Shown here: positions 1 through 64,000 of the stretch, in pieces | How the letters are laid out: each line of letters opens with the position of its first letter | Position numbering within the stretch: the stretch's first letter is position 1 | NCBI GenBank assembly: GCA_965213675.1 | Contig: OZ243916.1 | Coordinates: forward strand, 2,592,001 to 2,656,000 | Length of the DNA stretch: 64,000 nucleotides | Direction: 5' to 3' | From: an uncultured Candidatus Binatia bacterium | Lineage (GTDB): Bacteria; Desulfobacterota; Binatia; UBA9968; JAJDTQ01 | Program-made: the position numbers and the translations under genes | The notes under the pieces: generated by a model | The model's database searches: none | Seen by the model: the letters and a program-made list of their open reading frames with translations, nothing else | What the model was told of the DNA's origin: nothing

Positions 1-3000
1 TGTCCTTCTCGGAGGCGAAGTACAGCGCCAAGGAGGGCATCCCCGTCCATGCGTGGGTGCATATCGCCCCGGTCCGCGCATCGCCCACGCACGTTCCGGT
101 CTCGACGACCGCGCTCACCGCGACGGGCGGCGGGGTCGATTATCAGGACTACAGCGCCTCGGTTTCCATCCCGGCGGGATGGAACCGATTCCCGTTGTCG
201 GTCAACACCGTCATCGACAAGGTCCTGGACGAGGGGGAAACGTTCCGGCTGGATATCGACGCTTCCAGCCTTCCCGAGGGTGTCAAGGTCGGAACGCACG
301 GGTCGGCCGTCGTGACCCTCCTGGACCCCGTGCTGGCCATCACGGGCGGCGACGCGGTGGACGAGGGGCAGCCGGCGGTGTTCACGCTGAACATGGACTA
401 CGGCCCTGGCGGGACCTGGCCGTACATCGATGTCCGGGTCGCCGTGCCCTGGGGTGGCCGCGTCATGAACCGCACGGTCCGTAGAAATGCTCAGGAGACG
501 GTGCTCAGTTTCACGGCCACCGGGGACGACCTGAACGTGAGCGGCGACTGGCACTATTGCGCCTGGGTGCTGCCGGTGACCGGGTACAAGACCGGGGATT
601 CGAGCAAGCCGCCCAAGCCCGCCGGGAAGACTTATGACGGCAATCCCGCCAACTGCCCGTCGGGCGCCACAGTGCTGGTCAGGGACGACGATGACCACCC
701 GTCCGAGGCCGAGGCGCCACGGGTCACCTCCATCGAGCGGTACTACCCCGACTCGGCGAGGACCATCACCCCCTCCTATCTGCGCTGGCGGCTGACCTTC
801 AGCGAAGAGGTCGGGAACATGAACAAGGCGGACTTCCAGCTCACCGGCACCACGGCCCGGCTTTCCGTGGAACAGGCCAAAGACCAATACGGAAAGGCCA
901 TCGACGGCGCCAGGATCGGCGGAAATTGGGTTGCAGACGGTACGGGCTCGACTTGGGACGTGACCGCGAGGGGCGGCAACCTGTTGGATATCAAGGGCAC
1001 GGTCACCCTGAGCTTTGCCGACGACCAGGACATCCGGGATCTGGGCGGCAACGCGCTCGCCAGCACCACGCCCACCGGGACCAACGACAACCATTTCGTG
1101 GTGAACGATCCCAACGCGCCCGCGACGGAGCCGGCGGCGTCCTTCGCCTCGGCGACGTCGAACTCGGCCGAGGACGCCGGCACGCACAAGGTGATGTTGA
1201 ACCTCGCACCGGCGCCCCCGGGCGGCCTCACGCTGAGCTACACGGTAGACGGCACAGCGACGGCGGGCAGCGGCCATGACTTCACCATCCAGAGCTCCGG
1301 GACGCTGTCGGTCGCAGCCGGAGCCACCACCGCGGCGCTCCCGGTGGGCATCCACGACGACGCTTCGGTCGAGGACGACGAGACGGTGGTGCTGACGCTG
1401 ACCGACGGCACGGGCTACACGCTCGGCGGCACGACGGCCCACACCTTCACCATCGCCGACAACGACGTCACGGCCGGCACGCCGGGCGTGACGGTCTCGA
1501 CCGGCGCTCTCGACCTCGCCGAGGGCGGGACCGCGGGGAGCTACACGGTGGTGCTGGCGAGCAAGCCGACCGCGAACGTGACCGTGACGGCGACCAGCGG
1601 CGATGCGGCGAAGGTCAAGCTCCACAAGCAGGGCGGAAGCCCGGGCGCGAGCACGACGCTCACCTTCACGCCGACGACCTGGAACCAGGCGCAGACGATC
1701 ACGGTGACGCCCGAGCAGGACAGCGACGCCGACGACGAGAACGTGACCGTCGCCCATGCGGTGAGCCAAACCGGCGGCTACGACGGTGTGACGGCGGCCT
1801 CGGTCACGGTCGCGGTGGACGACGACCAGACGCCCGCCGCCTGCGTGTCGGACGCGCTCCGCACCAATGTCGAGAGCTATGCGGAGGAAACCTGGCGAGC
1901 CCACCCGCATGTCGAGCGCTGGAGCCAAGTGCTCGCCGCCTTCGGGGTCAGCAACGGCTACAACCCGATGACCGCGAGCGAAGCGCAGACCCACGCCGAC
2001 AGGGGCCTGCCCCGGTGGGTGCCGGTGGTGACTGCGCTAGAATGCCTGGAAGGCGCGCCGCCGCCGCCCGCACTGCCCGTCATCACCATCGCCGGCGGGA
2101 CAGGCGTCACCGAGGGCGGCGACGCGGTGTTCACCGTCAGCGCGAGTCCCGCGCCGACAGCCAGCCTCACGGTGTCGCTCACCGTCGCCGATGACGGAAC
2201 GAGCGACTTCCTCGCGCAATCGGACGAAGGCGTGCGGACGGTCACCATCGCCGGGGGCCAGACCTCCGCCACCCTGACGCTCACAACGCAAGACGACAGC
2301 GCCGACGAGACCGATGGCAGCGTCACCACCACCGTCGCCGGCGGCGCCGGCTACACCGTCGGCACGCCGTCCACGGGCACGGCGGCGGTGAGCGACGACG
2401 ACGATCCGCCTCCCGCTACGCCAGTAGTGAGTATCGCCGGCGGCAGTGCCATCACCGAGGGCGGCACGGCCCGCTTCACCCTGACCGCGACGCCTGCACC
2501 GCTCGGCACGCTCACGGTGAATGTGAATGTCGTGGACAGCGGCGCGTTCGCGTCGAGCGGCGAGTCCGGCGCGAAGACGGTCACCATCGACACCACCGGC
2601 TCGGCGACGCTCGACGTCGCCACGGACAACGACAACACGGACGAGCCCGACGGCACGCTCGGCGCGACCATCGCCAGCGGTCAGGGCTACACGCCATCTG
2701 GCACCCACGGCTCGGCTTCGATTGCCGTGCGCGACGATGATGCCTCGACCGCCTGCGTCTCCGACGCTCTGCTTGCCGATGTCCAGGGCTATGCGGGGGA
2801 AAACCGGCCGAACTCGCCGGACCATGTCGAGCGCTGGAAGCGGGTGCTCGCCGCCTTCGGGGAGAGCAACAGCTACAGCAACAACCCGATGACCGCGACC
2901 GAAGCGCAGACCCAGGCCGACAGGGGCTTGGCCCGGTGGGTGCCGGTGGTGACCGCGCTCGAATGCCTGGAGGGCGCGCCGCCGCCCGCACTGCCCGCCA

Positions 3001-5816
3001 TCAGCATCTCCGCCGGGGCAGGCATCACCGAGGGCGGCGATGCGGTGTTCACCGTCAGCGCGAGTCCCGCGCCGGCAGCGAGCCTCACGGTGTCGCTCAC
3101 CGTCGCCGATGACGGAACGAGCGACTTCCTGGCGCAATCGGACGAAGGCACGCAGACGGTCACCATCGCCGGGGGGCAGACCTCCGCCACCCTGACGCTC
3201 ACGACGCAGGACGACAGCACCGACGAGGCGGACGGCAGCGTCACCGCCACCGTCACCGGCGGCACCGGCTACACCGTCGGCACACCATCCACGGGAACCA
3301 TGGCGGTGAGCGACGACGACCCGGCGCCGTCGGCCACGCCCGTCGTCAGCATTGCCGCGGGCGGAGACGTCAACGAAGGCGCCGCCGCCCAATTCACGCT
3401 CACCGCATCACCCGCCCCGACGACGACCATCACCGTCAACGTCGCGGTCGCGCAGAGCGGAGATTTCGCGACAAGCGGAGAGACGGGAGCGAGAACCGTC
3501 ACCATCGGGTCGAGCGGCACCGCAACGGTGGACGTCGCCACCGACAACGACAGCACCGACGAGGCGAACGGCAGCGTCACCGCCACCGTGCAGGCGGGCA
3601 CCGGCTACACGGTGGCGGCATCGCCGAACCATGCGGCCACGGTGACGGTGTCCGACGACGAAGTGCCGGTCGTGCGCGTCGCGGGCGGCACCGGGGTGAC
3701 CGAAGGCGCTTCGGCTTCGTTCACGGTCACGGCGAGCCCGCCGCCGGCCGCATCCATCACCGTCAACGTTGCGGTCACGCAGAGCGGCGATTTCGCCACT
3801 TCCGGCGAGACCGGCACGCGGACGGTCACCGTCGCGACCTCGGGCAACGCGACCTTCTCGGTCGCCACCGACGACGACAGCACCGACGAGACGAACGGCA
3901 GCGTCACCGCCACCGTGCGGACGGGCACCGGCTACACGGTGGCGGCATCGCCGAACCATGCAGCCACGGTGACGGTGTCCGACGACGACGGCACCTCGTC
4001 GGGGCCGACTCTCTCGATTGCCGATGCGAGCTTCACCGAGAACGAACGCTATGGCTACTTCACGGTGACCTTGAGCGAGGCGACGGACGTCGACGTGCGC
4101 TTCGTCTACGCGACACGCGACTCGACGCCGGTCTCGGCAACGGCGAACGAGGACTACGTCGAGATCCCGCGCGCGTGGAGGATCGGACGCCGGATCAAGG
4201 CCGGCGAAACGCAGACACGGTTCTGGATCCCGATTCGCGACGACAACCACGACGAAGGCCCGGAGACGTTCGAGGTCGAAATCTTCGACGCGTTCGTCTG
4301 GCGCTCGGGCAAAGTCCCACTGACGATTACGGATTCGGTTGCGGTGGGCACCATCACCAACTCGGACCCGATGCCAGCGGCGTGGCTGGCGCGCTTCGGT
4401 CGCACGGTGGCGGAGCAGGCGCTCGACGGCATAGCCGGACGCATCGCGGCCCCGCGCACCGCGGGTGTCGAGGGCACCCTGGCCGGACAGGCGCTCACCT
4501 TCGGCAGCGGCGGCCCCGCCGGGGAGGAGCACCCGTACGGGCCGGACGCCTCCCTCACCCTGACGTCGCGCGATGCGCTGCTCGGCAGCCGGTTCACCGC
4601 GACGGGGGAGAGAGACGTGAGCGGCGGGAGCCTCGCCTTCTGGGGCCGTGCGGCGCACTCGCGCTTCGACGGCCGGGAGGGAACGTTCTCCCTCGACGGG
4701 GAGACGACCACGGCGATGCTCGGCGCGGACTATGCGCGCGGCGACTGGCTGCTCGGCCTTGCGCTCACGCACAGTGAGGGCGAGGGCGGCTATGCCGACC
4801 GCGGCACGGGACCGCAGGCATGCCCCGACGATTCGGACCCCGGCATGATGGCGTCTCTGTGCAACGGGGCGGTACAGGAAGGCGACGGCGACGTGGACGC
4901 CGCGCTCACCGCCGCCCTTCCCTATGCGGCACTTCAGGCATCCGAGCGCCTCAAGCTCTGGGGCGCGCTCGGCTACGGCTCGGGCGACGTGACGCTCAAT
5001 CCCCAAACCGGCGAGGTGCTCGAGTCGGACATCTCGTGGACGATGGCCTCGGCGGGCACCCGAAGCGACCTCCTCACCCCGCTGGACGAAGGCGGAGGGT
5101 TTTCCCTCGCTCTGGTCTCGGATGCGCTCTGGGCGCGGACGAACTCGGAGAAGACGAGCGGTCTGGCGGCGTCGGACTCAGACGTGACACGGTTCCGTCT
5201 GGGACTGAGGGGAAGCTGGAGCCATCCCCTCGAAGGCGGTGGCCATTGGACGCCGAAGCTCGAAGCGGGCATGCGCCACGACGGCGGCGACGCCGAGACC
5301 GGCTTTGGAGTCGAGCTTGGCGGCGGCCTCGCCTGGAGCGTTCCCACCCTCGGCCTGTCACTCGACCTGTCGGGCCGCACCCTGCTCGCGCACGCCGACA
5401 ACGACCTGAAGGACCGGGGCTTCGCGGCCTCGTTCGTCTTCGACCCCGCTCCGGCAAGCGAGCGCGGCGCGGCGTTCCGCATTCGTCAGGAATGGGGCGG
5501 ACAGGCCGCGGGCGGGCTCGACGCACTGTTCGCGGCCGACCCCCTGGAGGACCGCACCGGGAGCGAGACCGCGAGCCGCTGGACGGCGGAAGCGGCCTGG
5601 GGCTTCGCCGCCTTCGGCGGGCGCTTCACCGGCAGTCCGCACGCCGGAGTCGGCCTCTCCACCGGAGCGCGCGAATACACCCTCGGCTGGCGGCTCACGC
5701 CGGCGGCCGGCGCCAGTGCCCCCGGCCTTTCCTTCGGGGTGGAGGCGACCCAGCGCGAGGACCGCGGCACGGCGACGGCACACGCGCTCGGGATCGAACT
5801 CAACGCACACTGGTGA
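1..5816 (+). CDS. Giant Calx-beta/Ig-like repeat surface protein with C-terminal autotransporter beta-barrel (5'-truncated by window edge)
   Basis: Frame is open from base 3 (SFSEAKYSAKEG...). Repeated Calx-beta-like units (VTEGGDAVFTV...DDSADETDGSVT...GYTV...VSDDD). From about 4360, NSDPMPAAWLARFGRTVA leads into amphipathic beta strands ending in a terminal W. Confidence 0.85.
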   Translation, partial: SFSEAKYSAKEGIPVHAWVHIAPVRASPTHVPVSTTALTATGGGVDYQDYSASVSIPAGWNRFPLSVNTVIDKVLDEGETFRLDIDASSLPEGVKVGTHGSAVVTLLDPVLAITGGDAVDEGQPAVFTLNMDYGPGGTWPYIDVRVAVPWGGRVMNRTVRRNAQETVLSFTATGDDLNVSGDWHYCAWVLPVTGYKTGDSSKPPKPAGKTYDGNPANCPSGATVLVRDDDDHPSEAEAPRVTSIERYYPDSARTITPSYLRWRLTFSEEVGNMNKADFQLTGTTARLSVEQAKDQYGKAIDGARIGGNWVADGTGSTWDVTARGGNLLDIKGTVTLSFADDQDIRDLGGNALASTTPTGTNDNHFVVNDPNAPATEPAASFASATSNSAEDAGTHKVMLNLAPAPPGGLTLSYTVDGTATAGSGHDFTIQSSGTLSVAAGATTAALPVGIHDDASVEDDETVVLTLTDGTGYTLGGTTAHTFTIADNDVTAGTPGVTVSTGALDLAEGGTAGSYTVVLASKPTANVTVTATSGDAAKVKLHKQGGSPGASTTLTFTPTTWNQAQTITVTPEQDSDADDENVTVAHAVSQTGGYDGVTAASVTVAVDDDQTPAACVSDALRTNVESYAEETWRAHPHVERWSQVLAAFGVSNGYNPMTASEAQTHADRGLPRWVPVVTALECLEGAPPPPALPVITIAGGTGVTEGGDAVFTVSASPAPTASLTVSLTVADDGTSDFLAQSDEGVRTVTIAGGQTSATLTLTTQDDSADETDGSVTTTVAGGAGYTVGTPSTGTAAVSDDDDPPPATPVVSIAGGSAITEGGTARFTLTATPAPLGTLTVNVNVVDSGAFASSGESGAKTVTIDTTGSATLDVATDNDNTDEPDGTLGATIASGQGYTPSGTHGSASIAVRDDDASTACVSDALLADVQGYAGENRPNSPDHVERWKRVLAAFGESNSYSNNPMTATEAQTQADRGLARWVPVVTALECLEGAPPPALPAISISAGAGITEGGDAVFTVSASPAPAASLTVSLTVADDGTSDFLAQSDEGTQTVTIAGGQTSATLTLTTQDDSTDEADGSVTATVTGGTGYTVGTPSTGTMAVSDDDPAPSATPVVSIAAGGDVNEGAAAQFTLTASPAPTTTITVNVAVAQSGDFATSGETGARTVTIGSSGTATVDVATDNDSTDEANGSVTATVQAGTGYTVAASPNHAATVTVSDDEVPVVRVAGGTGVTEGASASFTVTASPPPAASITVNVAVTQSGDFATSGETGTRTVTVATSGNATFSVATDDDSTDETNGSVTATVRTGTGYTVAASPNHAATVTVSDDDGTSSGPTLSIADASFTENERYGYFTVTLSEATDVDVRFVYATRDSTPVSATANEDYVEIPRAWRIGRRIKAGETQTRFWIPIRDDNHDEGPETFEVEIFDAFVWRSGKVPLTITDSVAVGTITNSDPMPAAWLARFGRTVAEQALDGIAGRIAAPRTAGVEGTLAGQALTFGSGGPAGEEHPYGPDASLTLTSRDALLGSRFTATGERDVSGGSLAFWGRAAHSRFDGREGTFSLDGETTTAMLGADYARGDWLLGLALTHSEGEGGYADRGTGPQACPDDSDPGMMASLCNGAVQEGDGDVDAALTAALPYAALQASERLKLWGALGYGSGDVTLNPQTGEVLESDISWTMASAGTRSDLLTPLDEGGGFSLALVSDALWARTNSEKTSGLAASDSDVTRFRLGLRGSWSHPLEGGGHWTPKLEAGMRHDGGDAETGFGVELGGGLAWSVPTLGLSLDLSGRTLLAHADNDLKDRGFAASFVFDPAPASERGAAFRIRQEWGGQAAGGLDALFAADPLEDRTGSETASRWTAEAAWGFAAFGGRFTGSPHAGVGLSTGAREYTLGWRLTPAAGASAPGLSFGVEATQREDRGTATAHALGIELNAHW
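1836..3990 (+). repeat. Internal near-identical duplications in the adhesin gene (about 1836-2400 vs 2748-3320; about 3340-3660 vs 3665-3990)
   Basis: Long DNA-level matches, e.g. gacggaacgagcgacttcct..gcgcaatcggacgaagg twice and ggcaccggctacacggtggcggcatcgccgaaccatgc twice. Confidence 0.9.
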
Positions 5817-6155
5817 GGTCCCCGGGATCTTGCGCCCAGCGACGGGCTCGCCGCCATCATGGGCATGTAGCCGGCGACCCATGATCGGAGCGCAACCACG
5901 GGGGAACGCTCATGGCCTTCATGCGAACACAGGTGCGGCGATTTCAAATCTTCGTTTCCCGGTAGGACCGGCCCCCGCAACCGTCCCTCCATGGGGGTTC
6001 GTCCGGCTCCGTTCCAGCCATTGGCGCCATTTCCTCAACCGGCATCAGGCACATCTTGTCGAAGGCCTTCTCGGTCCGCACCGCCAACCCGTTTCCTTGA
6101 TCGGCACCGGCAATCCTGTTAGACGCCAGACTTGGGTCCTACGCTCTGACGGGCC

Positions 6156-6443
6156 ATGGAAGCACCTTACGACAACCCATCCGAAACCGCCGAAGCGCTC
6201 ATCGAGCGCCTTGCCCAAGCGGTGCATGGCCGGCGCATGACGGTGCCGGCGATCCTGTTTCTCGAAACCCACAAGCCGCTGACGTCGCTGTTCCATACGG
6301 CGGCGGTGATGAGCCTGCCGATGATGCTGCCGCTGTTCGGCGCGAAGGCGCGGGAGTTGCCGGCGTTTCTCCAGTCGCGGGACAACGTGGAGCGGCTCAT
6401 CCGGCGCATCGAAGAACTCGCCGGGGAAGGCGGAAAGGACTGA
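6156..6443 (+). CDS. Small hypothetical protein, first gene of the GlmL-like operon
   Basis: 95 aa, AILFLETHKPL motif; stop overlaps the next start (TGATG). Confidence 0.8.
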   Translation: MEAPYDNPSETAEALIERLAQAVHGRRMTVPAILFLETHKPLTSLFHTAAVMSLPMMLPLFGAKARELPAFLQSRDNVERLIRRIEELAGEGGKD

Positions 6444-7252
6444 TGAGCGGTTTCGAGAACGCCACCCCAGGGGTGCTGGTGGTGATGGCGCTGATGATCG
6501 CGCCGGTGCTCTACTACATTCGCGTGGCGCGGCGGCGGAGCGACCTTTACGTGCGCCGGCTGGCCGGTGTGGACGCCATCGACGAGGCCGCCGGGCGGGC
6601 GGCGGAGATGGGGCGCCCGCTGTCCTTCTCCACCGGCCTCACCAATGTAAGCCCGGTCCTGTACGCCTGCCTGGGGGTGCTCTATTACGTGGCGCGCAAG
6701 GCGGCGCAGTACCGGACGCGCCTGCTGGTGCCGCAGAACACACCGGAGGTCATGGCCATCGCCGAGGACGTGCTGCGCGAAGCCTACCGCGCCGAGGGCC
6801 GCTCGGCCCTGTTCGATCCGCGCAACATCCGGTTTCTCTCCGAGGAGCAGTTCGCCTTCGCCGCGGGCTACATCGGAATGGTGCAGCGGGAGCGCGTGGC
6901 GGGCGCCTTTCTCTTCGGCAACTTCGCGGCCGAATCGCTGATCCTGGCGGAGGCGGGGCAGCAGGTGGGGGCCATGCAGGTGGGCGCCTCGGTGAGCCCC
7001 GAGCAGGTGGCGTTCTTCATCGCGGCGTGCGATTACACGCTCATCGGCGAGGAGCTGTTCGCCGCGTCGGCCTACCTCACCCGTGAACCCATCCAGCTCG
7101 GCAGCCTCTACGGGCAGGACCGCGCCAAGCTCTTCCTCTTCCTCATGATCCTGGCCGGAGTGGGCATCGCCACGGTGAACTCGGTGTGGCCCGAACTGGG
7201 TCTCACCAACCTGGACACCCTCATGCATCTTGGCTGGGGGTTCGGGTCGTGA
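6443..7252 (+). CDS. DUF6754-like membrane-anchored protein
   Basis: N- and C-terminal TM helices around an alpha/beta domain with IDEAAGRAAEMGRP, AESLILAEAG and CDYTLIGEELFAASAYL motifs, recognised as DUF6754-like. Confidence 0.75.
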   Translation: MSGFENATPGVLVVMALMIAPVLYYIRVARRRSDLYVRRLAGVDAIDEAAGRAAEMGRPLSFSTGLTNVSPVLYACLGVLYYVARKAAQYRTRLLVPQNTPEVMAIAEDVLREAYRAEGRSALFDPRNIRFLSEEQFAFAAGYIGMVQRERVAGAFLFGNFAAESLILAEAGQQVGAMQVGASVSPEQVAFFIAACDYTLIGEELFAASAYLTREPIQLGSLYGQDRAKLFLFLMILAGVGIATVNSVWPELGLTNLDTLMHLGWGFGS

Positions 7253-8298
7253 ACGTCCGGGCGCGCCTCATCAAGCTCGTCACCCTGCTGGGCGGCATCT
7301 ATTTCTTCCTGGAGTTCGTGCTGCCGGGCACCGTGTTCGGAGTGAAGGTCGACGCCTACCATGACCAGATCACCAACGGTTTCATTACCGTGGGGGCCAT
7401 GGCCGCGGGGCTGGGGCTTGTCAATCTGCTCATGCAGCACGGTTCGCGGATCGTCTTCCGGCGCCGGGAATGGCCCTACAGCCTGGCGCTGCTTTCGGGG
7501 CTGGCCGTCATGATCGTCGTGACGCTTCAGGACTGGCGCGGCACCGACCGGGTGGCGGAAGAGGTGGCGGGCATTTCCCGGCTGGCGGACTTTGCGGCGC
7601 GCATCGGGTCGGACCACGAAAACGCGGCCGAAGGCGCGCTGCCCGCGGGCGCGCGCAACCGCGCGCTGCGGGACGCGGCGAACCGGCTGCTGGCGCGTAT
7701 CGAAGACGAGACCGGCGCCTTCGACCTCCGACGATTCGGGCAAGGGAGCATCGACCACGGGCTCGCGCGGGGCCACCTGGCGGTGGTGGGCAAGGGGGTT
7801 GCCGCGGCGCGCGGCGCGCTCGGGAAGCTCACCGTGGCCGACGGCGCGGCGCCGGACCTCGCCGCCAACGCGGCGGTGACCCGCGCCCTGCGCGGCCTCG
7901 CCGATAATTGGCGCGCCCTGCGCAACCTCGAGTACGAGTACTCCACGTCCAGGCACGTCTACCGGCTGCTCTTTGAAGGCTTGTTCGTGGCGCTGGGCTC
8001 GGCCATGTTCTCGCTGCTGGGTTTCTACATCGCGGCCGCGGCCTACCGCGCCTTCCGGGTGCGCTCCGCCGAGTCATCCTTGATGATGGCCGCGGCGGTG
8101 GTGGTCATGCTCGGGCAGATCCCCTTCGGCGTATGGATCTGGTCCGGGCTGCCGGACTTGCGGCTCTGGCTCCTGGAAATACCCAACTCGGCGGCGTTCC
8201 GCGCCATCACCTTCGGCGCCGGCGTGGCCGGGCTGGTGATGGCGTTCCGCATGTGGTTCTCCATCGAATCGGACTCCTTCGACCGGGAGGGACGCTGA
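7249..8298 (+). CDS. Polytopic membrane protein with inserted Ala/Arg-rich helical soluble domain
   Basis: GTG start overlaps the upstream TGA (GTGA). About 3 TM, about 150-aa helical insert, then about 3 TM with MFSLLGFYIAAAAYRAFR. Confidence 0.8.
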   Translation: MNVRARLIKLVTLLGGIYFFLEFVLPGTVFGVKVDAYHDQITNGFITVGAMAAGLGLVNLLMQHGSRIVFRRREWPYSLALLSGLAVMIVVTLQDWRGTDRVAEEVAGISRLADFAARIGSDHENAAEGALPAGARNRALRDAANRLLARIEDETGAFDLRRFGQGSIDHGLARGHLAVVGKGVAAARGALGKLTVADGAAPDLAANAAVTRALRGLADNWRALRNLEYEYSTSRHVYRLLFEGLFVALGSAMFSLLGFYIAAAAYRAFRVRSAESSLMMAAAVVVMLGQIPFGVWIWSGLPDLRLWLLEIPNSAAFRAITFGAGVAGLVMAFRMWFSIESDSFDREGR

Positions 8299-8299
8299 C

Positions 8300-9175
8300 G
8301 TGAACCTTGCCCGGATCGACCGCCGCTGGATCTACCTGCTGGTCTTCCTGGCGCTGAGCGCGCCCATCTTGACGCAATACACGGTGCCGCCGGCGCGCAT
8401 GAGCGACGCGGAGCGGTTCTTCGAGGTGGTGGACGGCCTCGAGGCGACACCGGGCCGCTACGCCTTCGTGGCCATGGACTTCGGGCCCAGCACCAAGGGC
8501 GAGAACCAGCCCCAGGCGCGCGCGGTGGTGGAGCATCTCATGCGCCGGCGCATCCCGGTGATCCTGTTTTCGCTCTATTACCTCGCGGAGCCGTTCCTCA
8601 AGTCCATCCCCGAGGAGGTGGGGCGCCAACTCGAACGGGAAAACCCCGGCGAGACCTGGGAATACGGCCGCGACTGGATCAATCTGGGATACCGGCCCGG
8701 GGCCGGGATCCTGATCCAGGCGATTCCCAAGTCCGAAAACCTGGCCCAACTTTTCGGCAAGGACGCCCGCGGCAACCGAATTTCCGATCTGCCCGGGTTC
8801 CGCGAACTGCGCACCTTGCGCCAGATCGCCTTTCTCGCCGAGTTCACCGGCCTGGTCGGCGCCTTCGACACCTACGTGCAGTATTTTACCAGCAAGGACT
8901 ACACGCCGGCCTTCGGCCACGGCTGCACTTCCATCACCATCCCGGAGGCGTTCATCTACCTGGACTCGGGACAGATCCAGGGCCTGCTGGGCGGGCTGGC
9001 GGGGGCCGCCTGGTACTCCGAGCTGTTGCGCCGGCGCTATCCCGAGCGCCCGGTGGACGAATCGCTGATGCTCAACACGGGCCTCGGGGTGGCCCAGCTC
9101 GTGGTCATCGCCTTCATCGTGCTGGGAAATCTGGCGGGACTGTTCGGGCGACGGCGGACGCGGTCCCGACCATGA
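8300..9175 (+). CDS. Membrane-anchored protein with extracytoplasmic alpha/beta domain (unknown function)
   Basis: N-terminal TM after RIDRR; DFGPSTKGE, YGRDWINLGY and GQIQGLLGGLAGAAWY motifs; C-terminal TM. Confidence 0.8.
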   Translation: MNLARIDRRWIYLLVFLALSAPILTQYTVPPARMSDAERFFEVVDGLEATPGRYAFVAMDFGPSTKGENQPQARAVVEHLMRRRIPVILFSLYYLAEPFLKSIPEEVGRQLERENPGETWEYGRDWINLGYRPGAGILIQAIPKSENLAQLFGKDARGNRISDLPGFRELRTLRQIAFLAEFTGLVGAFDTYVQYFTSKDYTPAFGHGCTSITIPEAFIYLDSGQIQGLLGGLAGAAWYSELLRRRYPERPVDESLMLNTGLGVAQLVVIAFIVLGNLAGLFGRRRTRSRP

Positions 9176-9882
9176 CGAGCCCGGACACATGGCATGTCGC
9201 CACCATCCTCGTGGGCGGCATCGGGACACTGGCGATCTTCAGCTTCCTGATCAAGGAGAACGCCTTTTTCCGGGTCTTCGAGCACCTGTTCATCGGCATC
9301 GCCGCGGGTTTCGGTCTGGTGCTGGGCATCAAGAACTTCCTGTGGCCGAAGGTGCTGGCGCCGATGCTGGGGCGCGACATCGTCACCTACCCGGACGGCA
9401 GCCTCTCCCACGAGTACGACCCGCGGCTCCTGCTCTACCTGCTGCCCATGGTGTTCGGGCTGTTCTACTACTTCATCTATTCGCGGCGGTACGCGTGGCT
9501 CGCCAAGCTGGTGATCGGTTTCTCCCTGGGAATGAGCGGCGGGCTGGCCTTCAAGGGCTTCTTCAACCAGATCATGCCCCAGGTAGTGAGCAGCTTCCGC
9601 CCGCTGGCGGTGTTCGAGGACGGCGCGCTGGCCCTGGGCGCCAGTCTGGAGAACGCCTTTTTCGTCTTCACACTGCTGGCGGTCATGTACTACTTCTTTT
9701 TTTCGTTCCGGCACGAGAACCGCGCCGCCGGCGGCATCTCCCTGTCCGGCCGCTGGCTGCTCATGGTGTGCTTCGGCGCGTTCTTCGGTTCCACGGTCAT
9801 GGCGCGCACCGCGCTGCTGGTGGAGCGGGTACAGTTCCTGCTCATCGACTGGTACGGCGCGCTGGCGGGGCTGATGGCATGA
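9172..9882 (+). CDS. Polytopic membrane protein (about 6 TM, unknown function)
   Basis: Highly hydrophobic; FSFLIKENAFFRVFEHLFIG and GRWLLMVCFGAFFGSTVMAR motifs; ATGA coupling on both sides. Confidence 0.8.
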   Translation: MTSPDTWHVATILVGGIGTLAIFSFLIKENAFFRVFEHLFIGIAAGFGLVLGIKNFLWPKVLAPMLGRDIVTYPDGSLSHEYDPRLLLYLLPMVFGLFYYFIYSRRYAWLAKLVIGFSLGMSGGLAFKGFFNQIMPQVVSSFRPLAVFEDGALALGASLENAFFVFTLLAVMYYFFFSFRHENRAAGGISLSGRWLLMVCFGAFFGSTVMARTALLVERVQFLLIDWYGALAGLMA

Positions 9883-11732
9883 AAACGGACCCCGCCGCCC
9901 TGCGCACCGTGCTGGTCACGGACTGCGGCTCCACCACCACCAAGGCGCTGCTGTTCGAGAAGACCGGGACAGGCTGGCGCCAGACGCACCGCGGCGAGGC
10001 CCCCACCACCGTGGAACAGCCGGTGGCGGACGTGACCGCCGGCGCGCTCAACGCCTTCGCCGAGGTGGAGGAAATCAGCGGCCGGAAGATTCTGGTCCCC
10101 GGCGGCGCGCACGGCGGCGCGACGCCGTTCCTCGAATCCGGCACAGACGGCGCCCACGGCATCGACCTCTACCTGTCCACCAGCTCGGCTGGCGGCGGGT
10201 TACAGATGACTGTGGCCGGGGTGGCGCGCCAGATGAGCGCCGAGTCCGCGGAGCGGGCGGCCTTGAGCGCCGGCGCCATCGTCATGGACGCCATCTCCGC
10301 GGACGACGGGCGCGAGGACCACGAGCGCATCCAGCGGCTGCGGCAGTTGCGGCCCGACATCGTGCTGCTCACCGGCGGCGTGGACGGCGGTTCCCAGGAA
10401 CACGTGGTGGAGATGGCGGAGACCCTGGTGGCGGCCTCGCCGCGGCCGCGGTTCGGCGACACATTGCGGCTGCCCGTGATCTACGCGGGCAACCACGAAG
10501 CCGTGGACGACGTCCGGCGCATCCTCGAGAAGAGCGCACAAGTGGCGGTGGTGGACAACGTGCGCCCGGTGCTGGAGGCGGAGAACCTCGGCCCGGCGCG
10601 GGAAGCCATCCACGAATTCTTCCTCACCCACGTCATGAGCCACTCGCCGGGCTACGACAAGCTGCTCCGGTGGACGCCGGCGCCGGTGATGCCCACGCCC
10701 GCGGCCGTGGGGGACATGGTGCGGGAGCACGCGGCGAGCACCGGGCAGGCGGTGTTGTGCGCGGACATCGGCGGCGCCACCACCGACGTGTTCAGCGTCT
10801 TCGAGAACCGGCAAGGCGAGCCGGTGTTCAACCGCACTGTGAGCGCGAACCTGGGCATGAGCTATTCCGTGGCCAACGTGCTCATCGAGGCGGGTGTCGA
10901 AGGCATCCACCGCTGGCTCCCGTGCGACATCCAGCCCTCCGAAGTCCGCGACCGGTTGCGCAACAAGATGATCCGCCCCACTTCGATTCCCCAGACCCTG
11001 GAGGACCTGTGGCTGGAACAGGCGGTGTGCCGCGAGGCCTTGCGCCTGGCGCTGGCGCACCACCGCTCCCTGGCCGTCGGGCTCAGCGGCGTGCAGCAGC
11101 AGCGCGGCATTGCCGACATCTTCTCGCAGACCGCGAGCCGCGCGGACCTGGTGGACATGATGCGCCTGGACCTGGTGATCGGCTCGGGCGGCGTTCTGAG
11201 TCACGCGCCGGATCGCATGGGCGCGGCCCTCATGATCCTGGAGGGGTTCGAACTGCAGGGCTTCACGCAGATCGCCGTGGACTCCATCTTCATGATGCCC
11301 CACCTGGGCGTGTTCGCCTCGATCCACCCCCAAGCCGCGCGCGAGATCTTCCTGCACGACTGCCTCGTGAACGTGGCCCATGCGCTCGCGCCCGTGTTCC
11401 CGCCCAAGCGGCCGGCGGGCTCGGTCCTCGCGGAGGTGTCCGTCGACGGCGGGCCGGCCGTCCCCCTCACCGCGGGCGCGGTGGGCCGCATCGAACTGCC
11501 ACCCGGCGCCGCCACCCGGATCGTCGTCCGCCCGGCCCGGGGCGCCGTGGACGTGGGCGCCGGCCCGGGCGTGCCGCTGGAACGGGAGTTCACCGCGGGC
11601 CTGTGCGGCGTCATCCTCGACGGTCGCAACCGTCCGCTCCGAACCACTCCGTTCGCGGAGGCACAGACGGCGGAGCGCCGGGCCGTCATGGCGGAACTGG
11701 GGCTCATTCACCGCGCAGGCGACGAGCCATGA
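9879..11732 (+). CDS. GlmL (glutamate mutase L)-like ASKHA/actin-fold ATPase
   Basis: Phosphate-1 VTDCGSTTTKA, TSSAGGGL, phosphate-2 ADIGGATTDVFS, RTVSANLGMSYS, IGSGGVLSHAP. ATG 9879 overlaps the upstream stop; the ORF-track N-extension is spurious. Confidence 0.85.
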   Translation: MKTDPAALRTVLVTDCGSTTTKALLFEKTGTGWRQTHRGEAPTTVEQPVADVTAGALNAFAEVEEISGRKILVPGGAHGGATPFLESGTDGAHGIDLYLSTSSAGGGLQMTVAGVARQMSAESAERAALSAGAIVMDAISADDGREDHERIQRLRQLRPDIVLLTGGVDGGSQEHVVEMAETLVAASPRPRFGDTLRLPVIYAGNHEAVDDVRRILEKSAQVAVVDNVRPVLEAENLGPAREAIHEFFLTHVMSHSPGYDKLLRWTPAPVMPTPAAVGDMVREHAASTGQAVLCADIGGATTDVFSVFENRQGEPVFNRTVSANLGMSYSVANVLIEAGVEGIHRWLPCDIQPSEVRDRLRNKMIRPTSIPQTLEDLWLEQAVCREALRLALAHHRSLAVGLSGVQQQRGIADIFSQTASRADLVDMMRLDLVIGSGGVLSHAPDRMGAALMILEGFELQGFTQIAVDSIFMMPHLGVFASIHPQAAREIFLHDCLVNVAHALAPVFPPKRPAGSVLAEVSVDGGPAVPLTAGAVGRIELPPGAATRIVVRPARGAVDVGAGPGVPLEREFTAGLCGVILDGRNRPLRTTPFAEAQTAERRAVMAELGLIHRAGDEP

Positions 11733-12877
11733 CCCAGGCGCTCACACCCAGGCTGCAGGTCCTGGCTGAAACCATCGTGCGGAAGACCCGCGAACTCCCC
11801 GTGCCGGGCCGCATCCTGTGCGCTCCGGAAGACGCCGTTGCCGCCGACACCGTGGTGGCCCGCGCCGAGCTGCCCGGCGACCTGTCCATCCTGCGGATCC
11901 CCGAAGCTCTCGGCATCGAACCCGCCGAAGCCCTCAAGGGCCTCACGGTGCGCGAGGGTGATGCCGCCAGTGAGGGGGACATCCTGTGCGAGCATGTGGG
12001 CCTCTTCGGGCTGTTCCGCTCGCGCTTCCATGCGCCCGCGAGCGGCGCCGTGGAGTTCATCGCGCCCCGCACCGGGCACGTGGGAGTGCGGTTGGCGCCC
12101 CATGCCATCGAGTTGAACGCCTACGTCCCCGGCACGGTGGCGGCCGTGGACCCGGGCAAGTCCGTCACCATCGAATGCCGCGCCGCGTTCGTCCAGGGCA
12201 TCTTCGGGGTCGGCGGCGAGCGCTCCGGCGCCATCCGCATGCTCGACGGCGGCCCCAAGACGATCCTGGGTCCCGGGAGGATCCCGGACGATGTGTCCGG
12301 CCAGATCCTGGTGGGAGGTACGCGACCGACCCTCGACGCCCTGCAACGCGCCGCCGAAAACGGTGCCGCCGGCCTGGTGGTGGGCTCCATCGACGACTAC
12401 GCGCTGACCGGCTACCTTGGCTACGATCTCGGCATGGCCGTCACCGGACACGAGGACGTGTCCATGACCGTCATCGTCACCGAGGGCTTTGGCTGGCTCG
12501 CCGTGGCCGAACGCACCCACGCCCTGTTGCGGCGCCTCGAAGGCCGCGCCGCCTCCATCAACGGCACCACCCAGGTGCGCGCCGGCGCGGTGCGCCCGGA
12601 GATCATCGTGGCCCGAACCGAGGGAGTTGGTGGCGCGGGCGGCGAGCAGGATGTGGCTGCCGGCGCCGGCGCGCCGCGGGACCCGGGGTCCGGGCTGCGC
12701 GTCGGCGCCTTCGTGCGCATCATCCGGGAGCCCCACTTCGGCGTCGACGCGGAGATCCTCGCCCTGCCCGCCGAGCCCCAACTCATCAAGACCGGCGCCC
12801 GTACCCGGGTGCTGGAGGCCCGGCTGCCCGACGGCACCCTCGTCACCGTCCCCCGCGCCAACGTCGAGCTGCTCTGA
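11729..12877 (+). CDS. Hypothetical protein with barrel-sandwich-hybrid-like repeats and C-terminal KOW/SH3-like domain
   Basis: ATG 11729 (ATGA overlap). VREGDAASEGDILCE...APASGAV hybrid-like motif, QGIFGVGGE, VTEGFG, TQVRAGAVRPEII, VRIIREPHFG...VPRANVEL. Confidence 0.8.
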   Translation: MTQALTPRLQVLAETIVRKTRELPVPGRILCAPEDAVAADTVVARAELPGDLSILRIPEALGIEPAEALKGLTVREGDAASEGDILCEHVGLFGLFRSRFHAPASGAVEFIAPRTGHVGVRLAPHAIELNAYVPGTVAAVDPGKSVTIECRAAFVQGIFGVGGERSGAIRMLDGGPKTILGPGRIPDDVSGQILVGGTRPTLDALQRAAENGAAGLVVGSIDDYALTGYLGYDLGMAVTGHEDVSMTVIVTEGFGWLAVAERTHALLRRLEGRAASINGTTQVRAGAVRPEIIVARTEGVGGAGGEQDVAAGAGAPRDPGSGLRVGAFVRIIREPHFGVDAEILALPAEPQLIKTGARTRVLEARLPDGTLVTVPRANVELL

Positions 12878-13028
12878 GAGTACTTCGGAACGTTGAAAGA
12901 GGACGTCGTTGTCTCATTGGAAAACTCTGGGGACACCACATCCTGTTCTTGAAAAGGGTCCCCGCGCCCATCATACTTTCGTTCACAGGGAGAGCTACCC
13001 ATCAGATTCCCCGAACCAAGGAGGTGCC

Positions 13029-14876
13029 ATGCCATCGAGTCGGTTGTTGGGAGCGGTCTTGTGCGCGCTTGCGCTGGCTGCCGCGCCGGGTGTGACGCGA
13101 GCTGTCGATGAGGCGCGCCCAAGCCACGGCATCGCCATGCACGGCGACCTGAAGTATCCGCCGGACTTCAAGCACTTCGACTACGTAAATCCAGGCGCGC
13201 CCAAGGGGGGAGCGGTGCGTCTCCAGGCCATCGGCACCTACGACAGCTTCAACCCCTTCATCGTCAAGGGCAGCCCGGCCGCGGGCATCGGGCGCATCTA
13301 CGAGACCCTGATGACATCGTCCGCGGACGAGCCCTTCAGCGAGTACGGGCTGCTGGCGGAAAGCATCACCGTGCCCCGGGACCGCTCCTGGGTGGAATTC
13401 CGATTGCGGCCGGAGGCGCGCTGGCACGACGGCAAGCCCGTGACCGCGGACGATGTCGTCTGGACCTTCGAGACCCTGGTCACCAAGGCGGTACCCTTCT
13501 ACCGCGGGTACTACGGCGACGTGAAGCAGGTGGAGAAGCGCGACGCGCGCACGGTGCGCTTTACGTTCAAGAGCGGCACCAACCGCGAACTGCCGCTCAT
13601 CCTTGGGCAACTGGTGGTGCTGCCGAAGCACGACTGGGCCGAGCGGGACTTCACCAAGACGACTCTGGAGCCGCCCCTGGGCAGTGGCCCCTACATGGTG
13701 GGCAGGTTCGAGCCCGGCCGCCACGTGGAGTACCAGCGGGTCGAAGACCACTGGGGCGGGAAACTGCCGGTCAACGTGGGCCGGGACAACTTCGACCGCA
13801 TCCGCTACGACTACTACCGCGACGGCACCGTGTCGGTGGAGGCGTTCAAGGCTGGGGAGTACGACTTCCGCAGCGAGAACAGCTCCAAGAACTGGGCCAC
13901 GGCCTATGACTTTCCGGCGTTGAAGCAGGGGCTGGTGAAGAAGGAGGAGATCCCCCACGACCGCTCCACCGGCATGCAGGCGTTCGTGTTCAACACCCGC
14001 CGGCCGCTCTTCCAGGATCGCAAGGTGCGCCAGGCGCTGGCCTACGCTTTCGACTTCGAGTGGTCCAACGAAGCCCTCTTCTACGGGCAGTACACACGCT
14101 CCCGCAGCTACTACGACAACTCGGAGCTGGCGGCCACGGGGCTGCCGGGTCCCGAGGAGTTGGCGGTCCTCGAACCGTACCGCGGGCGCATCCCGGACGA
14201 GGTGTTCACCCAGGCCTACGCGCCGCCGGCCACCGACGGCTCCGGGCGCATCCGCGCCAATCTCGGTCAGGCCGCAAGGCTCTTGCGCGAGGCCGGCTGG
14301 AGCGTCGACAAGGGCACGCGCAGGCTCGTCCACGAGTCCACCGGTCGGACCCTGGAGTTCGAAGTCCTGCTGGTGAGCCCGTTGTTCGAACGCATCGTGT
14401 TGCCGTTCGCGAAGAACCTGGAAAGGCTCGGCATCGTTGCCACGGTGCGCACGGTGGACAGCGCGCAGTACCGGAGGCGCCTTGACGACTTCGACTTCGA
14501 CGTGGTGGTGAGCACCTGGGGGCAGTCGCTCTCGCCCGGCAACGAGCAACGGGACTTCTGGGGATCGGCGTTCGCCGACCGCCCCGGCAGCCGCAACCTG
14601 ATCGGCATCAAGGACCCGGCGGTGGACGCGCTGGTGGAGGGCGTCGTCAACGCCACCGACCGCAAGGGCCTCGTGGCGCATGTGCGCGCTCTGGACCGGG
14701 TGCTCCAATGGGGCCACTGGGTCATACCCCAGTGGCATATCCCCTACGACCGCCTGGTGTACTGGGACCGCTTCGGCCGCCCCGAGGTCACCCCCACGCA
14801 GGGCGTTCAGTTCGACGCCTGGTGGATCGACCCCCGCAAGGCCGCGGAGCTGGAAGCCACGCGCTCGGGGGGCTGA
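13029..14876 (+). CDS. yejA: ABC transporter substrate-binding protein, family 5 (YejA-like)
   Basis: RBS aaggagg then ATG 13029; signal peptide; HGIAMHGDLKYPPDFKHFDYVNPGAPKGG and SLSPGNEQRDFWGS. Confidence 0.88.
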   Translation: MPSSRLLGAVLCALALAAAPGVTRAVDEARPSHGIAMHGDLKYPPDFKHFDYVNPGAPKGGAVRLQAIGTYDSFNPFIVKGSPAAGIGRIYETLMTSSADEPFSEYGLLAESITVPRDRSWVEFRLRPEARWHDGKPVTADDVVWTFETLVTKAVPFYRGYYGDVKQVEKRDARTVRFTFKSGTNRELPLILGQLVVLPKHDWAERDFTKTTLEPPLGSGPYMVGRFEPGRHVEYQRVEDHWGGKLPVNVGRDNFDRIRYDYYRDGTVSVEAFKAGEYDFRSENSSKNWATAYDFPALKQGLVKKEEIPHDRSTGMQAFVFNTRRPLFQDRKVRQALAYAFDFEWSNEALFYGQYTRSRSYYDNSELAATGLPGPEELAVLEPYRGRIPDEVFTQAYAPPATDGSGRIRANLGQAARLLREAGWSVDKGTRRLVHESTGRTLEFEVLLVSPLFERIVLPFAKNLERLGIVATVRTVDSAQYRRRLDDFDFDVVVSTWGQSLSPGNEQRDFWGSAFADRPGSRNLIGIKDPAVDALVEGVVNATDRKGLVAHVRALDRVLQWGHWVIPQWHIPYDRLVYWDRFGRPEVTPTQGVQFDAWWIDPRKAAELEATRSGG

Positions 14877-14930
14877 CCCCCGCCGGCTGGTACCGAAGCG
14901 CCGAAGTAGCACTCACCCACCGAAAACCGC

Positions 14931-16043
14931 ATGTTCGCCTACATCATCCGCCGGCTGCTGCTGATCGTTCCGACGCTGATCGGGATCATGGTGTTGAACT
15001 TCGTGATCATCCACTCGGCGCCCGGGGGGCCGGTGGAGCAGATCCTGGCAAAGCTCCAGCAGACGGACGTGTCGGCCACGGAACGGTTCAGCGGCGGCGG
15101 CGACCAACGTGAGGTGGGGCCGTCGGCGCAGCAGTCGCGGGACAGCGGCGGCACGGCCGGGCGGTACCGCGGCGCCCAGGGCATCGATCCCGAGTTCATC
15201 AAGGACATCGAGCGCCAGTTCGGCTTCGACAAGCCGGCCCACGTGCGCTTCTTTCTGATGATGTGGAACTTCCTGCGCTTCGACTTCGGCGACAGCTTCT
15301 TCCGCGACCGCTCGGTGGTGCAACTGGTGATGGACAAGCTTCCGGTGTCCATCTCCCTGGGGCTCTGGACCACGCTGCTGGTGTACCTCGTGTCCATTCC
15401 GCTGGGCGTGGCCAAGGCCGTGCGCGACGGCTCGCGCTTCGACGTGTGGACCTCCGGCGCGGTGATCGTGGGCAACGCGGTGCCGGGATTCCTGTTCGCC
15501 ATCCTGCTCATCGTGCTGTTCGCGGGCGGGCGCTACTTCGACTGGTTCCCGCTGCGCGGCCTGGTGTCGGACAACTGGAGCGAGCTGGGTTTCTGGCAGC
15601 GCATCCTCGACTACCTCTGGCACATCACCCTGCCGGTCCTGTCCATGGTCATCGGCGGCTTCGCCGGCCTCACCATGCTCACCAAGAACTCGTTCCTGGA
15701 TCAGATCAACCAGCAGTACGTGATGACGGCCCGGGCCAAGGGGCTGAGCGAGCGGCGCGTGCTCTACCGGCACGTGTTCCGCAATGCCATGCTCATCGTC
15801 ATCGCCGGCTTTCCCGGGGCTTTCGTCGGCGTTCTCTTCACCGGCGCGCTTCTCACCGAGGTGATCTTCTCGCTGGACGGCGTCGGCCTTCTGGGATTCG
15901 AGGCGGCCATCAACCGCGACTATCCGGTCATGTTCGGCACCCTCTACTTCTTCACCCTGTTGGGTCTGGTGATGAAGCTGGCGGAGGACCTCACCTACGT
16001 GGTGGTGGACCCGCGCATCGACTTCGAGAGCCGGGAGACGTGA
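14931..16043 (+). CDS. yejB: ABC transporter permease (YejB-like)
   Basis: [37 protein letters not shown]-like TARAKGLSE. Confidence 0.9.
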
Positions 16044-18856
16044 CACCGCTCAACCGAAGACGCCTGCGGAATTTTCGCGCCAACCGGCGCGGCTATGGGT
16101 CGCTCCTGGTGTTCTCCGCGCTACTGCTGGTGAGCCTGTTCGCCGAGTTCATCGCCAACGACCGGCCGCTGCTGGTGCGCTACGAGGGGCAGTTCTACAC
16201 CCCGGTGCTGGTGGACTACCCCGAGACGGAGTTCGGCGGCTTTCTGGAAACCAGCACGGAGTACAACGACCCTGAGGTGCAGGCGCTCATCCGGGAGCGC
16301 GGCTGGATCCTCTGGCCCCTCATCCCCTACAGCTACGACACCATCGTGTACGGCCTGCCGACGCCCGCCCCCTCGCCGCCCACCGCGCGCAACTGGCTCG
16401 GCACCGACGACCAGGCGCGGGACGTCACCGCCCGGCTCATCTACGGCTTTCGCATTTCGGTGCTGTTCGGCCTGGTGCTGACGCTGGTGAGCTCCGTCGT
16501 GGGCATTGCCGCGGGCGCGGTGCAGGGTTACTTCGGTGGGTGGCTCGACCTGCTCTTCCAGCGTTTCATCGAAATGTGGTCCGGGCTGCCGACCCTTTAT
16601 CTGCTCATCATCCTGGCCAGCGTGGTGACCCCGAGCTTCTGGTGGCTGCTGAGCTTCATGCTGCTGTTCAGTTGGATGGCGCTGGTGGGCGTGGTGCGCG
16701 CGGAGTTCCTGCGCGCGCGCAACCTCGACTACGTGCGCGCAGCCCGCGCCCTGGGCGTGGGCAACCCGCGGATCATCGCGCGCCACGTGCTGCCCAATGC
16801 CATGGTGGCGGCGCTGACCTTCCTGCCCTTCATCACCAGCGGCGCGGTGGTGACGCTCACGGCCCTGGACTTCCTGGGCTTCGGGCTGCCGCCGGGATCC
16901 GCATCCCTGGGCGAACTGTTGAAGCAGGGCAAGGACAACCTGCAGGCGCCGTGGCTGGGGTTCGCCGCCTTCTTCGTCATCGCCATCATGCTGAGCCTGC
17001 TGGTGTTCATCGGCGAGGCGGTGCGCGACGCCTTCGACCCGCGCAAGACATTCGCGCCGGAGGCCGCGGGCGAGGCGGTTGGCGTGTCCGGCATTCCGGC
17101 GGAGGAGTCCGCGGGCGGCGGGACAGGCTCCCGCGAAACGGCGAAGCCGAGGTCCGGGGGCGGCGCCGCTGGCTTGCCCGGGGCCGGAGCACCGGAGACG
17201 GGCGCCGCCGCGCGCGGGGCCGGCCCGCCGTTGCTCGCCATCGACGACCTCGCGGTGCGCTTCGGCGCAGGCCGCGGCGCCGTGGAAGCGGTGGACGGGG
17301 TCTCCCTCACCATCCGCAAGGGCGAGACCGTGGCGCTGGTGGGCGAGAGCGGCTCGGGCAAGTCGGCCACGGCGCTGTCCGTCCTCCAGCTTCTTCCCTA
17401 CCCCGCCGCCAGCCACCCGCGCGGCAGCATCCGCTTCCAGGAAACCGAATTGCTGCGCGCCTCGCCCCGGGACCTCCAGGCCATACGCGGCGACCGCATC
17501 GCCATGATCTTCCAGGAGCCCATGACCTCCCTCAACCCGCTGCACACCATCGCGCGCCAGATCGACGAGACCCTGAAGCTGCACAAGGGGCTCGACGGCG
17601 GCGCCGCCGCGGCGCGCACCCTGGAGTTGCTGCGGCTGGTGGGCATCGCCGAGCCCGAGCGCCGCCTGGGGGCCTACCCCCACGAGTTGTCCGGTGGGCA
17701 GCGGCAGCGCGTGATGATCGCCATGGCCCTGGCCAACGAGCCCGACCTGCTCATCGCGGACGAGCCCACCACCGCCTTGGACGTGACCATCCAGGCGCAG
17801 TTGCTGGAACTGCTCGTGAGCCTGCAAGGGCAGCTGGGCATGGCGATCCTGTTCATCACCCACGACATGGGCATCGTGCGCCGGCTGGCGGACCGCCTGT
17901 GCATCATGCAGCGCGGGAAGATCGTGGAAGCGGGCGCCACCGCCGAGGTGATGGAGCGCCCCCGGCACCCCTACACGCGCCATCTCCTGGCGTCGACGCC
18001 CAAGGGCGTCCCGGCGCCTTTCGACCGCGGCGAGCCGTTGCTGGCGTGCGACGACCTCAAGGTCTGGTACCCCATCAAGGCGGGGATTCTCCGGCGCACC
18101 GTGGACCATGTGCGCGCCGTGGATGGCATCTCCGTGGAGCTTCACCCGGGCGAGACCGTGGGCGTGGTGGGCGAGAGCGGCTCGGGCAAGACCACGCTGG
18201 GGCTGGGGCTCCTGCGGCTCACCGGCAGCACCGGCTCGGTGCGTTTCGACGGCCGCGAGATCCAGGGGCTGCGCTCACGGGCGCTGCGGCCGTGGCGCCG
18301 CGACATGCAGGTTGTCTTCCAGGACCCCTACGGGTCGCTGAACCCGCGCCTGTCCGTGGCGCAGATCATCGAGGAAGGCCTGGTGGTTCACGGGCTCGGG
18401 CGCGGCGCCGAAGAACGGGACGCTCTCATCGTCGAGGTCCTGCGCGAGGTGGAACTGGAACCCGAGGCGCGCCACCGTTATCCCCACGAGTTCTCGGGCG
18501 GGCAGCGCCAGCGCATCGCCATCGCCCGGGCCATGGTGCTGAAGCCGCGGCTGGTGGTTCTGGACGAACCCACCTCGGCCCTCGACGTGTCCGTGCAGGC
18601 TCAGATCGTCGGATTGCTCCGGCGTCTCCAGGAGCAGCACCGTTGCGCGTACCTGTTCATCAGCCACGACCTCAAGGTAGTGCGCGCCATGAGCCACCAC
18701 GTCCTGGTGATGCACCACGGCGTCGTGGTGGAACAGGGTCCGGCCAACGCCATCTTCGAGACCCCTCGCCACGAGTACACGAAGGAACTCGTGGCCGCCG
18801 CCTTCGACCTCCAGGCGAGCGGGGACGCACACCTCGCGGGGGATGGACGCCGGTAG
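16040..18856 (+). CDS. Fused ABC permease (YejE-like) plus tandem ATPase (YejF-like)
   Basis: GTG 16040 overlaps the yejB stop. YejE motifs ([23 protein letters not shown]) run without a stop through an Ala/Gly linker into two ABC domains ([16 protein letters not shown]; [16 protein letters not shown]). Confidence 0.85.
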
Positions 18857-18979
18857 GTGACAGGGCGAACAGTCCGCGCTGGGCTACGCAACGGCGCCCA
18901 CGCGCGGAGTCGTCCTTCCCGCGAAAACTTGATCTCGAAACCGATCAGGGAGCGAATCCAGGGGCAGACCGGCCAGCGT

Positions 18980-19795
18980 TCAGCCGCCGGGCGCGGGCAA
19001 CGGACTTCTCACGACGCCCTCGGGCAATTCCTGAACGAAGTGGGGGTCCGGCAAGGTCACGTTCAACTCGGGGTTGTCGTAGCGGATCTGGTAGAAGCGC
19101 TTGAGCGGAGGGGTTTCCAGCGTAATCTGCAGCGGAAATGGGCCAAACGCGGTATCGGTGAAGTCCTCGAAAGTGGCAGCGTACCATACCGAACCCGAGG
19201 GGCTCGTGCGGTGCCAGCGCACCGGGGTCGTGGCGGGCTCGTCGAAGACAACGGTTTCCGTGCTGCCGTCGGCCCGGACACGCCGCAGCGACCTGCCGTC
19301 GGGGAGCCACGGCGGGCTCGGCTGCATTGGCGGCAGCCCCATCAACAGCGCAACGATCTCGTCGAGATCCAGCAGCAACTGGGTGGCGCGAAACAGGTTC
19401 CGCGGTGAGGTTCGCTCCCGATAGTAACGCCCCTGCGAGGGCAGCAAGCCGGTGAATTCACCTTCGTCCACGGTGAGGATCAGCGCCGCACCGACAAAGG
19501 AGAACACCTCCAGCCTGAACCGGTTGGGCCGGCGCAGGAGCACCGCGGCATCAAACGAGCCCTTGCGGTCGCCCGTGCGATAATGGACCTTGGCAAGGCT
19601 GCGCAGCGATTCGAACGCGCGATTTCGTTCGGCGAGAAGGGCGTCAAGCCGCGGCGCGGGTTTCGGCTCCCGCTCGGGCTCCGTCACGCTCTCGGGCGCG
19701 GGAGCAAAGACGGGCCGCTTGGCGCATCCCGCCATCGACGCCGCCGTGCACCACAACGCCAACAGCGCTATGCCCACTCTACGCCGCAAGTCCAT
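18980..19795 (-). CDS. LolB-like / DUF4292 lipoprotein
   Basis: Lipobox MAGC; RPNRFRLEVFSFVG; LolA/B-type fold; coupled to the upstream TPR gene as in TPR-lolB loci. Confidence 0.7.
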   Translation of the reverse strand: MDLRRRVGIALLALWCTAASMAGCAKRPVFAPAPESVTEPEREPKPAPRLDALLAERNRAFESLRSLAKVHYRTGDRKGSFDAAVLLRRPNRFRLEVFSFVGAALILTVDEGEFTGLLPSQGRYYRERTSPRNLFRATQLLLDLDEIVALLMGLPPMQPSPPWLPDGRSLRRVRADGSTETVVFDEPATTPVRWHRTSPSGSVWYAATFEDFTDTAFGPFPLQITLETPPLKRFYQIRYDNPELNVTLPDPHFVQELPEGVVRSPLPAPGG

Positions 19796-21516
19796 CAGAC
19801 ACCGCCTTCAAGCCCTTGGATCTTCTCACGGATGCGCTCCAACTGTTCGTCCTCCGTCGAGGCTTCCAGCGCGTCGCGGTAGCTTCGCAGCGCCTTCTCC
19901 GTCTCCCCGACCTTGACATAGGCGTCGCCCAGGTGCTCGATGATCACCGGGTCGTCCACCACCAGACTCACCGCTCGTTCGAGTTGCTCGACGGCCCTCG
20001 GGTAGTCCCCCTTCTGAAAGTACACCCACCCCAGGCTGTCGATGTAGTATCCGTCGTCGGGTTTGAGCTCCAACGCCCGGACAATCAGTTCCTCCGCGCG
20101 GTCGAGTTCCACCCCCAGATCGGCGTAAGTGTAGCCCAGGTAGTTCAACGCGGCCGCGTTGTCCGGGTTCAACTCGATGGCCTTCTGCATGTATTCGATG
20201 GTCTTGTCCTTGTCCTTGCTCTCGTCGAACAGCGCCCCCAATGCGAAGTGGACGCGGTCACTCTCCGGGTCCAGTTCCACGACCCGGCGCATGGCTTCGA
20301 TGGCCTTGGGATAGTCCTTGGCTTCGCGGTAGATCTCCGCCAGAAAACGGAACAGCTCCTTGCGCTGTCCGTCGTCTTCGTCCAAGGCCTCCTGGATGGC
20401 GGCCGCCGCCTCCGTGTACCGCTCCTGCTCCTGGTGGACCGACGCGAGCTGGACCCGCGCATCCACGAAGTACTCGCTCTCCCGGGGAATGCTTCGGAAC
20501 TGCGCCGCGGCGCCTTCCCGATCTTCCAGCCGGGCCAGCGTCAGGCCCAGGAAGAACCGGATACGTTGGTCATCCGGCCGTGCGGCCAAGGCGAGCCTGA
20601 ACTGGGTGACCGCGGCCTCCAGGCTGCCCAACTCGTAGTAGACGAGCCCCACCTTCATCCGCGCCGCGCCGGGCGAGGCCTCCTGATCCCCGAGACGGTC
20701 GAACTCGGCCCATGCATCCGCGAGGTCCCCGCCTCCCGCGCGCAGGGTTTCGATGCGTCGGCCCGCCCACTCGTTCCTTGAATCGGCCTTCAGGAGCTTC
20801 TCGTACGTCTCGAGAGCCTCGTCGCGGCCACCGCGAAATTCCTGCACCAGCGCCAGTTCCGCCAGCAACGGGGCCGAGGAAGGATGCAGCTTGAGGGCTG
20901 CGGCGTAGCTCTCCTCCGCGCGCGACAACTCACGGGAGCGCGCCAGTATACGGCCGAGATAGTAGTACCCCAGGGGCGAGGAGGGATTGCGCTCCCGGTA
21001 GCGCTCCACGCGCGCCCGGGCCTGCTCGTAGTCGCCCTCCGCCAGATAGGTAGCGCCCAGGTAGAGGAGCGACTCCGAATCCTCGGGCTCCAGCTCCAGC
21101 AGTTGCCGGTATTCCCGGATCGCTTCTTCCGCCCGGCCGGTGGCGCCGTAAAGCCCGGCCAGCAGGCGGCGGGTTTGAGGATCTTCATCATTCAGCCGCA
21201 CCGCGTCTTCCGCCTCGCGCAGGGCGTCATCGAGTTCGCCGAGGACGAGATGCGACCGGGCCAGACGCGCGCGCACGAAGGCGCTGTCGGGGTCGTGTTC
21301 CCGCACGGCCTCGTAGTCCTCGTGCGCCGCCCGGAAGTCGCCCTCGATCACGTTCATGCGCGCGCGCATGTAGCGGTACATGGCGCGTGCTTCCGCCGGC
21401 ACGGCGACCTTGTCGTCGTTGGCGAAGGGTCCGGCCGGTCTTCGCGCGGCGTCCTCCACGGGAACGCAGGCCGTGACCCACAGGAGGAACAGGATTCCCC
21501 AGCCGAGTTGCCACAT
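19795..21516 (-). CDS. Tetratricopeptide-repeat lipoprotein
   Basis: Likely start MWQLGWGILFLLWVTAC (lipobox); many TPRs; NAAALNYLGYTYAD and YYIDSLGWVYF. Confidence 0.85.
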   Translation of the reverse strand: MWQLGWGILFLLWVTACVPVEDAARRPAGPFANDDKVAVPAEARAMYRYMRARMNVIEGDFRAAHEDYEAVREHDPDSAFVRARLARSHLVLGELDDALREAEDAVRLNDEDPQTRRLLAGLYGATGRAEEAIREYRQLLELEPEDSESLLYLGATYLAEGDYEQARARVERYRERNPSSPLGYYYLGRILARSRELSRAEESYAAALKLHPSSAPLLAELALVQEFRGGRDEALETYEKLLKADSRNEWAGRRIETLRAGGGDLADAWAEFDRLGDQEASPGAARMKVGLVYYELGSLEAAVTQFRLALAARPDDQRIRFFLGLTLARLEDREGAAAQFRSIPRESEYFVDARVQLASVHQEQERYTEAAAAIQEALDEDDGQRKELFRFLAEIYREAKDYPKAIEAMRRVVELDPESDRVHFALGALFDESKDKDKTIEYMQKAIELNPDNAAALNYLGYTYADLGVELDRAEELIVRALELKPDDGYYIDSLGWVYFQKGDYPRAVEQLERAVSLVVDDPVIIEHLGDAYVKVGETEKALRSYRDALEASTEDEQLERIREKIQGLEGGV

Positions 21517-21696
21517 GGTATTTCTTGAGAATGGATACTCGCCGGTGCGCGTGGGAGCGAGTCCGTGACGAGAAACGCCAGCCGTGTCACAGTGCCATTT
21601 GCGACCTGCCCACCGGCCGAGGCGGTCCCCCTGGAACCTGGCGCAAGGAGGCTGTCGGATCGGGTTCGGCGTCATTCGGCTTGACTCCGCGAAGCA

Positions 21697-21730
21697 CGTC
21701 CCGAGCCTGTCGAAAGGCACGGGACGAACG
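21697..21730. repeat. REP-like palindromic element (CGTCCCGAGCCTGTCGAA type)
   Basis: cgtcccg..agcctgtcgaaagg..cgggacgaacg imperfect hairpin in the divergent intergenic region. Confidence 0.5.
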
Positions 21731-21836
21731 TGAGGCGTATCGGCGGAATGGCGGAATGGTAAACTTGACACCGTTCGTCCCGAGGGTAGCGATGCGAAGT
21801 TGAAGGACGCCTTTCAGCTAATCACAGGCGGCGTGA

Positions 21837-23978
<2,142 letters not shown>

Positions 23979-23982
23979 GTAG

Positions 23983-24810
23983 ATGCTTTACGTTGTCGCG
24001 ACGCCGATCGGGAATCTTGAGGATATTACCCTGCGGGCGTTGCGGGTGTTGCGGGAGGTTGACTTGATCGCGGCGGAGGATACGCGGCATACGCGCAAGC
24101 TGCTGAGCCGTTATGAGATCGGGACGCCGGTCACCAGCTACCACGAGAGGAATGAAAGGGCCAAGGCGGGGGCGCTGACGCGGCGGTTGGAGGCGGGAGA
24201 GAACATTGCCTTGGTGTCGGACGCGGGTACGCCTACCATTTCGGATCCGGGCTATCACTTGATACGGGCGGCGGCGGAAATGGGGGCGGGGGTGACGCCG
24301 GTGCCGGGGGTGTCGGCGGCCACGGCGGCGTTGAGCGTGTGCGGATTGGCGACGGACCGGTTCGTGTTCCAGGGGTTCCTGCCGGCTCGTCAGGGGCGAA
24401 GGCGGGAGCTGTTACGGGAGCTTGGGGACGACGACCGTACCTTGGTGCTCTATGAGGCGCCGCACCGGATACGGGAGGCGTTGCGCGACATGCACGATGT
24501 CTTGGGCGATCGGGCGGCGATGGTGGGCCGGGAACTCACCAAGGTGCACGAGGAGCTGTTGCGGGGGACGCTGTCGGAGCTGGCGGAGAGGTTCGATGAT
24601 GTGGATGTGAAGGGGGAGTTCGTCGTGGTGGTCGCGGGACGGAGTGAGCGGCCGCCGGTGAGCGAGGAGGTGTTGCGGGCGGAGATCGGCAGGCTGCTGG
24701 AAGCGGGAGGCACGGTCAACGACGTGGCGAAGCTCGTCGCCCGGACTTTCTCGCTGGCCAAACGCGACGTTTACAAGCGGGTATTGGAGGTCGCCAAGCG
24801 GCTCCCTTAG
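23983..24810 (+). CDS. rsmI: 16S rRNA (cytidine1402-2'-O)-methyltransferase
   Basis: LYVVATPIGNLEDITLRA, AEDTR, SDAGTPTISDPG, GRELTKVHEE. Confidence 0.96.
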   Translation: MLYVVATPIGNLEDITLRALRVLREVDLIAAEDTRHTRKLLSRYEIGTPVTSYHERNERAKAGALTRRLEAGENIALVSDAGTPTISDPGYHLIRAAAEMGAGVTPVPGVSAATAALSVCGLATDRFVFQGFLPARQGRRRELLRELGDDDRTLVLYEAPHRIREALRDMHDVLGDRAAMVGRELTKVHEELLRGTLSELAERFDDVDVKGEFVVVVAGRSERPPVSEEVLRAEIGRLLEAGGTVNDVAKLVARTFSLAKRDVYKRVLEVAKRLP

Positions 24811-24878
24811 TAGTACTTCGTGGCCAGGTCCACCCCTCCCCAACTCACCGCACAACTGTTCAGGGTTGCGCAGCCAGA

Positions 24879-25610
24879 TCAGGTCGTCGCACGCGGAAAC
24901 AGCGGTCGCCACCTTCGATCGCCCATCCCCGCCCCGTACAGTATCGGCAGGGAGTTATTCGGACAGTTGCGCCAGAATGTCAACAACAGCCCTTGACCGC
25001 CAAAGCCAAGCGGATCGCGCTTCTGAACCCTGGCCCCCAAGTCACCCACCAGCGTCTTCGCAACCATCTGTTCCTCCTCCGTTTCCCAAATCCCAACGCC
25101 CTCGCCGAACGCGAAGTGCTCCGCGTCAATACGTTCACCGACCCAGAGGTCCCATTTCTCTAGAAGCCTTCCCACCTCCCGCCGAACCAGTTCCGACAGT
25201 TTACCCATCTTCTCTACCAGCGTCCCCCCCGTCCCAATCATATCATCCACGATCACCAGCCCCATCTTCGCCCCGCGCTTCGCCCCCTCAAGCCGCTCAC
25301 GAAGTTCAGACGGCGCCACAATGTTGTCTCCAACGATTCCATTCGTCACCCCGTACAGCGCCGCTAGAGCGGCCCCACTCTTCCCCAATCCATCCACATA
25401 AGACACCAAGACATCGTCACGTTGTTGTCCGCGTCGTGTCTGAACGACCACCGGCAACTGTCCCCTCATCCACCGGTGGGCATGCCCTAGTCGTTCGCGC
25501 GCCTCCCCTTCATCCACAAAGCGGAGCCTCTGTAGCAACTTGAACAAGAATCGTTGTTCAACATTCGAGTCGACTTGTTCCAGCCAACCCCGTACCTTGA
25601 TGAATTCCCG
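24879..25610 (-). pseudogene. Remnant of a PRTase-like (PRTase-CE type) domain, probably the C-terminus of a larger lost protein
   Basis: LVIVDDMIGTGGT PRPP-loop; PLGFGGQGLLLTF..NCPNNSLPIL..WRPLFPR; no convincing start or RBS; atypical composition. Confidence 0.55.
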
Positions 25611-25680
25611 CTCGCCGGGTTGGGGGCGCGCAGGTTTCGTGCATCTTGACCGAGACACTAACGGAAACACCCGAACGTGT

Positions 25681-26910
25681 TCAATAATACTGGATGCCCA
25701 CATCCACCTCTCCCCAACTCTCCGCTTCCATCATCATCGCCCAGCGGGCGTAGAATCGGCGCAGGCGCTTGCCGCCGCCGAAGGCGCCGGACTTTTCCTC
25801 GTGGCCGAGGTGGGCCTGGATGTTCTGGGGGTAGCGGCCGGCGATGACGCCGCGGGCGGTGCCGGTGCACTGCTCCCAGTTGTTCATGTCGTCCTGCTCG
25901 AGGTTGCCGCTGGGGCCGAAGGTCTGGGTGAGGTGGCGGCGCATGGCGGTCTTGATCTCGGCGGGGGCTTCCTTGTCGACCACGCAGTAGGACCAGATCT
26001 CGGTCTTCTCGGGGCCGCGGGGGTGCCACACGCGGATCATGTGGCGGATGAAGTTGGGGGAGACGTTGGGGAAGACGGTTGTGACGAGGCCGGCCTGGCG
26101 GGCGAGATCGGGGCCGATGCGCTGCACGGCTTCGTCGAAGTGCTCGAGGAGGTAGTCGCGGATGATGCCGCCGGCGACCCGCGTGAAGCCGATGTCGTCG
26201 GAATAGGGGCGGGGCTCCTCGTTGGTGCGGGGGTAGGACAGGTCGTCCACGGGCACCTCGCGCACGGACACGTGGGTGACGGTGTGGTGGCCGTCGTCGC
26301 CGAAGAAGTTGTCGGCGGCGTACTTCCAGTTGGCGTTCATCACCCACTTGTGCACGCCGCCGATGATCTCGGTGCCCCCGGCGCGCCGGTCGAACATGAC
26401 GCCCAGCTCCTGCTCTTGGCCGCCGAGGTAGTCCAGCAAGGGCGGCGCCTTGGGATCGAAGGTGGCGAAGATGAGGCCCCTGGAGACGTCGAGTTGAGCG
26501 ACTTCCACGAGCCCCCACCGCGTCATGTCCAGCTCGTTGCTGTAGATCTCCTTCATGCCAGGTACGCCGATGAGCTTGCCGTCGTTGCCGTAGCACCAGC
26601 CGTGGTAGGTGCACATGAAGGACGTGGCGTTGCCCTGGTCGGCGCGGCACACGCGGTTGCCGCGGTGGCGGCACATGTTGAGGAACGCCCGGACGGTGCC
26701 GTCCGCGCCGCGGCAGAGCAGCACGGGGTCCTCGCCCATGTAGGTGGCGAGGAAGTCGTTGGGGTTGGGGATCTGGCTCTCGTGGCCCAGGAACAGCCAG
26801 CAGCGCGCGAAGATGCGTTCCAGCTCCTGCTGGTAGATGTCCCTGGAGACGAAGATGCGGCGGTCCAGCAGCCCTTGTCGGGTGTCCACGAGATCGTTCA
26901 TCGGGTTCAT
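25681..26910 (-). CDS. Aromatic ring-hydroxylating dioxygenase alpha subunit (copy 2)
   Basis: Rieske CRHRG...CTYHGW; mononuclear Fe ligands DGHHTVTH and EQDD; NWKYAADNF. Confidence 0.93.
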
Positions 26911-26920
26911 CCCACGCTCC

Positions 26921-27433
26921 CTAAAAGAAGATGCTCAGGTTCGGCGACTGAAGCACGGCCTGGTCGAGCACGATGGTGCGACGGGCTATCTTCCACGCTC
27001 CGCCGACCTTGCGCAGCATGTCGTCGCGCTCGCCCACGAACACGTCCTGACTGTGTTCGAGCTGGGTTCGGTACACCATGAAATACGAACGAACGCGGAG
27101 CTCGGATTCGGAGGCGCCGGGTTCCACCTGCACGTTGGTGACGAGGTGACGGGTGCGCGACGGCGGCACTTCCGACCAAGCCATGCCGGTGGCGAGACGG
27201 GCCACGCGGGTGCGCAAGGTCTCCTTGGATTCCTCGAAGAGCGCCAGTTCGCCGGGCTTGGAGACGGTGTCCGCGGGATCGTCGCTCTCCCATGGGTTGA
27301 TCCGTTCCGGCATCCAGTAGACGACATCGTCGGTGAAGAGTTCCAGCCATGGCTCGAACGCGCGATCGTCCAGCAGGCGCGCCTCGCGCACGAGGAACTC
27401 GTGGATCTCATGCCAAAGATCGTGATCGGTCAC
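26921..27433 (-). CDS. Aromatic ring-hydroxylating dioxygenase beta subunit
   Basis: [46 protein letters not shown]. Confidence 0.93.
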
Positions 27434-27482
27434 GTTGCCTCCGCTTGTCAGGGTGCGCTTTCCGGGGTTGCTGGCGCGATCG

Positions 27483-28709
27483 TTACCAGTAGCGGGTCTC
27501 CAGATCGACGTCCGCCCAGCCGCCAGCCTGCATCATCATTTCCCAGCGACTGTAGAACGCGCGCAGGCGCCGGCCACCGCCGATGGGCGGACAGCGATCC
27601 TCGTGTCCGAGGTGGGCCTGGATGTTCTGCGGATAGCGCCGGGCCACCACGCCGCGGGCGGTGTCGGTGCACTGGATCCAGTTGTTCATGTCGTCCTGTT
27701 CCAGGTTCCCGGAGGGGCCGAAGGTCTGGGTGAGATGCAGGCGCATGGCGGTCTTCACCTCGTCGGGGGCGTCCTTGTCCACCACGCAGTAAGACCAGAT
27801 TTCGGTCTTGTCCGGCCCCTTGGGGTGCCACACCCGGATCAGGTGGCGGCTGAAGTTGGGCGAGAGGTTGGGAAAGACCGTGGTGACCAGCCCGGGCCGT
27901 TCCGCCATCTCGGGGCCGACGCGCCGCACCAGTTCGTCGAAGTGATTCTCGTGGTAGTCGCGGATGATGCCCTCGGCGACCCGCGAGAGGGCGCGGTCCG
28001 TGTCGGGGCGCGCGTCGTCGTTGCTCTGCGGGTAGTAGCGTTGATCCACCGGCACCTGGCGCACCGAGGCGTGGGTAACGGTGTGGTGGCCGTCGTCGCC
28101 GAAGAAGTTGTCCGCGGCGTACTTCCAGTTGGCGTTCATGACCCACTTGTGCACGCCGCCGATCACCTCGGTGCCGCTGGCGCGGCGGTCGAACATGAAG
28201 TCGAGCTCCTGGTCCTGGCCGCCGAGATACTCCAGCAGTGGCGGCGCTTCGGGGTCGAAGGTGGCAAAGACGAGTCCCTTGTAGACATCGAGTTGGGCGA
28301 CCTCCACGAGGCCCCATCGGGACGTGTCCAGCTCGTTGCTGTAAATCTCCTTCATCCCCGGCACGCCGATGAGCTTGCCGTCGTTGCCGTAACACCAGCC
28401 GTGATAGGTGCACATGAAGGAAGTGGCGTTGCCCCGATCAGCGCGGCACACCCGGTTGCCCCGGTGACGGCACATGTTGAGAAATGCGCGGACGATCCCG
28501 TCTCCGCCCCGGCACAGCAGCACCGGATCCTCGCCCATGTAGGTAGCGAGGAAATCGTTGGGGTTGGGGATCTGGGTCTCATGGCCCAGGAACAGCCAGC
28601 AGCGCGCGAAGATCCTCTCCAGCTCCTGCTCGTAGATGTCCCGGGAGAAGAAGACATGGCGATCCAGCAGGCCTTGGCGGGTGTCCACGAATTCGTTCAT
28701 GCGGTTCAT
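27483..28709 (-). CDS. Aromatic ring-hydroxylating dioxygenase alpha subunit (copy 1)
   Basis: Same motifs as copy 2; ATG 28709 after gaagga RBS aligns with the start of copy 2. Confidence 0.93.
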
Positions 28710-28845
28710 TCCTTCGGCTTGTATGGCGATAACATTCTCGGTCCATCGAAGACGAGTCCACGTTTTCCACACCAAGCGGGTTCGGGTCAAATGGTTTCAA
28801 GCCCCAGATGTTTCTTGATGAGATCGAAGTCTCTGTCCGGTCCGG

Positions 28846-30024
28846 CTAGCGCAGTTCACAGTCCCGCCGTAGACGCCGCAGGCAAGCCAGGTTGTGGTGG
28901 AACACCGCTGCCTGGGCGCGGGCGAAGCCGGCGCGACCGGCCTCTTTCTCACGGCTGCGCTGGTATCGAGCCCAGTCACCCTCGTTGCCGTCGCGCCAGT
29001 AGCCGTCGAGAACCTGTGCGGGCAGCGGCTTGAGTTGCGGGCGGGTATTGTAGCGCGCGCCGGGCGGGCCATCACGGCCGGGCAAGCGGCGGCGTTCGCC
29101 CAGGAAGCCGTGGAAGGCGTAGAAGGCATCGGCGCCCGGCAGGAACTCCAGCTCGTAGTCGACGGTGCGATCCGGGTCGGTGATGTCGTCGGCGGACATC
29201 ACCGGCCGCTCGCCGAACCCCATCATGAATGCCCTGGCTTTGAAGTCCAGGAATCGAACGGCGCGCCGCACGGTGCGCCCGGGCGCGTGCGGGTACAACT
29301 CGTTGGAGCGGATGGCAATGTCGATGTGGTAACGTCCGTCGCTGCCCAACTCCACCGACTCTCCCACCAGGTAGGTGCGCAGGTAGTTGTGCTGCTGCAG
29401 CGTGAGAGCCACGGGACGCTCGGCCGCGTCCAGCACCACAAACGCGGCGGTGTAGTGGTCAAGCTGGTGCCAGTCGTCCAGGTCGGCTACCAGCCGCAAC
29501 GGGAGGGCGAACGCCAGAGGCAGTGCCGCGGGCAGGCCGCTCACCCGGAACACCAGGTGGTAGGTGACCACGGTGAACTCCTCGATGCCCTTTTCGTCTT
29601 CCCCTGGCGCCCACAAGCCCGTGCGCTCCACCGATGCGTAGACCACGGGACGCGGGCGGGCACCGCCGGGCACGTGCGTAAACTCGGCGCGGACATCGTC
29701 GCGGTAGCGGTTCATATCCGCGGGCGTGGGGCCCTCAATGCGGAGGCCGTCGCCGGTCACCAGGTAGCCGTGGGCAATGTAATTTCGGTAGAAGTCGATG
29801 GGCCCCTCGTGGCCGGCAGGCAGGTGGAAGCGCGGCGCGTGACGGCGGGCCAGCGCTTGATCCGCCGGACCCGCGGCGGGCGCGGGCGGATTCGCGGCAA
29901 AGTGCTCGGCGAACCCCGGGTACTGGGAGAAGTTCCGGTCCGCAGCCGAGGCGCCCCCACAGACCGCCAGCAGCAAAATTACCACTACGCAGCCGAACCG
30001 GGCTAAGGCTCGCGCCCGACCCAC
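28846..30024 (-). CDS. Secreted hypothetical protein
   Basis: Long ORF with coding-like bias; signal peptide (RARALARFGCVVVILLLAVCGGASA) if started at GTG 30024; start uncertain. Confidence 0.65.
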   Translation of the reverse strand: MGRARALARFGCVVVILLLAVCGGASAADRNFSQYPGFAEHFAANPPAPAAGPADQALARRHAPRFHLPAGHEGPIDFYRNYIAHGYLVTGDGLRIEGPTPADMNRYRDDVRAEFTHVPGGARPRPVVYASVERTGLWAPGEDEKGIEEFTVVTYHLVFRVSGLPAALPLAFALPLRLVADLDDWHQLDHYTAAFVVLDAAERPVALTLQQHNYLRTYLVGESVELGSDGRYHIDIAIRSNELYPHAPGRTVRRAVRFLDFKARAFMMGFGERPVMSADDITDPDRTVDYELEFLPGADAFYAFHGFLGERRRLPGRDGPPGARYNTRPQLKPLPAQVLDGYWRDGNEGDWARYQRSREKEAGRAGFARAQAAVFHHNLACLRRLRRDCELR

Positions 30025-30163
30025 CGAAAGATAATTGTAGAGGGCTTGCACGCACTTATTCTGATCGGTCGCCCAATTATTTGACATTCCCGAGGCTTCC
30101 TGGTGCAATGACCGGTAGAGGGCGACTCCGGACGGGAAGCACGGCACGTTCGGAGACCACCCG

Positions 30164-30571
30164 ATGAACATGATTGTCACGGAAATTTACGATGCCCTGA
30201 AGGAAGCTGGAGCCACGGAAGCGAAAGCCAGAGCCGCGGCCGGTGCGATTCCCATGGTCGAAAATCTCGCCACTAAACGGGACCTTGCCGAGTTGAAGGC
30301 TGCCACTCAACAGGACATCGCCGAGTTGAAGCAAGCCTTCGCCCAGTTGAAGGCTTCTACTCAACAAGACATCGCCGAGTTGAGGGCTGAATTGAAGGGG
30401 GGCATCGCCGAGTTAAGGGCTGAATTGAAGGGGGACATCGCCGAGTTGAGGGCCGAATTGAAGGGGGACATCGCCGAGTTGAAGCGCGACGTGGCCGTGC
30501 TGAAACTGGCCGTTTTCAGCGGCCTGCCAACCATTGTGGCTCTCCTGGTGAAGCTGGCCTTCTTTCCTTGA
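30164..30571 (+). CDS. DUF1640/CCDC90-like coiled-coil protein with C-terminal membrane anchor
   Basis: EIYDALKEAGA..EAKA, LATKRDL, 11-aa DIAELRAELKG repeats, hydrophobic C-terminus. Confidence 0.75.
   Translation: MNMIVTEIYDALKEAGATEAKARAAAGAIPMVENLATKRDLAELKAATQQDIAELKQAFAQLKASTQQDIAELRAELKGGIAELRAELKGDIAELRAELKGDIAELKRDVAVLKLAVFSGLPTIVALLVKLAFFP
30281..30484 (+). repeat. 33-nt coding tandem repeats
   Basis: gacatcgccgagttgagggctgaattgaagggg-like units at 30368, 30401 and 30434, a partial unit at 30467, and degenerate units upstream. Confidence 0.9.
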
Positions 30572-30637
30572 CATTCTTGCGAGACTGCGCGTCGGGACGC
30601 GTCCCAGGAACTTGGCAACGTGAAGTCGCGGGACGTA

Positions 30638-31564
30638 CTAACCCGACTCCCGGTCCCTCTCTTTCCTTCCGGGCCGTGGGCGCAGTTCCCTGGTGAGGGC
30701 ACCCGCGTCCAGTTTTGCCCGGTGGAGATACGCGGAAAATGGACCGTACCTTGTATCGCTCCCGAAACGCACCGGAACCGGGGGCACTTCATCGAATACC
30801 CGAGCCACGTGGAACTGTACATCGGCGTGGCGGCGATCCGGGCGACCCTTGGTTTTCCTGTCGAATCCCGATTGCTTCTCGAGCCGGAAGCGGCACGTCA
30901 GCGTGGAACCAGCAAAAGGCGCGTGTTGCGTCGCCGCAAGCCGCCCAACTCCGGTTCCTTGCAAATCCCCCACCAGTGCGTACAGACGGCGGCCGGTAAA
31001 GACCGGGATCCGCGCCTTGCACCCATGGCTGGCGTCGAGACGCAAGAGGATCGCGAGCAACGCGGCCGCAGGGTCCAGAGCGCCCTTGAGCTCAGCCGGG
31101 GGCACCGCGAGCGCGTTCTCGCCCTTCCGCCGCGGCTTCATTCGTACAACGCTCGGTGTTCCTCCGTCGAAGCCAAGCTCCACCAACCGATTCCTGCGCC
31201 GTCGCTTGCTGCTATAGCCGGCCCGGACCGGCACGATGTCTCCGGAAACGAGCGCACCGTGCGAATAGGCCGTGGTCTTCAAGCGGGTGAGCGTCTTGAC
31301 CAGGCCGGTGGTCTTCAAGCGGACACGCACAGCATACGCCGACGCATCGAGATCGAACGCGGCGGCATCCGGGTCATAGGAGGCGGCGTCGAACTCGATG
31401 CCGACTTGGAGGTTGGCCGCATGGAAACCTGCGAAGTACGCCCGGTAGGAAAGTTGCAGTCGGCCTTCTCCCGCGTCCGCGGTGGACAGGAGCACGAACC
31501 CCACGAGGACCGCCAGGCACAGGCGGCGGGCGTGTCGCTGCACTGCTGAAAATCCCAAGGCCAT
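30638..31564 (-). CDS. DUF3108-like exported protein
   Basis: Signal peptide; LSYRAYFAGFHAA; GALDPAAA..C...PVFTGRRLY pattern. Confidence 0.65.
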   Translation of the reverse strand: MALGFSAVQRHARRLCLAVLVGFVLLSTADAGEGRLQLSYRAYFAGFHAANLQVGIEFDAASYDPDAAAFDLDASAYAVRVRLKTTGLVKTLTRLKTTAYSHGALVSGDIVPVRAGYSSKRRRRNRLVELGFDGGTPSVVRMKPRRKGENALAVPPAELKGALDPAAALLAILLRLDASHGCKARIPVFTGRRLYALVGDLQGTGVGRLAATQHAPFAGSTLTCRFRLEKQSGFDRKTKGRPDRRHADVQFHVARVFDEVPPVPVRFGSDTRYGPFSAYLHRAKLDAGALTRELRPRPGRKERDRESG

Positions 31565-31867
31565 TATTGACTAAACCAAGGCAGGGCCGCTTGCGCAACC
31601 GAGGCGGCCGCCCTGCGACCCTGGCCCCGCCGACTCCCCATGATCCCCGGACGATCCCACGCTGCCGCTTCGCACGGAAGTCGGTGGTTCGGACGGGGTA
31701 CTTCCGGCGGCGCGGGGCCTCGCGAGGATCGGAACGTGCCCCACCCGGCCCTCGACACACATGTCCGGTCAGCGTGAAATCGCGCTGCCCTGATCCCACG
31801 GCGGGTTGCCTCCGCCCGCCTGTTGGTAATATGCAGGGAGAGGCAAATTCCCCGAGAAGGCATCCCC

Positions 31868-32110
31868 ATGGAAACCCTGTTCAACAGTCCGGACAAGTTC
31901 CAGAGCCGTTTCGTCACCGTCGACGGCTACAAGACCCACTATATCGAGGCCGGGGAGGGAAACCCACAGAAACTTTTGCTGGGGCACGGCCGCGTCATCG
32001 AGGTGAGCATGGGCTGCTACCGAAAAAGGGCTGACCAACACTCGGGAATGCGTGCGCCCCTACGCCAGCGCGTTTTGACGACATGGTTCCTTGGGAAGGA
32101 GTCGGGTTGA
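31868..32110 (+). pseudogene. N-terminal fragment of an alpha/beta hydrolase
   Basis: SRFVTVDGYKTHYIEAGEG..LLLGHG, after which similarity is lost; no nucleophile motif. Confidence 0.65.
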
Positions 32111-33324
32111 ACTCAGAATCGGGTGACGCAAGATCCGCCCTTCGTCCCGGTGAATTCGTTCCGCTCATCGCCCTTCTGATATCCCTCGTCGCGCTGGCTA
32201 CCGACACGATGCTGCCGGCGATGCCCGCCATCGGGCATGATTTCGGGGTGCAGCGCCGGAACGATGTCCAGTACGTCATCACGGCGCTGCTCCTCGGCCT
32301 CGCCGCCGGTCAGATTGTTTTCGGCCCGCTCTCTGATCGTTTTGGACGCAAACCCGCCATCCATGCCGGCCTTGGCCTGTTCATGGCGGGTTGTCTCATG
32401 AGCGTCTTTGCGCCCGTCTTCGAGGTGATGATCGCGAGTCGCGTCGTGCAGGGCTTCGGTTTGGCGGGGCCGCGCATCGTGATCATTGCGCTGGTGCGCG
32501 ATCAATACGAGGGACCGCAAATGGCTCGACTCATGTCGTTCGCCATCGCCGTGTTCATCCTCGTTCCCACCATCGCTCCGGCCCTTGGACAGGGCATCCT
32601 GTGGCTGGCAGGCTGGCGCGCGATATTCGTCACCTTCTTCGTCGTCGCCGCCATCGGTTTCGCCTGGTTCGCGCTCCGGCAGCCGGAAACCCTGCCCGCG
32701 GACCGCCGGCGCTCCCTCTCTCCGCGGACCGTCGGGGGAGCCGTCCTTGAAGTCCTGAGAATCCGGACCGCACGCGGATACACCCTCGCCACCGCCAGCG
32801 CGTTCGCGCCGTTCATCGCCTACCTGAGTTCCGCCCAGCAGATATTCCAGGACGCGTACCAGGTCGGCGCCCTGTTCCCGGTCTATTTCGCCATGCTGTC
32901 ACTGGTCATCGGAGGCGCCTCGCTCATGAACGCCCGCCTTGTGGTGAGGTATGGGATGAGCCGGATCACGCGGGCGGCAGCGGCGTCCATCACGCTGGTC
33001 TCCGTCGCTGGGTGGGCGGCGGCCTTCGCCTTCAGTGGACTCCCCCCGTTGTGGCTGTTCATGGCCTACCTGCTCGTCGTCTTCGGGAGCTTTGGGCTCC
33101 TCCTCGGCAATCTCAATGCGCTTGCCATGGAGCCGCTGGGCCACGTCGCCGGAGTGGGAGCGGCGGTGGTCGCTTCCCTCCCCATCTTCGTCGCAGTGCC
33201 GTTTGGAGCGTTCGTGGGCCAAACCTTCGATGGCACGATGTATGCCCAGATTTCCGCATTCGCGGTCTTCGGAGCGGGGGCCTTCGTTGCGATGAAATGG
33301 GCGGAGCCTGGGACAAACTCGTAG
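32107..33324 (+). CDS. Bcr/CflA-family (DHA1) MFS efflux transporter
   Basis: ALATDTMLPAMP, GPLSDRFGRKP motif A, QPETLP, about 12 TM; RBS gaaggag before TTG 32107. Confidence 0.9.
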   Translation: MNSESGDARSALRPGEFVPLIALLISLVALATDTMLPAMPAIGHDFGVQRRNDVQYVITALLLGLAAGQIVFGPLSDRFGRKPAIHAGLGLFMAGCLMSVFAPVFEVMIASRVVQGFGLAGPRIVIIALVRDQYEGPQMARLMSFAIAVFILVPTIAPALGQGILWLAGWRAIFVTFFVVAAIGFAWFALRQPETLPADRRRSLSPRTVGGAVLEVLRIRTARGYTLATASAFAPFIAYLSSAQQIFQDAYQVGALFPVYFAMLSLVIGGASLMNARLVVRYGMSRITRAAAASITLVSVAGWAAAFAFSGLPPLWLFMAYLLVVFGSFGLLLGNLNALAMEPLGHVAGVGAAVVASLPIFVAVPFGAFVGQTFDGTMYAQISAFAVFGAGAFVAMKWAEPGTNS

Positions 33325-33366
33325 ACTCCTGTCCGTGTAGGGGCGTCCGCCGCCCGCGCCCGGGGC

Positions 33367-33849
33367 ATGCGGGCAAGCCTTGCGTCCGATGCGCGCATTC
33401 AGCGCCAGATCGCCGAGATGGCGACGCTGCTGGAGAGCGCGCGGCGGGCCGTGGAGCGGCCGGAAATGCTGCGCGGCAACGCCGGTTCAGTGGAATTGAC
33501 GTTTATCCTGAATCAGGCGATATACTTGAGCACCGAGGCCGCCAGGGACATCGCCGAGGTGTGGCCCTCCACCAAGGGCACTTGGGGATACGAGGAAGAG
33601 GACCAGGCGGCCGCCAACCTGTGGGGGCATGGACTCGGGCTGGCGCAGTACGACACCCTGGTGGTATCGCGCATCTACTCCCTGGACCACCCGGTGGTGA
33701 TCGAACCGGGCATGAGCTTCGCCCTGGAGACCCAGCACGGCAAGCCGCTCCAGTGGGGCGTGCGGCTGGAGGAAATGTTGGTGGTGACCGAGGAAGGACC
33801 GCAGGTCACCACGCAGTCCCCCATTGAAAAGATCACCGTGGTCTGTTGA
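33367..33849 (+). pseudogene. Chimeric remnant: short acyl-CoA-dehydrogenase-like helix joined to the C-terminal part of an M24 (Xaa-Pro) peptidase
   Basis: IQRQIAEMATLLESAR followed by GHGLGL...IEPGMSFALE...GVRLEEMLVVT; the N-terminal two thirds of M24 are missing. Confidence 0.6.
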
Positions 33850-33879
33850 GGGGGGCGATCCACGAGTCCGCACGAGGGG

Positions 33880-35589
33880 ATGCAACAGAACTTCATGGTC
33901 AAGGCGCACAGGAAGATTTGCGAGGTCCTCGCCGAGGCGCGGGTGGATTTCGTCTTCGGCATACCCGGCGGCAGCGCCATGCGCATATTCGATTCGCTGT
34001 CCCACTACGCGGATCGGGTGCGTCCGATCCTGGTCCGGCACGAGCAGGCGGCCTCGGTCATGGCCGATATCTACGGCCGGCTGACGGGCAGGCCGGGCGT
34101 GGTGCTCGGCCAGGGGGCGTTCATCGGCACCAACGCTATCTTCGGAACCCTGGAGGCCCACCTGGCGGGCTCGCCCATGGTGGTGCTCGCGGATACCACC
34201 GAGGGCGGCGATTTCTCGCTGAACCCCCGTAACGCCAGCGGCTGGGGGCACTATGGCGGGTTCGACCTGAAGAACCTGTTTTCCGGCATTACCAAGTTCT
34301 CCGTCCTCGCCGCCACTCCCAAGGAAGCGGTGCTGGGCCTTCAGATGGCCATCAAGCACGCTACCACCGGGCGTCATGGGCCCACCGCGGTGATCATGCG
34401 CCAGGCCGCCATCGCGGGCGAGTTGGATCCGGACAAGCCGCCGCGGGTCCACTCCACCGAGCACTGGCTCCAGGGGGAACCGACCATGCCGGCGGTGGCG
34501 GAGTTGATATCGGCCATCGAGCTGCTGGAGGCGGCTGAGCGGCCCGTCATCATCGCCGGCAACGGGGTCCACGCGGCGAAGGCCTACGATGAGCTGGCGG
34601 CCATGGCCGAGCTGCTGGGAAGCCCGGTGGCCACGACGTACAACGGCAAGAGCGCATTCCCGGAGAACCACCCGCTGGCCCTCGGCATGATGGGCCGGTA
34701 CGGCCAGCCGGTGGCCAACGGCGTCATCCAGGACGCGGACACGATCCTGGTGGTGGGCTCCCGGCTGGCCCCCAACGACACCAACAGCGAGCTACTCATC
34801 GACTGCGACCGGCAGACGCTGATCCAGATCGACATCGAACCCAGGAACGCCGGCTGGTCCTATCCCGTGGCGGTGGCGCTCATCGGCGATGCCAAGGCCG
34901 TGTTGAAGCAACTGTTGCAGACGGGCGGGGAGGGCCTTCAGCGGAACGGCTGGCAAGGGGCGGCGCGGCTGGAGCAACGCAAGCGCGCGGAAAACTACTT
35001 CGAGAATGCCGCCCTTCACGCCGGCGCCGTGCCCATCATGCCCCAGCGGCTGGTCAAGGATCTCAACGAAGCACTGGACCCGGAGACCATCGTCACCCTC
35101 GACGCCGGCAGCAACCGGGTGTGGATGGCCCACTACTATCAGACCCGTGCGCCGGGGACCCTGTTCGTGCCCGGCGGGCTCGCGGGCATGGGCTGGGGCG
35201 CTCCCGCCGCGGTGGGGGCCAAGCTCGTGCACCCGGACAGGCCGGTGGTGAGCGTGAGCGGCGACGGCGGGTTCTCCATGTCCGTGCACGTCATCGCCAC
35301 CGCGGTGCAGTACGACCTGCCGGTGGTCTTCGTGGTCATGAACAACTCGGGCCTGGGAATGATCGCCACCGGTGACCTGGGCGGCGATTCGCCCGCCACC
35401 TTCAACGACACCGACTTCGCCGCGGTGGCCCGGGGCTTCGGTGCCGAGGGTCTGCGGGTGGAGAACCCCGCCGAAATTCAGGACGCGGTAAGGGAGGCCG
35501 TGAAGAAGGGAAGGCCCACGGTGGTGGACGTGATCACCGACGGCACCGTAGGGCTCGAGAGCATCAGCAGCGGCGCCACCGTGGGATGA
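33880..35589 (+). CDS. Thiamine-diphosphate-binding enzyme (acetolactate-synthase-like superfamily)
   Basis: FGIPGG, VRHEQAAS, GMGWGAPAAVGA, GDGGFSM...NNSG ThDP motif. Confidence 0.9.
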   Translation: MQQNFMVKAHRKICEVLAEARVDFVFGIPGGSAMRIFDSLSHYADRVRPILVRHEQAASVMADIYGRLTGRPGVVLGQGAFIGTNAIFGTLEAHLAGSPMVVLADTTEGGDFSLNPRNASGWGHYGGFDLKNLFSGITKFSVLAATPKEAVLGLQMAIKHATTGRHGPTAVIMRQAAIAGELDPDKPPRVHSTEHWLQGEPTMPAVAELISAIELLEAAERPVIIAGNGVHAAKAYDELAAMAELLGSPVATTYNGKSAFPENHPLALGMMGRYGQPVANGVIQDADTILVVGSRLAPNDTNSELLIDCDRQTLIQIDIEPRNAGWSYPVAVALIGDAKAVLKQLLQTGGEGLQRNGWQGAARLEQRKRAENYFENAALHAGAVPIMPQRLVKDLNEALDPETIVTLDAGSNRVWMAHYYQTRAPGTLFVPGGLAGMGWGAPAAVGAKLVHPDRPVVSVSGDGGFSMSVHVIATAVQYDLPVVFVVMNNSGLGMIATGDLGGDSPATFNDTDFAAVARGFGAEGLRVENPAEIQDAVREAVKKGRPTVVDVITDGTVGLESISSGATVG

Positions 35590-35812
35590 TGCCGGTGCTG
35601 AGTGCGGCGGCCTGGCGCGCCATGAAGAGAGTCTTCAGGTGATCAGCCCGTACAGCTTTCCGGCGTTCTCGCACGTCACCTTGCGCCGCACCTCCGGATA
35701 GAACCCCCCAGATCCTTCTCGATGGTCTTCTACGAATCCGGCCAGATCCCGTCTGGATGCGGGTAGTCGGAGCGCCACATATTGACGGCCGAACGGCGCT
35801 GGAGTTGACAGA

Positions 35813-36913
35813 ATGGGCAGAATCAAGAACCTCGACGAGATCAAGGCCATGGTGCGCGAGCGCACCGGGAAGCGCACGGTCTTCCGCGGCGCCCGGATCG
35901 AGGACGTGGAGCCGGTTCTCGACCGGCTCACGACCAAGGACCCGGAACTCTGGGCGGCGGAGTGGTCGCGGGCGGCGGCGCCCTACGAGGAAGCCGGCGA
36001 TACGCACGAAGCGGCGGGACGGAGGGCGGAAGCGCGGGAGGCCTTCCTCATGGCCTACGTGTACTACACCATCGGGCGCTATCCCGTGCCGCACTCGCCG
36101 GGGAAGCAGGAATGCGCGCGCAAGAGCGTGGCGTTGTACCTGCGGGCGGCGCGCCACTTCACGCCGGCGCTGGAACTCCTGGAAATTCCCTACCGCGAGG
36201 ATCGGATGATCCGGGCTTTCCTCCGAAAGCCCCAGGGCGTAGTCCCTTGCCCGGTGGTCATCAACTTCGGCGGCATCGACTCCTACAAGCCGGAATGCCA
36301 CGAGTACGACGAGGCGCTGCTGAACGCGGGGCTGGGAGCGTGCGCCATGGACATGCCCGGCGTGGGGGAGGCTCCGATCAAAGGCTCCACCACCGCCGAG
36401 AGCCTGTTCAGCGCAGTCATCGACCATCTGTGTGAACGCGAAGACGTGGATGCGCGGCGCATCGGCATACTGGGCCGGAGCTTTGGCGGCTACTGGTCCG
36501 CCAAGATGAGCTTCGTGGAACCCGAGCGGTTGCGCGCCGCGGTGGTATGGGGCGGCGGCGTCCACTACAACTTCCAGCCGGATTGGGTGCGCGGGTCCAC
36601 CAACGCGGAGAGCTACCTCATGGACCACGAGATCTGCCGCGCCAGCGCCTTCGGCCTCCGCAACATCGATGAGCTGGCGGCGTTCTTCCCCTCCCTTTCG
36701 CTCAAGACCCAGGGGCTGCTGGACAAGCCCTCCTGTCCCATGCTGATCGTCAACGGGAAGAACGACCTGCAAACGCCCATTCAGGACCTGTATCTGCTTT
36801 TGGAACACGGCGGTCCCAAGACCGCCCGGGTCTTTCCCGGAGGCCACATGGGCCAGACGCCGCAGACCCTTCCCACCATCGTCCGCTGGCTCCAAAGGGA
36901 GCTGCGAAAATAA
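35813..36913 (+). CDS. FrsA / 2,6-dihydroxypseudooxynicotine-hydrolase-like alpha/beta hydrolase
   Basis: GGIDSYK, DMPGVGE, nucleophile GRSFGG, NGKND, GGHMG. Confidence 0.8.
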   Translation: MGRIKNLDEIKAMVRERTGKRTVFRGARIEDVEPVLDRLTTKDPELWAAEWSRAAAPYEEAGDTHEAAGRRAEAREAFLMAYVYYTIGRYPVPHSPGKQECARKSVALYLRAARHFTPALELLEIPYREDRMIRAFLRKPQGVVPCPVVINFGGIDSYKPECHEYDEALLNAGLGACAMDMPGVGEAPIKGSTTAESLFSAVIDHLCEREDVDARRIGILGRSFGGYWSAKMSFVEPERLRAAVVWGGGVHYNFQPDWVRGSTNAESYLMDHEICRASAFGLRNIDELAAFFPSLSLKTQGLLDKPSCPMLIVNGKNDLQTPIQDLYLLLEHGGPKTARVFPGGHMGQTPQTLPTIVRWLQRELRK

Positions 36914-37070
36914 TCGTGCGGACGATCGTTCGGCTCTTGCAATGGCGCGCGATCCGCATTACTAGTGGACTCTACAGCCATCGAACCGCTGGACCGAGGA
37001 CCCATGCGGCCGGCGGTATATTTTTTGCGATTCATTCGGACTACCGTTCATTACCAAAAAGGAGGAAACC

Positions 37071-38186
37071 ATGTTGATCAAGAAGGAGAGGATCGACACT
37101 TTTGACGATTGGGTGGATGCGTTCCATCAGTGGCATGACGATATCGGCTATCCCACGGAGTTGATCGGCGGCGACTATACCTTCGAGACCAAGCTCGACG
37201 ACGTGGAGAGCAACGAGATCGAGTTCGGCGAGTACGCCGGACGGCCCAAGTGGGAGAAGGTGACGGACATCCCCGACCAGCGTATCCAGGACGCGCTGGC
37301 CCACCTCATCGAGTTCCAGGGGGACACCGAGTTCGCCTCGGTGGAGCAGCAGACCAACCTCATCGAGCGCGCGCCCACCGAAGTGGACCTGAAGAACCTG
37401 ATCCGCATCAACCGGGAAGAGATGCGCCACGGCTGGCAGATGGCCTACGTGCTGGTGACCCAGTTCGGCGAGTCCGGCAAACGCCAGTCCCAGCGGCTGC
37501 TGGAGCGGCGCGCCTCCGAGGGTTCGCGCCTCCTGGACTCCTTCAATCAGCCCGTGCGCAACTGGCTCGACTTCTTCGTCTACACGAGCTTCATCGACCG
37601 GGACGGCAAGTACCAGTTGAACATGCTGAGCCGGAGCGCCTTCGCCCCGTTGGGCCGGAGCACCCTGCCCATGCTGAAGGAAGAGGCCTACCACCTGGCC
37701 CAGGGCAACATCGGCCTCATGCGCATCGTCAAGGCTGGCAAGATCCCCATGCCCATCATCCAGAAGTACTTCAACAAGTGGATCTCCACCGCCTACGACC
37801 TGTTCGGCCAGGACGAGTCCAGCTCCGCCCACTGGGCCTATGTGTGGGGCCTCAAGGGACGCTACGACGAGCACCTGTACGACGAGCCGGCGGACATGGA
37901 TCGCCTGAATGAGCTGTCGCGCACGACCTTCTTCAAGGAGGTGCAGGCGCTGGTGGACGCGCTGAACCACAACATCGCCGACGATCAGCCCAAGCTGACG
38001 ATACCCAGCGACAAGTTCCGCCGCTACATCGGCAACCATGCCGACAAGCCCTACAGCATCACGGGTGAACTGCTCTCCGACGAGGACTACGCAAGGCACC
38101 TGGAGGAAGTGATGCCCACGGATACCGACGACGAGTTGGTCATCGGCCTGGAAAAGGAAGGCGGCTGGATCCTCGACCCGAGATAA
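37071..38186 (+). CDS. BoxB/PaaA-like di-iron aryl-CoA epoxidase subunit
   Basis: QGDTEFASVEQQ, EEMRHGWQM, DRDGKYQL, EEAYH (two ExxH motifs), DLFG..SS; strong RBS aaggagg. Confidence 0.82.
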   Translation: MLIKKERIDTFDDWVDAFHQWHDDIGYPTELIGGDYTFETKLDDVESNEIEFGEYAGRPKWEKVTDIPDQRIQDALAHLIEFQGDTEFASVEQQTNLIERAPTEVDLKNLIRINREEMRHGWQMAYVLVTQFGESGKRQSQRLLERRASEGSRLLDSFNQPVRNWLDFFVYTSFIDRDGKYQLNMLSRSAFAPLGRSTLPMLKEEAYHLAQGNIGLMRIVKAGKIPMPIIQKYFNKWISTAYDLFGQDESSSAHWAYVWGLKGRYDEHLYDEPADMDRLNELSRTTFFKEVQALVDALNHNIADDQPKLTIPSDKFRRYIGNHADKPYSITGELLSDEDYARHLEEVMPTDTDDELVIGLEKEGGWILDPR

Positions 38187-38238
38187 TCCGGGAACGACGT
38201 TCAAACGAAAACGACGCGATTCCGCAAACGGCGCGGGC

Positions 38239-39501
38239 CTACGAATCCACCTCGATGCCGTAGGCCCGCGCCATCACGACAATGGGGTGCACCGGCTTGT
38301 GGCCGGTGCCCTGCTCCACCTGAACCGCTGACAGCGGACAGTCCGTCACCGTACAGGCGTCATCCGACCGCATGAACTTGAACAGCGGCCGGCCCACCTT
38401 CATGGACGCCTCGAAATTCTCCTTCTTGACGCTCCAGGTGCCGTCGTGGCCGCTGCAGCACTGCATGCGGGAGACTTCCGCGTCGGGGATGAGCTGCATC
38501 AACTCCTGGGCCTTGAAGCCGATGTTCTGGGCCTTGAGGTGGCACGGCTGGTGGTAGCGGATCTTGCCCGCGGCCTGGGTGAAGTCCACGTCCAGCTTGC
38601 CGCTCTCGTTCAACTGCACCAGGTATTCCGACAGATCCAGGGTGTTTTCCGCCACCAGCCGCGTGTCGTCGGTGGGCAGCATGCGCGGGTAATCCTGCTT
38701 GAGCATGTAGCTGCAGCTCGCCGTGGGCACCACGATCTTGTAGCCCTGGCGCACCGCCTCGCTCAGGCTCTTGACGTTGGCTTCGATCTTCTGCACCGCC
38801 TCGTCCAGGAGCCCCACGTCGATGAACGGCATGCCGCAGCATTGCTGCTCGGGAACCGCGCACTCGACGCCGTTCTTCTCCAGCACGCCCACCGCAGCCT
38901 TGCCGATGTCGGGCTCGTTGTAGTTGACGGTGCAGGTGTAGAAGAGCGCCGCCTTCTCCGTACCGTTCCCCTTGGCGGCCGCCGGGCGGCGGCGCAGCCA
39001 CTTTGCGAAGGTCTGCCCGTGGTAGGTCGGCAACAGCCGGTCGCGGTGGACCCCCAGGTACTTCTCCATCAGACCGCGCACGAACGGGGTCCGGTTCGCC
39101 CAGTTGACCAGCGGCGCCATCCAGCTCGCCAGCCGACCGGCCCGGTCGGTGTCGCCCATGAGCCGGTCGGCCCAGCTCACACCCTTGTCCTTGGCCTCCA
39201 CCAGTGTCGCCCGCATCATGGTCCGGGGAAAGTCGATGTCCCACTCGTGCGGCGGCACGTACGGACAAATGGGATCGCACAGCTTGCACTGGTAGCACTG
39301 GTCCACCACCGTCTTCATCTGCTCGTCCTTGAGCGCGGTGGCGTCACCGAAGTTCTCGTCCATCATCTGGAACAGGCTCACGAACGACGGACACAGCGTG
39401 TGGCACAGCGTGCAGCCGTAGCAGATGTCGAACACGCGATCGAGTTCCGTGCGCAAGGCTCCCTTGTCCCAGAACGCCGGTGTCTTGGGTTCAAAGCTCA
39501 T
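38239..39501 (-). CDS. GlpC/HdrD-like Fe-S oxidoreductase (two 4Fe-4S motifs plus CCG domains)
   Basis: CYGCTLCHTLCP, CYQCKLCDPICPYVPPHEW, QCCGMP, PCH, CSGHDGTW. Confidence 0.88.
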   Translation of the reverse strand: MSFEPKTPAFWDKGALRTELDRVFDICYGCTLCHTLCPSFVSLFQMMDENFGDATALKDEQMKTVVDQCYQCKLCDPICPYVPPHEWDIDFPRTMMRATLVEAKDKGVSWADRLMGDTDRAGRLASWMAPLVNWANRTPFVRGLMEKYLGVHRDRLLPTYHGQTFAKWLRRRPAAAKGNGTEKAALFYTCTVNYNEPDIGKAAVGVLEKNGVECAVPEQQCCGMPFIDVGLLDEAVQKIEANVKSLSEAVRQGYKIVVPTASCSYMLKQDYPRMLPTDDTRLVAENTLDLSEYLVQLNESGKLDVDFTQAAGKIRYHQPCHLKAQNIGFKAQELMQLIPDAEVSRMQCCSGHDGTWSVKKENFEASMKVGRPLFKFMRSDDACTVTDCPLSAVQVEQGTGHKPVHPIVVMARAYGIEVDS

Positions 39502-39637
39502 GGGTGTGGTTTCCTCCGGTGTGATGTTCGCATCAAAACGGGATGGGAGGTGATTTTAAGGGTTTCGTCCACTAAAAGTAAGAAACGAGACCAAATTTAT
39601 ACGGGCAACTCAATTTGGTCCGCGCCCTAACGGGTCA

Positions 39638-40777
39638 TTAATCGAGCTGCTGCCGCAGGATCCGAAAGATCAGCCCGTAGAACCGGCAACAGGACGGCAG
39701 GGTCGTCGTCACGAACTCGCGTATCGAGCGCACCGGAAGCCGCGCGTCCACATGGCTCACCACCTTCAGGATGGCGACGTGGACGCGGCTCGGGTCGGGC
39801 GCCGCGTCGGCCAGCCGCAGGCTCTCGGTCGAAGGGAGCAGCGGGTCGGTGTCGCCGTGGCCGATGAGCACCCGCGCGCCGACCCGCGGCATGATCGTGC
39901 GCAGGGAAAGGCTCTCCAGATAGCTTCGCACGGCGGGCTCCGTCGCCTCCATCAGGCTCCGGACCCGATCCGGGTCCTGGTTGCGGATCAACTCGTACAC
40001 GGCCCGTCCGTCTTCGGTGAGCCGGTCCGGCGAGATCACCGGCGCCGCCCCTTCCCAGTTGGTGGCGCCGCCGGCGTCGGCCTCCCGCTCCATGGCATCG
40101 AGCAGACCGGACAGCACCCGGCGATCCTCCTCCGCCGTCAAATGGATCAAGAGATTCTTCACGAACACGTACCGCGCATAGATATCAGGCGCCTGGAGGT
40201 GCCGGTAGCCTTGGTATTCGTCCCGGCCGGTAGTCAGATAACGGACCACGTTAACGGTGTCGTAGTAGCCGCCGAAAGACACCACGAACTTCACCCGTTC
40301 CCGGATGGACGGGTCGGCCGCGGCCTTCAGAATCGGACCCGCGGCAAAGCTGATCCCGAACAGGCCTGCGCGGGTGTCGTCCACCTCCTCCATCGACAGC
40401 AGGAAACGGAAGGCCGCCACGATGTCGTCGGCCTCCTTCATTTCCAGCCGAAGCGACTTGAGGCCGTCGAGCTCGGGTACCAGCACGGCGAATCCGCAGC
40501 CGGCCAGTTCGTTCGCCAACGCCACCAGACGCGGGTCGTCCTTGCCCGTTTCGAGCACCCCGTGGCTGACAAGCAGGCCGGCGCGTGGCCGGGCATCCGG
40601 CACGATGTAGAGATCAGCGGCCATCCGCCGGTCGCCCGCGGCAATGGCCAGGGTCCGCACGGTTGGTCCGCGCCTGCGCAAACCTCGCAGAAGCTTCCTC
40701 AAGCCCTCGCCGCCCAACAGATGCAGCAACAGCGCCAAGCTCAGGAACGCAACCTGAACGTATGAAAGAATGAACAA
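39638..40777 (-). CDS. Membrane-anchored alpha/beta hydrolase
   Basis: N-terminal hydrophobic helix; SHG, GISFAAG, HGDTD, SHVD. Confidence 0.75.
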   Translation of the reverse strand: MFILSYVQVAFLSLALLLHLLGGEGLRKLLRGLRRRGPTVRTLAIAAGDRRMAADLYIVPDARPRAGLLVSHGVLETGKDDPRLVALANELAGCGFAVLVPELDGLKSLRLEMKEADDIVAAFRFLLSMEEVDDTRAGLFGISFAAGPILKAAADPSIRERVKFVVSFGGYYDTVNVVRYLTTGRDEYQGYRHLQAPDIYARYVFVKNLLIHLTAEEDRRVLSGLLDAMEREADAGGATNWEGAAPVISPDRLTEDGRAVYELIRNQDPDRVRSLMEATEPAVRSYLESLSLRTIMPRVGARVLIGHGDTDPLLPSTESLRLADAAPDPSRVHVAILKVVSHVDARLPVRSIREFVTTTLPSCCRFYGLIFRILRQQLD

Positions 40778-40836
40778 GGGCGGAGCCCCGCCGGCGTGGT
40801 GTCTATGGCTGCGACCCGCGGCATCGACAGATCCCC

Positions 40837-40860
40837 GTAGCCGGCGCCGTTGCCGGCTAC
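40837..40860. repeat. GTAG-bounded perfect palindrome (REP-like or terminator hairpin)
   Basis: GTAGCCGGC-gccgtt-GCCGGCTAC. Confidence 0.55.
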
Positions 40861-40904
40861 GGGAAACCTCGTCGATTTCCTCGCGGGTTCACGCGGAACC
40901 CGCG

Positions 40905-42017
40905 CTAGTGATGCGCGGCCTCACCCTCCAGGGCGAGGTTGATGTGGTGGTGGGACTTGGACACCGGGCCGATGCCCTTGGCGAGGGTGGTCCAGTGCTC
41001 GCCCTCGTCGTCGCTGTAGAAGATGTCGCCGTCGGTGGTGCCGGCGAATATGGCGTAGCCGCCGTTCCACGCGTCCATGCACATGGCCTCGATATTGGCG
41101 CGGATGTGCTCGGGAAGGCCTTCCCCCAGGATGTCCCAGGTGTGGCCGCCGTCACGGCTGCGCGCCACCCGGGCGTCCGCGGTGTGAAGCTTGCGCCATG
41201 TGCCCGGGCCGGTCTTGGCGCCGGCCACGAACAGCAGGTTCGGGTCCTGCGGGTGGACGAAGAACGGGTCCACGTAGCCGATGCGGAAGTCCCGCGGGGT
41301 CATGTTCTGCCAGGTGGCGCCGCCGTCGCCGCTCACGCAGAAGCCCGCCATGACCTCGGGGCCGCAGTTGGTGGTGGGCGCCGTGCCATAGAGCTTGTCC
41401 GGATCGTTGGACGGAATGAACACCCGGTGCGCGTCCGGATTGATGTTGTCGATGATGCTCCATGTCTGGCCGCCGTCGGTGGTGCGCAGGAAGCCGCCCA
41501 CTTCCACCGCCACATGGATCACGTCGGGGTCCGTGGGATGGAACGTGATGCTCTTGGCGTGGGCCTGATGCGGCTCGGCCGGGAACGTCCACTTGTCCAC
41601 CCCCGGAACCTGCCGGAAGCCCGGCAACTCGTTCCAGCTCTTGCCGAGATCGTCGCTGTAGTAGAGATGCGCCGGCTGCGTACCCGCGTAGACCCTGGGC
41701 TTGCCGTCCACCACCTGCGTGGCCAGCGAGTAGATCTCCTTGTCGCCGATGCCGCTGTCCCGCTTCTCCCAAGTGCGGCCCTCGTCAGTGCTGGTGTAGA
41801 TTTCGCACCCGTAGGTGCCCGCCAGCAGCGTCCCGGTGGCGGGCTCGAAGATGACGGCGCTGACGTGCTTCCCGGGCAAGTACACGTTGTCCTGCTGCCA
41901 CGAGCCGTTGTCCCGGCGGAACGAGAAGACGCCGTCCACCGTGCCGACGAGCAGCTTGTTGTTGGCGGTTTCGCCGTGGGTGAGCAACTGGCCTCCAGGG
42001 GATAGACATACAAACAT
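40905..42017 (-). CDS. BNR/Asp-box repeat beta-propeller protein
   Basis: Multiple Asp boxes (STDEGRTW, SDDLGKSW, TTDGGQTW, SGDGGATW, SRDGGHTW, SDDEGEHW); RBS aaggagg before ATG 42017. Confidence 0.85.
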   Translation of the reverse strand: MFVCLSPGGQLLTHGETANNKLLVGTVDGVFSFRRDNGSWQQDNVYLPGKHVSAVIFEPATGTLLAGTYGCEIYTSTDEGRTWEKRDSGIGDKEIYSLATQVVDGKPRVYAGTQPAHLYYSDDLGKSWNELPGFRQVPGVDKWTFPAEPHQAHAKSITFHPTDPDVIHVAVEVGGFLRTTDGGQTWSIIDNINPDAHRVFIPSNDPDKLYGTAPTTNCGPEVMAGFCVSGDGGATWQNMTPRDFRIGYVDPFFVHPQDPNLLFVAGAKTGPGTWRKLHTADARVARSRDGGHTWDILGEGLPEHIRANIEAMCMDAWNGGYAIFAGTTDGDIFYSDDEGEHWTTLAKGIGPVSKSHHHINLALEGEAAHH

Positions 42018-42405
42018 GGCGGTCCTCCTTCGTGTCCTTTTCTTGTTCGCTCTTCGTGTCTTGATGGCGCGCCACCGGCGCGGACGAGTCTCAAGCCAGT
42101 CCTGCCGTCGATGGACGGGTTGTCGCTTCATCCTACTGAAGGTCCCTTTCCTGCGTCAAGCCGATGGACTCACCCACTTGTCGCCGATCTCGCCCGCGGA
42201 AGGATGGGGGGCCACGGCGTCAGCGTCTCCTGCCGCACCCAGGAAAGCGATCGCGCCGGGCGCCCTGGACCACGCGCGGGGTTGAATTTCCCAGCGCCTT
42301 GTTATTAGTTCTGACACCGGACAGGACGATGCACGACGTTCTCGTGGCGTCCCGAAGGCGGTTGGAACCAAGCAGGACCAAGATAATTTCTGAAGGAGGA
42401 AGTAC

Positions 42406-43161
42406 ATGTACACGACCGATCAATACGAGGGCATGCTGGCCGAGACCATCACCATTCAGGGTCACAACGGCGACACCATCAACGCCTACTACGCCCGCCC
42501 GCTGGGCGCCGGGCCGTTCCCCGGCGTGGTGGCCATCCACCACATGCCCGGCTGGGACGAATGGTACCGCGAAGCCACGCGCAAGCTCGCGCACCACGGC
42601 TTCGCCACCATCTCGCCCGACCTCTATCACCGGGCCGGCGCCGGCACGCCCGAGGACGTGGCCGCCAAGGTCCGCGCCGACGGCGGCGTGGGCGACGACC
42701 AGGTGGTGGGCGACCTCACCGGCGCCATGCAGTACCTGCGCTCCATGCCCTACCACAACGGCAAGGTGGGCATCTGGGGCACCTGCTCGGGCGGACGCCA
42801 TGCCTTTCTCACCGCCTGCCGCGCCCAGGGCTTCGACGCGGTGGTGGAATGCTGGGGCGGCCGTGTGGTGGCCAGCGGCGACGCACTGACCGAGAAGCAG
42901 CCCGTCGCCCCCATCGACTACACCGCCGACCTCTCCTGCCCGATCCTGGGCATCTTCGGCAACGACGACAAGAGCCCGTCGCCGGAGCAGGTGGATCAGC
43001 ACGAGGCCGAACTCAAGAAGCACGGCAAGGACTACGAGTTTCATCGCTACGACGGCGCCGGCCACGGCTTCTTCTACTACGACCGCCCGGTCTACCGTCA
43101 GGAGCAGGCCGTGGACGGCTGGAAGAAGCTCCTGGATTTCTTCGGGAAGCAACTCGGGTAA
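42406..43161 (+). CDS. Dienelactone hydrolase family protein
   Basis: GTCSGG nucleophile, FGNDD, YDGAGHGF. Confidence 0.9.
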   Translation: MYTTDQYEGMLAETITIQGHNGDTINAYYARPLGAGPFPGVVAIHHMPGWDEWYREATRKLAHHGFATISPDLYHRAGAGTPEDVAAKVRADGGVGDDQVVGDLTGAMQYLRSMPYHNGKVGIWGTCSGGRHAFLTACRAQGFDAVVECWGGRVVASGDALTEKQPVAPIDYTADLSCPILGIFGNDDKSPSPEQVDQHEAELKKHGKDYEFHRYDGAGHGFFYYDRPVYRQEQAVDGWKKLLDFFGKQLG

Positions 43162-43260
43162 GAGCGGCATCCATCGCGGCGGCCCGGAACGCGCCTGGGG
43201 CAACGGCCCTTGGCGTGCCCGGGCCGCGCGGGTTTCCGAAGAACGCGAAAGGAGACGACC

Positions 43261-43581
43261 ATGTGCACCATGATCGCCAGAAAGGTGACGATGGAGGGTA
43301 GCGGCAAGCACTCGGAGGACTGGTTCAAGGTCAACCAGGCCAACGTGGCCTATGACCATCCCTACCACGTCTTCCGGGAACACTCCCTGAACATCGATTT
43401 CGTCAATGAGGACGAGGGCACCGGCGCCCGCGTGGCCGTGGAGTTGAGCGTGGACTCGGCCCGCAAGCTGGTGGACACCATTCTGAACGTGCTGAACGAG
43501 GCGGACCGAGACGGTTGGATCGACGAGAACGAAGGACCGGAAGCGCACATGCCTCCGGTGAAAAGTTCGGGAACCCTGTAA
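43261..43581 (+). CDS. DUF6295-like small protein
   Basis: MCTMI..GSGK..WF..YDHPYH..EHSLNIDFVNE..RVAVELS; RBS aaggag. Confidence 0.75.
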   Translation: MCTMIARKVTMEGSGKHSEDWFKVNQANVAYDHPYHVFREHSLNIDFVNEDEGTGARVAVELSVDSARKLVDTILNVLNEADRDGWIDENEGPEAHMPPVKSSGTL

Positions 43582-43721
43582 GGGCGCCCGGCGGTCGCCC
43601 GGGCCGGGACCTCCCGCCACAGGGGTGACCGCCGGGTGTCCCTACGCGGACCATCCTGCACCGGCCATCCCACTCCTCGCCACCCTGGGCGCCCGGCCGG
43701 CCACCCTGTACCGGCCCCTAC
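43578..43721. repeat. GTAG-family REP/BIME-like cluster between convergent genes
   Basis: gtaagggcg..cgccc, gggtgaccgccgggtgtccctac, and ccggcccctac units in both orientations. Confidence 0.6.
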
Positions 43722-44755
43722 GCTTGGGCCGGTACAGCGGCGATCTCGCTCACCGGCACCCCATAGAAATCCGCGGCATTCCGGCACAGGATGCGCTGCT
43801 TGTTTTCCTCGGTGAGGTCGTCGCGCCGGCGCAGCTTCTCCACCGAGTGGGGCCAGTCCGTGTCCCAGTGGGGGTTGTCGGATGAATACAGCAGGCAGCG
43901 GTCGCCGATGTGGCGGATGGCGTCGGGGATGGTGAGTTCCTCGCACTCCACGCCGAAGTAGCACCGGCCACTCTTCACGTAGTCGCTGGGCGCGCGCGTG
44001 CACAGCGGTGCCTCCACGTCGCCGCGCTTCTCCCACTCCTCGTCCAGCCGGTCCATCCAGTAGGGCACCCAGCCCGCGCCCGACTCCAGGAATCCCACCG
44101 TGAGCCCGGGATAGCGCTCCAGCACGCCGCCGAAGATGAGCTGAGTCATGGCGATCATCTGCTCGAACGGATGGGTCACCGCGTGGATGGCCAGGAACTT
44201 GTCGAAGCGGTCGGTGCCAGCGGCGTCCCGCGGTTGGCTGTGTATGGCCAGGGGAACCTTGAGCCGCTCCGCCGCGGCGTAAAACGGGTCCAGCTCCCGG
44301 TCCGAGAGCTTGCGCCATGCCACGTAGGTGGGCACCTGCACCGCCACCATGCCCATCTCCACCAGCCGCTCCAGTTCCTCCACGGCGCTCTCCACCTCTT
44401 GCAGCGCGACGATGCCCACGCCCTTGATGCGCTCGGGCGAGGCGCCGCAGAACTCGCTCAGCCATCCATTGTAGGCATGGGCCAATACCCGCGCCCGGTC
44501 AGGATCACGCACGTTGCCGATGCCCAGCCCCGCGGTGGGAAAAAGCACCGCGCTGTCGATGCCCTCGGCGTCGATGTCCGAAAGTTCGCGCTCCGGGTCC
44601 GCCACCCGATGCCCCATGCGCCCCAGGTTCCGATCCCAGCCGTCGTGCGGGTACAACTCGCGGGCCGCGCTGTAAGGCTCCGGGATCCGCTCCCGGTAGG
44701 CGGTCATGGGTTCGGTCAGGTGGCCGTCCGCGTCGATAACAGGATATCCGATCAT
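43718..44755 (-). CDS. Amidohydrolase_2 family protein
   Basis: IDADGH, LAIH, FLESGAGWVPYW, YSSDNPHWD. Confidence 0.9.
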   Translation of the reverse strand: MIGYPVIDADGHLTEPMTAYRERIPEPYSAARELYPHDGWDRNLGRMGHRVADPERELSDIDAEGIDSAVLFPTAGLGIGNVRDPDRARVLAHAYNGWLSEFCGASPERIKGVGIVALQEVESAVEELERLVEMGMVAVQVPTYVAWRKLSDRELDPFYAAAERLKVPLAIHSQPRDAAGTDRFDKFLAIHAVTHPFEQMIAMTQLIFGGVLERYPGLTVGFLESGAGWVPYWMDRLDEEWEKRGDVEAPLCTRAPSDYVKSGRCYFGVECEELTIPDAIRHIGDRCLLYSSDNPHWDTDWPHSVEKLRRRDDLTEENKQRILCRNAADFYGVPVSEIAAVPAQA

Positions 44756-44825
44756 TCCGTGCTCTCCTTGCAGTCCGTTGTGCGCCAAGCGTCCGTCTGA
44801 CCAAGCCGATCATGGCGGCGGCAAG

Positions 44826-44932
44826 GGCGACCGGGGGTTCGTAGGGGCGACCGGCGGTCATTCGGGGCGACCAGCGATTGGCCGAGGCGACCGGTGGTCA
44901 CCCAACGCCGTCCCTGCGGCACCGGCCGCTAC
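44826..44932. repeat. GTAG-family REP-like cluster
   Basis: gtaggggcgaccggcggtc plus three further ggcgacc units and a terminal ccggccgctac. Confidence 0.6.
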
Positions 44933-46005
44933 AACCCATAGAACCGCCGCGGGTTGTCCTCCACGATCTTCGTGTGCATCGCATCGCTGATGCCGCCGGT
45001 CTCCTTGAGCGCGGTGAGCGCTTCCAACTCAGTGGAAGAATCGGCGTGGCCATAGTCCGTGCCGATCATCAGCATGCCCTCGCCGGCCTGCCGCAGCAGG
45101 TACGGCACGTCGTCGCCGATCTGGCAGGTCACGTACAGCCCGTACTCTTCCAACAGGTCTGCGGGCAGTTTGTTGTCCACCGTATCCAGCCGGCGGCGCA
45201 ATTCGTACACCACCCACGGGATCCACGATGCCGCGGTTTCGATGAAGCCGAAGCGCAGATCGGGAAATGTCCTGGGCACCCCGGAACTCACCAACCGGAA
45301 GAAGGCGCCGACGTTGAAGATGCGGTACTGATTGAAGAACTCGCGGCTGCCGTCGGGGCTGGCCATCATGTCCACAAGGTCGGCGTTGCCGTTGGACTGG
45401 TGCAGCCCGATGCACAGGTCCAGCTTCGACGCCTCCTCATAGATCGGGAAGAAGTACGGGTCGTCCACGGGCCGGCGACCCTCCATGGGCCGCATGAAGA
45501 TGCCGCAGGCGCCGTTCTCCTTGGCGAAGCGCAATTGATCCATGGCGTCCGGCATGCTGAGAAACGGCAGTACGCACATCCAGCGCAGCCGCCCCCTGCC
45601 TTCCTTCCAGATATCCGCCAGCCAGCGATTGTAGGCGCCGCAAAGGGCCACATCCACCTCCGGCCGCTCGGTGCACTGGTCCAGGAAGATGCTGGTGTAG
45701 AGGATCTGCACGTCGATGCCCAACTCGTCCATGTGCGCCAGCCGCGCCGCCACGTTGGCCACGTCGCGGGTCTCCATGCTGGTGGTCATCTGCCGCCCCG
45801 TCCTGCGCGACCGCTCCTCCAGCGCCTCCTCCGTAAATGCGAACCGGAACAACCCGCGAATCTTCCCGTCGATGACCCAGTTCTGCCGCTGCGTCCCGTC
45901 GTCCGGGTCGAACAATGCCGGCCGGTACTTCTGCTCCGAGGGCGTGAGATAGTCCCAAGTACGCGGGCTCTCGACGACATGCGCGTCAGCGTCTACCCAT
46001 CCCAT
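44929..46005 (-). CDS. Amidohydrolase_2 family protein
   Basis: VDADAHVVE, IGLH, FIETAASWIP, GTDYGHAD. Confidence 0.9.
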   Translation of the reverse strand: MGWVDADAHVVESPRTWDYLTPSEQKYRPALFDPDDGTQRQNWVIDGKIRGLFRFAFTEEALEERSRRTGRQMTTSMETRDVANVAARLAHMDELGIDVQILYTSIFLDQCTERPEVDVALCGAYNRWLADIWKEGRGRLRWMCVLPFLSMPDAMDQLRFAKENGACGIFMRPMEGRRPVDDPYFFPIYEEASKLDLCIGLHQSNGNADLVDMMASPDGSREFFNQYRIFNVGAFFRLVSSGVPRTFPDLRFGFIETAASWIPWVVYELRRRLDTVDNKLPADLLEEYGLYVTCQIGDDVPYLLRQAGEGMLMIGTDYGHADSSTELEALTALKETGGISDAMHTKIVEDNPRRFYGL

Positions 46006-46246
46006 TGGATCGCTCTCCTTCCGTGGATAGCTGTAAGATGCGGTCCGAGACTATCCGGGATGAAGCGGGGGCGTCAACCGGAATCGGCCTACCTCAAACG
46101 CTCGACACCCGGGCAGATGTCGAAGCCTCGATCGAAACTCAGGATCCGATGAATCCCGGCTCGACGCATCACGGCCACGTGAAGTGCATCCCGAGCCGAA
46201 AGCCCTTCCACGGTATCGAGAAGCCCCTTCAATGAGGGAGGCCCCG

Positions 46247-46549
46247 ATGAGTCACCCCATCTATCGTGTGACTTCCTTTGAAGTTGAAGCGCCGTACACG
46301 CTACGCATTCGTTTCGACGACAAGACGGAGCAGGTCATAGACTTCCAGGCCGTATTGGAGGGCGAACTGTTCGGTCCCCTTCGTGATCCGTCCCTTTTCG
46401 AACAAGTCCGAATCGATCCGGAAGTCCATACCCTGATTTGGCCGAACGGCGCCGACTTCGACCCCGCCACCCTGCACGACTGGCCTATTCAACTTCCGGA
46501 ACTGAAGAAATTGGTCGAGCGTTGGTCGCTCGCGAGTGCAAGGCATTGA
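46247..46549 (+). CDS. DUF2442 domain protein (putative TA component)
   Basis: LRIRFDD..IDF...[11 protein letters not shown].....[10 protein letters not shown]; RBS ggagg before ATG 46247. Confidence 0.8.
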
Positions 46550-46709
46550 CGCGTCGCTACGTCCGTTCCGGTGAGTCGCCCGGAACAACTCAACGACGGC
46601 TCTGGCCACACTTTCCATCGATTCTCTCACCCACGAACCTCAAGGGGTTGGTTAGAAGCACCCACGCAACACTTCTGTTGAGGTCGACGCCTTTGTCGTG
46701 TAACCTTCG

Positions 46710-46898
46710 ATGAATGCTCAAGAACTCCGTCGCTGGCTCAGAAAACGTGGCTGCACGTTTCATATCCACAAGGGTGGCAGCGGTCATGTCACAGTTCGAC
46801 GAGGACACCGCACGTCGCAGTTGCCGATGCACGGAGGCAACAGGGAATTGGGACCAAAACTGGTGGCCAAGATCAAGAAGGACCTTGGGGTGGACTGA
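46710..46898 (+). CDS. hicA: HicA family mRNA interferase toxin
   Basis: 62 aa, basic, KGGSGH...LPMHG..EL...IKKDLG. Confidence 0.88.
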   Translation: MNAQELRRWLRKRGCTFHIHKGGSGHVTVRRGHRTSQLPMHGGNRELGPKLVAKIKKDLGVD

Positions 46899-47314
46899 TG
46901 CTCGCGTATCCAATCGTAATTGAGGATGACGAGGGCGCCCTGCTCGCCACCTCCCTGGAATTTCCGGAACTCACGACCTTCGGGACTGACATGGAAGATG
47001 CCCTGGCACGGGCGGTTGACGCGCTGGAGGAAGCGATAGCAGCCCGTATTCACGCCGGCCAGGATATTCCACCGCCGTCACCCGGCCGTCAGGTAGCTGT
47101 GCTACCGACGCTCACCGCCATCAAGGTGATGCTCTATCAAGAGATGCGGGAGCAGGGCGTCGGCAAGGCGGAACTGGCGCGCCGCCTCGGCTGGCACCTG
47201 CCACAGGTGGATCGGATACTGGACATCCACCACCACTCCCGAATGGATCAGGTGGACGCGGCCATGGGGGCGATGGGACGGCATCTGGAAGTCAGGGCTT
47301 CAGCCCGACGATGA
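46898..47314 (+). CDS. hicB: HicB family antitoxin with C-terminal HTH
   Basis: FPELTTFG...EDA..AVDAL, IPPPS, KAELARRLGWHLPQVDR; TGATG coupling to hicA. Confidence 0.88.
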   Translation: MLAYPIVIEDDEGALLATSLEFPELTTFGTDMEDALARAVDALEEAIAARIHAGQDIPPPSPGRQVAVLPTLTAIKVMLYQEMREQGVGKAELARRLGWHLPQVDRILDIHHHSRMDQVDAAMGAMGRHLEVRASARR

Positions 47315-47394
47315 GAGGCTCCGCTCTGCCACGACCCCACCGGAACGGAACCGCGGTTCACACAGCGGATCAACTCCGCCCAACGGAGGTCACC

Positions 47395-48510
47395 ATGCCA
47401 GGCGTCGTCGACGCGGACACGCACATTATCGAGCATCCGGAGATGTGGGAGCTGTTCGATCCGGAGATGTATCAACGGCGGCCGGTGCTGGCGTCGACCA
47501 CGGTGGACAGCGTCTACGGAGAAAACAACCAAGTCTGGCTCATCGACGGCATGGCGGTGCCCAAGCGATTCGGCAAGGGTAGCGCGCTGGTGGCGGTGGG
47601 CGGATCGGATCGGGAGAACGGCCGGACGGACATTGCCGCGTCGGTGCGGTACCTCACGGACCCGGTAGCGCGGGTACGGGACATGGACAAACGCGGGGTG
47701 GATGCGGAGGTGGTGTACCCGACCCTGCTGCTGGGCTACCTGGAGGTGGCCGTGGCCCTCGAGGTGGCCATTTGCCAGGCCTACAACCGCTATCTCGCCG
47801 AGGCCTGGAAGACGGCCGGGGACCGGCTGCGCTGGGTAGTGGTGCCGCCGCTCCGGGCCATGGACGCCTCGGTGCGGGAGATCGAGGCGGCTCGGGACCA
47901 CGGCGCGGTGGGGGTGTTCTTCCGCGGGGTGGAGGGCGACCGCTCGCTGGCGGAATCGTATTTCTTCCCCGTGTACGAAGCAGCCAACCGGCTCGGCATG
48001 GCCATCTGCATCCACACCGGCGCGGGCGCCCCGGAGATCACCAAGGTGTTCGACCGGAACTTCAGCCACAACCTTCCCCACGTGCGTTCGCTGCCGCTGT
48101 TCGCCTTCCGCGACCTCGTGGCCCACAAGATCCCGGAACGTTTCCCGGATCTGCGTTTCGGCTTCATCGAAGCCTCAGCCTCCTGGGTGCCCTACGTGCT
48201 GCACCACCTGCAACGCGCCAGCGGCGCCCGACTCAACGCCGGCGGCGACGCCGACGCGAACCTCGACTGGGGACCCAACCTGTTCCGCGACTACCGGCTC
48301 TACGTAGCCGCGGAGGCGGACGAGGACCTGCCCTACCTGCTGACGCACATCGGCGAGGACCACATCATCATGGGATCCGACTACGGCCACCAGGACCAGT
48401 CCCGGGAGGACGGCATGGTGGCGGTGATGCGGCGCAAGGAGAACGTCCCCCCGCAGGTGGTGGAGAAGATACTCTGCGACAATCCGCGGACGTTCTACGG
48501 CCTCGACTGA
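47395..48510 (+). CDS. Amidohydrolase_2 family protein
   Basis: VDADTHIIE, ICIHTG, FIEASASWVP, GSDYGHQD; RBS ggagg. Confidence 0.9.
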   Translation: MPGVVDADTHIIEHPEMWELFDPEMYQRRPVLASTTVDSVYGENNQVWLIDGMAVPKRFGKGSALVAVGGSDRENGRTDIAASVRYLTDPVARVRDMDKRGVDAEVVYPTLLLGYLEVAVALEVAICQAYNRYLAEAWKTAGDRLRWVVVPPLRAMDASVREIEAARDHGAVGVFFRGVEGDRSLAESYFFPVYEAANRLGMAICIHTGAGAPEITKVFDRNFSHNLPHVRSLPLFAFRDLVAHKIPERFPDLRFGFIEASASWVPYVLHHLQRASGARLNAGGDADANLDWGPNLFRDYRLYVAAEADEDLPYLLTHIGEDHIIMGSDYGHQDQSREDGMVAVMRRKENVPPQVVEKILCDNPRTFYGLD

Positions 48511-48564
48511 CGGTTGAGATTTGCGCGCCCGCGCAATAAGTTCAAGGCAGGTTTGGAGGACCAC

Positions 48565-50025
48565 ATGAGCAAGGACATCACCTTCGTCGACACCACCCTG
48601 CGCGACGGGCACCAGAGCCTGTGGGCGGAGAACATGACCACGGGCATGATGCTTTCCGTGGCCGAGCAGATGGACCGCGCCGGCTTCGAGGCCATGGAGC
48701 TGATCTCCGGGTCGCACCTCAAGAAATGCGTGCGGGAGCTGAAGGAGGACCCGTGGGAGCGGGTCCGCCTGGTGGCCGCGCGGATCACGGAGACGCCGCT
48801 CCGGGTCATCGCCGGCCGGGTCAACACCTTCGAGTTCAACCCGCTGTGCATGTACCGGCTGTTCATGGAGCGCATGGCCGCCAACGGCATCCGCGAGGCG
48901 CGCATCTCCGAGGAGTGGAACGACTTGGCGGGGTGGACGCGCAAGGTGGAGGTGTCGCGGGAAGTGGGCATCAAGCCCATCATCAACATGATCTACTCGG
49001 TGTCGCCCAAACACAACGACGCGTACTTCGCCCAAAAGACCCGCGAGGCGGCCTCGCTGGACGTGCCGCTCATCTGCCTCAAGGATCCCGGCGGCCTGCT
49101 CACGCCCGAGCGCATGCGCACCCTGGTGCCGGTGATGTACGAGAACTGCAACGGCATCCCCATCGAGTTGCATACCCACTGCACCACCGGCCTGGGGCCC
49201 CTGTGCTGCCTGGAGGCCCTGGACCTGGGCATCCGCAGCATCAACACCGCGGTGCCGCCACTGGCGGACAGCTCCTCCAATCCCGATGTCTTCAACGTCG
49301 CCCGCAACGCCCGGGCGCTGGGCTACAACCCGCTCGTGGACGAGTCGGTGCTGGAGCCCGTTTCCGAGCATTTCATGAACGTTGCCCGGCGCGAGGGATT
49401 CCCCATCGGCAAGCCCGTGGAATACGACTACGCGCAATACCAGCACCAGGTGCCCGGCGGCATGCGCTCGAACCTGCAGCATCAACTCGACAAGGTGCGC
49501 CTGGGGGATCGCTTCCCGCAGGCGCTGGAAGAATCCATCCAGGTGCGCGCCGACTTCGGCTATCCCATCATGGTGACGCCTCTGTCCCAGTTCGTGGGCA
49601 GCCAGGCGGCGCTCAACGTCATCGTGGGCGACCGTTACAAGGAGGTCACCGACCAAGTCATCCGCTACGCCCTGGGGCGGGCCGGCGAGGAAGGCGCCCG
49701 GCTCATGGACCCCAACGTCAAGGACAAGATCCTCGACCGGCCCCGGGCGCGGGAGATCGCGGCGCAGGAACCGCACGAGACGCCCCTCTCGGAGATGCGC
49801 GCCCGGCTGGGCGGCGACGGCGTGTCGGACGAAGAGCTGTTGCTGCGCTGGCTCCTGAGCGAGGACGAGATCGCCCAGATGCGCGCGGCCGCGCCGCCCC
49901 AGGCCTACGTGAGCACCCGGCCGCCGATGGTGGCGTTGATGGAGCAACTGGCGAAAACGTCCGACCTGGCGCACGTCAGGGTGACCCAAGGCGACCGCTC
50001 GGTGACCCTCAACCGGGCCGAGTGA
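48565..50025 (+). CDS. Pyruvate carboxylase subunit B / OadA-like carboxyltransferase lacking a biotinyl domain
   Basis: [44 protein letters not shown]; no AMKM motif. Confidence 0.85.
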
Positions 50026-50077
50026 ACGCAGACGGAATGGACCCAACCCGCGTCATCGCAACACAGGAGGAGCCGCC

Positions 50078-51706
50078 ATCGCCACTCATCGCCTAACCGA
50101 GCTGCCGGCGTGGCAGGATCTCGCCGCGCACTACGACAAGATCAAGGACGTGCACCTGCGGGCGCTGTTCGCCCAGGACGCGACCCGCGGCGAGCGCTTC
50201 GCGGTCGAGGGCGCGGGGCTCTACCTCGACTACTCCAAGAACCGCATCACCGACGAGACCCTGGACCTGCTGCTGAAGCTGGCGCGGGCCACCGGAGTCA
50301 AGGAACGCGTCGACGCCATGTTCGGCGGCGAGCGGATCAACGTCACCGAGGGGCGGCCGGTGCTGCACGTGGCGCTGCGGGCGCCGCGCGGCCAGAGCAT
50401 CCTGGCGGACGGCGAGGATGTGGTGCCGGACGTGCACGCCGTGCTGGACCGGATGTCATCCTTCGCCGACCGCGTCCGCTCCGGTGAATGGAAAGGTCAC
50501 ACCGGCAAGCGCATCCGCAACGTGGTCAACATCGGCATCGGCGGCTCGGACCTGGGGCCGGTGATGGCGTACGAGGCCCTCCGCCACTACAGCGACCGCT
50601 CCCTCGACCTGGGCTTCGTCTCCAACGTCGACGCCACCGACTTCGCCGAGACCACCCAGGGCCTGGACCCCGCGGAGACCCTGTTCATCGTCAGCTCCAA
50701 GACCTTCACCACCCTGGAGACCCTGAAGAATGCTCACACCGCGCGGGAATGGTGCCTGGCCGCGCTCAAGGACGAGGCCGCGGTGGCCAGTCACTTTGTG
50801 GCCGTGTCCACCAACCACGAGGAAGTGCGCCGCTTCGGCATCAACACCGACAACATGTTCGGTTTCTGGGACTGGGTCGGCGGGCGCTACTCCTACGATT
50901 CCGCCATCGGCCTGTCGCTCATGGTCGCGGTGGGGCCGGCGCACTTCCGCGCCATGTTGGGCGGCCTCCGCGCCATGGACGAGCACTTCCGCGCCGCGCC
51001 CTTCGAGAAGAACCTGCCGGTGCTGCTGGGGCTCCTGGGCATCTGGTACAACAACTTCTTCGGTGCCGAAACCTATTCCATCCTGCCTTACGACCAGTAC
51101 CTGTGGCGCCTGAGCGCCTACTGCCAGCAACTCGACATGGAGAGCAACGGCAAGCACGTCACCCTCGACGGCGAAGCCGTGGACTACCAGACCGGCCCGA
51201 TCATCTGGGGCCAGCCGGGCACCAACGGGCAGCACGCCTACTACCAGTTGATCCACCAAGGCACGAAGCTCATCCCTTGCGACTTCATCGGCTTCTGCCA
51301 AAGCCTCAACCCCCTGGGGAACCACCACGACCTCCTCATGGCCAACCTGTTCGCCCAGACCGAGGCCCTCGCCTTCGGCAAGACCGCGGACGAAGCCGCC
51401 GCCGAAGGCATGCCCGCCTTCCAGGCGCCGCACCGCGCCTTCGAGGGCAACCGCCCCACCAACACCATCCTCGCTGAGCGGCTCACCCCGGAGACCCTCG
51501 GCAAGCTCATCGCACTCTACGAGCACAAGGTGTTCGTTCAGGGCTCCATCTGGGGCATCAACTCCTTCGACCAGTGGGGCGTGGAACTGGGCAAGGCCCT
51601 GGCGCAACGCATCGTGCCGGAACTGGAGAACGCGGAGATGCCGGAACTGGACCACGACAGCTCCACCAACGCGTTGATCCGGCGCTACCGGCGGCTGCGG
51701 GGATGA
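50078..51706 (+). CDS. pgi: Glucose-6-phosphate isomerase (apparent ATC start)
   Basis: [42 protein letters not shown]. The conserved N-terminus LTELPAW lies upstream of GTG 50150, behind AGGAGG and ATC at 50078. Confidence 0.95.
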
Positions 51707-51961
51707 GCGGGCCGTAAACAATGGCTTGGCCGTCGATACGAAATCCCCTTGTCTGCGATCCACCACAATCACCACGGGTTCATGGTCCTCGCAAATCTTC
51801 ATACGCAGACTGCCGACTGTTTCCATGTTGACGGCAAACACCCGGCTACTGAGCTGATCCTCCGAAGTTTGGGATCCGGACAGCTCGGGCTTCATCGACG
51901 AGGTGGACGTGCGGAACCTGCGCCGGGAGGCTGACGTGGGCACGCAGGTGGTGTCAAAGCG

Positions 51962-53482
51962 GTGACCTTCATCAGACCGACGCTGGAGCAGATGCGGGCC
52001 GTGGCCGGCGATCTCGGCATTGATTTGTCGGACGACGAACTGGCCGGTTATCTGGAGCGGATGGAAGGACTCTCCCGCGCCTATGCGGCGGTGGACGAGG
52101 AACCGGAACCGGCGCCGACGGCTCGGCGGCGCTCCTGGCAACGCCCGGAGCCGGATCTGAACCGCTGCAACGCCTGGTTCGTGAAGACGTCCATCCGGGA
52201 AGCGTACCGCGGCCGGCTCGCGGGCAAAACCCTGGCGGTGAAGGACTCCATCTGCGTGGCAGGGTTGCCCACGATGAACGGCGCCTCGTTCGTCGTGGGC
52301 TACGTACCCGACGTCGACGCCACCGTGGTCACCCGGGCGCTCCGCGCCGGCGCCGAGATCGTCGGCAAGACCAACTGCGAGTACCTGTCCCTCTCGGGCG
52401 GCAGCCATAGCGGCGCCAATGGACCCGTCATCAATCCGCACAAGGCCGGCTATTCCGCGGGCGGCTCGTCATCGGGCAGCGCCGCGGCCGTAGCGGCCGG
52501 CGACGCGGACATGGCCTTGGGTTGCGACCAAGCCGGTTCCATCCGGGTGCCAGCGGCCTGGTGTGGCATCATCGGGCTCAAGCCCAGCCACGGGCTGGTC
52601 CCGTACACCGGCATCCTGGGCCTCGACCCGGCCGTGGACCACTGCGGCCCCATGACCCGGGACGTGGACACCAACGCCCTGCTGCTGGAGGTGCTGGCCG
52701 GACGCGACGGCATGGACCCGCGTCAACCCGGCTCATGGCAACCGGTGCGATACACCCGCGCGCGCCGGGCCGGCGCCAAGGGCTTGCGAGTGGCCGTGGT
52801 AAAGGAAGGCTTCGGACACCGCAACGCGGAAGCCGAGGTAGACGAGAGCGTGCAGGCCGCGGCCGGCGCCTTGGCTGCCGCCGGTCTCGATGTCGCCGAG
52901 GTATCGGCGCCCGTTCACAAACGGGCTTGGCTGCTGGCCCAGCCCATCTACGTCGAGAGCCTAGCCCGCTCACTGGGCATGTGCGGCATCATGCCCGGCG
53001 CGGAGGGTCTCGGCTCGTCAAGCCCTGCCGAGCCCTTCGCCGCCTGGCGTCAACGCTGGCGGGAGCTGCCCGAGAACGTGATGGCCCTGCTCCTGTTCGG
53101 CGGCTTCGTGCGGCGCCGCCACCCGGGACGCTACTACGTCAAGGCGCAACAGCTTCGCCGCGCCATCCGCCGGGGCTATGACGAGGTCTTCGCCGATCAC
53201 GACCTGTTGCTCATGCCCACCACGCCCATGGCAGCCACACCCCTGCCCACCGCCGGCGCCGATGCCGCCGAGCGCGCGCGGCGCGCCAGCGAAATGCTGG
53301 CCAACACCGGCCCTTTCAACGTCACCGGCCACCCGGCCATCTCTCTGCCCTGCGGCGCCACCAAGGACGGCCGGCCCGTGGGAATGATGCTGGTGGGCCG
53401 GCTCTTTGACGAGGTCACGATCTATCGAGCCGCGTATGCGTTCGAGGAGGTGCGACGAAAGACGAACCCGCGCTTGCCGTGA
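51962..53482 (+). CDS. Amidase (amidase-signature family)
   Basis: AVKDSI, GGSSSGS, GCDQAGSIRVPA. Confidence 0.92.
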   Translation: MTFIRPTLEQMRAVAGDLGIDLSDDELAGYLERMEGLSRAYAAVDEEPEPAPTARRRSWQRPEPDLNRCNAWFVKTSIREAYRGRLAGKTLAVKDSICVAGLPTMNGASFVVGYVPDVDATVVTRALRAGAEIVGKTNCEYLSLSGGSHSGANGPVINPHKAGYSAGGSSSGSAAAVAAGDADMALGCDQAGSIRVPAAWCGIIGLKPSHGLVPYTGILGLDPAVDHCGPMTRDVDTNALLLEVLAGRDGMDPRQPGSWQPVRYTRARRAGAKGLRVAVVKEGFGHRNAEAEVDESVQAAAGALAAAGLDVAEVSAPVHKRAWLLAQPIYVESLARSLGMCGIMPGAEGLGSSSPAEPFAAWRQRWRELPENVMALLLFGGFVRRRHPGRYYVKAQQLRRAIRRGYDEVFADHDLLLMPTTPMAATPLPTAGADAAERARRASEMLANTGPFNVTGHPAISLPCGATKDGRPVGMMLVGRLFDEVTIYRAAYAFEEVRRKTNPRLP

Positions 53483-53661
53483 GAGCCCCAGCCGTGAACG
53501 GGGCTGGCTGGGTTGCGGCCGAGCCCCTCGCCCGCGGCCGTTCGGATGTCCATGGTCACAGGCTGCCTCCCGTTTGCTCAGAATCGAAAGTCGCCGCGAA
53601 AGGACCGTTGCCAGCGCCGCGTGGCTGGTTTTTGGCGGCGTCTGTATGTTTTCAAAACAAC

Positions 53662-53691
53662 TTGACAACGGCCGGGCGTGTCGAGTACGGT
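53662..53691 (+). promoter_or_regulatory. Sigma70-like promoter for the leader RNA / NYN gene
   Basis: TTGACA (53662-53667), 18-nt spacer, TACGGT (53686-53691). Confidence 0.55.
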
Positions 53692-53696
53692 AGCCA

Positions 53697-53762
53697 ACTA
53701 CTCCCCCTGTTCGCTTCGGCGACAGGGCGCAAGGCTGCCGCAAGGCAGCCTTAGCTTTTTTT
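53697..53762 (+). ncRNA. Putative small structured leader RNA ending in an intrinsic terminator
   Basis: Hairpin 1 53705-53727 with C(UUCG)G tetraloop; hairpin 2 53731-53752 (9-bp stem, GCAA loop) followed by T7. Confidence 0.55.
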
Positions 53763-53774
53763 GGGCCGGCACTC

Positions 53775-54398
53775 ATCCGTACCAACATCTATATCGACGG
53801 TTTTAATCTCTACTATCGTGCGCTTCGGGGTACGCCTTACCGTTGGCTCGATATTGGGAGGCTGGCGCGGACCCTGCTTTCCCGTCATCACATATGCCGG
53901 ATACGGTACTTCACCGCCTTGGTCGCCAACCGCGCTGGCGACTCCACCCAGGCGCAACGGCAACAGGCTTACATCCGCGCCTTGCAGACCATACCCGACT
54001 TGACCATCCATTACGGCCATTTCCTTGCGAAAACCAAGCGGAGACCGCTCGCTCGCCAACCAAATACCGGCCCACGCACCGTCGAGATACTGGACACCGA
54101 GGAGAAGGGTTCAGACGTCAATCTCGCCTCCTACCTGTTGCTGGACGGCTTTGAAGGAGAATACGAGATGGCCGTCGTGATCTCCAACGACTCCGACCTG
54201 GAACTTCCCGTCCGAATGGCACGGACCAAGCTCGGAAAGGAGGTAGGAGTCTTCGACCCGAGCCGCAGACGGAGCTTTCAGTTGCACGACGCGGCGTCTT
54301 GGTACAGACCGCTACGCGAGGGTCCACTGCGCGCCAGTCTTTTCCCTGATACCGTCCGGGACGCGCATGGCTCCATAACCAAACCAGCAGGCTGGTAG
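53775..54398 (+). CDS. NYN (LabA/DUF88, PIN-fold) ribonuclease; apparent ATC start
   Basis: In-frame IRTNIYIDGFNLYY upstream of the ORF-track start; EEKGSDVNLA and VISNDSDL acidic motifs; no ATG/GTG/TTG in frame between the stop at 53691 and 53919. Confidence 0.85.
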   Translation: MRTNIYIDGFNLYYRALRGTPYRWLDIGRLARTLLSRHHICRIRYFTALVANRAGDSTQAQRQQAYIRALQTIPDLTIHYGHFLAKTKRRPLARQPNTGPRTVEILDTEEKGSDVNLASYLLLDGFEGEYEMAVVISNDSDLELPVRMARTKLGKEVGVFDPSRRRSFQLHDAASWYRPLREGPLRASLFPDTVRDAHGSITKPAGW

Positions 54399-54507
54399 GC
54401 CAACGTGTTCAAGAAGATAGCTTCAATCTACGGTTGCGCCTTCTCCGGAGGCACCGTGTAACGCCTGCCAAAGGACCCCGATTGGATCGAGGGTTCTTCA
54501 AGATACG

Positions 54508-54791
54508 TCACAACGACAGCGGCGGGTCCCGGAAGACCTCTTTGCGGTGCCATTGAACGAAGTCGGGGTCGGGGTCCAAGGTTCGATTCTTCGGCGGGCG
54601 CAACCGCTTGCCATGGAAGTCATCGAACAATTCCGAGGGGTTGACGTCGCTGGAGACGAGTATCCTGAAGTCGTCGTCCACGGGATCGAGGCCGAGGGCG
54701 CCGCGGTCGAACAGCTTGTGGTCGGACCAGCACAAGGCCAACCCGTTGAACACTTCATCCGGGCCGCCCGCGGCATGCCACTTGATATGCG
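54508..54791 (-). pseudogene. C-terminal fragment of an HNH restriction endonuclease (resembles PT-DNA-directed SBD-HNH family), cut by IS3
   Basis: (A)HIKWHAAGGPDEVFNGLALC..DHKLFDRG...WHRKEVF; the frame runs directly into the IS left end. Confidence 0.75.
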
Positions 54792-54854
54792 TGGTCTTAC
54801 CCGGGTTTGGTGGACATCTGATAAGAGGCGAAGATGGCCTCGGAGGTGACGACC

Positions 54855-55142
54855 ATGACACGGAAGAGACGGAAGTTTTCGAAGGAGTTCAAGCAGGAAA
54901 CGGTCAAGCTGGTCAAGGAAGGACCGCGCTCGGTGGGAGAAGTCGCGCGTGATTTGGACTTGACGGAATCGGCGGTACGCAACTGGGTGCGGCAGTTCGA
55001 CGTGGACGCTGGTGTGCGCGAGGGGGTGAGCACGGGCGAGCTCGAGGAGGTACGCCAGCTGCGGTCGGAGAACCGGCAGCTACGGATGGAGCGCGACATC
55101 CTAAAAAAAGCGACGGCCTTCTTCGCCAAGGAATCGATGTGA
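54855..55142 (+). CDS. IS3 transposase OrfA
   Basis: RRKFSKEFK HTH, ERDILKKATAFF. Confidence 0.9.
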   Translation: MTRKRRKFSKEFKQETVKLVKEGPRSVGEVARDLDLTESAVRNWVRQFDVDAGVREGVSTGELEEVRQLRSENRQLRMERDILKKATAFFAKESM

Positions 55143-56002
55143 GGTTCGCGTTCATCGAGGCGGAGAAGGCCAGATTTCCCGTGACCATGATGTGCCGGCT
55201 GCTTGAGGTTTCTCGAAGCGGGTTCTACGCTTCGCGTGGGCGTCGTGAGAGCACGCGGGCAGGGGAGGACCGCCGCTTGCTGGTCCACATCAAGGCGAGC
55301 CACACGGCGTCGCGTGGGACCTACGGCAGCCCGCGGGTGCACCGGGACCTGGTCGAGGACGGCGTGGCAGTCGGACGGCACCGCGTAGCGCGTCTGATGC
55401 GCCAGGAGGGCCTTCGCTCCAAGCGCCGGCGCCGCTACCGGGTGACCACCCACTCGGACCATCACCACCCGGTGGCAGCCAACGTGCTGGAGCGCGACTT
55501 CACCGCCGATGCCGAGAACTGCAAGTGGGCAGCGGACATCACCTACGTGTGGACGCGCTGTGGCTGGTTGTACCTGGCGGTGGTGCTTGACCTGTACTCC
55601 CGCCGGGTGGTCGGATGGGCGATGTCCAATCGCCTCACACGGGAACTCGCGTTGAACGCCTTGGGCATGGCTCTGACCCACCGGCCTCGGCCCGAGCTGC
55701 TGCTGCACCACTCTGACCGCGGCAGTCAATACGCTTCGGCCGACTACTGGCGCCTGCTCGATGCCCACGGCATCCAATGCTCCATGAGCCGGCGCGCCAA
55801 CTGCTGGGACAACGCCGTCGTGGAGAGCTTCTTTGCTACCCTGAAGACCGAGCTTATCCACCACGTCGACTACCCCACTCCAGCCGAGGCAAGGGCCGCG
55901 ATCTTCGAGTTCATCGAGGTGTTCTACAATCGGCAACGTCGCCACTCCACCCTCGGCTACCAGACATCAGCTGGCTTCGAACGGATGGCACCGGCAGCTT
56001 AA
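55139..56002 (+). CDS. IS3 transposase OrfB (DDE)
   Basis: WAADITY, HSDRGSQY, DNAVVESFF. Confidence 0.92.
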   Translation: MRFAFIEAEKARFPVTMMCRLLEVSRSGFYASRGRRESTRAGEDRRLLVHIKASHTASRGTYGSPRVHRDLVEDGVAVGRHRVARLMRQEGLRSKRRRRYRVTTHSDHHHPVAANVLERDFTADAENCKWAADITYVWTRCGWLYLAVVLDLYSRRVVGWAMSNRLTRELALNALGMALTHRPRPELLLHHSDRGSQYASADYWRLLDAHGIQCSMSRRANCWDNAVVESFFATLKTELIHHVDYPTPAEARAAIFEFIEVFYNRQRRHSTLGYQTSAGFERMAPAA

Positions 56003-56036
56003 CTAATCTGTCCACCAAACCCGGGGAACGCCAGCA

Positions 56037-56601
56037 TGTACCTGGTGGCGGTGATGGACTGGGCCACCCGCCGGGTGCTCTCCTGGCGGCTGTCGAACAC
56101 CCTCGATGCCCGCTTCTGTGTCGAGGCCCTCTCAGAGGCTCTGGAACGCTACGGTCCTCCCGAGATCTTCAACACGGACCAAGGCAGCCAGTTCACCAGC
56201 CTGGAGTTCACCTCCGTGCTCAAGGACGCCGGCATTGCCATCTCCATGGACGGCAGGGGCCGGTGCATGGACAACATCTTCATCGAGCGCCTGTGGCGCT
56301 CCCTCAAGTACGAGGCCGTCTACCTGCACGAGTTGACCGACGGCTTCGCCGCCCAAAGGGCCATCGCCAACTGGCTCCACTTCTACAACACCCAAAGACC
56401 TCATTCCGCCCTCGCCGGCTCCACCCCGGCGGAGGCCTACGAACCAGGACTCCACAGGCCGGACCTCACACCCCGCCCGCCCCTCTGACAGTTCCATCGG
56501 AACACGAAGACGTGATAAACGGGACCTTGGCGGCATGATCGATCGTCTGGAATACACCTTAACTCCGCCGCCTTCCTGTCCTACAAACCAGGACCACCTC
56601 A
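56037..56601 (+). mobile_element. 3' remnant of IS3-family element B (partial orfB plus right IR)
   Basis: Near-identical to the reverse complement of 57074-57642; ends ...ggaccacctca; a small indel shifts the orfB tail (stop 56488). Confidence 0.9.
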
Positions 56602-56740
56602 GTCCGTGCCCGCCCAGTCGTCCACGGCATCCGGAAGAAGCAGCTGCTGCGAACGATCATCGCCTGGAATGTGTGTCATGTCCCCATCATACCAAACTCG
56701 CCCGCTCCCCGTGATGGCAGGTCGAGTTCTCACACGGGCT
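56602..56740 (-). mobile_element. Left-end remnant of an IS1182-family element
   Basis: ATG 56679 gives MTHIPGDDRSQQLLLPDAVDDW (IS1182-type N-terminus), cut by element B; terminal agcccgtgtgagaactc next to a hairpin. Confidence 0.65.
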
Positions 56741-56744
56741 ATGC

Positions 56745-56769
56745 GCCGGGACCCCAACGGGGTCCCGGC
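56745..56769 (-). terminator. Strong hairpin downstream of the zinc-ribbon gene
   Basis: gccgggacccc-aac-ggggtcccggc, 11-bp perfect stem; no U-tract, possibly lost to the IS insertion. Confidence 0.55.
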
Positions 56770-56775
56770 CTCTGT

Positions 56776-56925
56776 CTAACACCGATTGTACGTTGTACTC
56801 TGGCCGCGACCGCAGTTGCCACAGGGCGGCAATCGGTCATCGGGGTCGTTCAGATACACACTCCAGTTGCAGTTGGTGCAGCAATATCTACCTATACCGG
56901 GTTTCTCGCCAATGTTGTAAGCCAC
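56776..56925 (-). CDS. 49-aa zinc-ribbon protein (YjzC/DUF1451-like)
   Basis: AGGAGG RBS, GTG 56925; GEKPGIGRYCCTNC...LPPCGNC. Confidence 0.75.
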   Translation of the reverse strand: MAYNIGEKPGIGRYCCTNCNWSVYLNDPDDRLPPCGNCGRGQSTTYNRC

Positions 56926-57136
56926 TGAGAACCTCCTATTCGTCACTTCTCCCCCAAGATAACGGGGTGCCTCCGGCCTTGACCAGGGAGTTGTAAGTGC
57001 GCCACAAGGTGGGTTGACCTTCGTCCCTAGGGTGTGGAAACGCCAAGTCATGTGCATCTAGCACTTCTTCTTGTGAGGTGATCCTGGTTTGTAGGACAGG
57101 AAGGCGGCGGAGATAAGGTGTATTCCAGACGATCGA

Positions 57137-58060
57137 TCATGCCGCCAAGGTCCCGTTTATCAGGTCTTCGTGTTCCGAAGGAACTGTCAGAGGGGCGGGC
57201 GGGGTGTGAGGTCCGGCCTGCCTCTGGAGTCCTCGTTCGTAGGCCTCCGCCGGGGTGGAGCCGGCGAGGGCGGAATGAGGTCTTTGGGTGTTGTAGAAGT
57301 GGAGCCAGTTGGCGATGGTCCTTTGGGCGGCGAAGCCGTCGGTCAGCTCGTGCAGGTAGACGGCCTCGTACTTGAGGGAGCGCCACAGGCGCTCGATGAA
57401 GATGTTGTCCATGCACCGGCCCCTGCCGTCCATGGAGATGGCAATGCCGGCGTCCTTGAGCACGGAGGTGAACTCCAGGCTGGTGAACTGGCTGCCTTGG
57501 TCCGTGTTGAAGATCTCGGGAGGACCGTAGCGTTCCAGAGCCTCTGAGAGGGCCTCGACACAGAAGCGGGCATCGAGGGTGTTCGACAGCCTCCAGGAGA
57601 GCACCCGGCGGGTGGCCCAGTCCATGACCGCCACCAGGTACAGGAAGCCACTCTGGACAGGGATATAGGTGATGTCGGAGGTCCACACGTGATTGGGCCG
57701 TTCGATGGCGACGCCCTTGAGCCGATAGGGATAGACCCGGTGCTCGGGGTGCGGTCGGGTGGTGCGCGGCGCCTGGTAGATGGCCTGGAGCCCCATCAGG
57801 CGCATCAGACGCCGCACCCGGTGACGACCCACTCGGACTCGCTCCCGCCACAGATGGCGGACCATCTGGCGGCTGCCGTAGAAGGGGTACTCCAGGAACA
57901 GCTCATCGATCCGGCGCATCAACGCCAGATTCTCCGCGCTCTCGCCCTTGGGCCTGTGGTACACAGAGGATCGGCTCACTCGAAGCAGATGGCATTGACG
58001 GCTCAAGCTGAGCTTGGGATGGCCGGGCTCGATCATCCCCCGGCGCTTCTCCCGGCTCAC
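57137..58060 (-). CDS. IS3 transposase OrfB
   Basis: PFYGSRQM, WTSDITY, NTDQGSQF, DNIFIERLWRSLKYE. Confidence 0.92.
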   Translation of the reverse strand: MSREKRRGMIEPGHPKLSLSRQCHLLRVSRSSVYHRPKGESAENLALMRRIDELFLEYPFYGSRQMVRHLWRERVRVGRHRVRRLMRLMGLQAIYQAPRTTRPHPEHRVYPYRLKGVAIERPNHVWTSDITYIPVQSGFLYLVAVMDWATRRVLSWRLSNTLDARFCVEALSEALERYGPPEIFNTDQGSQFTSLEFTSVLKDAGIAISMDGRGRCMDNIFIERLWRSLKYEAVYLHELTDGFAAQRTIANWLHFYNTQRPHSALAGSTPAEAYERGLQRQAGPHTPPAPLTVPSEHEDLINGTLAA

Positions 58061-58338
58061 CACTTGAGCCCCTTGGCCAAAAAATCCCGCTCCACCGTCA
58101 GCTCCCCGATCTTCGCGTGCAGGTCCCGGACCTCCCCCTCGTGGTCTCCTCGTGCCCGCTCGGCTCCCTTCGAGAACACCTCCTTCATCCCCTCCACCGC
58201 ACGCTGCTTCCACGTGCTCACTTGGTTCGGATGGACCTTGTGCCGCGACGCGAGCTCCTGGATCGTCTTGTCTCCGCGCAGCGCCTCCAGCGCTACCTTC
58301 GCCTTGAACTCTCCGCTGAACCGTCGTCGTGTCCTCAT
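58057..58338 (-). CDS. IS3 transposase OrfA
   Basis: RRRFSGEFKAKVALEA, KIGELTVERDFL. Confidence 0.9.
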   Translation of the reverse strand: MRTRRRFSGEFKAKVALEALRGDKTIQELASRHKVHPNQVSTWKQRAVEGMKEVFSKGAERARGDHEGEVRDLHAKIGELTVERDFLAKGLKW

Positions 58339-58371
58339 TGCGTATCCCTCCCTGAGTCGGTGGAATACACC

Positions 58372-58509
58372 TTAGCTACCTGTCCGTTTTTCCGGGACCA
58401 CCTCATTGATCGGCTTGGGGGCCGATCGCTTATGAGCCTTGACGGTTACCGGTTTCGGTCCCGGCTTTTTGCCTGTCCTCGTTGGGCGGCAAACCACCTT
58501 CTTGGCCAT
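58372..58509 (-). CDS. Small Lys/Pro-rich basic peptide whose last codons were displaced by IS element B
   Basis: RBS aaggaggt; MAKKVVCRPTRTGKKPGPKPVTVKAHKRSAPKPI|NEVVPEKRTGS*. Removing the IS restores ...PKPIKKKC* (stop at 57058-57060). Confidence 0.6.
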   Translation of the reverse strand: MAKKVVCRPTRTGKKPGPKPVTVKAHKRSAPKPINEVVPEKRTGS

Positions 58510-58737
58510 ACGCACCACCTCCTTCCTATAGGGAATTGAGGCGAGGGTTACCTAACGCTTCCCGACGACGCCCGGTAGAGGTCGCGGCGGGTTTCTCAAC
58601 CTCCGCCATTTCAAGCTGAGGCAGGACCGACCTCCCCAAACACCGGCTCATTCACCTCATCCTCTGTAAATCATCCACCCGATTCCTCGCATGATGGTCT
58701 TCTCATTGGCGATATCGCCAGGTATACTTTGGCTACT

Positions 58738-58798
58738 AAGGTAAGGTATGGCCTCAATGATGTCAATACTCGACACGCAATATATGTCTAACTCGACA
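58738..58798 (-). promoter_or_regulatory. Divergent sigma70 promoter plus candidate operator repeats
   Basis: Minus-strand TTGACA (58766-58761), 17 nt, TACCTT (58743-58738); direct repeat ACTCGACA at 58768 and 58791. Confidence 0.55.
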
Positions 58799-58802
58799 TA
58801 CT

Positions 58803-59153
58803 ATGGCCTCTCCTTCTGAAATCTTTCGGCAGCGTTTGAGGGCGGCCAGGGGTACACGCGACTGGAGTCAAAGCGATTTGGCCCAGCGCGCTGGCTTGCC
58901 GCCTAGTTCGATAGCGCACTTTGAAACCGGATCACGCAAGCCATCTTTCGACACCTTGCGGCGACTCGCTAGTGCATTGGAAGTTACGACCGATTACCTT
59001 TTGGGAAGAGTCGAGGAACCTGGTCTTGCCGAAGCCGGAGACCCGTTATTCCGAGATATCGGTAATCTCACCGGCAGCGACCGCGAACTAGCCAGGGACT
59101 TCCTCAAGATGTTGGCGGACCGCAACGCAGCCAAACACAAGGAAGGCAAATGA
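58803..59153 (+). CDS. XRE-family HTH transcriptional regulator
   Basis: WSQSDLAQRAGL..SSIAHFETGSRKPS..TL..LA.AL.VTTDYLLG. Confidence 0.92.
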   Translation: MASPSEIFRQRLRAARGTRDWSQSDLAQRAGLPPSSIAHFETGSRKPSFDTLRRLASALEVTTDYLLGRVEEPGLAEAGDPLFRDIGNLTGSDRELARDFLKMLADRNAAKHKEGK

Positions 59154-60013
59154 GTGTGGCGTTTGGTCTGGAGATGGCCGAAAGGGAAGGGGAAGCCATA
59201 GTCGGTAGGCTAGGCATTCATTCCCTGCCCATAGATCCTATCGAGATTGCGAAACACCACGGCATCGCGGTTGAACCAAAACCCGACGCCGCTGAGGGTG
59301 TGTCCGGAATGCTCCTTCGTCACGGCGACACCTTTGGGATTCTCTATGCCACTCACATCGCAAGCAAGGGTTTCCAGAGGTTCAGCATAGCCCATGAGCT
59401 TGGGCATTATTTCCTTGATGGACACATAGATCATGTCCTCAAAGACGGCCCTCACAGCTCAAATGCAGGTTTCTCTTCCCCCAACCCTTACGAACGGGAA
59501 GCCGACAGTTTTGCGGCTGGCCTGCTGATGCCGGGTCACCTATTCCGCAAAGAGCTGAACCAAGAAGCCCCAGGGCTAGCTACAATTGAGGCATTGGCCG
59601 ATCTCTGTCAGACATCCCTAACAGCGACTGCAATTCGGTACGCCAAATTGACCGAAGACGCGGTCGCCGTGGTCGTGAGTACCGGCAAAGCCATCAATTT
59701 TTGTCGGCTCTCGGATGCCATGACGTCGTTGGCTGAGATCACATGGCCAAAAAAGGGCGATCTTGTTCCGTATGGCACCGCTACTGCGGACATCAATGCC
59801 GATCCTGCCCGGGTCGCCCTGTTGGACCGCGCAGAAGCGGAAATCGACATCCTGGACTGGTTGGGCGGTCAACGGTCCGTGCAAGGGACAGAACAGGTCA
59901 TGGGACTCGGCAGCTACGGCAGGACCCTTACTGTTCTTTCTGTAGATGACATGTGTGAAGAGGACGAAGAAGAAAGCCTAACCGAGAGTTGGACTCCACG
60001 TTTGCGTCGATAA
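59150..60013 (+). CDS. ImmA/IrrE-family Zn metallopeptidase
   Basis: RFSIAHELGHY (HExxH), EREADSFAAGLLMP, SLTATAIR; ATGA coupling to the XRE gene. Confidence 0.92.
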   Translation: MSVAFGLEMAEREGEAIVGRLGIHSLPIDPIEIAKHHGIAVEPKPDAAEGVSGMLLRHGDTFGILYATHIASKGFQRFSIAHELGHYFLDGHIDHVLKDGPHSSNAGFSSPNPYEREADSFAAGLLMPGHLFRKELNQEAPGLATIEALADLCQTSLTATAIRYAKLTEDAVAVVVSTGKAINFCRLSDAMTSLAEITWPKKGDLVPYGTATADINADPARVALLDRAEAEIDILDWLGGQRSVQGTEQVMGLGSYGRTLTVLSVDDMCEEDEEESLTESWTPRLRR

Positions 60014-60076
60014 GCTCGCGCGGGCTTGGGCGTGACGCGGTCATCACTGCTTTGAATAGCGCACGGAGTCTATCCA

Positions 60077-60946
60077 ATGGCTAAAGAGGAAAGCGTAACC
60101 GTCTACCGGGCTCTCAGCTTGGGGGCTGGAGCCCAGAGTTCAGTTCTAGCGCTCTTGCTTTCTCGGTCCGATGCTCGCTTGGCCAAGCTTGGTTATCGGA
60201 AACCCGACGTCGCCATCTTTGCCGACACTGGATGGGAGCCTGAGTACGTTTACCGCCATCTGGACTGGCTAGAAAAACAACTGACCTATCCATTAGTCCG
60301 GGTATCCGAGGGCAATCTAAGGACGAACCTGAAGCGAGGTCGAACTGTATCGGGTCATCGTTTCGTTGATGTACCCCTATTCACGATCGATCCGGGTGGC
60401 AAGAAGGGGATGCTGCGGCGGCAGTGCACGAACCACTACAAGATACGGCCCATCTATCGACGAATTCGGAGGCTTGCTGGTGGACAACCTGGCCGACCGT
60501 TTCCCAGAGATACCCATGCCGAAATGTGGCTTGGTATTTCCCTGGACGAGGTGGGCCGCATGAAGCCGAGTAGGGAGTCGTGGGTCGAACATCGCTGGCC
60601 TCTTGTCGACATCGGCATGACGCGTGAGGATTGCATCGACTGGTTCAACTCTGAGTATCCAGAACGCCATCTGCCTCGGTCAGCCTGCGTCATCTGCCCC
60701 TACCGCTCAGACGACCACTGGTCGGAACTCAAGGAGCGTGAACCGGCGAGCTACAAGGAAGCCATCGAGTTCGACCGCTGGCTTCGGAGAAGCACCGACA
60801 CCCCTATACGGAAGCTGTTGAATGGCCGACCGTACCTGCACGCGGCTCGCCGTCCCCTCGCCAGTGTCATGGAAGACCGGGAGACGGGCCGCGCGACCAG
60901 CATCGACAACTTCAACAACGAGTGCGAGGGCCTCTGTGGTGTCTGA
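60077..60946 (+). CDS. Cys-rich PP-loop (adenine nucleotide alpha hydrolase / PAPS-reductase-like) protein
   Basis: LSLGAGAQS, FADTGWE, RRQCT..YKIRP, RSACVICPY, terminal ECEGLCGV. Confidence 0.8.
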   Translation: MAKEESVTVYRALSLGAGAQSSVLALLLSRSDARLAKLGYRKPDVAIFADTGWEPEYVYRHLDWLEKQLTYPLVRVSEGNLRTNLKRGRTVSGHRFVDVPLFTIDPGGKKGMLRRQCTNHYKIRPIYRRIRRLAGGQPGRPFPRDTHAEMWLGISLDEVGRMKPSRESWVEHRWPLVDIGMTREDCIDWFNSEYPERHLPRSACVICPYRSDDHWSELKEREPASYKEAIEFDRWLRRSTDTPIRKLLNGRPYLHAARRPLASVMEDRETGRATSIDNFNNECEGLCGV

Positions 60947-62186
60947 GACAGGAACCGTGACAATCAGGCCAGAATATCCCTTGTACCCATACCAAAGACA
61001 AGTTCTGGCCGACATTCTCCGTGCACTATCATCTCCTGAACCTCGTGTGGTCGCTCATCTTCCTACCGGCGCCGGCAAGACTCGGATCGCAGCACACGCC
61101 GCTTGTCACCTCCTCAACGAAAGGGACACCGAAGACTCTCTCGTCATCTGGCTGGCAGCCACAGAGGAACTTTGCGAACAGGCGGCCGACCAACTGTCAG
61201 ACGCGTGGACGCATCTGGGCCGGCGCGAGGTCTCCATTCATCCCTATTGGGGAAGCCAGTCAACTGACTTGCGACGTCTCCCCTCCGGTTTCTTGGTGAC
61301 CGGCCTTGCCAAGCTACGCTCCATTGCCTTCCAAGACAACACCCTTCTCGCGCACCTAGCCCAGTGTGCCGCGGCCGTCATCTTTGACGAAGCTCACCAG
61401 GCGATCGCCAACACCTACTCCTACATTACAGACCAGCTTTGCAGTGTAAGGCCACCCCTTCTCGGCCTCACAGCCACTCCCGGGCGGACCGCGAATATCA
61501 CGGATGCCGACTTTCGGCTTGCAGAGATGTTCAAGCACAACAAGGTTTCTATAGATCCAAGGGGGCACGACAACCCAGTTACCTATCTGATTCAAAACCA
61601 CTACTTGGCCGATCCACGCTTCGTGCCAATCGGCTTCGATTCGGACACGACGATCACTGAGCCCCTGCCCGGGGCCGACTACAGCACAGAGGATCTCAAG
61701 GACATGGGCCGGAGCCGCCAACGCACACGCAAGATCGTAGAACTAGCCGAGGATGCAGCGGCACGCCATCCCCGCACTATAGTGTTTTGCCCGTCTGTCG
61801 AAAGTGCTCTGGAATGCACCGACCTCCTTCACGCAAAGGGTGTCATTGCTGATGTTGTCACCGCTGAGACCCCCATAGAAGTTCGTCAAACCGCCATCTC
61901 AGCCTTCCGAAGTGACCGCAGGGAACACATGGTGATATTGAACTACGGTGTACTGACCGCCGGGTTCGACGCTCCGCGCACCCGATGCGTCATCATCGCG
62001 CGGCCAACAACGTCGCTAGTGCTTTACTCACAGATGGCCGGGCGGGCGATGCGCGGCCCTAAAGCCGGTGGAAATTCAAAGGCCGAGATACTCACGGTGG
62101 CAGACACGAACCTACCGGGGTTCGGGTCCGTGACTGATGCCTTCACAAATTGGGAGCACCTATGGTCAACCAACTCGCCGAATTAG
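60939..62186 (+). CDS. Superfamily 2 DEAD/DEAH helicase (ResIII-like)
   Basis: LPTGAGKT, DEAH, GLTATP, LTAGFDAP, QMAGRAMRG; the likely GTG start overlaps the upstream stop. Confidence 0.9.
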   Translation: MSETGTVTIRPEYPLYPYQRQVLADILRALSSPEPRVVAHLPTGAGKTRIAAHAACHLLNERDTEDSLVIWLAATEELCEQAADQLSDAWTHLGRREVSIHPYWGSQSTDLRRLPSGFLVTGLAKLRSIAFQDNTLLAHLAQCAAAVIFDEAHQAIANTYSYITDQLCSVRPPLLGLTATPGRTANITDADFRLAEMFKHNKVSIDPRGHDNPVTYLIQNHYLADPRFVPIGFDSDTTITEPLPGADYSTEDLKDMGRSRQRTRKIVELAEDAAARHPRTIVFCPSVESALECTDLLHAKGVIADVVTAETPIEVRQTAISAFRSDRREHMVILNYGVLTAGFDAPRTRCVIIARPTTSLVLYSQMAGRAMRGPKAGGNSKAEILTVADTNLPGFGSVTDAFTNWEHLWSTNSPN

Positions 62187-64000
62187 AACACGCAGACCGC
62201 AACCTTTTTCCGAGCAATTTCACGATAAGGGCGCTGCGGGATAGCCGGTACCACAACACCGCCTACGCCATTGCTGAACTGATTGACAACTCCGTTGAAG
62301 CACACGCCGAGCAAATAGACCTCCTCTGCATGGAGCGGGTGCAAAACACCGCCCTCCAAAAGCGTCGACGAGTATCCGAGGTGGCCGTCATCGATAACGG
62401 GGTGGGAATGGATGTCAAAACGCTCTTCGAGGCCCTGAAATTTGGAGGAGGAACCCGTCACCACGCAGACCGAGGGATCGGAAAATATGGAATGGGCTTG
62501 CCCACGTCGTCAATGTCTCAGTGCAAAAGAGTAGACGTCTGGACATGGCAGGAGGACATAGATTCGGCGTGGCATTCCAGTATTGACGCCGACGAGATCG
62601 AGCAAGGGGACCACAGAGCTCCGCTCCCCGACCGAGACACACCCATACCGAAGGTGTGGTTAGAGGCGGCCAGCGACCGCATACTCAACCATCGCTCCGG
62701 TACAATTGTCGTATGGACAAAGCTCGATAAGATCCAATGGCGCACCGGCGGCACCATCCTTCGGCACACCGCGCGAGAGGTCGGTCGTATCCACCGCTAT
62801 TGGATTGATGCCGACATGACCAAGATACGCATCGGGTATTTTCTCAACAACCGACCGACAAATATCGAAAACGAAGGCCATATTGTGGCCAACGATCCTC
62901 TCTACTTAATGACTCCTTCCTCGACACCCGCACCATGGGACAACAAGCCAATGTTCAAGCAATGGGCGACACCTACCGAATATACGGCCACTGTGGACGA
63001 CAAAGAGGTGCCGATCCAGGTACGATACTCCATCGTCACACCCGAAGCACTACAGACCACCGTCGTTGCGCAGCTTCCCGGCGCGACAGACCACGGCAAA
63101 CACGCTAGACATAACATCGGGGTATCTGTTGTTCGAGAGGATAGGGAGATTGTACTCGAAACGGCCTTCCTCCGAGAGGGCGGGAGTGCAGAAAATCCAC
63201 AAAACCGGTGGTGGGGCTGTCAAGTCCAATTCGGTCGTGTTTGCGACGAGTTGTTTGGAGTAGACCACAACAAACAAATGGTCGCTAACTTTACCCACGC
63301 TGCAAAGACTCTCCTCCAAGACGACCGTCCGAATCAAGTCATACTTGACGAGTTGGGCGTCGACGATGACATCATCTACACCATAGTTGCAGACATCCGC
63401 GACCAGACCCGCGCAATGATGGCCACCATTAGACAAATGTTTGCACAACGACGACCTCAACCACATGGACCTACGACGAATAATCCCGAAAAGAAGGCGG
63501 CAAAGACCGCCACTGAGGCTGACCGAGACGCGATGGAATCTGGCAAGGAGAACCCCACCAAGACGGACCGGGATCGGGACGACATTCCGCCAGAGGATCG
63601 CGAGGCTGAACTTACCAAACAGTTCATGAACGCCGGGCAAACGGCTCAGGACGCCAAGACGCTCGCCAAACTGCTTGTGCAGGAGGGCCTTTCTTACCAA
63701 TTCAACTCGATGCAGCTCGACGGTTTCCAAATATTCAATGTTCGGTCGAACCAAGGGGTTCTACACATCAATCTGAACACCGATCATCCCATTTATGACC
63801 TCCTCAAACACATTGAAGACGACCTTCCTGAGGATGTCGACGAGAACAATCCCGCGTTCCAGGCCAGCGTGGCGATCAGATTGTTATTGTCATCGTGGGC
63901 TCGAATGGAGGATCAAACCGAATCACGCGAACAGCGCGCACACATACAGGACACCGCCATGAACTGGGGACGTCAGGTTGATAAAGCTATCAGCCAGTTG
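62162..64000 (+). CDS. MORC-like GHKL ATPase (runs off the window; absent from ORF track)
   Basis: Manual translation from ATG 62162: ALRDSRYHNTAYAIAELIDNS, IDNGVGM, GIGKYGMGLP, SGTIVVW, later GVSVVREDRE, RWWG, DELFGV..NKQ; no stop seen to base 64000. Confidence 0.9.
   Translation, partial: MVNQLAELEHADRNLFPSNFTIRALRDSRYHNTAYAIAELIDNSVEAHAEQIDLLCMERVQNTALQKRRRVSEVAVIDNGVGMDVKTLFEALKFGGGTRHHADRGIGKYGMGLPTSSMSQCKRVDVWTWQEDIDSAWHSSIDADEIEQGDHRAPLPDRDTPIPKVWLEAASDRILNHRSGTIVVWTKLDKIQWRTGGTILRHTAREVGRIHRYWIDADMTKIRIGYFLNNRPTNIENEGHIVANDPLYLMTPSSTPAPWDNKPMFKQWATPTEYTATVDDKEVPIQVRYSIVTPEALQTTVVAQLPGATDHGKHARHNIGVSVVREDREIVLETAFLREGGSAENPQNRWWGCQVQFGRVCDELFGVDHNKQMVANFTHAAKTLLQDDRPNQVILDELGVDDDIIYTIVADIRDQTRAMMATIRQMFAQRRPQPHGPTTNNPEKKAAKTATEADRDAMESGKENPTKTDRDRDDIPPEDREAELTKQFMNAGQTAQDAKTLAKLLVQEGLSYQFNSMQLDGFQIFNVRSNQGVLHINLNTDHPIYDLLKHIEDDLPEDVDENNPAFQASVAIRLLLSSWARMEDQTESREQRAHIQDTAMNWGRQVDKAISQL

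Follow-up and report, generated by a model that had tools for sequence, protein, structure and literature searches.

What function is served by an ATPase of the GlmL/MutL family whose gene lies among those of membrane proteins and not beside a B12-dependent mutase gene? The question is raised by seven coupled genes in the window (the whole 64,000-nucleotide stretch of a Binatia genome that was analysed), arranged as follows.

57-5816, Calx-beta protein (adhesin, identified by Pfam), flanking the operon
6156-6443, + strand, g1: 95 aa; small protein of no known family, putative adaptor
6443-7252, + strand, g2: 269 aa; DUF6754, predicted TM-Rossmann-like-TM
7249-8298, + strand, g3: 349 aa; 6-TM protein, predicted N-in/C-in
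8300-9175, + strand, g4: 291 aa; predicted TM-Rossmann-like-TM, domain predicted extracytoplasmic
9172-9882, + strand, g5: 236 aa; about 6-TM protein, predicted N-out
9879-11732, + strand, g6: 617 aa; long-type GlmL/MutL-family ASKHA ATPase
11729-12877, + strand, g7: 382 aa; hybrid-barrel/KOW protein, soluble partner
Other flank of the operon: SBP_bac_5 ABC importer

The initial annotation described every junction as an overlap or a 1-nt gap, and the open reading frame coordinates agree: from g1 to g7 there are a 1-nt overlap (TGATG), a 4-nt overlap (GTGA), a 1-nt gap and three 4-nt ATGA overlaps (the coupled start was chosen throughout; longer upstream starts are listed for g3, g6 and g7). 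Its step from these overlaps to a stoichiometric complex was an over-reading, as overlaps show no fixed stoichiometry and, in WOR-3 genomes, the genes differ in copy number. Hydropathy, Pfam and motif alignment bore out the gene content that it had listed (a small protein, four membrane proteins, an ASKHA ATPase with intact phosphate-1/2 motifs and a hybrid-barrel/KOW protein), with two membrane segments by hydropathy in g2, six in g3, two in g4, five in g5 (six in the family alignment) and none in g1, g6 or g7. The position between a giant adhesin and an ABC importer also stands, but a role for either neighbour does not: of 80 related loci, the adhesin adjoined none and the importer 4 close relatives, with 3 weak matches besides, and both are incidental to the seven-gene set.

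The g6 ATPase and B12-dependent mutases

The g6 protein matched the MutL/GlmL family PF13941 over profile positions 1-449 of 450 (E 7.2e-121; 404.5 bits versus a gathering cut-off of 27) but fell below the curated cut-offs for GlmL (NF040745, 213 versus 475 bits; TIGR01319, 173 versus 204 bits) and Or-4 (NF040744, 208 versus 600 bits). Its motifs DCGSTTTK (15-22), DIGGATTD (296-303) and SGG (436-438), which we take to be phosphate-1, phosphate-2 and adenosine, respectively, were invariant in 50 g6 relatives and, at the level of sequence, identify an ASKHA (actin/Hsp70/sugar kinase) fold. Like GlmL/MutL and Or-4 proteins, g6 has SSAxGG, GGxDGG and MPTP, and it shares 29% identity with GlmL of E. 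coli O157 over 451 columns; unlike them, it is 617 aa long (versus about 405-481 aa in the short ORFs fetched), about 120 residues being added at the C terminus, and its genomic companions are DUF6754 and g7, not GlmSE/OraSE. A quick tree placed the long g6 type and the short GlmL/Or-4 type on opposite sides of a 99-supported branch. The connect-1 residue is Glu in Hsp70/MreB; g6 has Thr there instead (MPTP, as in short GlmL), so that ATP hydrolysis by g6 is no more than putative.

MutL/GlmL is termed a chaperone for glutamate mutase reactivation in one published source (PMC4682846). One alternative is that g6 simply reactivates, as GlmL would, a B12 enzyme encoded elsewhere, the membrane genes forming a separate unit, and its PF13941 membership, its identity to GlmL, the presence in the genome of a MetH-like B12 enzyme and the occurrence of g6 without membrane genes in 38 of 80 loci (orders 6, 1-6 and 1-6-7) could all be cited for this. 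The genome searches argue otherwise. The window was said at the outset to hold no mutase or B12-binding gene, and this was correct: the only B12-binding domains of the genome (97.7% complete) lie elsewhere and, from their translations, resemble MetH and a radical SAM protein, and GlmE, OraE/KamD, methylmalonyl-CoA mutase and EutB were not found in the genome by searches whose positive controls all gave signals. Strict co-occurrence with a B12 mutase, which had been named as evidence to look for against an orphan role, is absent: in profile searches of 50 carrier genomes (whole-genome searches for 38 of the 46 loci without the full set, plus 12 complete-locus genomes), GlmE exceeded its cut-off in 0 of 50, as did OraE/KamD. 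A contrast set of 17 short-GlmL genomes contained a mutase in 16 and DUF6754 in none, the positive controls of the mutase searches responding in E. coli O157 and in those 16 of 17; across these genomes, the g6 type and the mutases are mutually exclusive. The genome searches, distribution, missed NCBIfam cut-offs and tree split of long and short types largely refute an ordinary B12-enzyme reactivase, which we regard as very improbable; g6 is not a B12-mutase helper and is mislabelled as one. Because it matches families named 'glutamate mutase L', a genome that carries it could be wrongly taken to ferment glutamate.

Conservation of the seven-gene set

All seven genes occurred together in 34 of the 80 related loci, spread over many phyla, and the grouping is therefore more than chance. 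Gene order, a further point on which the earlier reading could have failed, was conserved in blocks across the 80 loci, with g2-g3-g4-g5 never broken. Where loci were incomplete, whole-genome search usually found the other parts: among the 38 such genomes, DUF6754 was present in 37 (49 of 50 with the complete-locus genomes added), g5 in 36 and a g7-like protein in 35. Loss was also shared, the 2 of 18 congeners without DUF6754 (both near-complete genomes) being without g6 as well. Copy numbers were asymmetric: 15 of 19 genomes carrying 2-4 DUF6754 genes had one PF13941 match, and whole cassettes stood at 18 of 20 fetched DUF6754 loci (two being tandem pairs), so that cassettes with different ectodomains are multiplied against one ATPase. 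No eighth gene was conserved in the 80 loci (glycine cleavage P, the most frequent of the other neighbours, occurred in 17), no riboswitch was found in the first 20 kb of the window or in 25 loci, and a literature search found no paper describing the set. Apparently, then, this is a widespread, undescribed bacterial membrane machine, and the initial proposal, that the GlmL-like ATPase is an orphan at work in a membrane complex of uncharacterised type, is supported by the mutase count, the conserved blocks and the failure of any known-transporter assignment in the sequence searches and in the g2 and g4 fold searches. With a probability of about 0.85, we conclude that the products of the seven genes form a single inner-membrane machine that depends on ATP and is unrelated to B12 mutases.

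Predicted architecture of the machine

Homologues of g1 were present in 57 of 80 loci, preceding g6 in loci of the 1-6-7 type and g2 in those of the 1-2-3-4-5 type (in L102-L104, g1 precedes g2 with no g6 in the 16-kb stretch); g1 had no Pfam match and no PDB match below E 0.2, and is a putative adaptor between the g6 and g2 sides. The window's g7 had no Pfam match of its own, and its 43 relatives matched RnfC_N (26), Biotin_lipoyl (26) and KOW (9) at E values up to 0.1, giving an architecture with repeats of the barrel-sandwich hybrid type, a Gly-rich domain in the middle (swivel/PA-like, from weak matches to PA, 4 of 22 with a best E of 0.061, and to RraA, E 0.34) and a KOW at the C terminus. 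Natural fusions join g7 to g6-like ATPases (L098, 916 aa; L120, 933 aa).

The membrane cassette appears to contain a mirrored pair. g2 is DUF6754 (Pfam E 6.8e-85), and AF2 models of g2 (pLDDT 91) and g4 (pLDDT 95.4) both show a six-stranded Rossmann-like domain between two TMs, with the common element order TM-helix-(strand-helix)x6-TM. Among the top tied VIA matches of g2 were PGK (Z 10.4, rmsd 3.5, 146 aligned), Sir2 (10.2, 3.7, 143), MT0777 (10.1, 3.3, 133) and transhydrogenase dIII (9.7, 3.3, 139); MT0777 was also the top match of g4 (Z 9.7, rmsd 3.4, 140 aligned), both models aligning it from residue 6 to 150/156. Rossmann folds are common, and no enzyme fold stood out in the searches for g2 or g4 (Sir2, transhydrogenase dIII, KtrA/C and USP are among many tied matches at Z 8-10). 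Positive-inside patterns were opposite (K+R in g2, 0.72 before and 3.44 after TM1; in g4, 2.99 before TM1 and 3.71 after TM2), from which the g2 domain is predicted to face the cytoplasm and the g4 domain the outside. The g4 family comprises 5,249 clusters at 50% identity (E<=0.001), and its domain was also found N-terminal of a DUF6754 (P0294) and within a g3 outer loop (P0391).

Such domains could also serve chemistry, with g6 activating a small substrate with ATP and the group passing via g2 and g3/g5 to g4, and then to an envelope acceptor. Hydantoinase A/oxoprolinase-type ASKHA subunits activate small substrates with ATP, and the GlmL model weakly matches 570-750-aa ORFs that are presumably hydantoinase-type. 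g6 is the most conserved subunit (57% median pairwise identity across sampled phyla), and four of its His (251, 395, 442, 475) and two of its Cys are invariant; in g4, so are polar residues where strands end (D60, E68, T210). Set against this, g2 and g4 lack an outstanding enzyme fold, genes for an acceptor, carrier or precursor are not conserved near the loci, and in g7 no His or Cys is shared by as many as half of the 43 relatives and no carrier Lys is conserved (a barrel-hairpin Lys occurs in 23 of 43 and is absent from the window's g7). We consider group transfer for envelope modification unlikely.

The remaining membrane proteins, g3 and g5, are predicted to be six-helix proteins of opposite orientation, as K+R flanks alternate as N-in/C-in in 59 g3 sequences and point to N-out in 61 aligned g5 sequences. 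Natural g4-g5 fusions (P0153, P0191) gain one hydrophobic helix at the join, as a linker between termini predicted to lie on opposite sides. Searches of Pfam and PDB sequences returned no consistent match for g3, and those of Pfam, PDB and named Atlas entries none for g5; no Cys was conserved in more than 40% of either set. Paralogy by sequence was not significant for g2/g4 or g3/g5 (hhalign probability 1-2%; 3/40 and 13/40 block shuffles as high). A known-transporter assignment, named beforehand as a possible counter-finding, was not obtained for the membrane proteins by Pfam or PDB sequence search or, for g2 and g4, by fold search.

Relatives also carry outer-side additions. g2 relatives bear outer-side FN3, PKD, Ig, PQQ-propeller or OmpA domains; the variable outer-side insert between TM3 and TM4 of g3 is about 145 aa in the window and absent in WOR-3, and in long relatives the length added between the two g3 halves includes CBM_4_9 (PF02018), FG-GAP, TPR or the g4 domain. 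Such varied outer appendages (OmpA, HhH, CBM, TPR, propellers) suit envelope-anchoring or sensing equally well as uptake. An OmpA peptidoglycan-binding domain inserted in one g2 relative (L094), HhH/T2SSK-like inserts in some g5 relatives and an actin-fold ATPase might together indicate a PilM/FtsA-like machine for force generation, secretion or envelope remodelling, with OmpA-type or Ig-like appendages as its anchors in the wall. But the appendages are sporadic and absent in the window, genes for outer-membrane proteins, pilins or cargo are not conserved, the adhesin adjoins none of the 80 loci, and the two near-complete congeners lack the system, which makes this reading distinctly improbable.

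Transmembrane signalling, in which a cue detected by the outer domains (g4 Rossmann with FN3/PKD/propeller/TPR appendages) would pass through the cassette to g2, with g6 as nucleotide switch and g7 giving an output to transcription or translation, would fit the multiplication of cassettes with different ectodomains against one ATPase, the regulatory RCK/Ktr and USP domains among the tied fold matches, and the best PDB sequence match of g7 (T. maritima NusG, E 0.0046, in which barrels are likewise followed by KOW). However, the NusG match is weak and comes from generic motifs, the conserved neighbours include no regulator, kinase or sigma factor, g2 of the window lacks an ectodomain, and the twelve core helices of g3 and g5 would exceed the needs of a simple relay. 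We consider signalling, too, unlikely.

A proposed transport mechanism

Our preferred reading, held tentatively, is a primary active transporter with a shared energiser. It would have two modules, a cytoplasmic energiser (g6 and g7, with g1 as adaptor) and the membrane cassette g2-g3-g4-g5, built as a mirrored pair with Rossmann-like domains inside (g2) and outside (g4) and g3 and g5 in opposite orientations; inverted topology is a transporter hallmark. The outer g4 domain would capture a small ligand, g3/g5 would form its path and the inner g2 domain would receive it, whereupon g6 would dock on g2 and, through an ATP/ADP switch, strip the tightly bound ligand in the manner of B12-enzyme reactivases, which use ATP to free damaged cofactor, thereby setting the proposed direction of transport. 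A contact of g6 with g2 is weakly supported by complex prediction, the three-chain g6+g1+g2 job (own alignments, unlike the calibration set) scoring 0.46 versus 0.00 for the best control (controls included replacement of g6). Its runs agreed in at least 64% of contacts, and partner pLDDT was at least 70. In calibration, 116 of 157 solved complexes and 2 of 215 mismatches attained the mark, but only 18 of the 157, and both mismatches, did so at 0.60 or under. Several findings weigh against transport: neither conserved neighbours nor riboswitches gave a clue to a substrate, sequence paralogy within g2/g4 and g3/g5 was not significant, Rossmann folds are common, connect-1 of g6 is Thr, and the outer appendages suit anchoring or sensing equally well.

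Known systems offer partial parallels. The DdrAB/GdrAB diol/glycerol dehydratase reactivase combines an ASKHA nucleotide switch with a swivel-type domain, which here might come from g7 (weak PA and RraA matches), and the proposed g6 client is likewise Rossmann-type, but it would be a membrane subunit; DdrA was not among the PDB matches of the g6 profile, and dehydratase PF02286 had no match in the genome in a search whose positive control gave no signal. In group II ECF transporters, one energiser (a pair of ABC ATPases) serves several unlinked membrane modules of T and S components. The same logic alone, taken from the genomic pattern, would let one energiser serve several paralogous cassettes here; unlike ECF, the ATPase is ASKHA and the repeated unit a four-gene cassette, and no ECF T/S family was among the Pfam matches listed for 30 g3 and 30 g5 members (for g3, 25 of 37 families). 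Rnf/Nqr ion-translocating oxidoreductases have oppositely oriented six-helix subunits, soluble domains on both sides and Cys-ligated Fe-S in RnfA/E; the g3/g5 pair resembles them in the first two respects, as does the RnfC_N/NqrA_N-like N-terminal barrel of g7, but g3 and g5 have no conserved Cys, no Fe-S, flavin or Rnf/Nqr membrane family was matched, and an ATPase takes the place of the NADH site. Possibly, then, the set represents a new transporter class, with a shared actin/Hsp70-fold ATPase, an inverted-topology complex, same-fold ligand domains on both faces and reactivase-style stripping; we know of no transporter energised in such a way.

If the transporter reading is true, it would add a new coupling of ATP to membrane transport, and the mutase-associated GlmL would be an offshoot of a family represented chiefly, and in its more conserved form, by a membrane machine. 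The poorly tested GlmL family may also gain a defined partner for biochemistry in the DUF6754 cytoplasmic domain, and so conserved a seven-part machine is a prominent unexplained element in the genomes of Nitrospirota, Planctomycetota, WOR-3, Armatimonadota, Myxococcota, Binatia and Bdellovibrionota-type bacteria.

Conservation and spread of the seven-gene set

The seven ORFs proposed in the initial annotation (g1 to g7, window 6156-12877), with their coordinates and tight junctions, were all borne out by an ORF and junction check. A Pfam search of the window identified g2 as a DUF6754 protein and g6 as a PF13941 MutL/GlmL protein, with no Pfam family for the window's own copies of g1, g3, g4, g5 and g7. 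The ATPase g6 fell below the cut-offs of three NCBIfam GlmL-type models and shared 29% identity with GlmL of E. coli O157; its phosphate-1, phosphate-2 and adenosine motifs were invariant among 50 relatives. GC3 of the seven genes (0.81-0.92) was similar to that of neighbouring genes, and a promoter and terminator scan gave signals not above those of shuffled sequences, with none 5' of g1.

A scan for g6 returned at least 566 confirmed stretches, the best 80 loci of which were kept for analysis; their record titles included Binatia, Bdellovibrionota/Oligoflexia, WOR-3, Nitrospirota, Planctomycetota, Armatimonadota, Myxococcales, Elusimicrobia and Latescibacterota, among others. All seven genes occurred together in 34 of these best 80 loci (order 1-6-7-2-3-4-5 in 18, the window's order in 15 and 2-3-4-5-1-6-7 in one), g6 stood without membrane genes in 38 (orders 6, 1-6 or 1-6-7), and the other eight held other partial sets. 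The order g2-g3-g4-g5 was constant across the 80, and no conserved eighth gene was found among them. Whole-genome searches, run for 38 of the 46 incomplete loci, located the parts absent from the locus elsewhere in the genome (DUF6754 in 37 of 38, g5 in 36 and a g7-like gene in 35, three of these matches being partial). Distribution of DUF6754 was patchy, with the gene in 16 of 18 congeners, in 0 of 12 genomes from the order's other families and in 0 of 200 across a phylum sample; the two congeners without it also lacked g6. Searches for DUF6754 relatives on plasmids and viral contigs found none. In Planctomycetaceae the set is scattered, with DUF6754 and g6 each alone (locus L087, 7979-9322).

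The suggested relevance of the genes flanking the set did not hold up: the giant adhesin upstream was present in 0 of the 80 loci, and the binding protein of the peptide ABC importer downstream was confined to four loci of close relatives, with weak matches in three more. A link to either was rejected.

57-5816, forward strand (window): giant protein with Calx-beta repeats, in a reading frame that begins upstream of the window and runs without a stop for about 2,308 codons

This protein contains one unidentified segment twice, and its C-terminus has what we take to be an autotransporter-like appearance. Elsewhere, glycine cleavage P genes often precede g1-g6 (17 of 80 loci, mostly WOR-3; for example, L024 8265-9695), as does lipoyl synthase in six of 80 (Nitrospira-type; for example, L078 7924-8841), adjacencies that may reflect lineage synteny. 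Riboswitches were found neither in the window's first 20 kb nor in 25 loci, and were dropped as a pointer to substrate; neighbouring genes likewise gave no substrate hints.

The ATPase and B12-dependent mutases

The claimed independence of g6 from a B12-dependent mutase was upheld. The organism's own genome (97.7% complete) holds one PF13941 gene and one DUF6754 gene; profile searches of it found no GlmE, OraE/KamD, methylmalonyl-CoA mutase or EutB, and the B12-binding domains that it does encode lie in a MetH-like protein and a radical SAM protein. Among 50 carrier genomes drawn from the 80 loci (38 with incomplete and 12 with complete loci; all metagenome-assembled, of unstated completeness), neither GlmE (0 of 50, with four weak matches below cut-off) nor OraE/KamD (0 of 50) exceeded its cut-off. 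Conversely, none of the 17 phylum-sample genomes with PF13941 above cut-off contained DUF6754, and 16 of them encoded a mutase (GlmE in 10, OraE/KamD in six); related genomes are not independent, so these co-occurrence counts describe a pattern rather than a statistical test. The PF13941 ORFs fetched whole from those genomes were of the short, mutase-associated type, and in a tree of 41 rows, built by a quick method with an arbitrary root and three long-branched rows, a branch with SH-aLRT 99 split 14 short from 27 long or fused proteins. A plain reactivase role for g6, as in the mutase-associated relatives, is thus highly improbable.

A putative cytoplasmic unit and a predicted mirrored membrane cassette

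Of the 19 genomes with two to four DUF6754 genes, 15 contain just one PF13941 match; in three others a divergent g6-g7 fusion is present as well, and the remaining one shows fragments only. Whole g2-g3-g4-g5 cassettes were present in 18 of 20 fetched DUF6754 loci, in tandem in two. A compact WOR-3 cassette, such as that of L100, amounts to about 960 residues. Because a single ATPase accompanies multiple DUF6754 cassettes, one cytoplasmic unit of g6 and g7 may serve one or several cassettes. The two genes are fused in L098 and L120, and genomes with divergent fusions, which form long branches in the tree, also carry a standard g6:

L098 11960-14710, reverse strand: divergent second-copy g6-g7 fusion (916-933 aa where whole)
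L120 3005-5806, reverse strand: divergent second-copy g6-g7 fusion (916-933 aa where whole)
L121 865-3537, forward strand: divergent second-copy g6-g7 fusion, in two ORFs
L122 1974-3257, reverse strand: divergent second-copy g6-g7 fusion

The small protein g1, found beside one module or the other, may be an adaptor. Complex prediction with g6 (residues 8-612), g1 (8-91) and, as partner, g2 (8-250) scored 0.46 against 0.00 for the best control (controls included replacement of g6), with runs agreeing in at least 64% of contacts and partner pLDDT of at least 70; in calibration, whose set-up differs from this three-chain job, 116 of 157 solved complexes reached the mark, as did 2 of 215 mismatches, but only 18 of the 157 complexes, and both of the mismatches, did so with scores of 0.60 or below. 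The prediction lends weak support to a g6-g2 contact.

AlphaFold models of g2 (pLDDT 91) and g4 (pLDDT 95) share the same elements (transmembrane segment, helix, six strand-helix units, transmembrane segment) and match the same range of MT0777 (g2: Z 10.1, rmsd 3.3, 133 aligned; g4: Z 9.7, rmsd 3.4, 140 aligned); in fold searches both matched Rossmann-like chains, MT0777 ranking high for each, with no single family outstanding. By the positive-inside rule the g2 domain would be cytoplasmic, K+R rising from 0.72 before TM1 to 3.44 beyond it, and the g4 domain outside, with values of 2.99 ahead of TM1 and 3.71 following TM2; the K+R counts place g3 N-in/C-in and g5 N-out, its last segment being ambiguous. 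This opposite-facing topology is supported because g2 relatives begin with signal-like N-termini and FN3-like domains, g4 domains recur at two outer locations, one attached to a g2 and the other within a g3 loop, and g4-g5 fusions insert one linker helix. Sequence paralogy was rejected as not significant (3 of 40 shuffles reached the g2/g4 score and 13 of 40 the g3/g5 score), leaving fold and topology as the argument for g2/g4 and topology for g3/g5. On the models and the K+R counts, g2 and g4 would be same-fold, opposite-facing proteins; on the K+R counts, g3 and g5 would be oppositely oriented.

Relatives carry extra domains (PKD, Ig, PQQ-propeller, WD40, OmpA, CBM, FG-GAP, TPR, HhH), which appear optional because the window's g2 has none:

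L094 7598-9052, reverse strand: OmpA-family domain in the outer N-terminal part of a DUF6754 protein

In many WOR-3 DUF6754 paralogues (L088-L101) a D-x-P-x-D-x-G motif recurs at the start of the FN3-like ectodomain. The Rossmann domain of g4 is mobile, lying ahead of DUF6754 (protein P0294), in a g3 outer loop (P0391) or duplicated within g4 (P0121). Fusion of g4 with g5 occurs in P0153 and P0191, and the cluster of one of these two proteins bears the name Planctomycetaceae. A Cys-based electron relay (DsbD/Rnf-like) was ruled out, g4 C209 being variable (GCT in 78 of 195) and g3 and g5 having no conserved Cys.

Possible mechanism and relation to known systems

Our preferred, tentative reading is that the set is an ATP-driven transporter with a shared energiser (probability about 0.4). 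The cassette would be the carrier, its two same-fold domains facing opposite sides and its six-helix subunits lying in opposite orientations, and a shared energiser would feed multiplied membrane units. Such an arrangement is the pattern of ECF transporters, in which one energiser likewise serves several membrane units. The ATP switch of g6 might free a ligand that a Rossmann-type partner binds tightly, a step proposed because the family's chaperone-like reactivation of glutamate mutase, as described in a passage on MutL/GlmL (PMC4682846), offers a coupling. Transmembrane group transfer by the same proteins is unlikely, and a force or secretion machine more improbable still.

A signalling role also seems doubtful; in its favour, g7 weakly resembles Thermotoga NusG. 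At the tip of the g7 hybrid-barrel hairpin, where lipoyl domains carry their lysine, g7 has no conserved lipoyl lysine; residues 91-96 (about 11999-12016) form a conserved hydrophobic stretch, G-L/F-F-G-L/W-F, possibly a membrane- or partner-binding loop. With no conserved His or Lys, g7 was ruled out as a phosphohistidine swivel or lipoyl carrier.

PDB sequence searches gave no match at E ≤ 10 for g6 and g5, a match limited to the FN3 region for g2, and noise for g1, g3, g4 and the g6 insert; fold searches named no specific family among the families listed, and Atlas searches gave unnamed clusters only for g4 and no usable named match for g5, the names of cluster members being uninformative. 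Full-text literature searches, which cover few subscription papers and no supplements, found no description of the set and no papers on DUF6754, PF13941, MT0777/DUF1890 or ornithine aminomutase MutL reactivation, and those for 'glutamate mutase L' and GlmL with ATPase returned only papers that were, by listing, unrelated or irrelevant. Glutamate mutase is listed among actin-superfamily members (PMC5597319), and the Dictyoglomus glutamate mutase genes differ, as far as the passage shows, from the present system (PMC5167688). The seven genes form a system that is real and widespread and matches no kind known so far: the family of its ATPase is known, the machine is not.

Follow-up and report, generated by a model that had tools for sequence, protein, structure and literature searches.

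The locus lies in a window of 64,000 nucleotides, the whole stretch of DNA that was analysed, from an uncultured Candidatus Binatia bacterium. It is a self-contained cassette of two genes, one for a structured small RNA and one for a NYN ribonuclease of the HEC-09 family. Its features are the following.

53662–53667, plus strand: TTGACA, −35 box of the promoter for the small RNA, read from the sequence
53686–53691, plus strand: candidate −10 box TACGGT, 18 nt past the −35 box and matching TATAAT at 3 of 6 positions
53697–53763, plus strand: small structured RNA gene of about 62–67 nt, with a predicted 5′ end
53705–53727, plus strand: helix P1 with unpaired C residues ahead of it; 9 bp, 1-nt bulge, UUCG loop (53715–53718)
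53729–53755, plus strand: helix P2, stem of an intrinsic terminator; 11 bp, bulged A, GCAA loop
53756–53762, plus strand: run of seven T, the terminator tail, from the sequence and a terminator scan
53763–53765, plus strand: weak Shine-Dalgarno-like GGG, 9 nt ahead of the ATC
53775–53777, plus strand: ATC, inferred non-canonical start codon, from alignment to the starts of relatives
53775–54398, plus strand: gene for the HEC-09-family NYN ribonuclease, 207 codons and a TAG stop, from Pfam, PADLOC and AlphaFold2

A sequence-only reading of this DNA had pointed out the TTGACA box, the UUCG-capped hairpin, a GCAA-capped 9-bp hairpin, the T-run and a NYN gene beginning 12 nt after it. All of these are present at the positions it gave, with ATC 53775 as the putative first codon of the gene. 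The 9-bp core of P2 (53731–53739 paired with 53744–53752) is continued by 2 more base pairs past the bulged A, and a terminator scan calls the P2/T-run site. The predicted fold of the 67-nt segment 53697–53763 consists of exactly P1 and P2 (−34.8 kcal/mol, z = −5.25), and none of 200 shuffled sequences folds as well. A promoter scan of positions 53000–55000 returned no promoter-like site and did not call TACGGT. The sequence TTGAC(A/G/T) is kept at the same position in the 26 close-clade rows of the alignment, and relatives carry a TAnnnT pattern at the same spacing. The 5′ end of the approximately 65-nt RNA and the efficiency of its termination are predicted; the public sequencing runs containing this stretch are four DNA runs from a single study, with no RNA run listed.

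The NYN protein and its start codon

The protein matches the Pfam NYN family (PF01936) over residues 2–162 (E = 5.2e-10; score 40.4 bits, curated cut-off 24.2), and no NCBIfam model matches it. A PADLOC search returns HEC-09 alone (PDLC04163, E = 8e-41), with residues 2–207 aligned to positions 3–202 of the 203-position profile. The AlphaFold2 model has a pLDDT of 94.7; its best match in the PDB is 2qip (E = 2.4e-8), and the NYN domains of MARF1 (5yaa, 6fdl) are also found. Across 55 sequences, eight residues never vary: D8, N11, E110, K111, D114, N138, D139 and D141. The invariant acidic residues and the NYN fold predict a protein competent as a ribonuclease. The fold and the conserved acidic residues are shared with the LabA/MARF1-type NYN ribonucleases (2qip, 5yaa, 6fdl), while sequence identity to these is only 10–16%. 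Unlike them, the window family has a β-hairpin insert and a C-terminal β extension, and a dedicated small RNA travels along with it.

The reading frame is open from 53694, directly after the stop codon TAG at 53691–53693, to the stop codon TAG at 54396–54398. Its first ATG, GTG or TTG is the TTG at 53919, which lies 3′ of the first catalytic motif, YIDGFN. There is no canonical start ahead of that motif, which bears out the earlier claim that it can be translated only from ATC 53775. The accompanying claim that the gene has no Shine-Dalgarno sequence is nearly right, except for the GGG at 53763–53765. By eye, GGAGG, GAGGA or GGGG stands about 8–11 nt ahead of the same codon in several relatives.

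The ATC aligns with an ATG, TTG or GTG start in 42 of 53 more distant loci (12 of these 53 start with TTG), and in 25 of 27 close-clade loci the first codon is ATC or ATT. In two loci, L011 and L014, the frame is closed by a stop five codons upstream, and a canonical start is lacking. The frame is intact from the ATC or ATT codon in 24 of 28 close-clade loci and is 624 nt long in 23 of these and in the window. The median dN/dS is 0.10 over the 161 usable pairs out of 231, with dS at about 1.7, and synonymous variation begins already in codons 2–12. Purifying selection thus acts on the NYN gene despite its ATC or ATT start, and the weak start itself is conserved, since ATC or ATT occurs in 25 of the 27 clade loci at a dN/dS of about 0.10. 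Initiation at ATC 53775 itself is inferred from the alignment, and such starts may reflect expression of NYN that is low by design. The textbook example of non-canonical initiation is infC. Beyond it, few comparative cases of conserved initiation at AUC/AUU are as clear as the present family.

A conserved small RNA linked to NYN genes

A covariance model of the RNA, R1, scores the window copy at 66.6 bits (E = 1.7e-18). Covariation was assessed in two alignments. The first, A2, was made with MAFFT from 25 diverse copies, with no structure imposed on it: paired cells make up 96.7%, and 16 of 20 pairs show changes on both sides. Compensatory changes occur in 7 of the 9 P1 pairs and 9 of the 11 P2 pairs, with 98.9% of P2 cells pairing. 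None of 500 shuffles reaches the observed value on four of five measures, and 2 of 500 do so on the fifth, further pair types; controls in which A2 was slid out of place pair in only 34–52% of cells. The second, A3, is fitted to the model and holds 81 distinct rows; here too paired cells amount to 96.7%, and compensatory changes are seen at 17 of 20 pairs. G-U pairs are frequent in A3 (one pair, for example, is UG in 37 rows), which makes the structure specific to one strand, that in the sense of the promoter. On an earlier MAFFT alignment, A1, RNAalifold predicted P2 only. P1 was missed there because it is out of register between clades, a problem handled by aligning the subset A2 and stating the structure. 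Conservation of the leader structure among homologues, which the sequence-only reading had proposed as a check, is found in both A2 and A3.

Some of the sequence is also nearly invariant, namely a run of C, the UUCG loop and a GGG-GCRAG junction. Rfam 15 holds nothing that covers the window RNA at E ≤ 10 or the RNAs of 10 diverse loci at E ≤ 1, and no tRNA or tmRNA was found in this region of the window. A conserved molecule of two covarying helices, the RNA has a promoter match directly upstream and a terminator-like end. By BLAST the leader DNA is single-copy in its own genome; the covariance model finds a second, diverged copy of the RNA and a third, weak one there. The same genome has a second NYN copy, split between two reading frames.

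R1 matches (E ≤ 1.1e-8) of about 66 nt adjoin 78 of 80 homologous NYN loci from nine phyla. In the remaining two, the contig ends 17 nt upstream of the gene (L063) or the N-terminus of the gene is degraded (L075); all assessable intact NYN genes of the set have the RNA. It lies upstream on the same strand in 70 of the 78 loci, downstream and convergent in 6 and upstream and divergent in 2. No protein-coding neighbour is conserved across the loci. The layout of the 70, with a terminator between RNA and NYN gene, is that of the window (hairpin and seven T), and the median gap of 11 nt between the end of the RNA model and the first codon leaves no space for a second promoter.

Promoter matches of at least 9/12 precede 60 of 81 distinct RNA copies, as against 6 of 405 random stretches. 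Among the distinct convergent or divergent copies 5 of 7 have a promoter match of their own, the other two being from Streptomycetaceae. Three of the 78 loci (L032, L055 and L039) carry two tandem RNA genes, each behind a −35-like TTGAC box. The varied orientation, an argument drawn from 8 of the 78 loci, and the promoter match on most copies point to a separate small-RNA gene rather than merely a leader. On a FastTree phylogeny the convergent form takes three changes; this arrangement may nonetheless have a single origin. What the sequence-only reading had described as a NYN ribonuclease with its own leader RNA has accordingly held in part: covariation, linkage and the conserved ATC or ATT start lend strong support to the idea of an RNA partner of its own, made in excess through a terminator and a weak start, whereas a separable gene found in three orientations is not a mere leader.

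High-scoring RNAs also stand beside interrupted NYN genes (L024, L027, L031, L034), and one 99%-complete genome (G081) has three orphan copies and no NYN match at all. In a sample of 151 genomes from the window's own phylum, 4 of 10 strong RNA matches have no NYN gene inside 1.5 kb. This suggests that the RNA may have an existence independent of NYN. An RNA that outlasts its NYN gene would be the asymmetry expected of an antitoxin, an argument open to bias, the loci having been found through their NYN similarity and an RNA of 66 nt being slower to decay than a gene of 620 nt.

Neighbourhood and known relatives

The cassette was earlier placed at the edge of a defence island, and the island is real. 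Downstream of NYN lie an HNH fragment, IS3-family copies, capH (E = 3e-28) and capP (E = 2.9e-66), with weaker matches to SspD, PbeA-type helicases and the MzaB ATPase. The GC content of the cassette is 57–60%, compared with 64–72% across the 3.6 kb upstream; no flanking direct repeats were found at the window copy. Elsewhere the neighbours vary, and restriction or defence-type genes adjoin 8 of 32 loci examined. Since the genes upstream change between loci and most RNA copies come after a promoter match, the reading that the hairpin merely terminates the transcript of the upstream amidase gene, which had been named as an objection, is rejected. A candidate amidase terminator at about 53611–53636 has a fold no better than that of shuffled sequences (z = −0.5).

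Homologues of the NYN protein occur on 450 plasmid records, including E. coli plasmids of 3.4–4.6 kb, and in a Mycobacterium prophage. Of the first 5 records of these plasmid and prophage homologues to be examined, 4 carry the RNA as well; no R1 match was found for a plasmid homologue from M. intracellulare. Distant gamma-proteobacterial plasmid homologues (28–37% identity) have weak R1 matches of 17–28 bits, which in 5 of 6 loci immediately precede the gene and are no more than suggestive.

In type III toxin-antitoxin systems (ToxIN, AbiQ/antiQ, CptIN, TenpIN) the gene for an RNA stands together with that for an endoribonuclease, a terminator between them, so that RNA should be in excess of protein. 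Their RNA is an array of 34–36-nt repeats that the toxin cuts out. The window cassette likewise has an RNA gene and an endoribonuclease gene, with a terminator between them in its common layout, and its family shares with type III a life on plasmids, in prophages or in defence islands. The differences lie in the parts. The cassette toxin would have a NYN/PIN-like fold where type III toxins are ToxN/AbiQ-like; the protein does not belong to the ToxN/AbiQ/CptN/TenpN family, its fold being NYN and its only PADLOC match HEC-09. Instead of an array, the cassette has a single structured RNA of about 65 nt with its own promoter and terminator, and unlike in type III its gene can sit on the opposite strand. 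No short tandem direct-repeat array was found at the cassette, and there are at most two complete RNA genes per locus. The only repeat reported by TRF is an 11-nt row of 2.1 copies inside hairpin 2, in line with the earlier statement that tandem repeats are absent. That the locus is not a classical type III one also holds, both toxin family and repeat array being absent. By analogy the cassette would be type III-like in its logic and not in its family.

HEC-09 (Hma-embedded candidate 09) was introduced as a single-protein candidate defence NYN ribonuclease, also with a MARF1-like NYN fold (Payne et al., bioRxiv 10.1101/2024.01.29.577857). Together with its putative native promoter region it is reported to have given no protection against the phages tested, and the terms 'non-coding' and 'ncRNA' are absent from the main text of that paper (bioRxiv 10.1101/2024.01.29.577857). 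The window protein belongs to the same family by a full-length match, and both are often found among or inside defence genes. The linked small-RNA gene, its independence of orientation and the conserved weak starts go beyond that main text. Embedding in an Hma (helicase-methylase-ATPase) locus is not seen in the window, where the gene sits between the amidase gene and IS elements; helicase and ATPase genes begin about 6.4 kb downstream and match PbeA and MzaB profiles, not Hma. In one relative (L046) methylase and ResIII genes flank the cassette, which is embedded in a restriction locus. A full-text search of the open-access literature, covering for the HEC-09 preprint its main text, found no RNA linked to this NYN family. 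The unreported RNA partner may bear on the lack of a HEC-09 phenotype so far.

Proposed mechanism and alternatives

An abundant small RNA that restrains a scarcely made NYN ribonuclease, in a type III-like or abortive-infection logic built from unrelated parts, is a reading to which we give about even chances from the comparative evidence. The small-RNA promoter would fire constitutively, and most transcripts would stop at P2 and the T-run to yield a stable RNA of about 65 nt. Only rare read-through transcripts would carry the NYN frame, and these would be poorly translated because of the AUC start, the weak Shine-Dalgarno sequence and the abutment of P2 on the ribosome site. With both steps inefficient, the RNA would far exceed the protein. 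It would bind NYN, probably around the conserved P1/P2 junction and the C-rich 5′ tail, and hold it inactive. A shortage or displacement of the RNA, as upon phage infection, transcription shut-off or plasmid loss, would free the ribonuclease to cut cellular or invader RNA. More tentatively, at slightly less than even chances, such cassettes may form a new RNA-protein class of toxin-antitoxin or abortive-infection systems, in which a single small RNA of about 65 nt neutralises a NYN protein kept low by read-through and AUC/AUU/UUG starts. The span of this putative class, put forward just as tentatively, would be at least nine bacterial phyla, hundreds of plasmids (among them E. coli plasmids of 3.4 kb) and a mycobacterial prophage.

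Tight linkage, covariation and independence of orientation would suit an activating partner equally, so that the RNA could instead be a required cofactor, guide or scaffold of a NYN protein that is inactive alone. It would then direct or license cleavage, perhaps via the unpaired C-rich 5′ tail, and such a role fits the finding that sequence is conserved along with structure, in the run of C, the UUCG loop and the GGG-GCRAG junction. This is unlikely, if well worth keeping in view: a cofactor does not predict a terminator and weak starts by which protein would stay much scarcer than RNA, nor RNA copies that survive beside broken or absent NYN genes, and a tail of a few, nearly invariant nucleotides could not hold the variable target information of a guide. 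Another role would be that of a cis-acting 5′ leader or attenuator that throttles or autoregulates NYN and has no function in trans. The ribonuclease genes rne and rnc control their own leaders, and in the 70 same-strand loci, where the RNA lies between the sole visible promoter and the gene at a median distance of 11 nt, it must be the leader of any NYN mRNA. It cannot belong to that mRNA in the 8 loci where it is on the opposite strand, with 5 of 7 distinct copies there behind their own promoter match. Given also the orphan copies and the tandem duplicates, each behind its TTGAC box, a purely cis-acting leader is distinctly improbable.

Far less probable is a type I-like control of the mRNA, in which the C-rich tail masks a G-rich ribosome-binding site of NYN. 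Unpaired C residues do precede P1 in nearly all copies, and by eye GGAGG or GGGG follows the terminator in many close-clade loci. The complementarity is merely 3–5 nt, and in three convergent actinobacterial loci (L029, L030 and L077) a −10 box stands 7–8 nt ahead of the start; judged by eye, these NYN mRNAs would be leaderless and have no Shine-Dalgarno sequence to mask. It is similarly very hard to credit that the window copy is dead, its ATC a decayed ATG and its hairpins just what is left of a promoter and terminator, or else a mobility site at the level of DNA. The missing canonical start ahead of the catalytic motif, the IS elements and HNH fragment adjoining the cassette and the split second NYN copy of the genome would fit decay. 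The clade-wide ATC or ATT codon, the intact frames, the low dN/dS, the synonymous variation from codon 2 onwards and the lack of flanking direct repeats speak against it, while the G-U pairs reveal selection on one RNA strand rather than on a DNA hairpin.

To our knowledge, RNA antitoxins that act on proteins form only a few related families. If the antitoxin reading is true, an unrelated and far more widespread solution would change searches for RNase-based defence or addiction modules, as the RNA half escapes catalogues of proteins alone, PADLOC among them. It would also supply a concrete hypothesis for HEC-09, a candidate defence gene that has had no phenotype so far. Covariance model R1 marks such cassettes in any genome, and their presence on tiny E. 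coli plasmids makes each step of the antitoxin model testable in a laboratory strain.

The cassette and its small RNA

The sequence-only reading of this region described a TTGACA promoter, a UUCG hairpin, a GCAA hairpin, a T7 tract and an NYN gene starting at ATC 53775, and all of these are found in the sequence as described.

53662-53667, plus strand: -35 box TTGACA, read in the sequence
53686-53691, plus strand: -10 candidate TACGGT, a poor -10, with an 18-nt spacer to TTGACA
53705-53727, plus strand: hairpin P1 (9 bp, one bulge, UUCG loop)
53729-53755, plus strand: hairpin P2 (11 bp, bulged A, GCAA loop)
53756-53762, plus strand: T7 run, called together with P2 by a terminator scan
53775, plus strand: presumed ATC start codon, 12 nt past the T7 run
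53694 to 54396-54398, plus strand: NYN frame read from the sequence, open from 53694 to the TAG stop

A consensus scan called no promoter-like site in 53000-55000, TACGGT included. The stretch 53697-53763 folds into P1 and P2 at -34.8 kcal/mol (z -5.25), which none of 200 shuffles equals. The NYN frame holds no ATG, GTG or TTG before 53919, a position 3′ of the YIDGFN motif. The same reading saw no Shine-Dalgarno (SD) sequence; a full SD is indeed absent before the window's NYN gene, which has only GGG, and by eye many relatives carry GGAGG, GAGGA or GGGG about 8-11 nt before the start. The GC content of the cassette is 57-60% versus 64-72% in the 3.6 kb upstream, and a search for flanking direct repeats found none.

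The upstream DNA of 80 homologous NYN loci from species-representative genomes was read. Nearly all follow one plan, comprising from 5′ to 3′ a -35/-10 pair, a short A/U-rich start, a C run, P1 with its UUCG cap, a junction of 1-2 nt, a G+C-rich P2 with a one-base bulge and a U-tract, with the NYN start a few bases further 3′. Covariation among homologues had been proposed as a check, and the structure proves conserved. For 25 diverse copies aligned with plain MAFFT, unfitted to any structure and with the secondary structure written by hand, pairing holds in 96.7% of cells, and both sides have changed in 16 of the 20 pairs. Covariation scores 0.486, versus 0.208 in shuffles; for four of five measures none of 500 shuffles equals the observed value, and 2 of 500 do so for further pair types. 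When partners are offset by 1-3 columns, pairing falls to 34-52%. At E <= 1.1e-8, a covariance model made from this alignment finds 83 copies, spread over the window and 78 of the 80 loci. The model-fitted alignment shows covariation at 17 of 20 pairs, although fitted alignments lean towards the structure, and G-U pairs are common, indicating that the structure is selected as RNA on the promoter-sense strand. Copies from four other sources, each folded as a single sequence, form P1 and P2 as well, and Rfam 15 holds no family found to match.

Copies of the Anaerolineae type (L035, L041, L045, L047, L051, L058 and L066) carry an internal loop in P1, 5′-UAGUA / 5′-GAAC, that surrounds a GC-UUCG-GC tip. 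This loop may resemble the loop E / sarcin-ricin bulged-G motif, a common protein-binding site.

The RNA as a separate gene

The RNA is a real, independently promoted and terminator-ended small RNA that is obligatorily linked to the gene of an apparently active NYN RNase. Its position relative to NYN takes three forms.

Position of the RNA relative to NYN in the 80 loci
70 loci: upstream, same strand; one has an extra copy past the gene
6 loci (L029, L030, L036, L077, L078, L079): just past the NYN stop, opposite strand (convergent); all Actinomycetota
2 loci (L062, L072): upstream, opposite strand (divergent); Acidobacteriaceae
2 loci (L063, L075): no RNA match; in L063 the contig ends 17 nt upstream of NYN with the tail of the RNA still visible, and L075 has lost the YIDGFN region

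The eight opposite-strand loci rule out a purely cis-acting leader for those loci. The leader RNA of the sequence-only reading therefore survives as a conserved structure that mostly lies upstream on the same strand, and has to be recast as a separable gene. A protein-directed partner acting in trans would explain every arrangement. In a FastTree phylogeny the convergent form appears in three places, with weakly supported branches that allow a single origin.

Five of seven distinct opposite-strand copies have a promoter-like pair on the RNA's own strand (TTGACA-16-TATGAT in L062), and none was scored before the two Streptomycetaceae copies. Overall, 60 of 81 distinct RNA upstream regions match the promoter consensus at 9/12 or better, versus 6 of 405 random stretches from the same loci. 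Tandem pairs of RNA genes occur in L032, L055 and L039, with a -35-like TTGAC box before each. At L012:3653-3718 a second copy of a different subtype lies on the same strand directly past the NYN stop, with no second NYN behind it.

The NYN protein and its start codon

The product translated from ATC 53775 is an NYN-domain protein (PF01936, E 5.2e-10). By sequence match it is a member of HEC-09 (Hma-embedded candidate 09), to which PADLOC assigns it over its whole length (E 8e-41); NCBIfam has no matching model. An AlphaFold2 model built with 55 homologues as input reaches a pLDDT of 94.7, and its best PDB matches are the NYN protein 2qip and MARF1 (5yaa, 6fdl). Residues D8, N11, E110, K111, D114, N138, D139 and D141 are invariant. 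The family is large, since 7850 of 8000 scored candidates have E <= 0.001 and homologues occur on 450 plasmid and 3 phage records. Payne et al. (bioRxiv 10.1101/2024.01.29.577857) present HEC-09 as a candidate defence gene embedded in Hma systems; cloned with its putative native promoter region, it protected against none of the phages tested there, and the preprint's main text never names a non-coding RNA.

Close homologues are annotated at 191, 201, 203, 207, 210, 212 and 229-237 aa. The N-terminal extensions of the homologues P0003 and P0004 versus P0033 are the same leader DNA translated in two different frames, and the 191-aa forms begin at a leucine codon 3′ of YIDGFN. These discrepancies indicate that gene callers are misled by leader DNA that is conserved yet non-coding and by the lack of a canonical start.

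Within the clade of the window's gene (27 loci at 68-83% identity), the position that corresponds to other clades' start codon reads ATC in 19 loci, ATT in 6, GTT in 1 and GTG in 1. In the 53 other loci it is ATG in 28, TTG in 12, GTG in 2, ATT in 2 (L034 and L067) and something else in 9; in six of these nine a canonical start lies 1-5 codons upstream. In 12 of the 27 clade loci, and in the window's gene, no canonical start stands in frame between the preceding stop and the motif. In L011 and L014 a stop lies five codons upstream of the ATC, leaving it as the sole candidate. The frame is intact from the aligned codon in 24 of 28 close loci, and is exactly 624 nt in 23 and the window. Among 22 intact genes median dN/dS is 0.10 and dS about 1.7 (161 of 231 pairs usable); the gene is not decaying. 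Codons 2-12 already vary synonymously and codon 1 toggles between ATC and ATT only. As ATG is one step away and has not been taken although dS is saturated, the weak start is being kept.

Distribution, proposed function and surroundings

Strong RNA matches span nine phyla (Chloroflexota, Actinomycetota, Acidobacteriota, Saccharimonadota, Spirochaetota, Verrucomicrobiota, Pseudomonadota, Eremiobacterota and Fidelibacterota). The convergent layout is also found in Mycobacterium phage prophiGD43A-1 and a Paenarthrobacter plasmid, and the tandem layout on a plasmid of Leptospira and on pKMi006_5, an E. coli plasmid of 3461 bp. The latter occurs in 4 of 5426 complete E. coli genomes, with the RNA unannotated. 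Distant NYN homologues (28-37% identity) on E. coli, Xanthomonas, Klebsiella and Pseudomonas plasmids (L105-L110) are directly preceded by a run of C, a first hairpin of greater length and a terminator of the form A5-stem-U6. The covariance model matches this upstream DNA weakly (17-28 bits), with position and strand agreeing in five of six loci. This design probably reaches far outside the analysed set.

In the window's phylum 7 of 151 sampled genomes have a strong RNA match. NYN adjoins 6 of their 10 matches, once truncated and once split between two frames. One genome, G081 (99% complete), has three RNA copies (L089, L095, L096) whose promoters are nearly identical, and lacks any NYN match; two of these orphans also share downstream flanks, and the RNA there may be carried by a repeated element or act on its own. 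The window's own genome has three modules. The second (L083, G000:C1:2975973-2976665) has a good RNA (50.5 bits) and an NYN split between two frames; the third (L085, G000:C1:549389-550159, minus strand) has an NYN insert of about 50 residues and a weak RNA match (18.5 bits) just upstream. Four interrupted NYN genes of the clade still adjoin high-scoring RNA copies, and every assessable intact NYN gene of the 80-locus set has the RNA. RNA without intact NYN, yet no assessable intact NYN without RNA, is what an antitoxin predicts, an asymmetry biased by the way the loci were collected.

In the mechanism that we favour, at about an even chance, the small RNA would bind and restrain the NYN RNase, and a failing RNA supply would release it. 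The design features of the cassette should hold the protein far below the RNA. That the RNA is a cofactor or guide of the RNase is unlikely, while being the foremost alternative. Next comes a role as leader only, also improbable, which suits the 70 same-strand loci and leaves the opposite-strand ones unexplained. Anti-SD pairing by the RNA has a very slight chance; so has a dead gene or DNA element, set against a gene that is not decaying and a structure selected as RNA.

The restraint mechanism shares its working logic with type III toxin-antitoxin systems. However, their toxin family differs from NYN and their antitoxin is a repeat array, which this RNA is not. Lacking these two defining features, the module is not a type III member, in line with the initial view that this is no classical type III locus. 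No description of the RNA half was found in the openly accessible full texts searched, with the HEC-09 preprint taken by its main text. Relative to the searched papers, three points appear to be new: the census of three orientations, the ATC/ATT start kept under purifying selection, and the asymmetry of orphan RNAs versus intact NYN genes.

Conservation spans the -35 box to the stop codon, and only near-identical genomes share sequence downstream. Among 130 flanking ORFs at 32 of 40 chosen loci there is no conserved protein neighbour, most being housekeeping genes. Restriction or defence-type neighbours occur in 8 of the 32: Type ISP (L017, L048), SNF2 and DUF3800 (L037), SIR2 (L041), Mrr (L067), PIN (L005) and RNase_T-WYL (L040), and in L046 (1532-5612) the cassette is flanked directly by an N6_N4 DNA methylase gene on one side and a ResIII helicase/nuclease gene on the other. 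The L046 cassette is embedded in a restriction-modification-like locus, much as HEC-09 is in Hma according to its paper. In the window, metabolic genes (PGI, amidase) lie upstream of the cassette, and downstream are found:

54508-58213: stretch with a truncated HNH_2 endonuclease ORF (minus strand), followed by the IS3-family copies below
54834-56002; 56036-56488; 57137-58213 (the last on the minus strand): three IS3-family transposase copies or fragments
within 58803-64000: capH/capP-type regulator pair, HTH and M78 peptidase (PADLOC E 3e-28 and 2.9e-66)

The IS3-family copies and the HNH_2 ORF separate the cassette from the defence genes. After capH/capP come weaker matches to SspD, a ResIII/DEAD helicase (PbeA-like) and a GHKL ATPase (MzaB-like) whose ORF runs past the window end, so that the earlier placement at the edge of a defence island is fair. 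In 58803-64000, CapH/CapP may control an unclassified defence system of several genes.

What the first reader, a model, noticed from the sequence alone, without database searches (positions are those of the whole stretch)
58803..64000. Candidate undescribed defence / DNA-modification operon: XRE + IrrE peptidase + Cys-rich PP-loop enzyme + SF2 helicase + MORC ATPase
Seen: five co-oriented genes, mostly with overlapping stops and starts, in visibly lower-GC DNA next to an IS cluster. The last gene was found only by manual translation. Known: XRE/IrrE pairs such as CapH/CapP switch on anti-phage operons after DNA damage; prokaryotic MORC ATPases with SF2 helicases occur in restriction-modification-like loci; PP-loop/PAPS-reductase folds are the modifying enzymes of phosphorothioation (DndC, SspD). 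Inference: a stress-inducible module where a short non-DndC PP-loop enzyme marks or senses DNA and the helicase/MORC pair is the motor or effector. I do not recognise this combination as a named system. More genes may lie beyond the window.
Basis: partly seen in the sequence, partly recalled or inferred. Interest (0 to 1): 0.88.

Follow-up and report, generated by a model that had tools for sequence, protein, structure and literature searches.

The report
Mobile PP-loop, helicase, MORC, nuclease cassette
This is a horizontally transferred gene cassette that most likely marks the cell's own DNA with sulfur and cuts unmarked invading DNA, built from parts not described together in the papers and databases I could search, and here placed under a DNA-damage switch.

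Summary
The five co-oriented genes are real. A sixth gene, a PLD-family nuclease, lies just past the window end. The conserved unit is four genes: PP-loop protein, SF2 helicase, MORC-like GHKL ATPase, PLD nuclease. 28 of 33 loci found through the PP-loop protein, from many bacterial phyla, keep all four in the same order. Two more are cut or disrupted, and three archaeal loci carry only the PP-loop gene. The four genes co-diverge, and cassette GC is below the flanks in 23 of 24 loci. CapH/CapP are a local add-on: capH occurs in 1 of 33 loci, capP in none. More distant copies of the helicase-MORC-PLD trio lie beside PAPS-reductase-family genes in 7 of 9 loci examined. Three of these are full SspB/C/D phosphorothioation modules. 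In this cassette a single phage/plasmid-type PAPS-reductase-like protein (phrog_424) takes that place; it is only 23% identical to SspD. Best reading: a compact sulfur-modification-based restriction system. No PADLOC 2.0 model or paper searched describes it. No modification or defence has been shown. Verdict: new variant of a known kind.

The parts
58700..58728 (+). Promoter-like site TTCTCA-17 nt-TATACT, with the palindrome TGGCGATATCGCCA (58707-58720) between the hexamers; candidate CapH operator
   Evidence: consensus scan; 2 sites found against 2.7 expected, so weak on its own. Hexamers and the TTGGC/GCCA half-sites are conserved upstream of the capH homologue in L002. Operator role is inferred.
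58803..59153 (+). g1, CapH-like XRE-family HTH repressor, 116 aa
   Evidence: HTH_3 1.3e-15; PADLOC capH 3e-28 over 2-101 of 103 profile positions. An 85% identical copy lies upstream of the cassette in L002 only.
59150..60013 (+). g2, CapP-like M78 (IrrE-type) zinc metallopeptidase, 287 aa, HExxH at H82-H86
   Evidence: Peptidase_M78 1e-14; PADLOC capP 2.9e-66 over 4-241 of 242 profile positions. HELGH read directly from the translation. No homologue in any of 33 related loci.
60077..60946 (+). g3, PP-loop / PAPS-reductase-like protein, 289 aa. Variant PP-loop SLGAGxQS; invariant C117, C204, C207, C283, C287; C-terminal ECEGxCGV tail. Proposed DNA sulfur-modification enzyme
   Evidence: phrog_424 2.5e-41; PADLOC SspD 4e-12; alignment A1; hhalign to a verified SspD, probability 96.5. 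Model pLDDT 69.9; best structural match PAPS reductase 7rge, Z 10.8, rmsd 3.9, 160 aligned, tied with other PP-loop enzymes.
60936..62186 (+). g4, SF2 helicase, about 416 aa, motifs GAGKT, DEAH, TATPGR, QMAGRAMRG. Proposed translocase of the restriction module
   Evidence: ResIII 3e-19, DEAD 4.4e-15, Helicase_C 2.4e-13. PDB: RadD 6.5e-22, SauUSI (7clg) 6.6e-10. Start inferred from homologue alignments.
62150..64000 (+). g5, MORC-like GHKL ATPase, 621 aa. The gene runs on to 64015, 15 nt beyond the window end, so the end given here is the window limit. Bergerat motifs ELIDNSVEA, DNGVGM, GKYGMG; S5-type motif GVSVVREDREI. Two further parts lie wholly outside the window and cannot be listed as rows. 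g6, at window-equivalent 64021-64902 (+) = L001 6021-6902, is a single-HKD PLD-family nuclease of 293 aa, the proposed effector (PLDc_2 3.3e-05 and PLDc 0.0024, both below Pfam cut-offs; DrmC 3.2e-08; model pLDDT 84.6; Foldseek best hits SauUSI 5.2e-04, NgoAVII R-protein, NucT, BfiI). A right-flank rve integrase fragment lies at window-equivalent 64909-65520 (-) (rve 4.1e-23; single copy).
   Evidence: HATPase_c_3 1.2e-21. The four best PDB sequence hits are human MORC2 chains, 5e-05 to 1.5e-04, over residues 34-144 only. MzaB N-terminus 3e-15. Motifs read and compared with the motif quoted in Iyer et al. 2008. Gene end from L001.
57050..58400 (-). Left-flank IS copy (IS3-like, two ORFs). Three near-full copies elsewhere in the assembly, plus a 569-bp inverted fragment at 56037-56601

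Best explanation
The core is a self-contained, horizontally mobile four-gene restriction-modification-like defence cassette. Inferred: the PP-loop/PAPS-reductase-like protein (g3) marks the host's own DNA with sulfur, most likely as backbone phosphorothioate. It would use an Fe-S cluster held by C117/C204/C207, a cysteine tail (C283/C287), and sulfur from a housekeeping cysteine desulfurase. Inferred: the SF2 helicase (g4), MORC-type GHKL ATPase (g5) and PLD nuclease (g6) form an ATP-driven machine that scans DNA and cuts or nicks DNA lacking the mark. Shown: the four genes are conserved in the same order, co-diverge, and are foreign to their host genomes; the trio recurs beside SspBCD phosphorothioation genes elsewhere. 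In this genome only, CapH (g1) probably represses a promoter upstream of the operon and CapP (g2) cleaves CapH when ssDNA from DNA damage appears, raising expression of all six genes. That step is inferred from homology to the characterised CapH/CapP pair.
For: (1) Unit: of 33 loci found with g3, 30 have g4 and g5 next to it and 28 also have g6, in the same order and spacing. These loci come from Binatia, Latescibacterota, Alphaproteobacteria, Acidobacteria, Chloroflexota/Dehalococcoidia/SAR202 and Gemmatimonadota MAGs. No flanking ORF cluster is shared by more than 4 loci. DNA homology stops at the g3 start and the g6 end. (2) Co-divergence over 29 loci: Spearman 0.68-0.88, Mantel p<=0.001. 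(3) Foreign DNA: cassette GC is below the flanks in 23 of 24 loci, mean -8.4 points. A g5 homologue was found in 1 of 400 other genomes of the same phylum. (4) Link to DNA sulfur modification: I examined 8 of the 12 plasmid loci with full-length g5 homologues (33-37% identity; g4 42-44% and g6 30-31% in the three loci where all were compared). Six of the 8 have a PAPS-reductase-family gene within 6-9 kb. Trichormus variabilis plasmid A has PADLOC-verified SspB (5e-125), SspC (E 0) and SspD (6.6e-119) plus a cysteine desulfurase. Mesorhizobium onobrychidis pOM4 has DUF4007, a 1008-aa ATPase, a PAPS reductase and a desulfurase by annotation. Genome G038 has SspB-SspC-SspD convergent with PLD-MORC-helicase. 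(5) g3 shares with SspD the PP-loop, the QCT cysteine and the CxxC motif and has a PAPS-reductase/PP-loop fold. Its archaeal homologues (47-49% identity) are followed by a DndB-family gene (PF14072, 1.2e-36) in the 2 of 3 loci long enough to show it. (6) g3-type genes stand alone on phages (44 records) and plasmids (171 records). They directly follow an ArdC-type anti-restriction gene on 3 of 4 alphaproteobacterial conjugative plasmids examined, and one is fused to a C5-methylase fragment on a phage-like plasmid. That is the pattern of orphan protective DNA modifiers. (7) A single-gene phosphorothioate writer has a precedent: tdpC, as stated in PMC12914056 (passages read). (8) Catalytic motifs of g4, g5 and g6 are intact. 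g4 and g6 together resemble the PLD-helicase restriction enzyme SauUSI. (9) The own genome has no SspC or DndB match (97.7% complete), so g3 is the only candidate modifier next to the trio.
Against: No modification, cleavage or phage protection has been measured for any member. g3 is only remotely related to proven phosphorothioate enzymes: 23% identity to SspD, and no DndC or BrxP hit at E<=0.01. The SspD model also matches 6 of 14 control genomes at E<=0.001, so weak hits to it are not diagnostic. g3's PP-loop lacks the Asp of the classic SGGxDS motif and reads more like the PAPS-reductase variant (the CysH motif is recalled, not from a call), so ATP-dependent adenylation is not assured. The proven Ssp and BREX type 4 phosphorothioate systems need a large ATPase partner and a DNA-targeting part (PMC12914056); the cassette has neither, and no desulfurase. 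In the Ssp-linked loci a DndB/SspE-like gene often sits between SspD and the trio, so the trio might depend on that gene, which is missing here. The g3 model is mediocre (pLDDT 69.9; C-terminal third below 60). 1 of 8 plasmid trio loci showed no PAPS-reductase or desulfurase gene, and 1 showed only a desulfurase; PLSDB gene tables are incomplete. CapH/CapP are co-oriented here, not divergent as in Lau et al..
Confidence: 0.5

Rival explanations
1. Same restriction-modification-like logic, but g3 writes a different mark from backbone phosphorothioate, for example a thiolated or aminated base. PP-loop enzymes do this on tRNA.
For: Structural neighbours tied with PAPS reductase include the tRNA thiolases TtuA and NcsA, the lysidine synthetase TilS, and LarE (Z 9.4-10.2). 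g3 is far from SspD and DndC in sequence. It lacks the ATPase and DNA-targeting partners of the Ssp and BREX type 4 systems.
Against: The trio's recurrent partner elsewhere is the SspBCD phosphorothioation module. Archaeal g3 homologues pair with a DndB-family gene. No DNA base modification by a PP-loop enzyme of this family turned up in my literature searches.
Confidence: 0.15
2. g3 does not mark DNA. It modifies or primes a protein of the system, or senses a nucleotide, as QueC-like PP-loop proteins do in other defence systems. The trio would then be a modification-independent or abortive effector.
For: Cap9, the PP-loop protein of a CBASS system that modifies its partner CdnD, is among the structural matches (9nto_B, Z 9.0, rmsd 4.0, 152 aligned). 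g3 and g4 overlap translationally. The cassette has no obvious sequence-recognition subunit.
Against: g3-type genes are common as solitary genes on phages and plasmids without the trio. That points to a substrate present in every cell, such as DNA. Fusions to a winged-helix domain (P0233) and to a C5-methylase fragment point to DNA. Z 9.0 ties with many unrelated PP-loop enzymes.
Confidence: 0.17
3. The locus is a DNA-damage-inducible repair or recombination module (RadD-like helicase, MutL-like ATPase, nuclease) and not a defence system.
For: CapH/CapP resemble DdrO/IrrE, which control repair genes in Deinococcus (passages). The best named helicase match is RadD (NCBIfam 5.6e-30, below its cut-off; PDB 6.5e-22). 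GHKL ATPases include MutL.
Against: The regulators are absent from 32 of 33 related loci. The cassette is sporadic (1 of 400 genomes in the phylum), foreign in GC, flanked by IS copies, and its relatives lie on plasmids beside Ssp genes and toxin-antitoxin pairs. The helicase lacks RadD's full length, and the MORC-SFII helicase-nuclease theme was predicted to be restriction-modification systems by Iyer et al. 2008.
Confidence: 0.06
4. g3 is a metabolic PAPS/APS reductase (a cysH-type auxiliary gene) that merely neighbours an unrelated helicase/ATPase/nuclease system.
For: phrog_424 is filed as an auxiliary metabolic gene. The best structural matches are PAPS reductases. The C-terminal EC.G tail recalls the ECGLH motif of CysH (recalled, not from a call).
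Against: The genome has a genuine CysH elsewhere (PF01507 5.5e-56 at C1:2804405), whereas g3 scores 16.3 bits, below the cut-off. g3 co-diverges with the trio and is translationally coupled to g4.
Confidence: 0.03

Closest known systems
SspABCD phosphorothioation systems with SspE or SspFGH
   Same: A PAPS-reductase-fold enzyme is coupled to a separate restriction module. The helicase-MORC-PLD trio of this cassette has full-length homologues sitting inside or beside verified SspB/C/D loci. g3 shares the PP-loop, the QCT cysteine and the CxxC motif with SspD.
   Different: There is no SspB, SspC or SspA in the cassette, and no SspC or DndB match anywhere in the genome. g3 is 23% identical to SspD and belongs to another family. 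The trio is neither SspE nor SspFGH; SspF has a Walker A motif and SspH an FtsK-like end (PMC8092258, section 6 read).
TdpABC (single-gene phosphorothioate writer TdpC plus TdpAB restriction; An et al. 2025)
   Same: Minimal layout: one modification gene plus a restriction module. PMC12914056 states that tdpC alone suffices for phosphorothioate synthesis (passages).
   Different: I could not obtain the Tdp paper or any Tdp sequence, so homology of g3 to TdpC is untested. No Tdp-titled chain was among the structural matches listed. My recollection that TdpA is a hexameric motor and TdpB a nuclease comes from no call.
Prokaryotic MORC restriction-modification systems (Iyer, Abhiman and Aravind 2008)
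   Same: A MORC-type GHKL ATPase in an operon with an SFII helicase and a nuclease, sporadic and laterally transferred; HKD nuclease domains are noted there (section 4 read).
   Different: That paper pairs these operons with DNA methylases and describes HKD as an N-terminal fusion to Rad25-like helicases. It contains no 'PP-loop', 'PAPS', 'Dnd' or 'phosphorothioat' (0 occurrences each). Here the nuclease is a separate gene and the partner is a PP-loop protein.
DndCDEA-PbeABCD
   Same: A phosphorothioate-linked module with PLD nuclease and SF2 helicase functions plus a second ATPase. g4 hits the PbeA model at 5.3e-17 over the helicase part.
   Different: PbeA is one PLD-helicase fusion and PbeC is a CxC-type ABC ATPase with a DndE-like PbeD (PMC6459918, PMC10853773 passages). 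Here the nuclease and helicase are split, the ATPase is GHKL, and there is no DndE-like gene.
SauUSI, NgoAVII and CglI ATP-dependent PLD restriction enzymes
   Same: g6 has the PLD nuclease fold of SauUSI, the NgoAVII R-protein and BfiI. g4 matches the SauUSI helicase region. A single HKD implies dimerisation to form one active site (established for Nuc and BfiI; recalled).
   Different: As I recall, SauUSI targets modified cytosine as a Type IV enzyme and has no modification partner or GHKL subunit.
CapH/CapP-regulated immune operons (CBASS, DISARM)
   Same: g1 and g2 match the capH and capP models over their full length, with HExxH intact.
   Different: In the Lau et al. preprint all capH/capP pairs were upstream of and opposite to the regulated operon. 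Here they are co-oriented and probably co-transcribed with it. The regulated cargo is not among those listed there.

Membership tests
CapH/CapP regulator pair | XRE-type HTH repressor matching the CapH model | tested here: met
   PADLOC capH 3e-28 over 2-101 of 103 positions; HTH_3 1.3e-15.
CapH/CapP regulator pair | M78 zinc metallopeptidase with HExxH and a full-length CapP match | tested here: met
   capP 2.9e-66 over 4-241 of 242 positions; H82-E83-L-G-H86 read.
CapH/CapP regulator pair | Encoded upstream of, and divergent from, the regulated operon | tested here: not met
   Both genes are on the + strand, like g3-g6; Lau et al. report the divergent layout for all cases they found.
CapH/CapP regulator pair | ssDNA-stimulated cleavage of CapH by CapP and de-repression after DNA damage | not testable with these tools
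   Needs biochemistry or reporter assays.
Ssp phosphorothioation system | SspD orthologue | tested here: not met
   g3 scores 4e-12 (44 bits) on the SspD model, against 6.6e-119 for a true SspD. It is 23% identical to that SspD. The model matches 6 of 14 control genomes.
Ssp phosphorothioation system | SspB (DUF4007) and SspC ATPase adjacent | tested here: not met
   No such ORF in the island. The SspC model has no match in the whole genome, which is 97.7% complete. SspB was not searched genome-wide.
Dnd phosphorothioation system | DndC, DndD, DndE (and DndB) | tested here: not met
   No DndC hit for g3 at E<=0.01 in PADLOC or NCBIfam. The DndB Pfam model has no match in the genome. DndD and DndE were not searched genome-wide.
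Tdp system | TdpC-family single phosphorothioate writer with TdpA/TdpB | not testable with these tools
PP-loop / PAPS-reductase fold | Rossmann-like alpha/beta/alpha fold with an N-terminal PP-loop | tested here: met
   VIA Z 10.8 to PAPS reductase 7rge (rmsd 3.9, 160 aligned), tied with TilS, LarE and NcsA. Variant loop SLGAGxQS is invariant.
PP-loop / PAPS-reductase fold | Classic SGGxDS motif with Asp | tested here: not met
   Gln replaces Asp in all 20 aligned homologues.
phrog_424 (phage 'PAPS reductase') | Significant match to the family profile | tested here: met
   2.5e-41 over residues 12-289; 40-43% identity to the phage and plasmid members compared.
MORC-type GHKL ATPase (Iyer 2008) | Four GHKL nucleotide-binding motifs | tested here: met
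   HATPase_c_3 1.2e-21; ELIDNSVEA, DNGVGM and GKYGMG read. The fourth motif was not individually located.
MORC-type GHKL ATPase (Iyer 2008) | S5-fold domain with the motif GhXhhpXXRhl | tested here: inconclusive
   GVSVVREDREI fits 10 of 11 positions by eye. The S5 fold was not modelled. PDB sequence hits to MORC2 cover only residues 34-144.
MORC-type GHKL ATPase (Iyer 2008) | Operon with an SFII helicase and a nuclease | tested here: met
   g4 and g6 flank g5; the order is conserved in 28 of 33 loci.
PbeABCD | PLD-SF2 fusion PbeA plus CxC ABC ATPase PbeC and small PbeB/D | tested here: not met
   Only a partial PbeA hit on the helicase (5.3e-17); no PbeC hit; nuclease and helicase are separate genes.
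PLD/HKD nuclease | HxK(x)4D...GSxN motif and PLD fold | tested here: met
   HAKYYRADD...GSANLT; Foldseek hits to SauUSI, NgoAVII R, NucT and BfiI at probability 1.00. The Pfam scores themselves are below cut-off.

The most novel reading that the evidence does not exclude
The phage/plasmid 'PAPS reductase' family phrog_424, usually filed as a sulfur-metabolism auxiliary gene, is a family of single-subunit DNA sulfur (phosphorothioate) writers. With the helicase-MORC-PLD trio it forms a fifth, minimal phosphorothioate-based immune system that moves between bacterial phyla. The solitary copies on phages and next to ArdC on conjugative plasmids would be anti-restriction genes that forge the same mark. 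MORC ATPases would then be readers or enforcers of a backbone epigenetic mark in prokaryotes.
Probability: 0.3. Interest if true: 0.85.

Novelty: new variant of a known kind. Interest (0 to 1): 0.7.

Why it matters
Four phosphorothioate systems are established: dnd, ssp, tdp and BREX type 4 (PMC12914056). If this cassette works as proposed, three things follow. First, it would add a very compact phosphorothioate system whose restriction arm is built around a MORC ATPase, the family that enforces epigenetic silencing in plants and animals. Second, it would give a function to a helicase-MORC-PLD trio that sits unannotated inside Ssp loci of cyanobacterial, alphaproteobacterial and Bacteroidota plasmids. 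Third, it would reinterpret a large viral gene family (5176 cluster representatives at E<=0.001) that is routinely called a metabolic cysH-like gene as a DNA-modification and counter-defence gene. The near-identical gene order at 62-96% PP-loop protein identity across many phyla also makes it a clear marker of recent inter-phylum gene flow. All of this is testable with standard cloning, phage plaque assays and LC-MS.

Tried and rejected
SspFGH as the identity of the trio: rejected. The paper describes a Walker A protein and an FtsK-like protein, with no helicase or PLD terms.

PbeABCD, Mza, DISARM, Tiamat and BREX type 4: only weak partial model hits or none.

PDB sequence searches with g3 alone and with profile A1 gave nothing meaningful (best E 0.65 and 0.87). 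g6 gave no PDB sequence hit.

No chain titled Tdp, Dnd or Ssp was among the rows listed in Foldseek, VIA second-look or VIA wide searches with the g3 model. This does not exclude them.

Complex prediction with g4 + g6 + g3 (partner g3): 'no answer', score 0.00. This is no evidence either way.

The look-up of sequencing runs for RNA: no RNA holder listed.

DUF6339, fused to g3-type domains in 6 of 10 long homologues above the Pfam cut-off: 0 papers, so it adds no functional information.

Literature searches for the gene combination found no description of a PP-loop/PAPS-reductase gene with MORC, helicase and PLD. Subscription journals, supplements and the Tdp paper were not visible, and newer DefenseFinder or PADLOC releases were not available, so prior description cannot be excluded. 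Supplementary neighbourhood tables of PMC12914056 and PMC10853773 may list such loci; I could not see them.

Composite transposon idea: rejected. The left IS and the right rve fragment are unrelated, and the right one is single-copy.

Full report
OBSERVATION

The window is G000:C1:2592001-2656000. Between 58803 and the window end there are five co-oriented ORFs on the + strand.

- g1 (58803-59153, 116 aa) is an XRE-type HTH protein (HTH_3 1.3e-15). It matches PADLOC's capH model over its whole length (3e-28).
- g2 (59150-60013, 287 aa) is an M78/IrrE-type peptidase (1e-14). It matches capP over its whole length (2.9e-66) and has an intact HExxH at H82-H86.
- g3 (60077-60946, 289 aa) touches Pfam PAPS_reduct only at E 0.01 (16.3 bits, below the 22.5-bit cut-off) and PADLOC SspD at 4e-12.
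- g4 is an SF2 helicase (ResIII, DEAD, Helicase_C).
- g5 carries a GHKL ATPase domain (HATPase_c_3 1.2e-21).

The longest g4 ORF starts at 60822, but homologues align only from residue 39-40. The likely start is therefore GTG 60936 or 60939, which overlaps the g3 stop codon.

Extending the contig (L001) shows that g5 ends 15 nt beyond the window. A sixth gene follows after 5 nt. It is g6, a 293-aa protein with one HKD motif (HAKYY..D..GSANLT).

Its model (pLDDT 84.6) matches the PLD nuclease domains of SauUSI, the NgoAVII R-protein, NucT and BfiI.

The island is 53-60% GC against 65.7% for the contig. Multi-copy IS elements lie on its left and a single-copy integrase fragment on its right.

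WHAT IS CONSERVED

A scan of one genome per species with g3 gave 33 loci. Of these, 30 have g4 and g5 homologues directly downstream, and 28 also have g6, in the same order and spacing.

The exceptions are L008, which is cut by its contig end; L013, where the g5 match stops at residue 144 and g6 is missing; and three Nitrosopumilaceae loci with none of the three.

The bacterial loci come from MAGs labelled Binatia, Latescibacterota, Alphaproteobacteria, Acidobacteria, Chloroflexota/Dehalococcoidia/SAR202, Caldilineaceae and Gemmatimonadetes. g3 identity to the window copy is 66-83%.

capH occurs in one locus (L002, 85% identical, capH model 6.2e-27). capP occurs in none.

All-against-all clustering of ORFs of 80 aa or more found no flanking family shared by more than 4 loci. 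Every larger cluster is one of the four genes or an ORF overlapping them in another frame. DNA similarity to the window begins a few bases inside g3 and ends within g6. Only L002 extends left, into capH and its promoter.

Pairwise identity matrices of the four proteins over 29 loci are correlated (Spearman 0.68-0.88; Mantel p<=0.001 in 999 permutations). L008, L013 and the three archaeal loci were left out.

Cassette GC is lower than flank GC in 23 of 24 bacterial loci of at least 16 kb, by 8.4 points on average. Six shorter loci and the three archaeal ones were left out.

In 400 other genomes sampled from the window's own phylum, one has a g5 homologue.

The conserved entity is therefore a four-gene cassette that moves between phyla as a unit. 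The two regulators were added in this lineage.

THE TRIO ELSEWHERE

tblastn of g5 against plasmids gave 51 records, 12 of them with a match covering at least 80% of g5. I examined 8 of those 12. All 8 have a helicase gene upstream of the g5 homologue and a PLD-family or similarly sized hypothetical gene downstream.

In the three loci where all three proteins were compared, local BLAST gave 42-44% identity for the helicase, 34-37% for the ATPase and 30-31% for the nuclease. In a fourth locus (Aminobacter) the helicase is 26% identical, the ATPase 35%, and the nuclease gave no hit.

Six of the 8 have a gene annotated 'phosphoadenosine phosphosulfate reductase family protein' within 6-9 kb.

- On Trichormus variabilis ATCC 29413 plasmid A the order is DUF4007, a 1168-aa protein, a PAPS reductase, two small ORFs, a DndB-like protein, helicase, ATPase, PLD, and a cysteine desulfurase. 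PADLOC identifies the first three as SspB (5.3e-125), SspC (E 0) and SspD (6.6e-119).
- Mesorhizobium onobrychidis pOM4 has the trio convergent with a PAPS reductase, a 1008-aa ATPase, DUF4007 and a desulfurase.
- Roseobacter litoralis, Hymenobacter, Geminocystis and Aminobacter plasmids show variations of the same theme, with DndB/DGQHR-type genes.
- Cyanobacterium HL-69 lists only a desulfurase. Agrobacterium CFBP7129b lists neither; PLSDB gene tables are incomplete.
- The single hit in the window's phylum, G038, has SspB-SspC-SspD convergent with PLD-MORC-helicase.

In total, 7 of 9 distant trio loci are linked to PAPS-reductase-family genes, and three of them are complete SspB/C/D modules. 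PADLOC 2.0 has no model that recognises the trio: the best hits are PbeA on the helicase part, the MzaB N-terminus, and DrmC.

THE PP-LOOP PROTEIN

g3 is not the SspD of those loci. It is 23% identical to the Trichormus SspD (BLASTP 7e-07; profile A1 2e-12), but 40-43% identical to three mobile-element proteins:

- gp12 of Pelagibacter phage HTVC034P;
- a gene on an Agrobacterium pAt plasmid;
- the C-terminal half of a protein on a Mesorhizobium phage-like plasmid whose N-terminus is a C5 DNA-methylase fragment.

g3 matches phrog_424 at 2.5e-41, and its nearest ESM Atlas clusters are mostly viral.

A profile of 20 homologues finds 5176 cluster representatives at E<=0.001 and 1653 at E<=1e-30. 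tblastn finds 171 plasmid and 44 phage records, all below 60% identity.

I scanned 10 longer relatives. Six carry an N-terminal DUF6339 above Pfam's cut-off, two more below it, and one a winged-helix domain.

On 3 of 4 alphaproteobacterial conjugative plasmids examined, the gene starts at the stop codon of a roughly 309-aa zincin protein. In the one case scanned, that protein is ArdC (ArdcN 5.7e-42, MPTase-PolyVal 3.9e-44). On the fourth plasmid the gene follows a large ParB-family gene.

The archaeal homologues (47-49% identity) are followed by a DndB-family gene in the two loci long enough to show it (PF14072 1.2e-36; PADLOC DndB 8.1e-22). They sit next to a PDC-M33 candidate system.

The alignment shows an invariant variant PP-loop (SLGAGxQS) and invariant C117, C204, C207, C283 and C287, the last two in a C-terminal ECEGxCGV tail.

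hhalign against SspD (probability 96.5) lines up the PP-loop, the QCT cysteine and the CxxC motif.

The AlphaFold model is middling (pLDDT 69.9; the core is good and the last third poor). Its best structural matches are PAPS reductases (7rge: Z 10.8, rmsd 3.9, 160 residues aligned). These tie with TilS, LarE, NcsA, APS reductase and others.

The genome has a separate genuine CysH (5.5e-56) and no SspC or DndB match.

MECHANISM

Shown:
- gene content, order, co-divergence and foreign origin of the cassette;
- linkage of the trio to Ssp genes in other genomes;
- intact catalytic motifs in the helicase (GAGKT, DEAH, TATPGR, QMAGRAMRG), the GHKL ATPase (ELIDNSVEA, DNGVGM, GKYGMG) and the PLD nuclease.

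Inferred:
- g3 is the self-marking enzyme and the trio is the ATP-dependent restriction arm.
- The order 'modifier first, translationally coupled to the motor' fits restriction-modification logic.
- Solitary g3-type genes beside anti-restriction and methylase genes on phages and plasmids fit a protective DNA modification.
- The cysteine pattern fits Fe-S-assisted sulfur transfer, as in TtuA, NcsA and DndC (established knowledge; the DndC Fe-S cluster is cited in PMC6790972's reference list).
- The trio's usual partner makes phosphorothioate.
- That a single protein can write phosphorothioate rests on the statement about tdpC in PMC12914056. I could not read the Tdp paper.
- A single HKD implies that g6 must dimerise to form an active site (recalled, from Nuc and BfiI). 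A GHKL ATPase that dimerises on ATP could supply that control.

For regulation, a promoter-like site at 58700-58728 carries a 14-nt palindrome between its hexamers. The hexamers and the TTGGC/GCCA half-sites are conserved in L002. The published CapH/CapP mechanism is an ssDNA-activated peptidase that cleaves the repressor (abstract and passages). It predicts damage-inducible transcription of all six genes. The co-oriented layout differs from the divergent layout reported there.

WEAKNESSES

Nothing has been measured for any member of this cassette. Specific concerns are:

- g3 is remote from every proven phosphorothioate enzyme.
- The SspD model is unspecific at this score level; it matches 6 of 14 control genomes.
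- g3's PP-loop lacks the classic Asp.
- The proven Ssp and BREX type 4 systems need a large ATPase and a DNA-targeting part, and the cassette has neither.
- Ssp-linked trio loci often also carry a DndB/SspE-like gene that is absent here.

The rivals are another kind of DNA mark, a protein-modifying or sensing role like Cap9 (9nto_B, Z 9.0), a repair module, or a metabolic CysH.

COMPARISON AND NOVELTY

The cassette is not a member of Ssp, Dnd, Pbe, BREX type 4 or Mza, on the features tested. It fits the broad class of MORC-helicase-nuclease restriction-modification systems predicted by Iyer et al. 2008. That paper contains no PP-loop, PAPS or phosphorothioate terms.

My four literature searches on the combination and passages from PMC12914056, PMC10853773, PMC12839542, PMC8092258 and PMC6459918 gave no description of it. 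Supplements, subscription papers and newer defence databases were not visible.

I rate it a new variant of a known kind: a modification-based restriction system with a new restriction arm and a new, single-protein putative writer.

TOOLS THAT GAVE NOTHING

The complex prediction gave no answer. No RNA run was listed.

Noticed in passing
window 54834-56002, 56037-56601, 57050-58400: An IS cluster lies left of the island. It has an IS3-type orfA/orfB pair (54834-56002; one near-full copy and several fragments elsewhere in the assembly), a 569-bp fragment in inverted orientation to part of the next IS (97.7% identity), and a full IS at 57050-58400 with three near-full copies elsewhere (C1 twice, C18).
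   Followed up: partly
window 54508-54861 (-) and 53919-54398 (+): Two short ORFs sit just left of the IS cluster. One (117 aa) has an HNH-like stretch by eye. They may be remnants of another defence or mobile gene. No family search was run.
   Followed up: no
G000 C21:37942-39213 (-), C1:3004024-3004713 (-), C18:19015-19704 (+): Three further PAPS_reduct-domain genes exist in the same genome besides the true CysH (C1:2804405). The C21 one is 423 aa with the domain at residues 170-354. Their neighbourhoods were not examined.
   Followed up: partly
L031 4452-7204 and L033 (Nitrosopumilaceae loci): The archaeal PP-loop + DndB pair sits directly downstream of a PADLOC candidate system, PDC-M33A/B (3e-88 and 1.6e-31), forming a small defence island.
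   Followed up: partly
proteins P0122, P0124, P0127, P0129, P0264, P0258: Homologues of g3 of about 420-575 aa carry an N-terminal DUF6339 domain. No paper in the library mentions DUF6339. P0233 carries an N-terminal ArsR/MarR-type winged helix instead.
   Followed up: partly
L013 10074-10505; L006 about 6046-6146: In L013 the MORC gene match stops at residue 144 and no PLD gene follows, so the cassette is disrupted there. In L006 a second, partial g3-like stretch lies about 2 kb upstream of the cassette.
   Followed up: no
L054 (Agrobacterium pAtCFBP7129b) 10384-17964: Downstream of a helicase-MORC-hypothetical trio lie two hypothetical genes and a large FtsK/SpoIIIE-domain gene. This is reminiscent of the SspFGH description (Walker A protein and FtsK-like protein). 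It was not analysed.
   Followed up: no
L001 7752-8309 (-) = window-equivalent 65752-66309: A 185-aa retropepsin-like aspartyl protease (gag-asp_proteas 1.3e-08) lies just right of the integrase fragment.
   Followed up: no
L002 7788-8001: In the closest relative the capH homologue is followed after 212 nt by the PP-loop gene, with no capP. Either capP was lost there or it was inserted in the window's lineage.
   Followed up: partly
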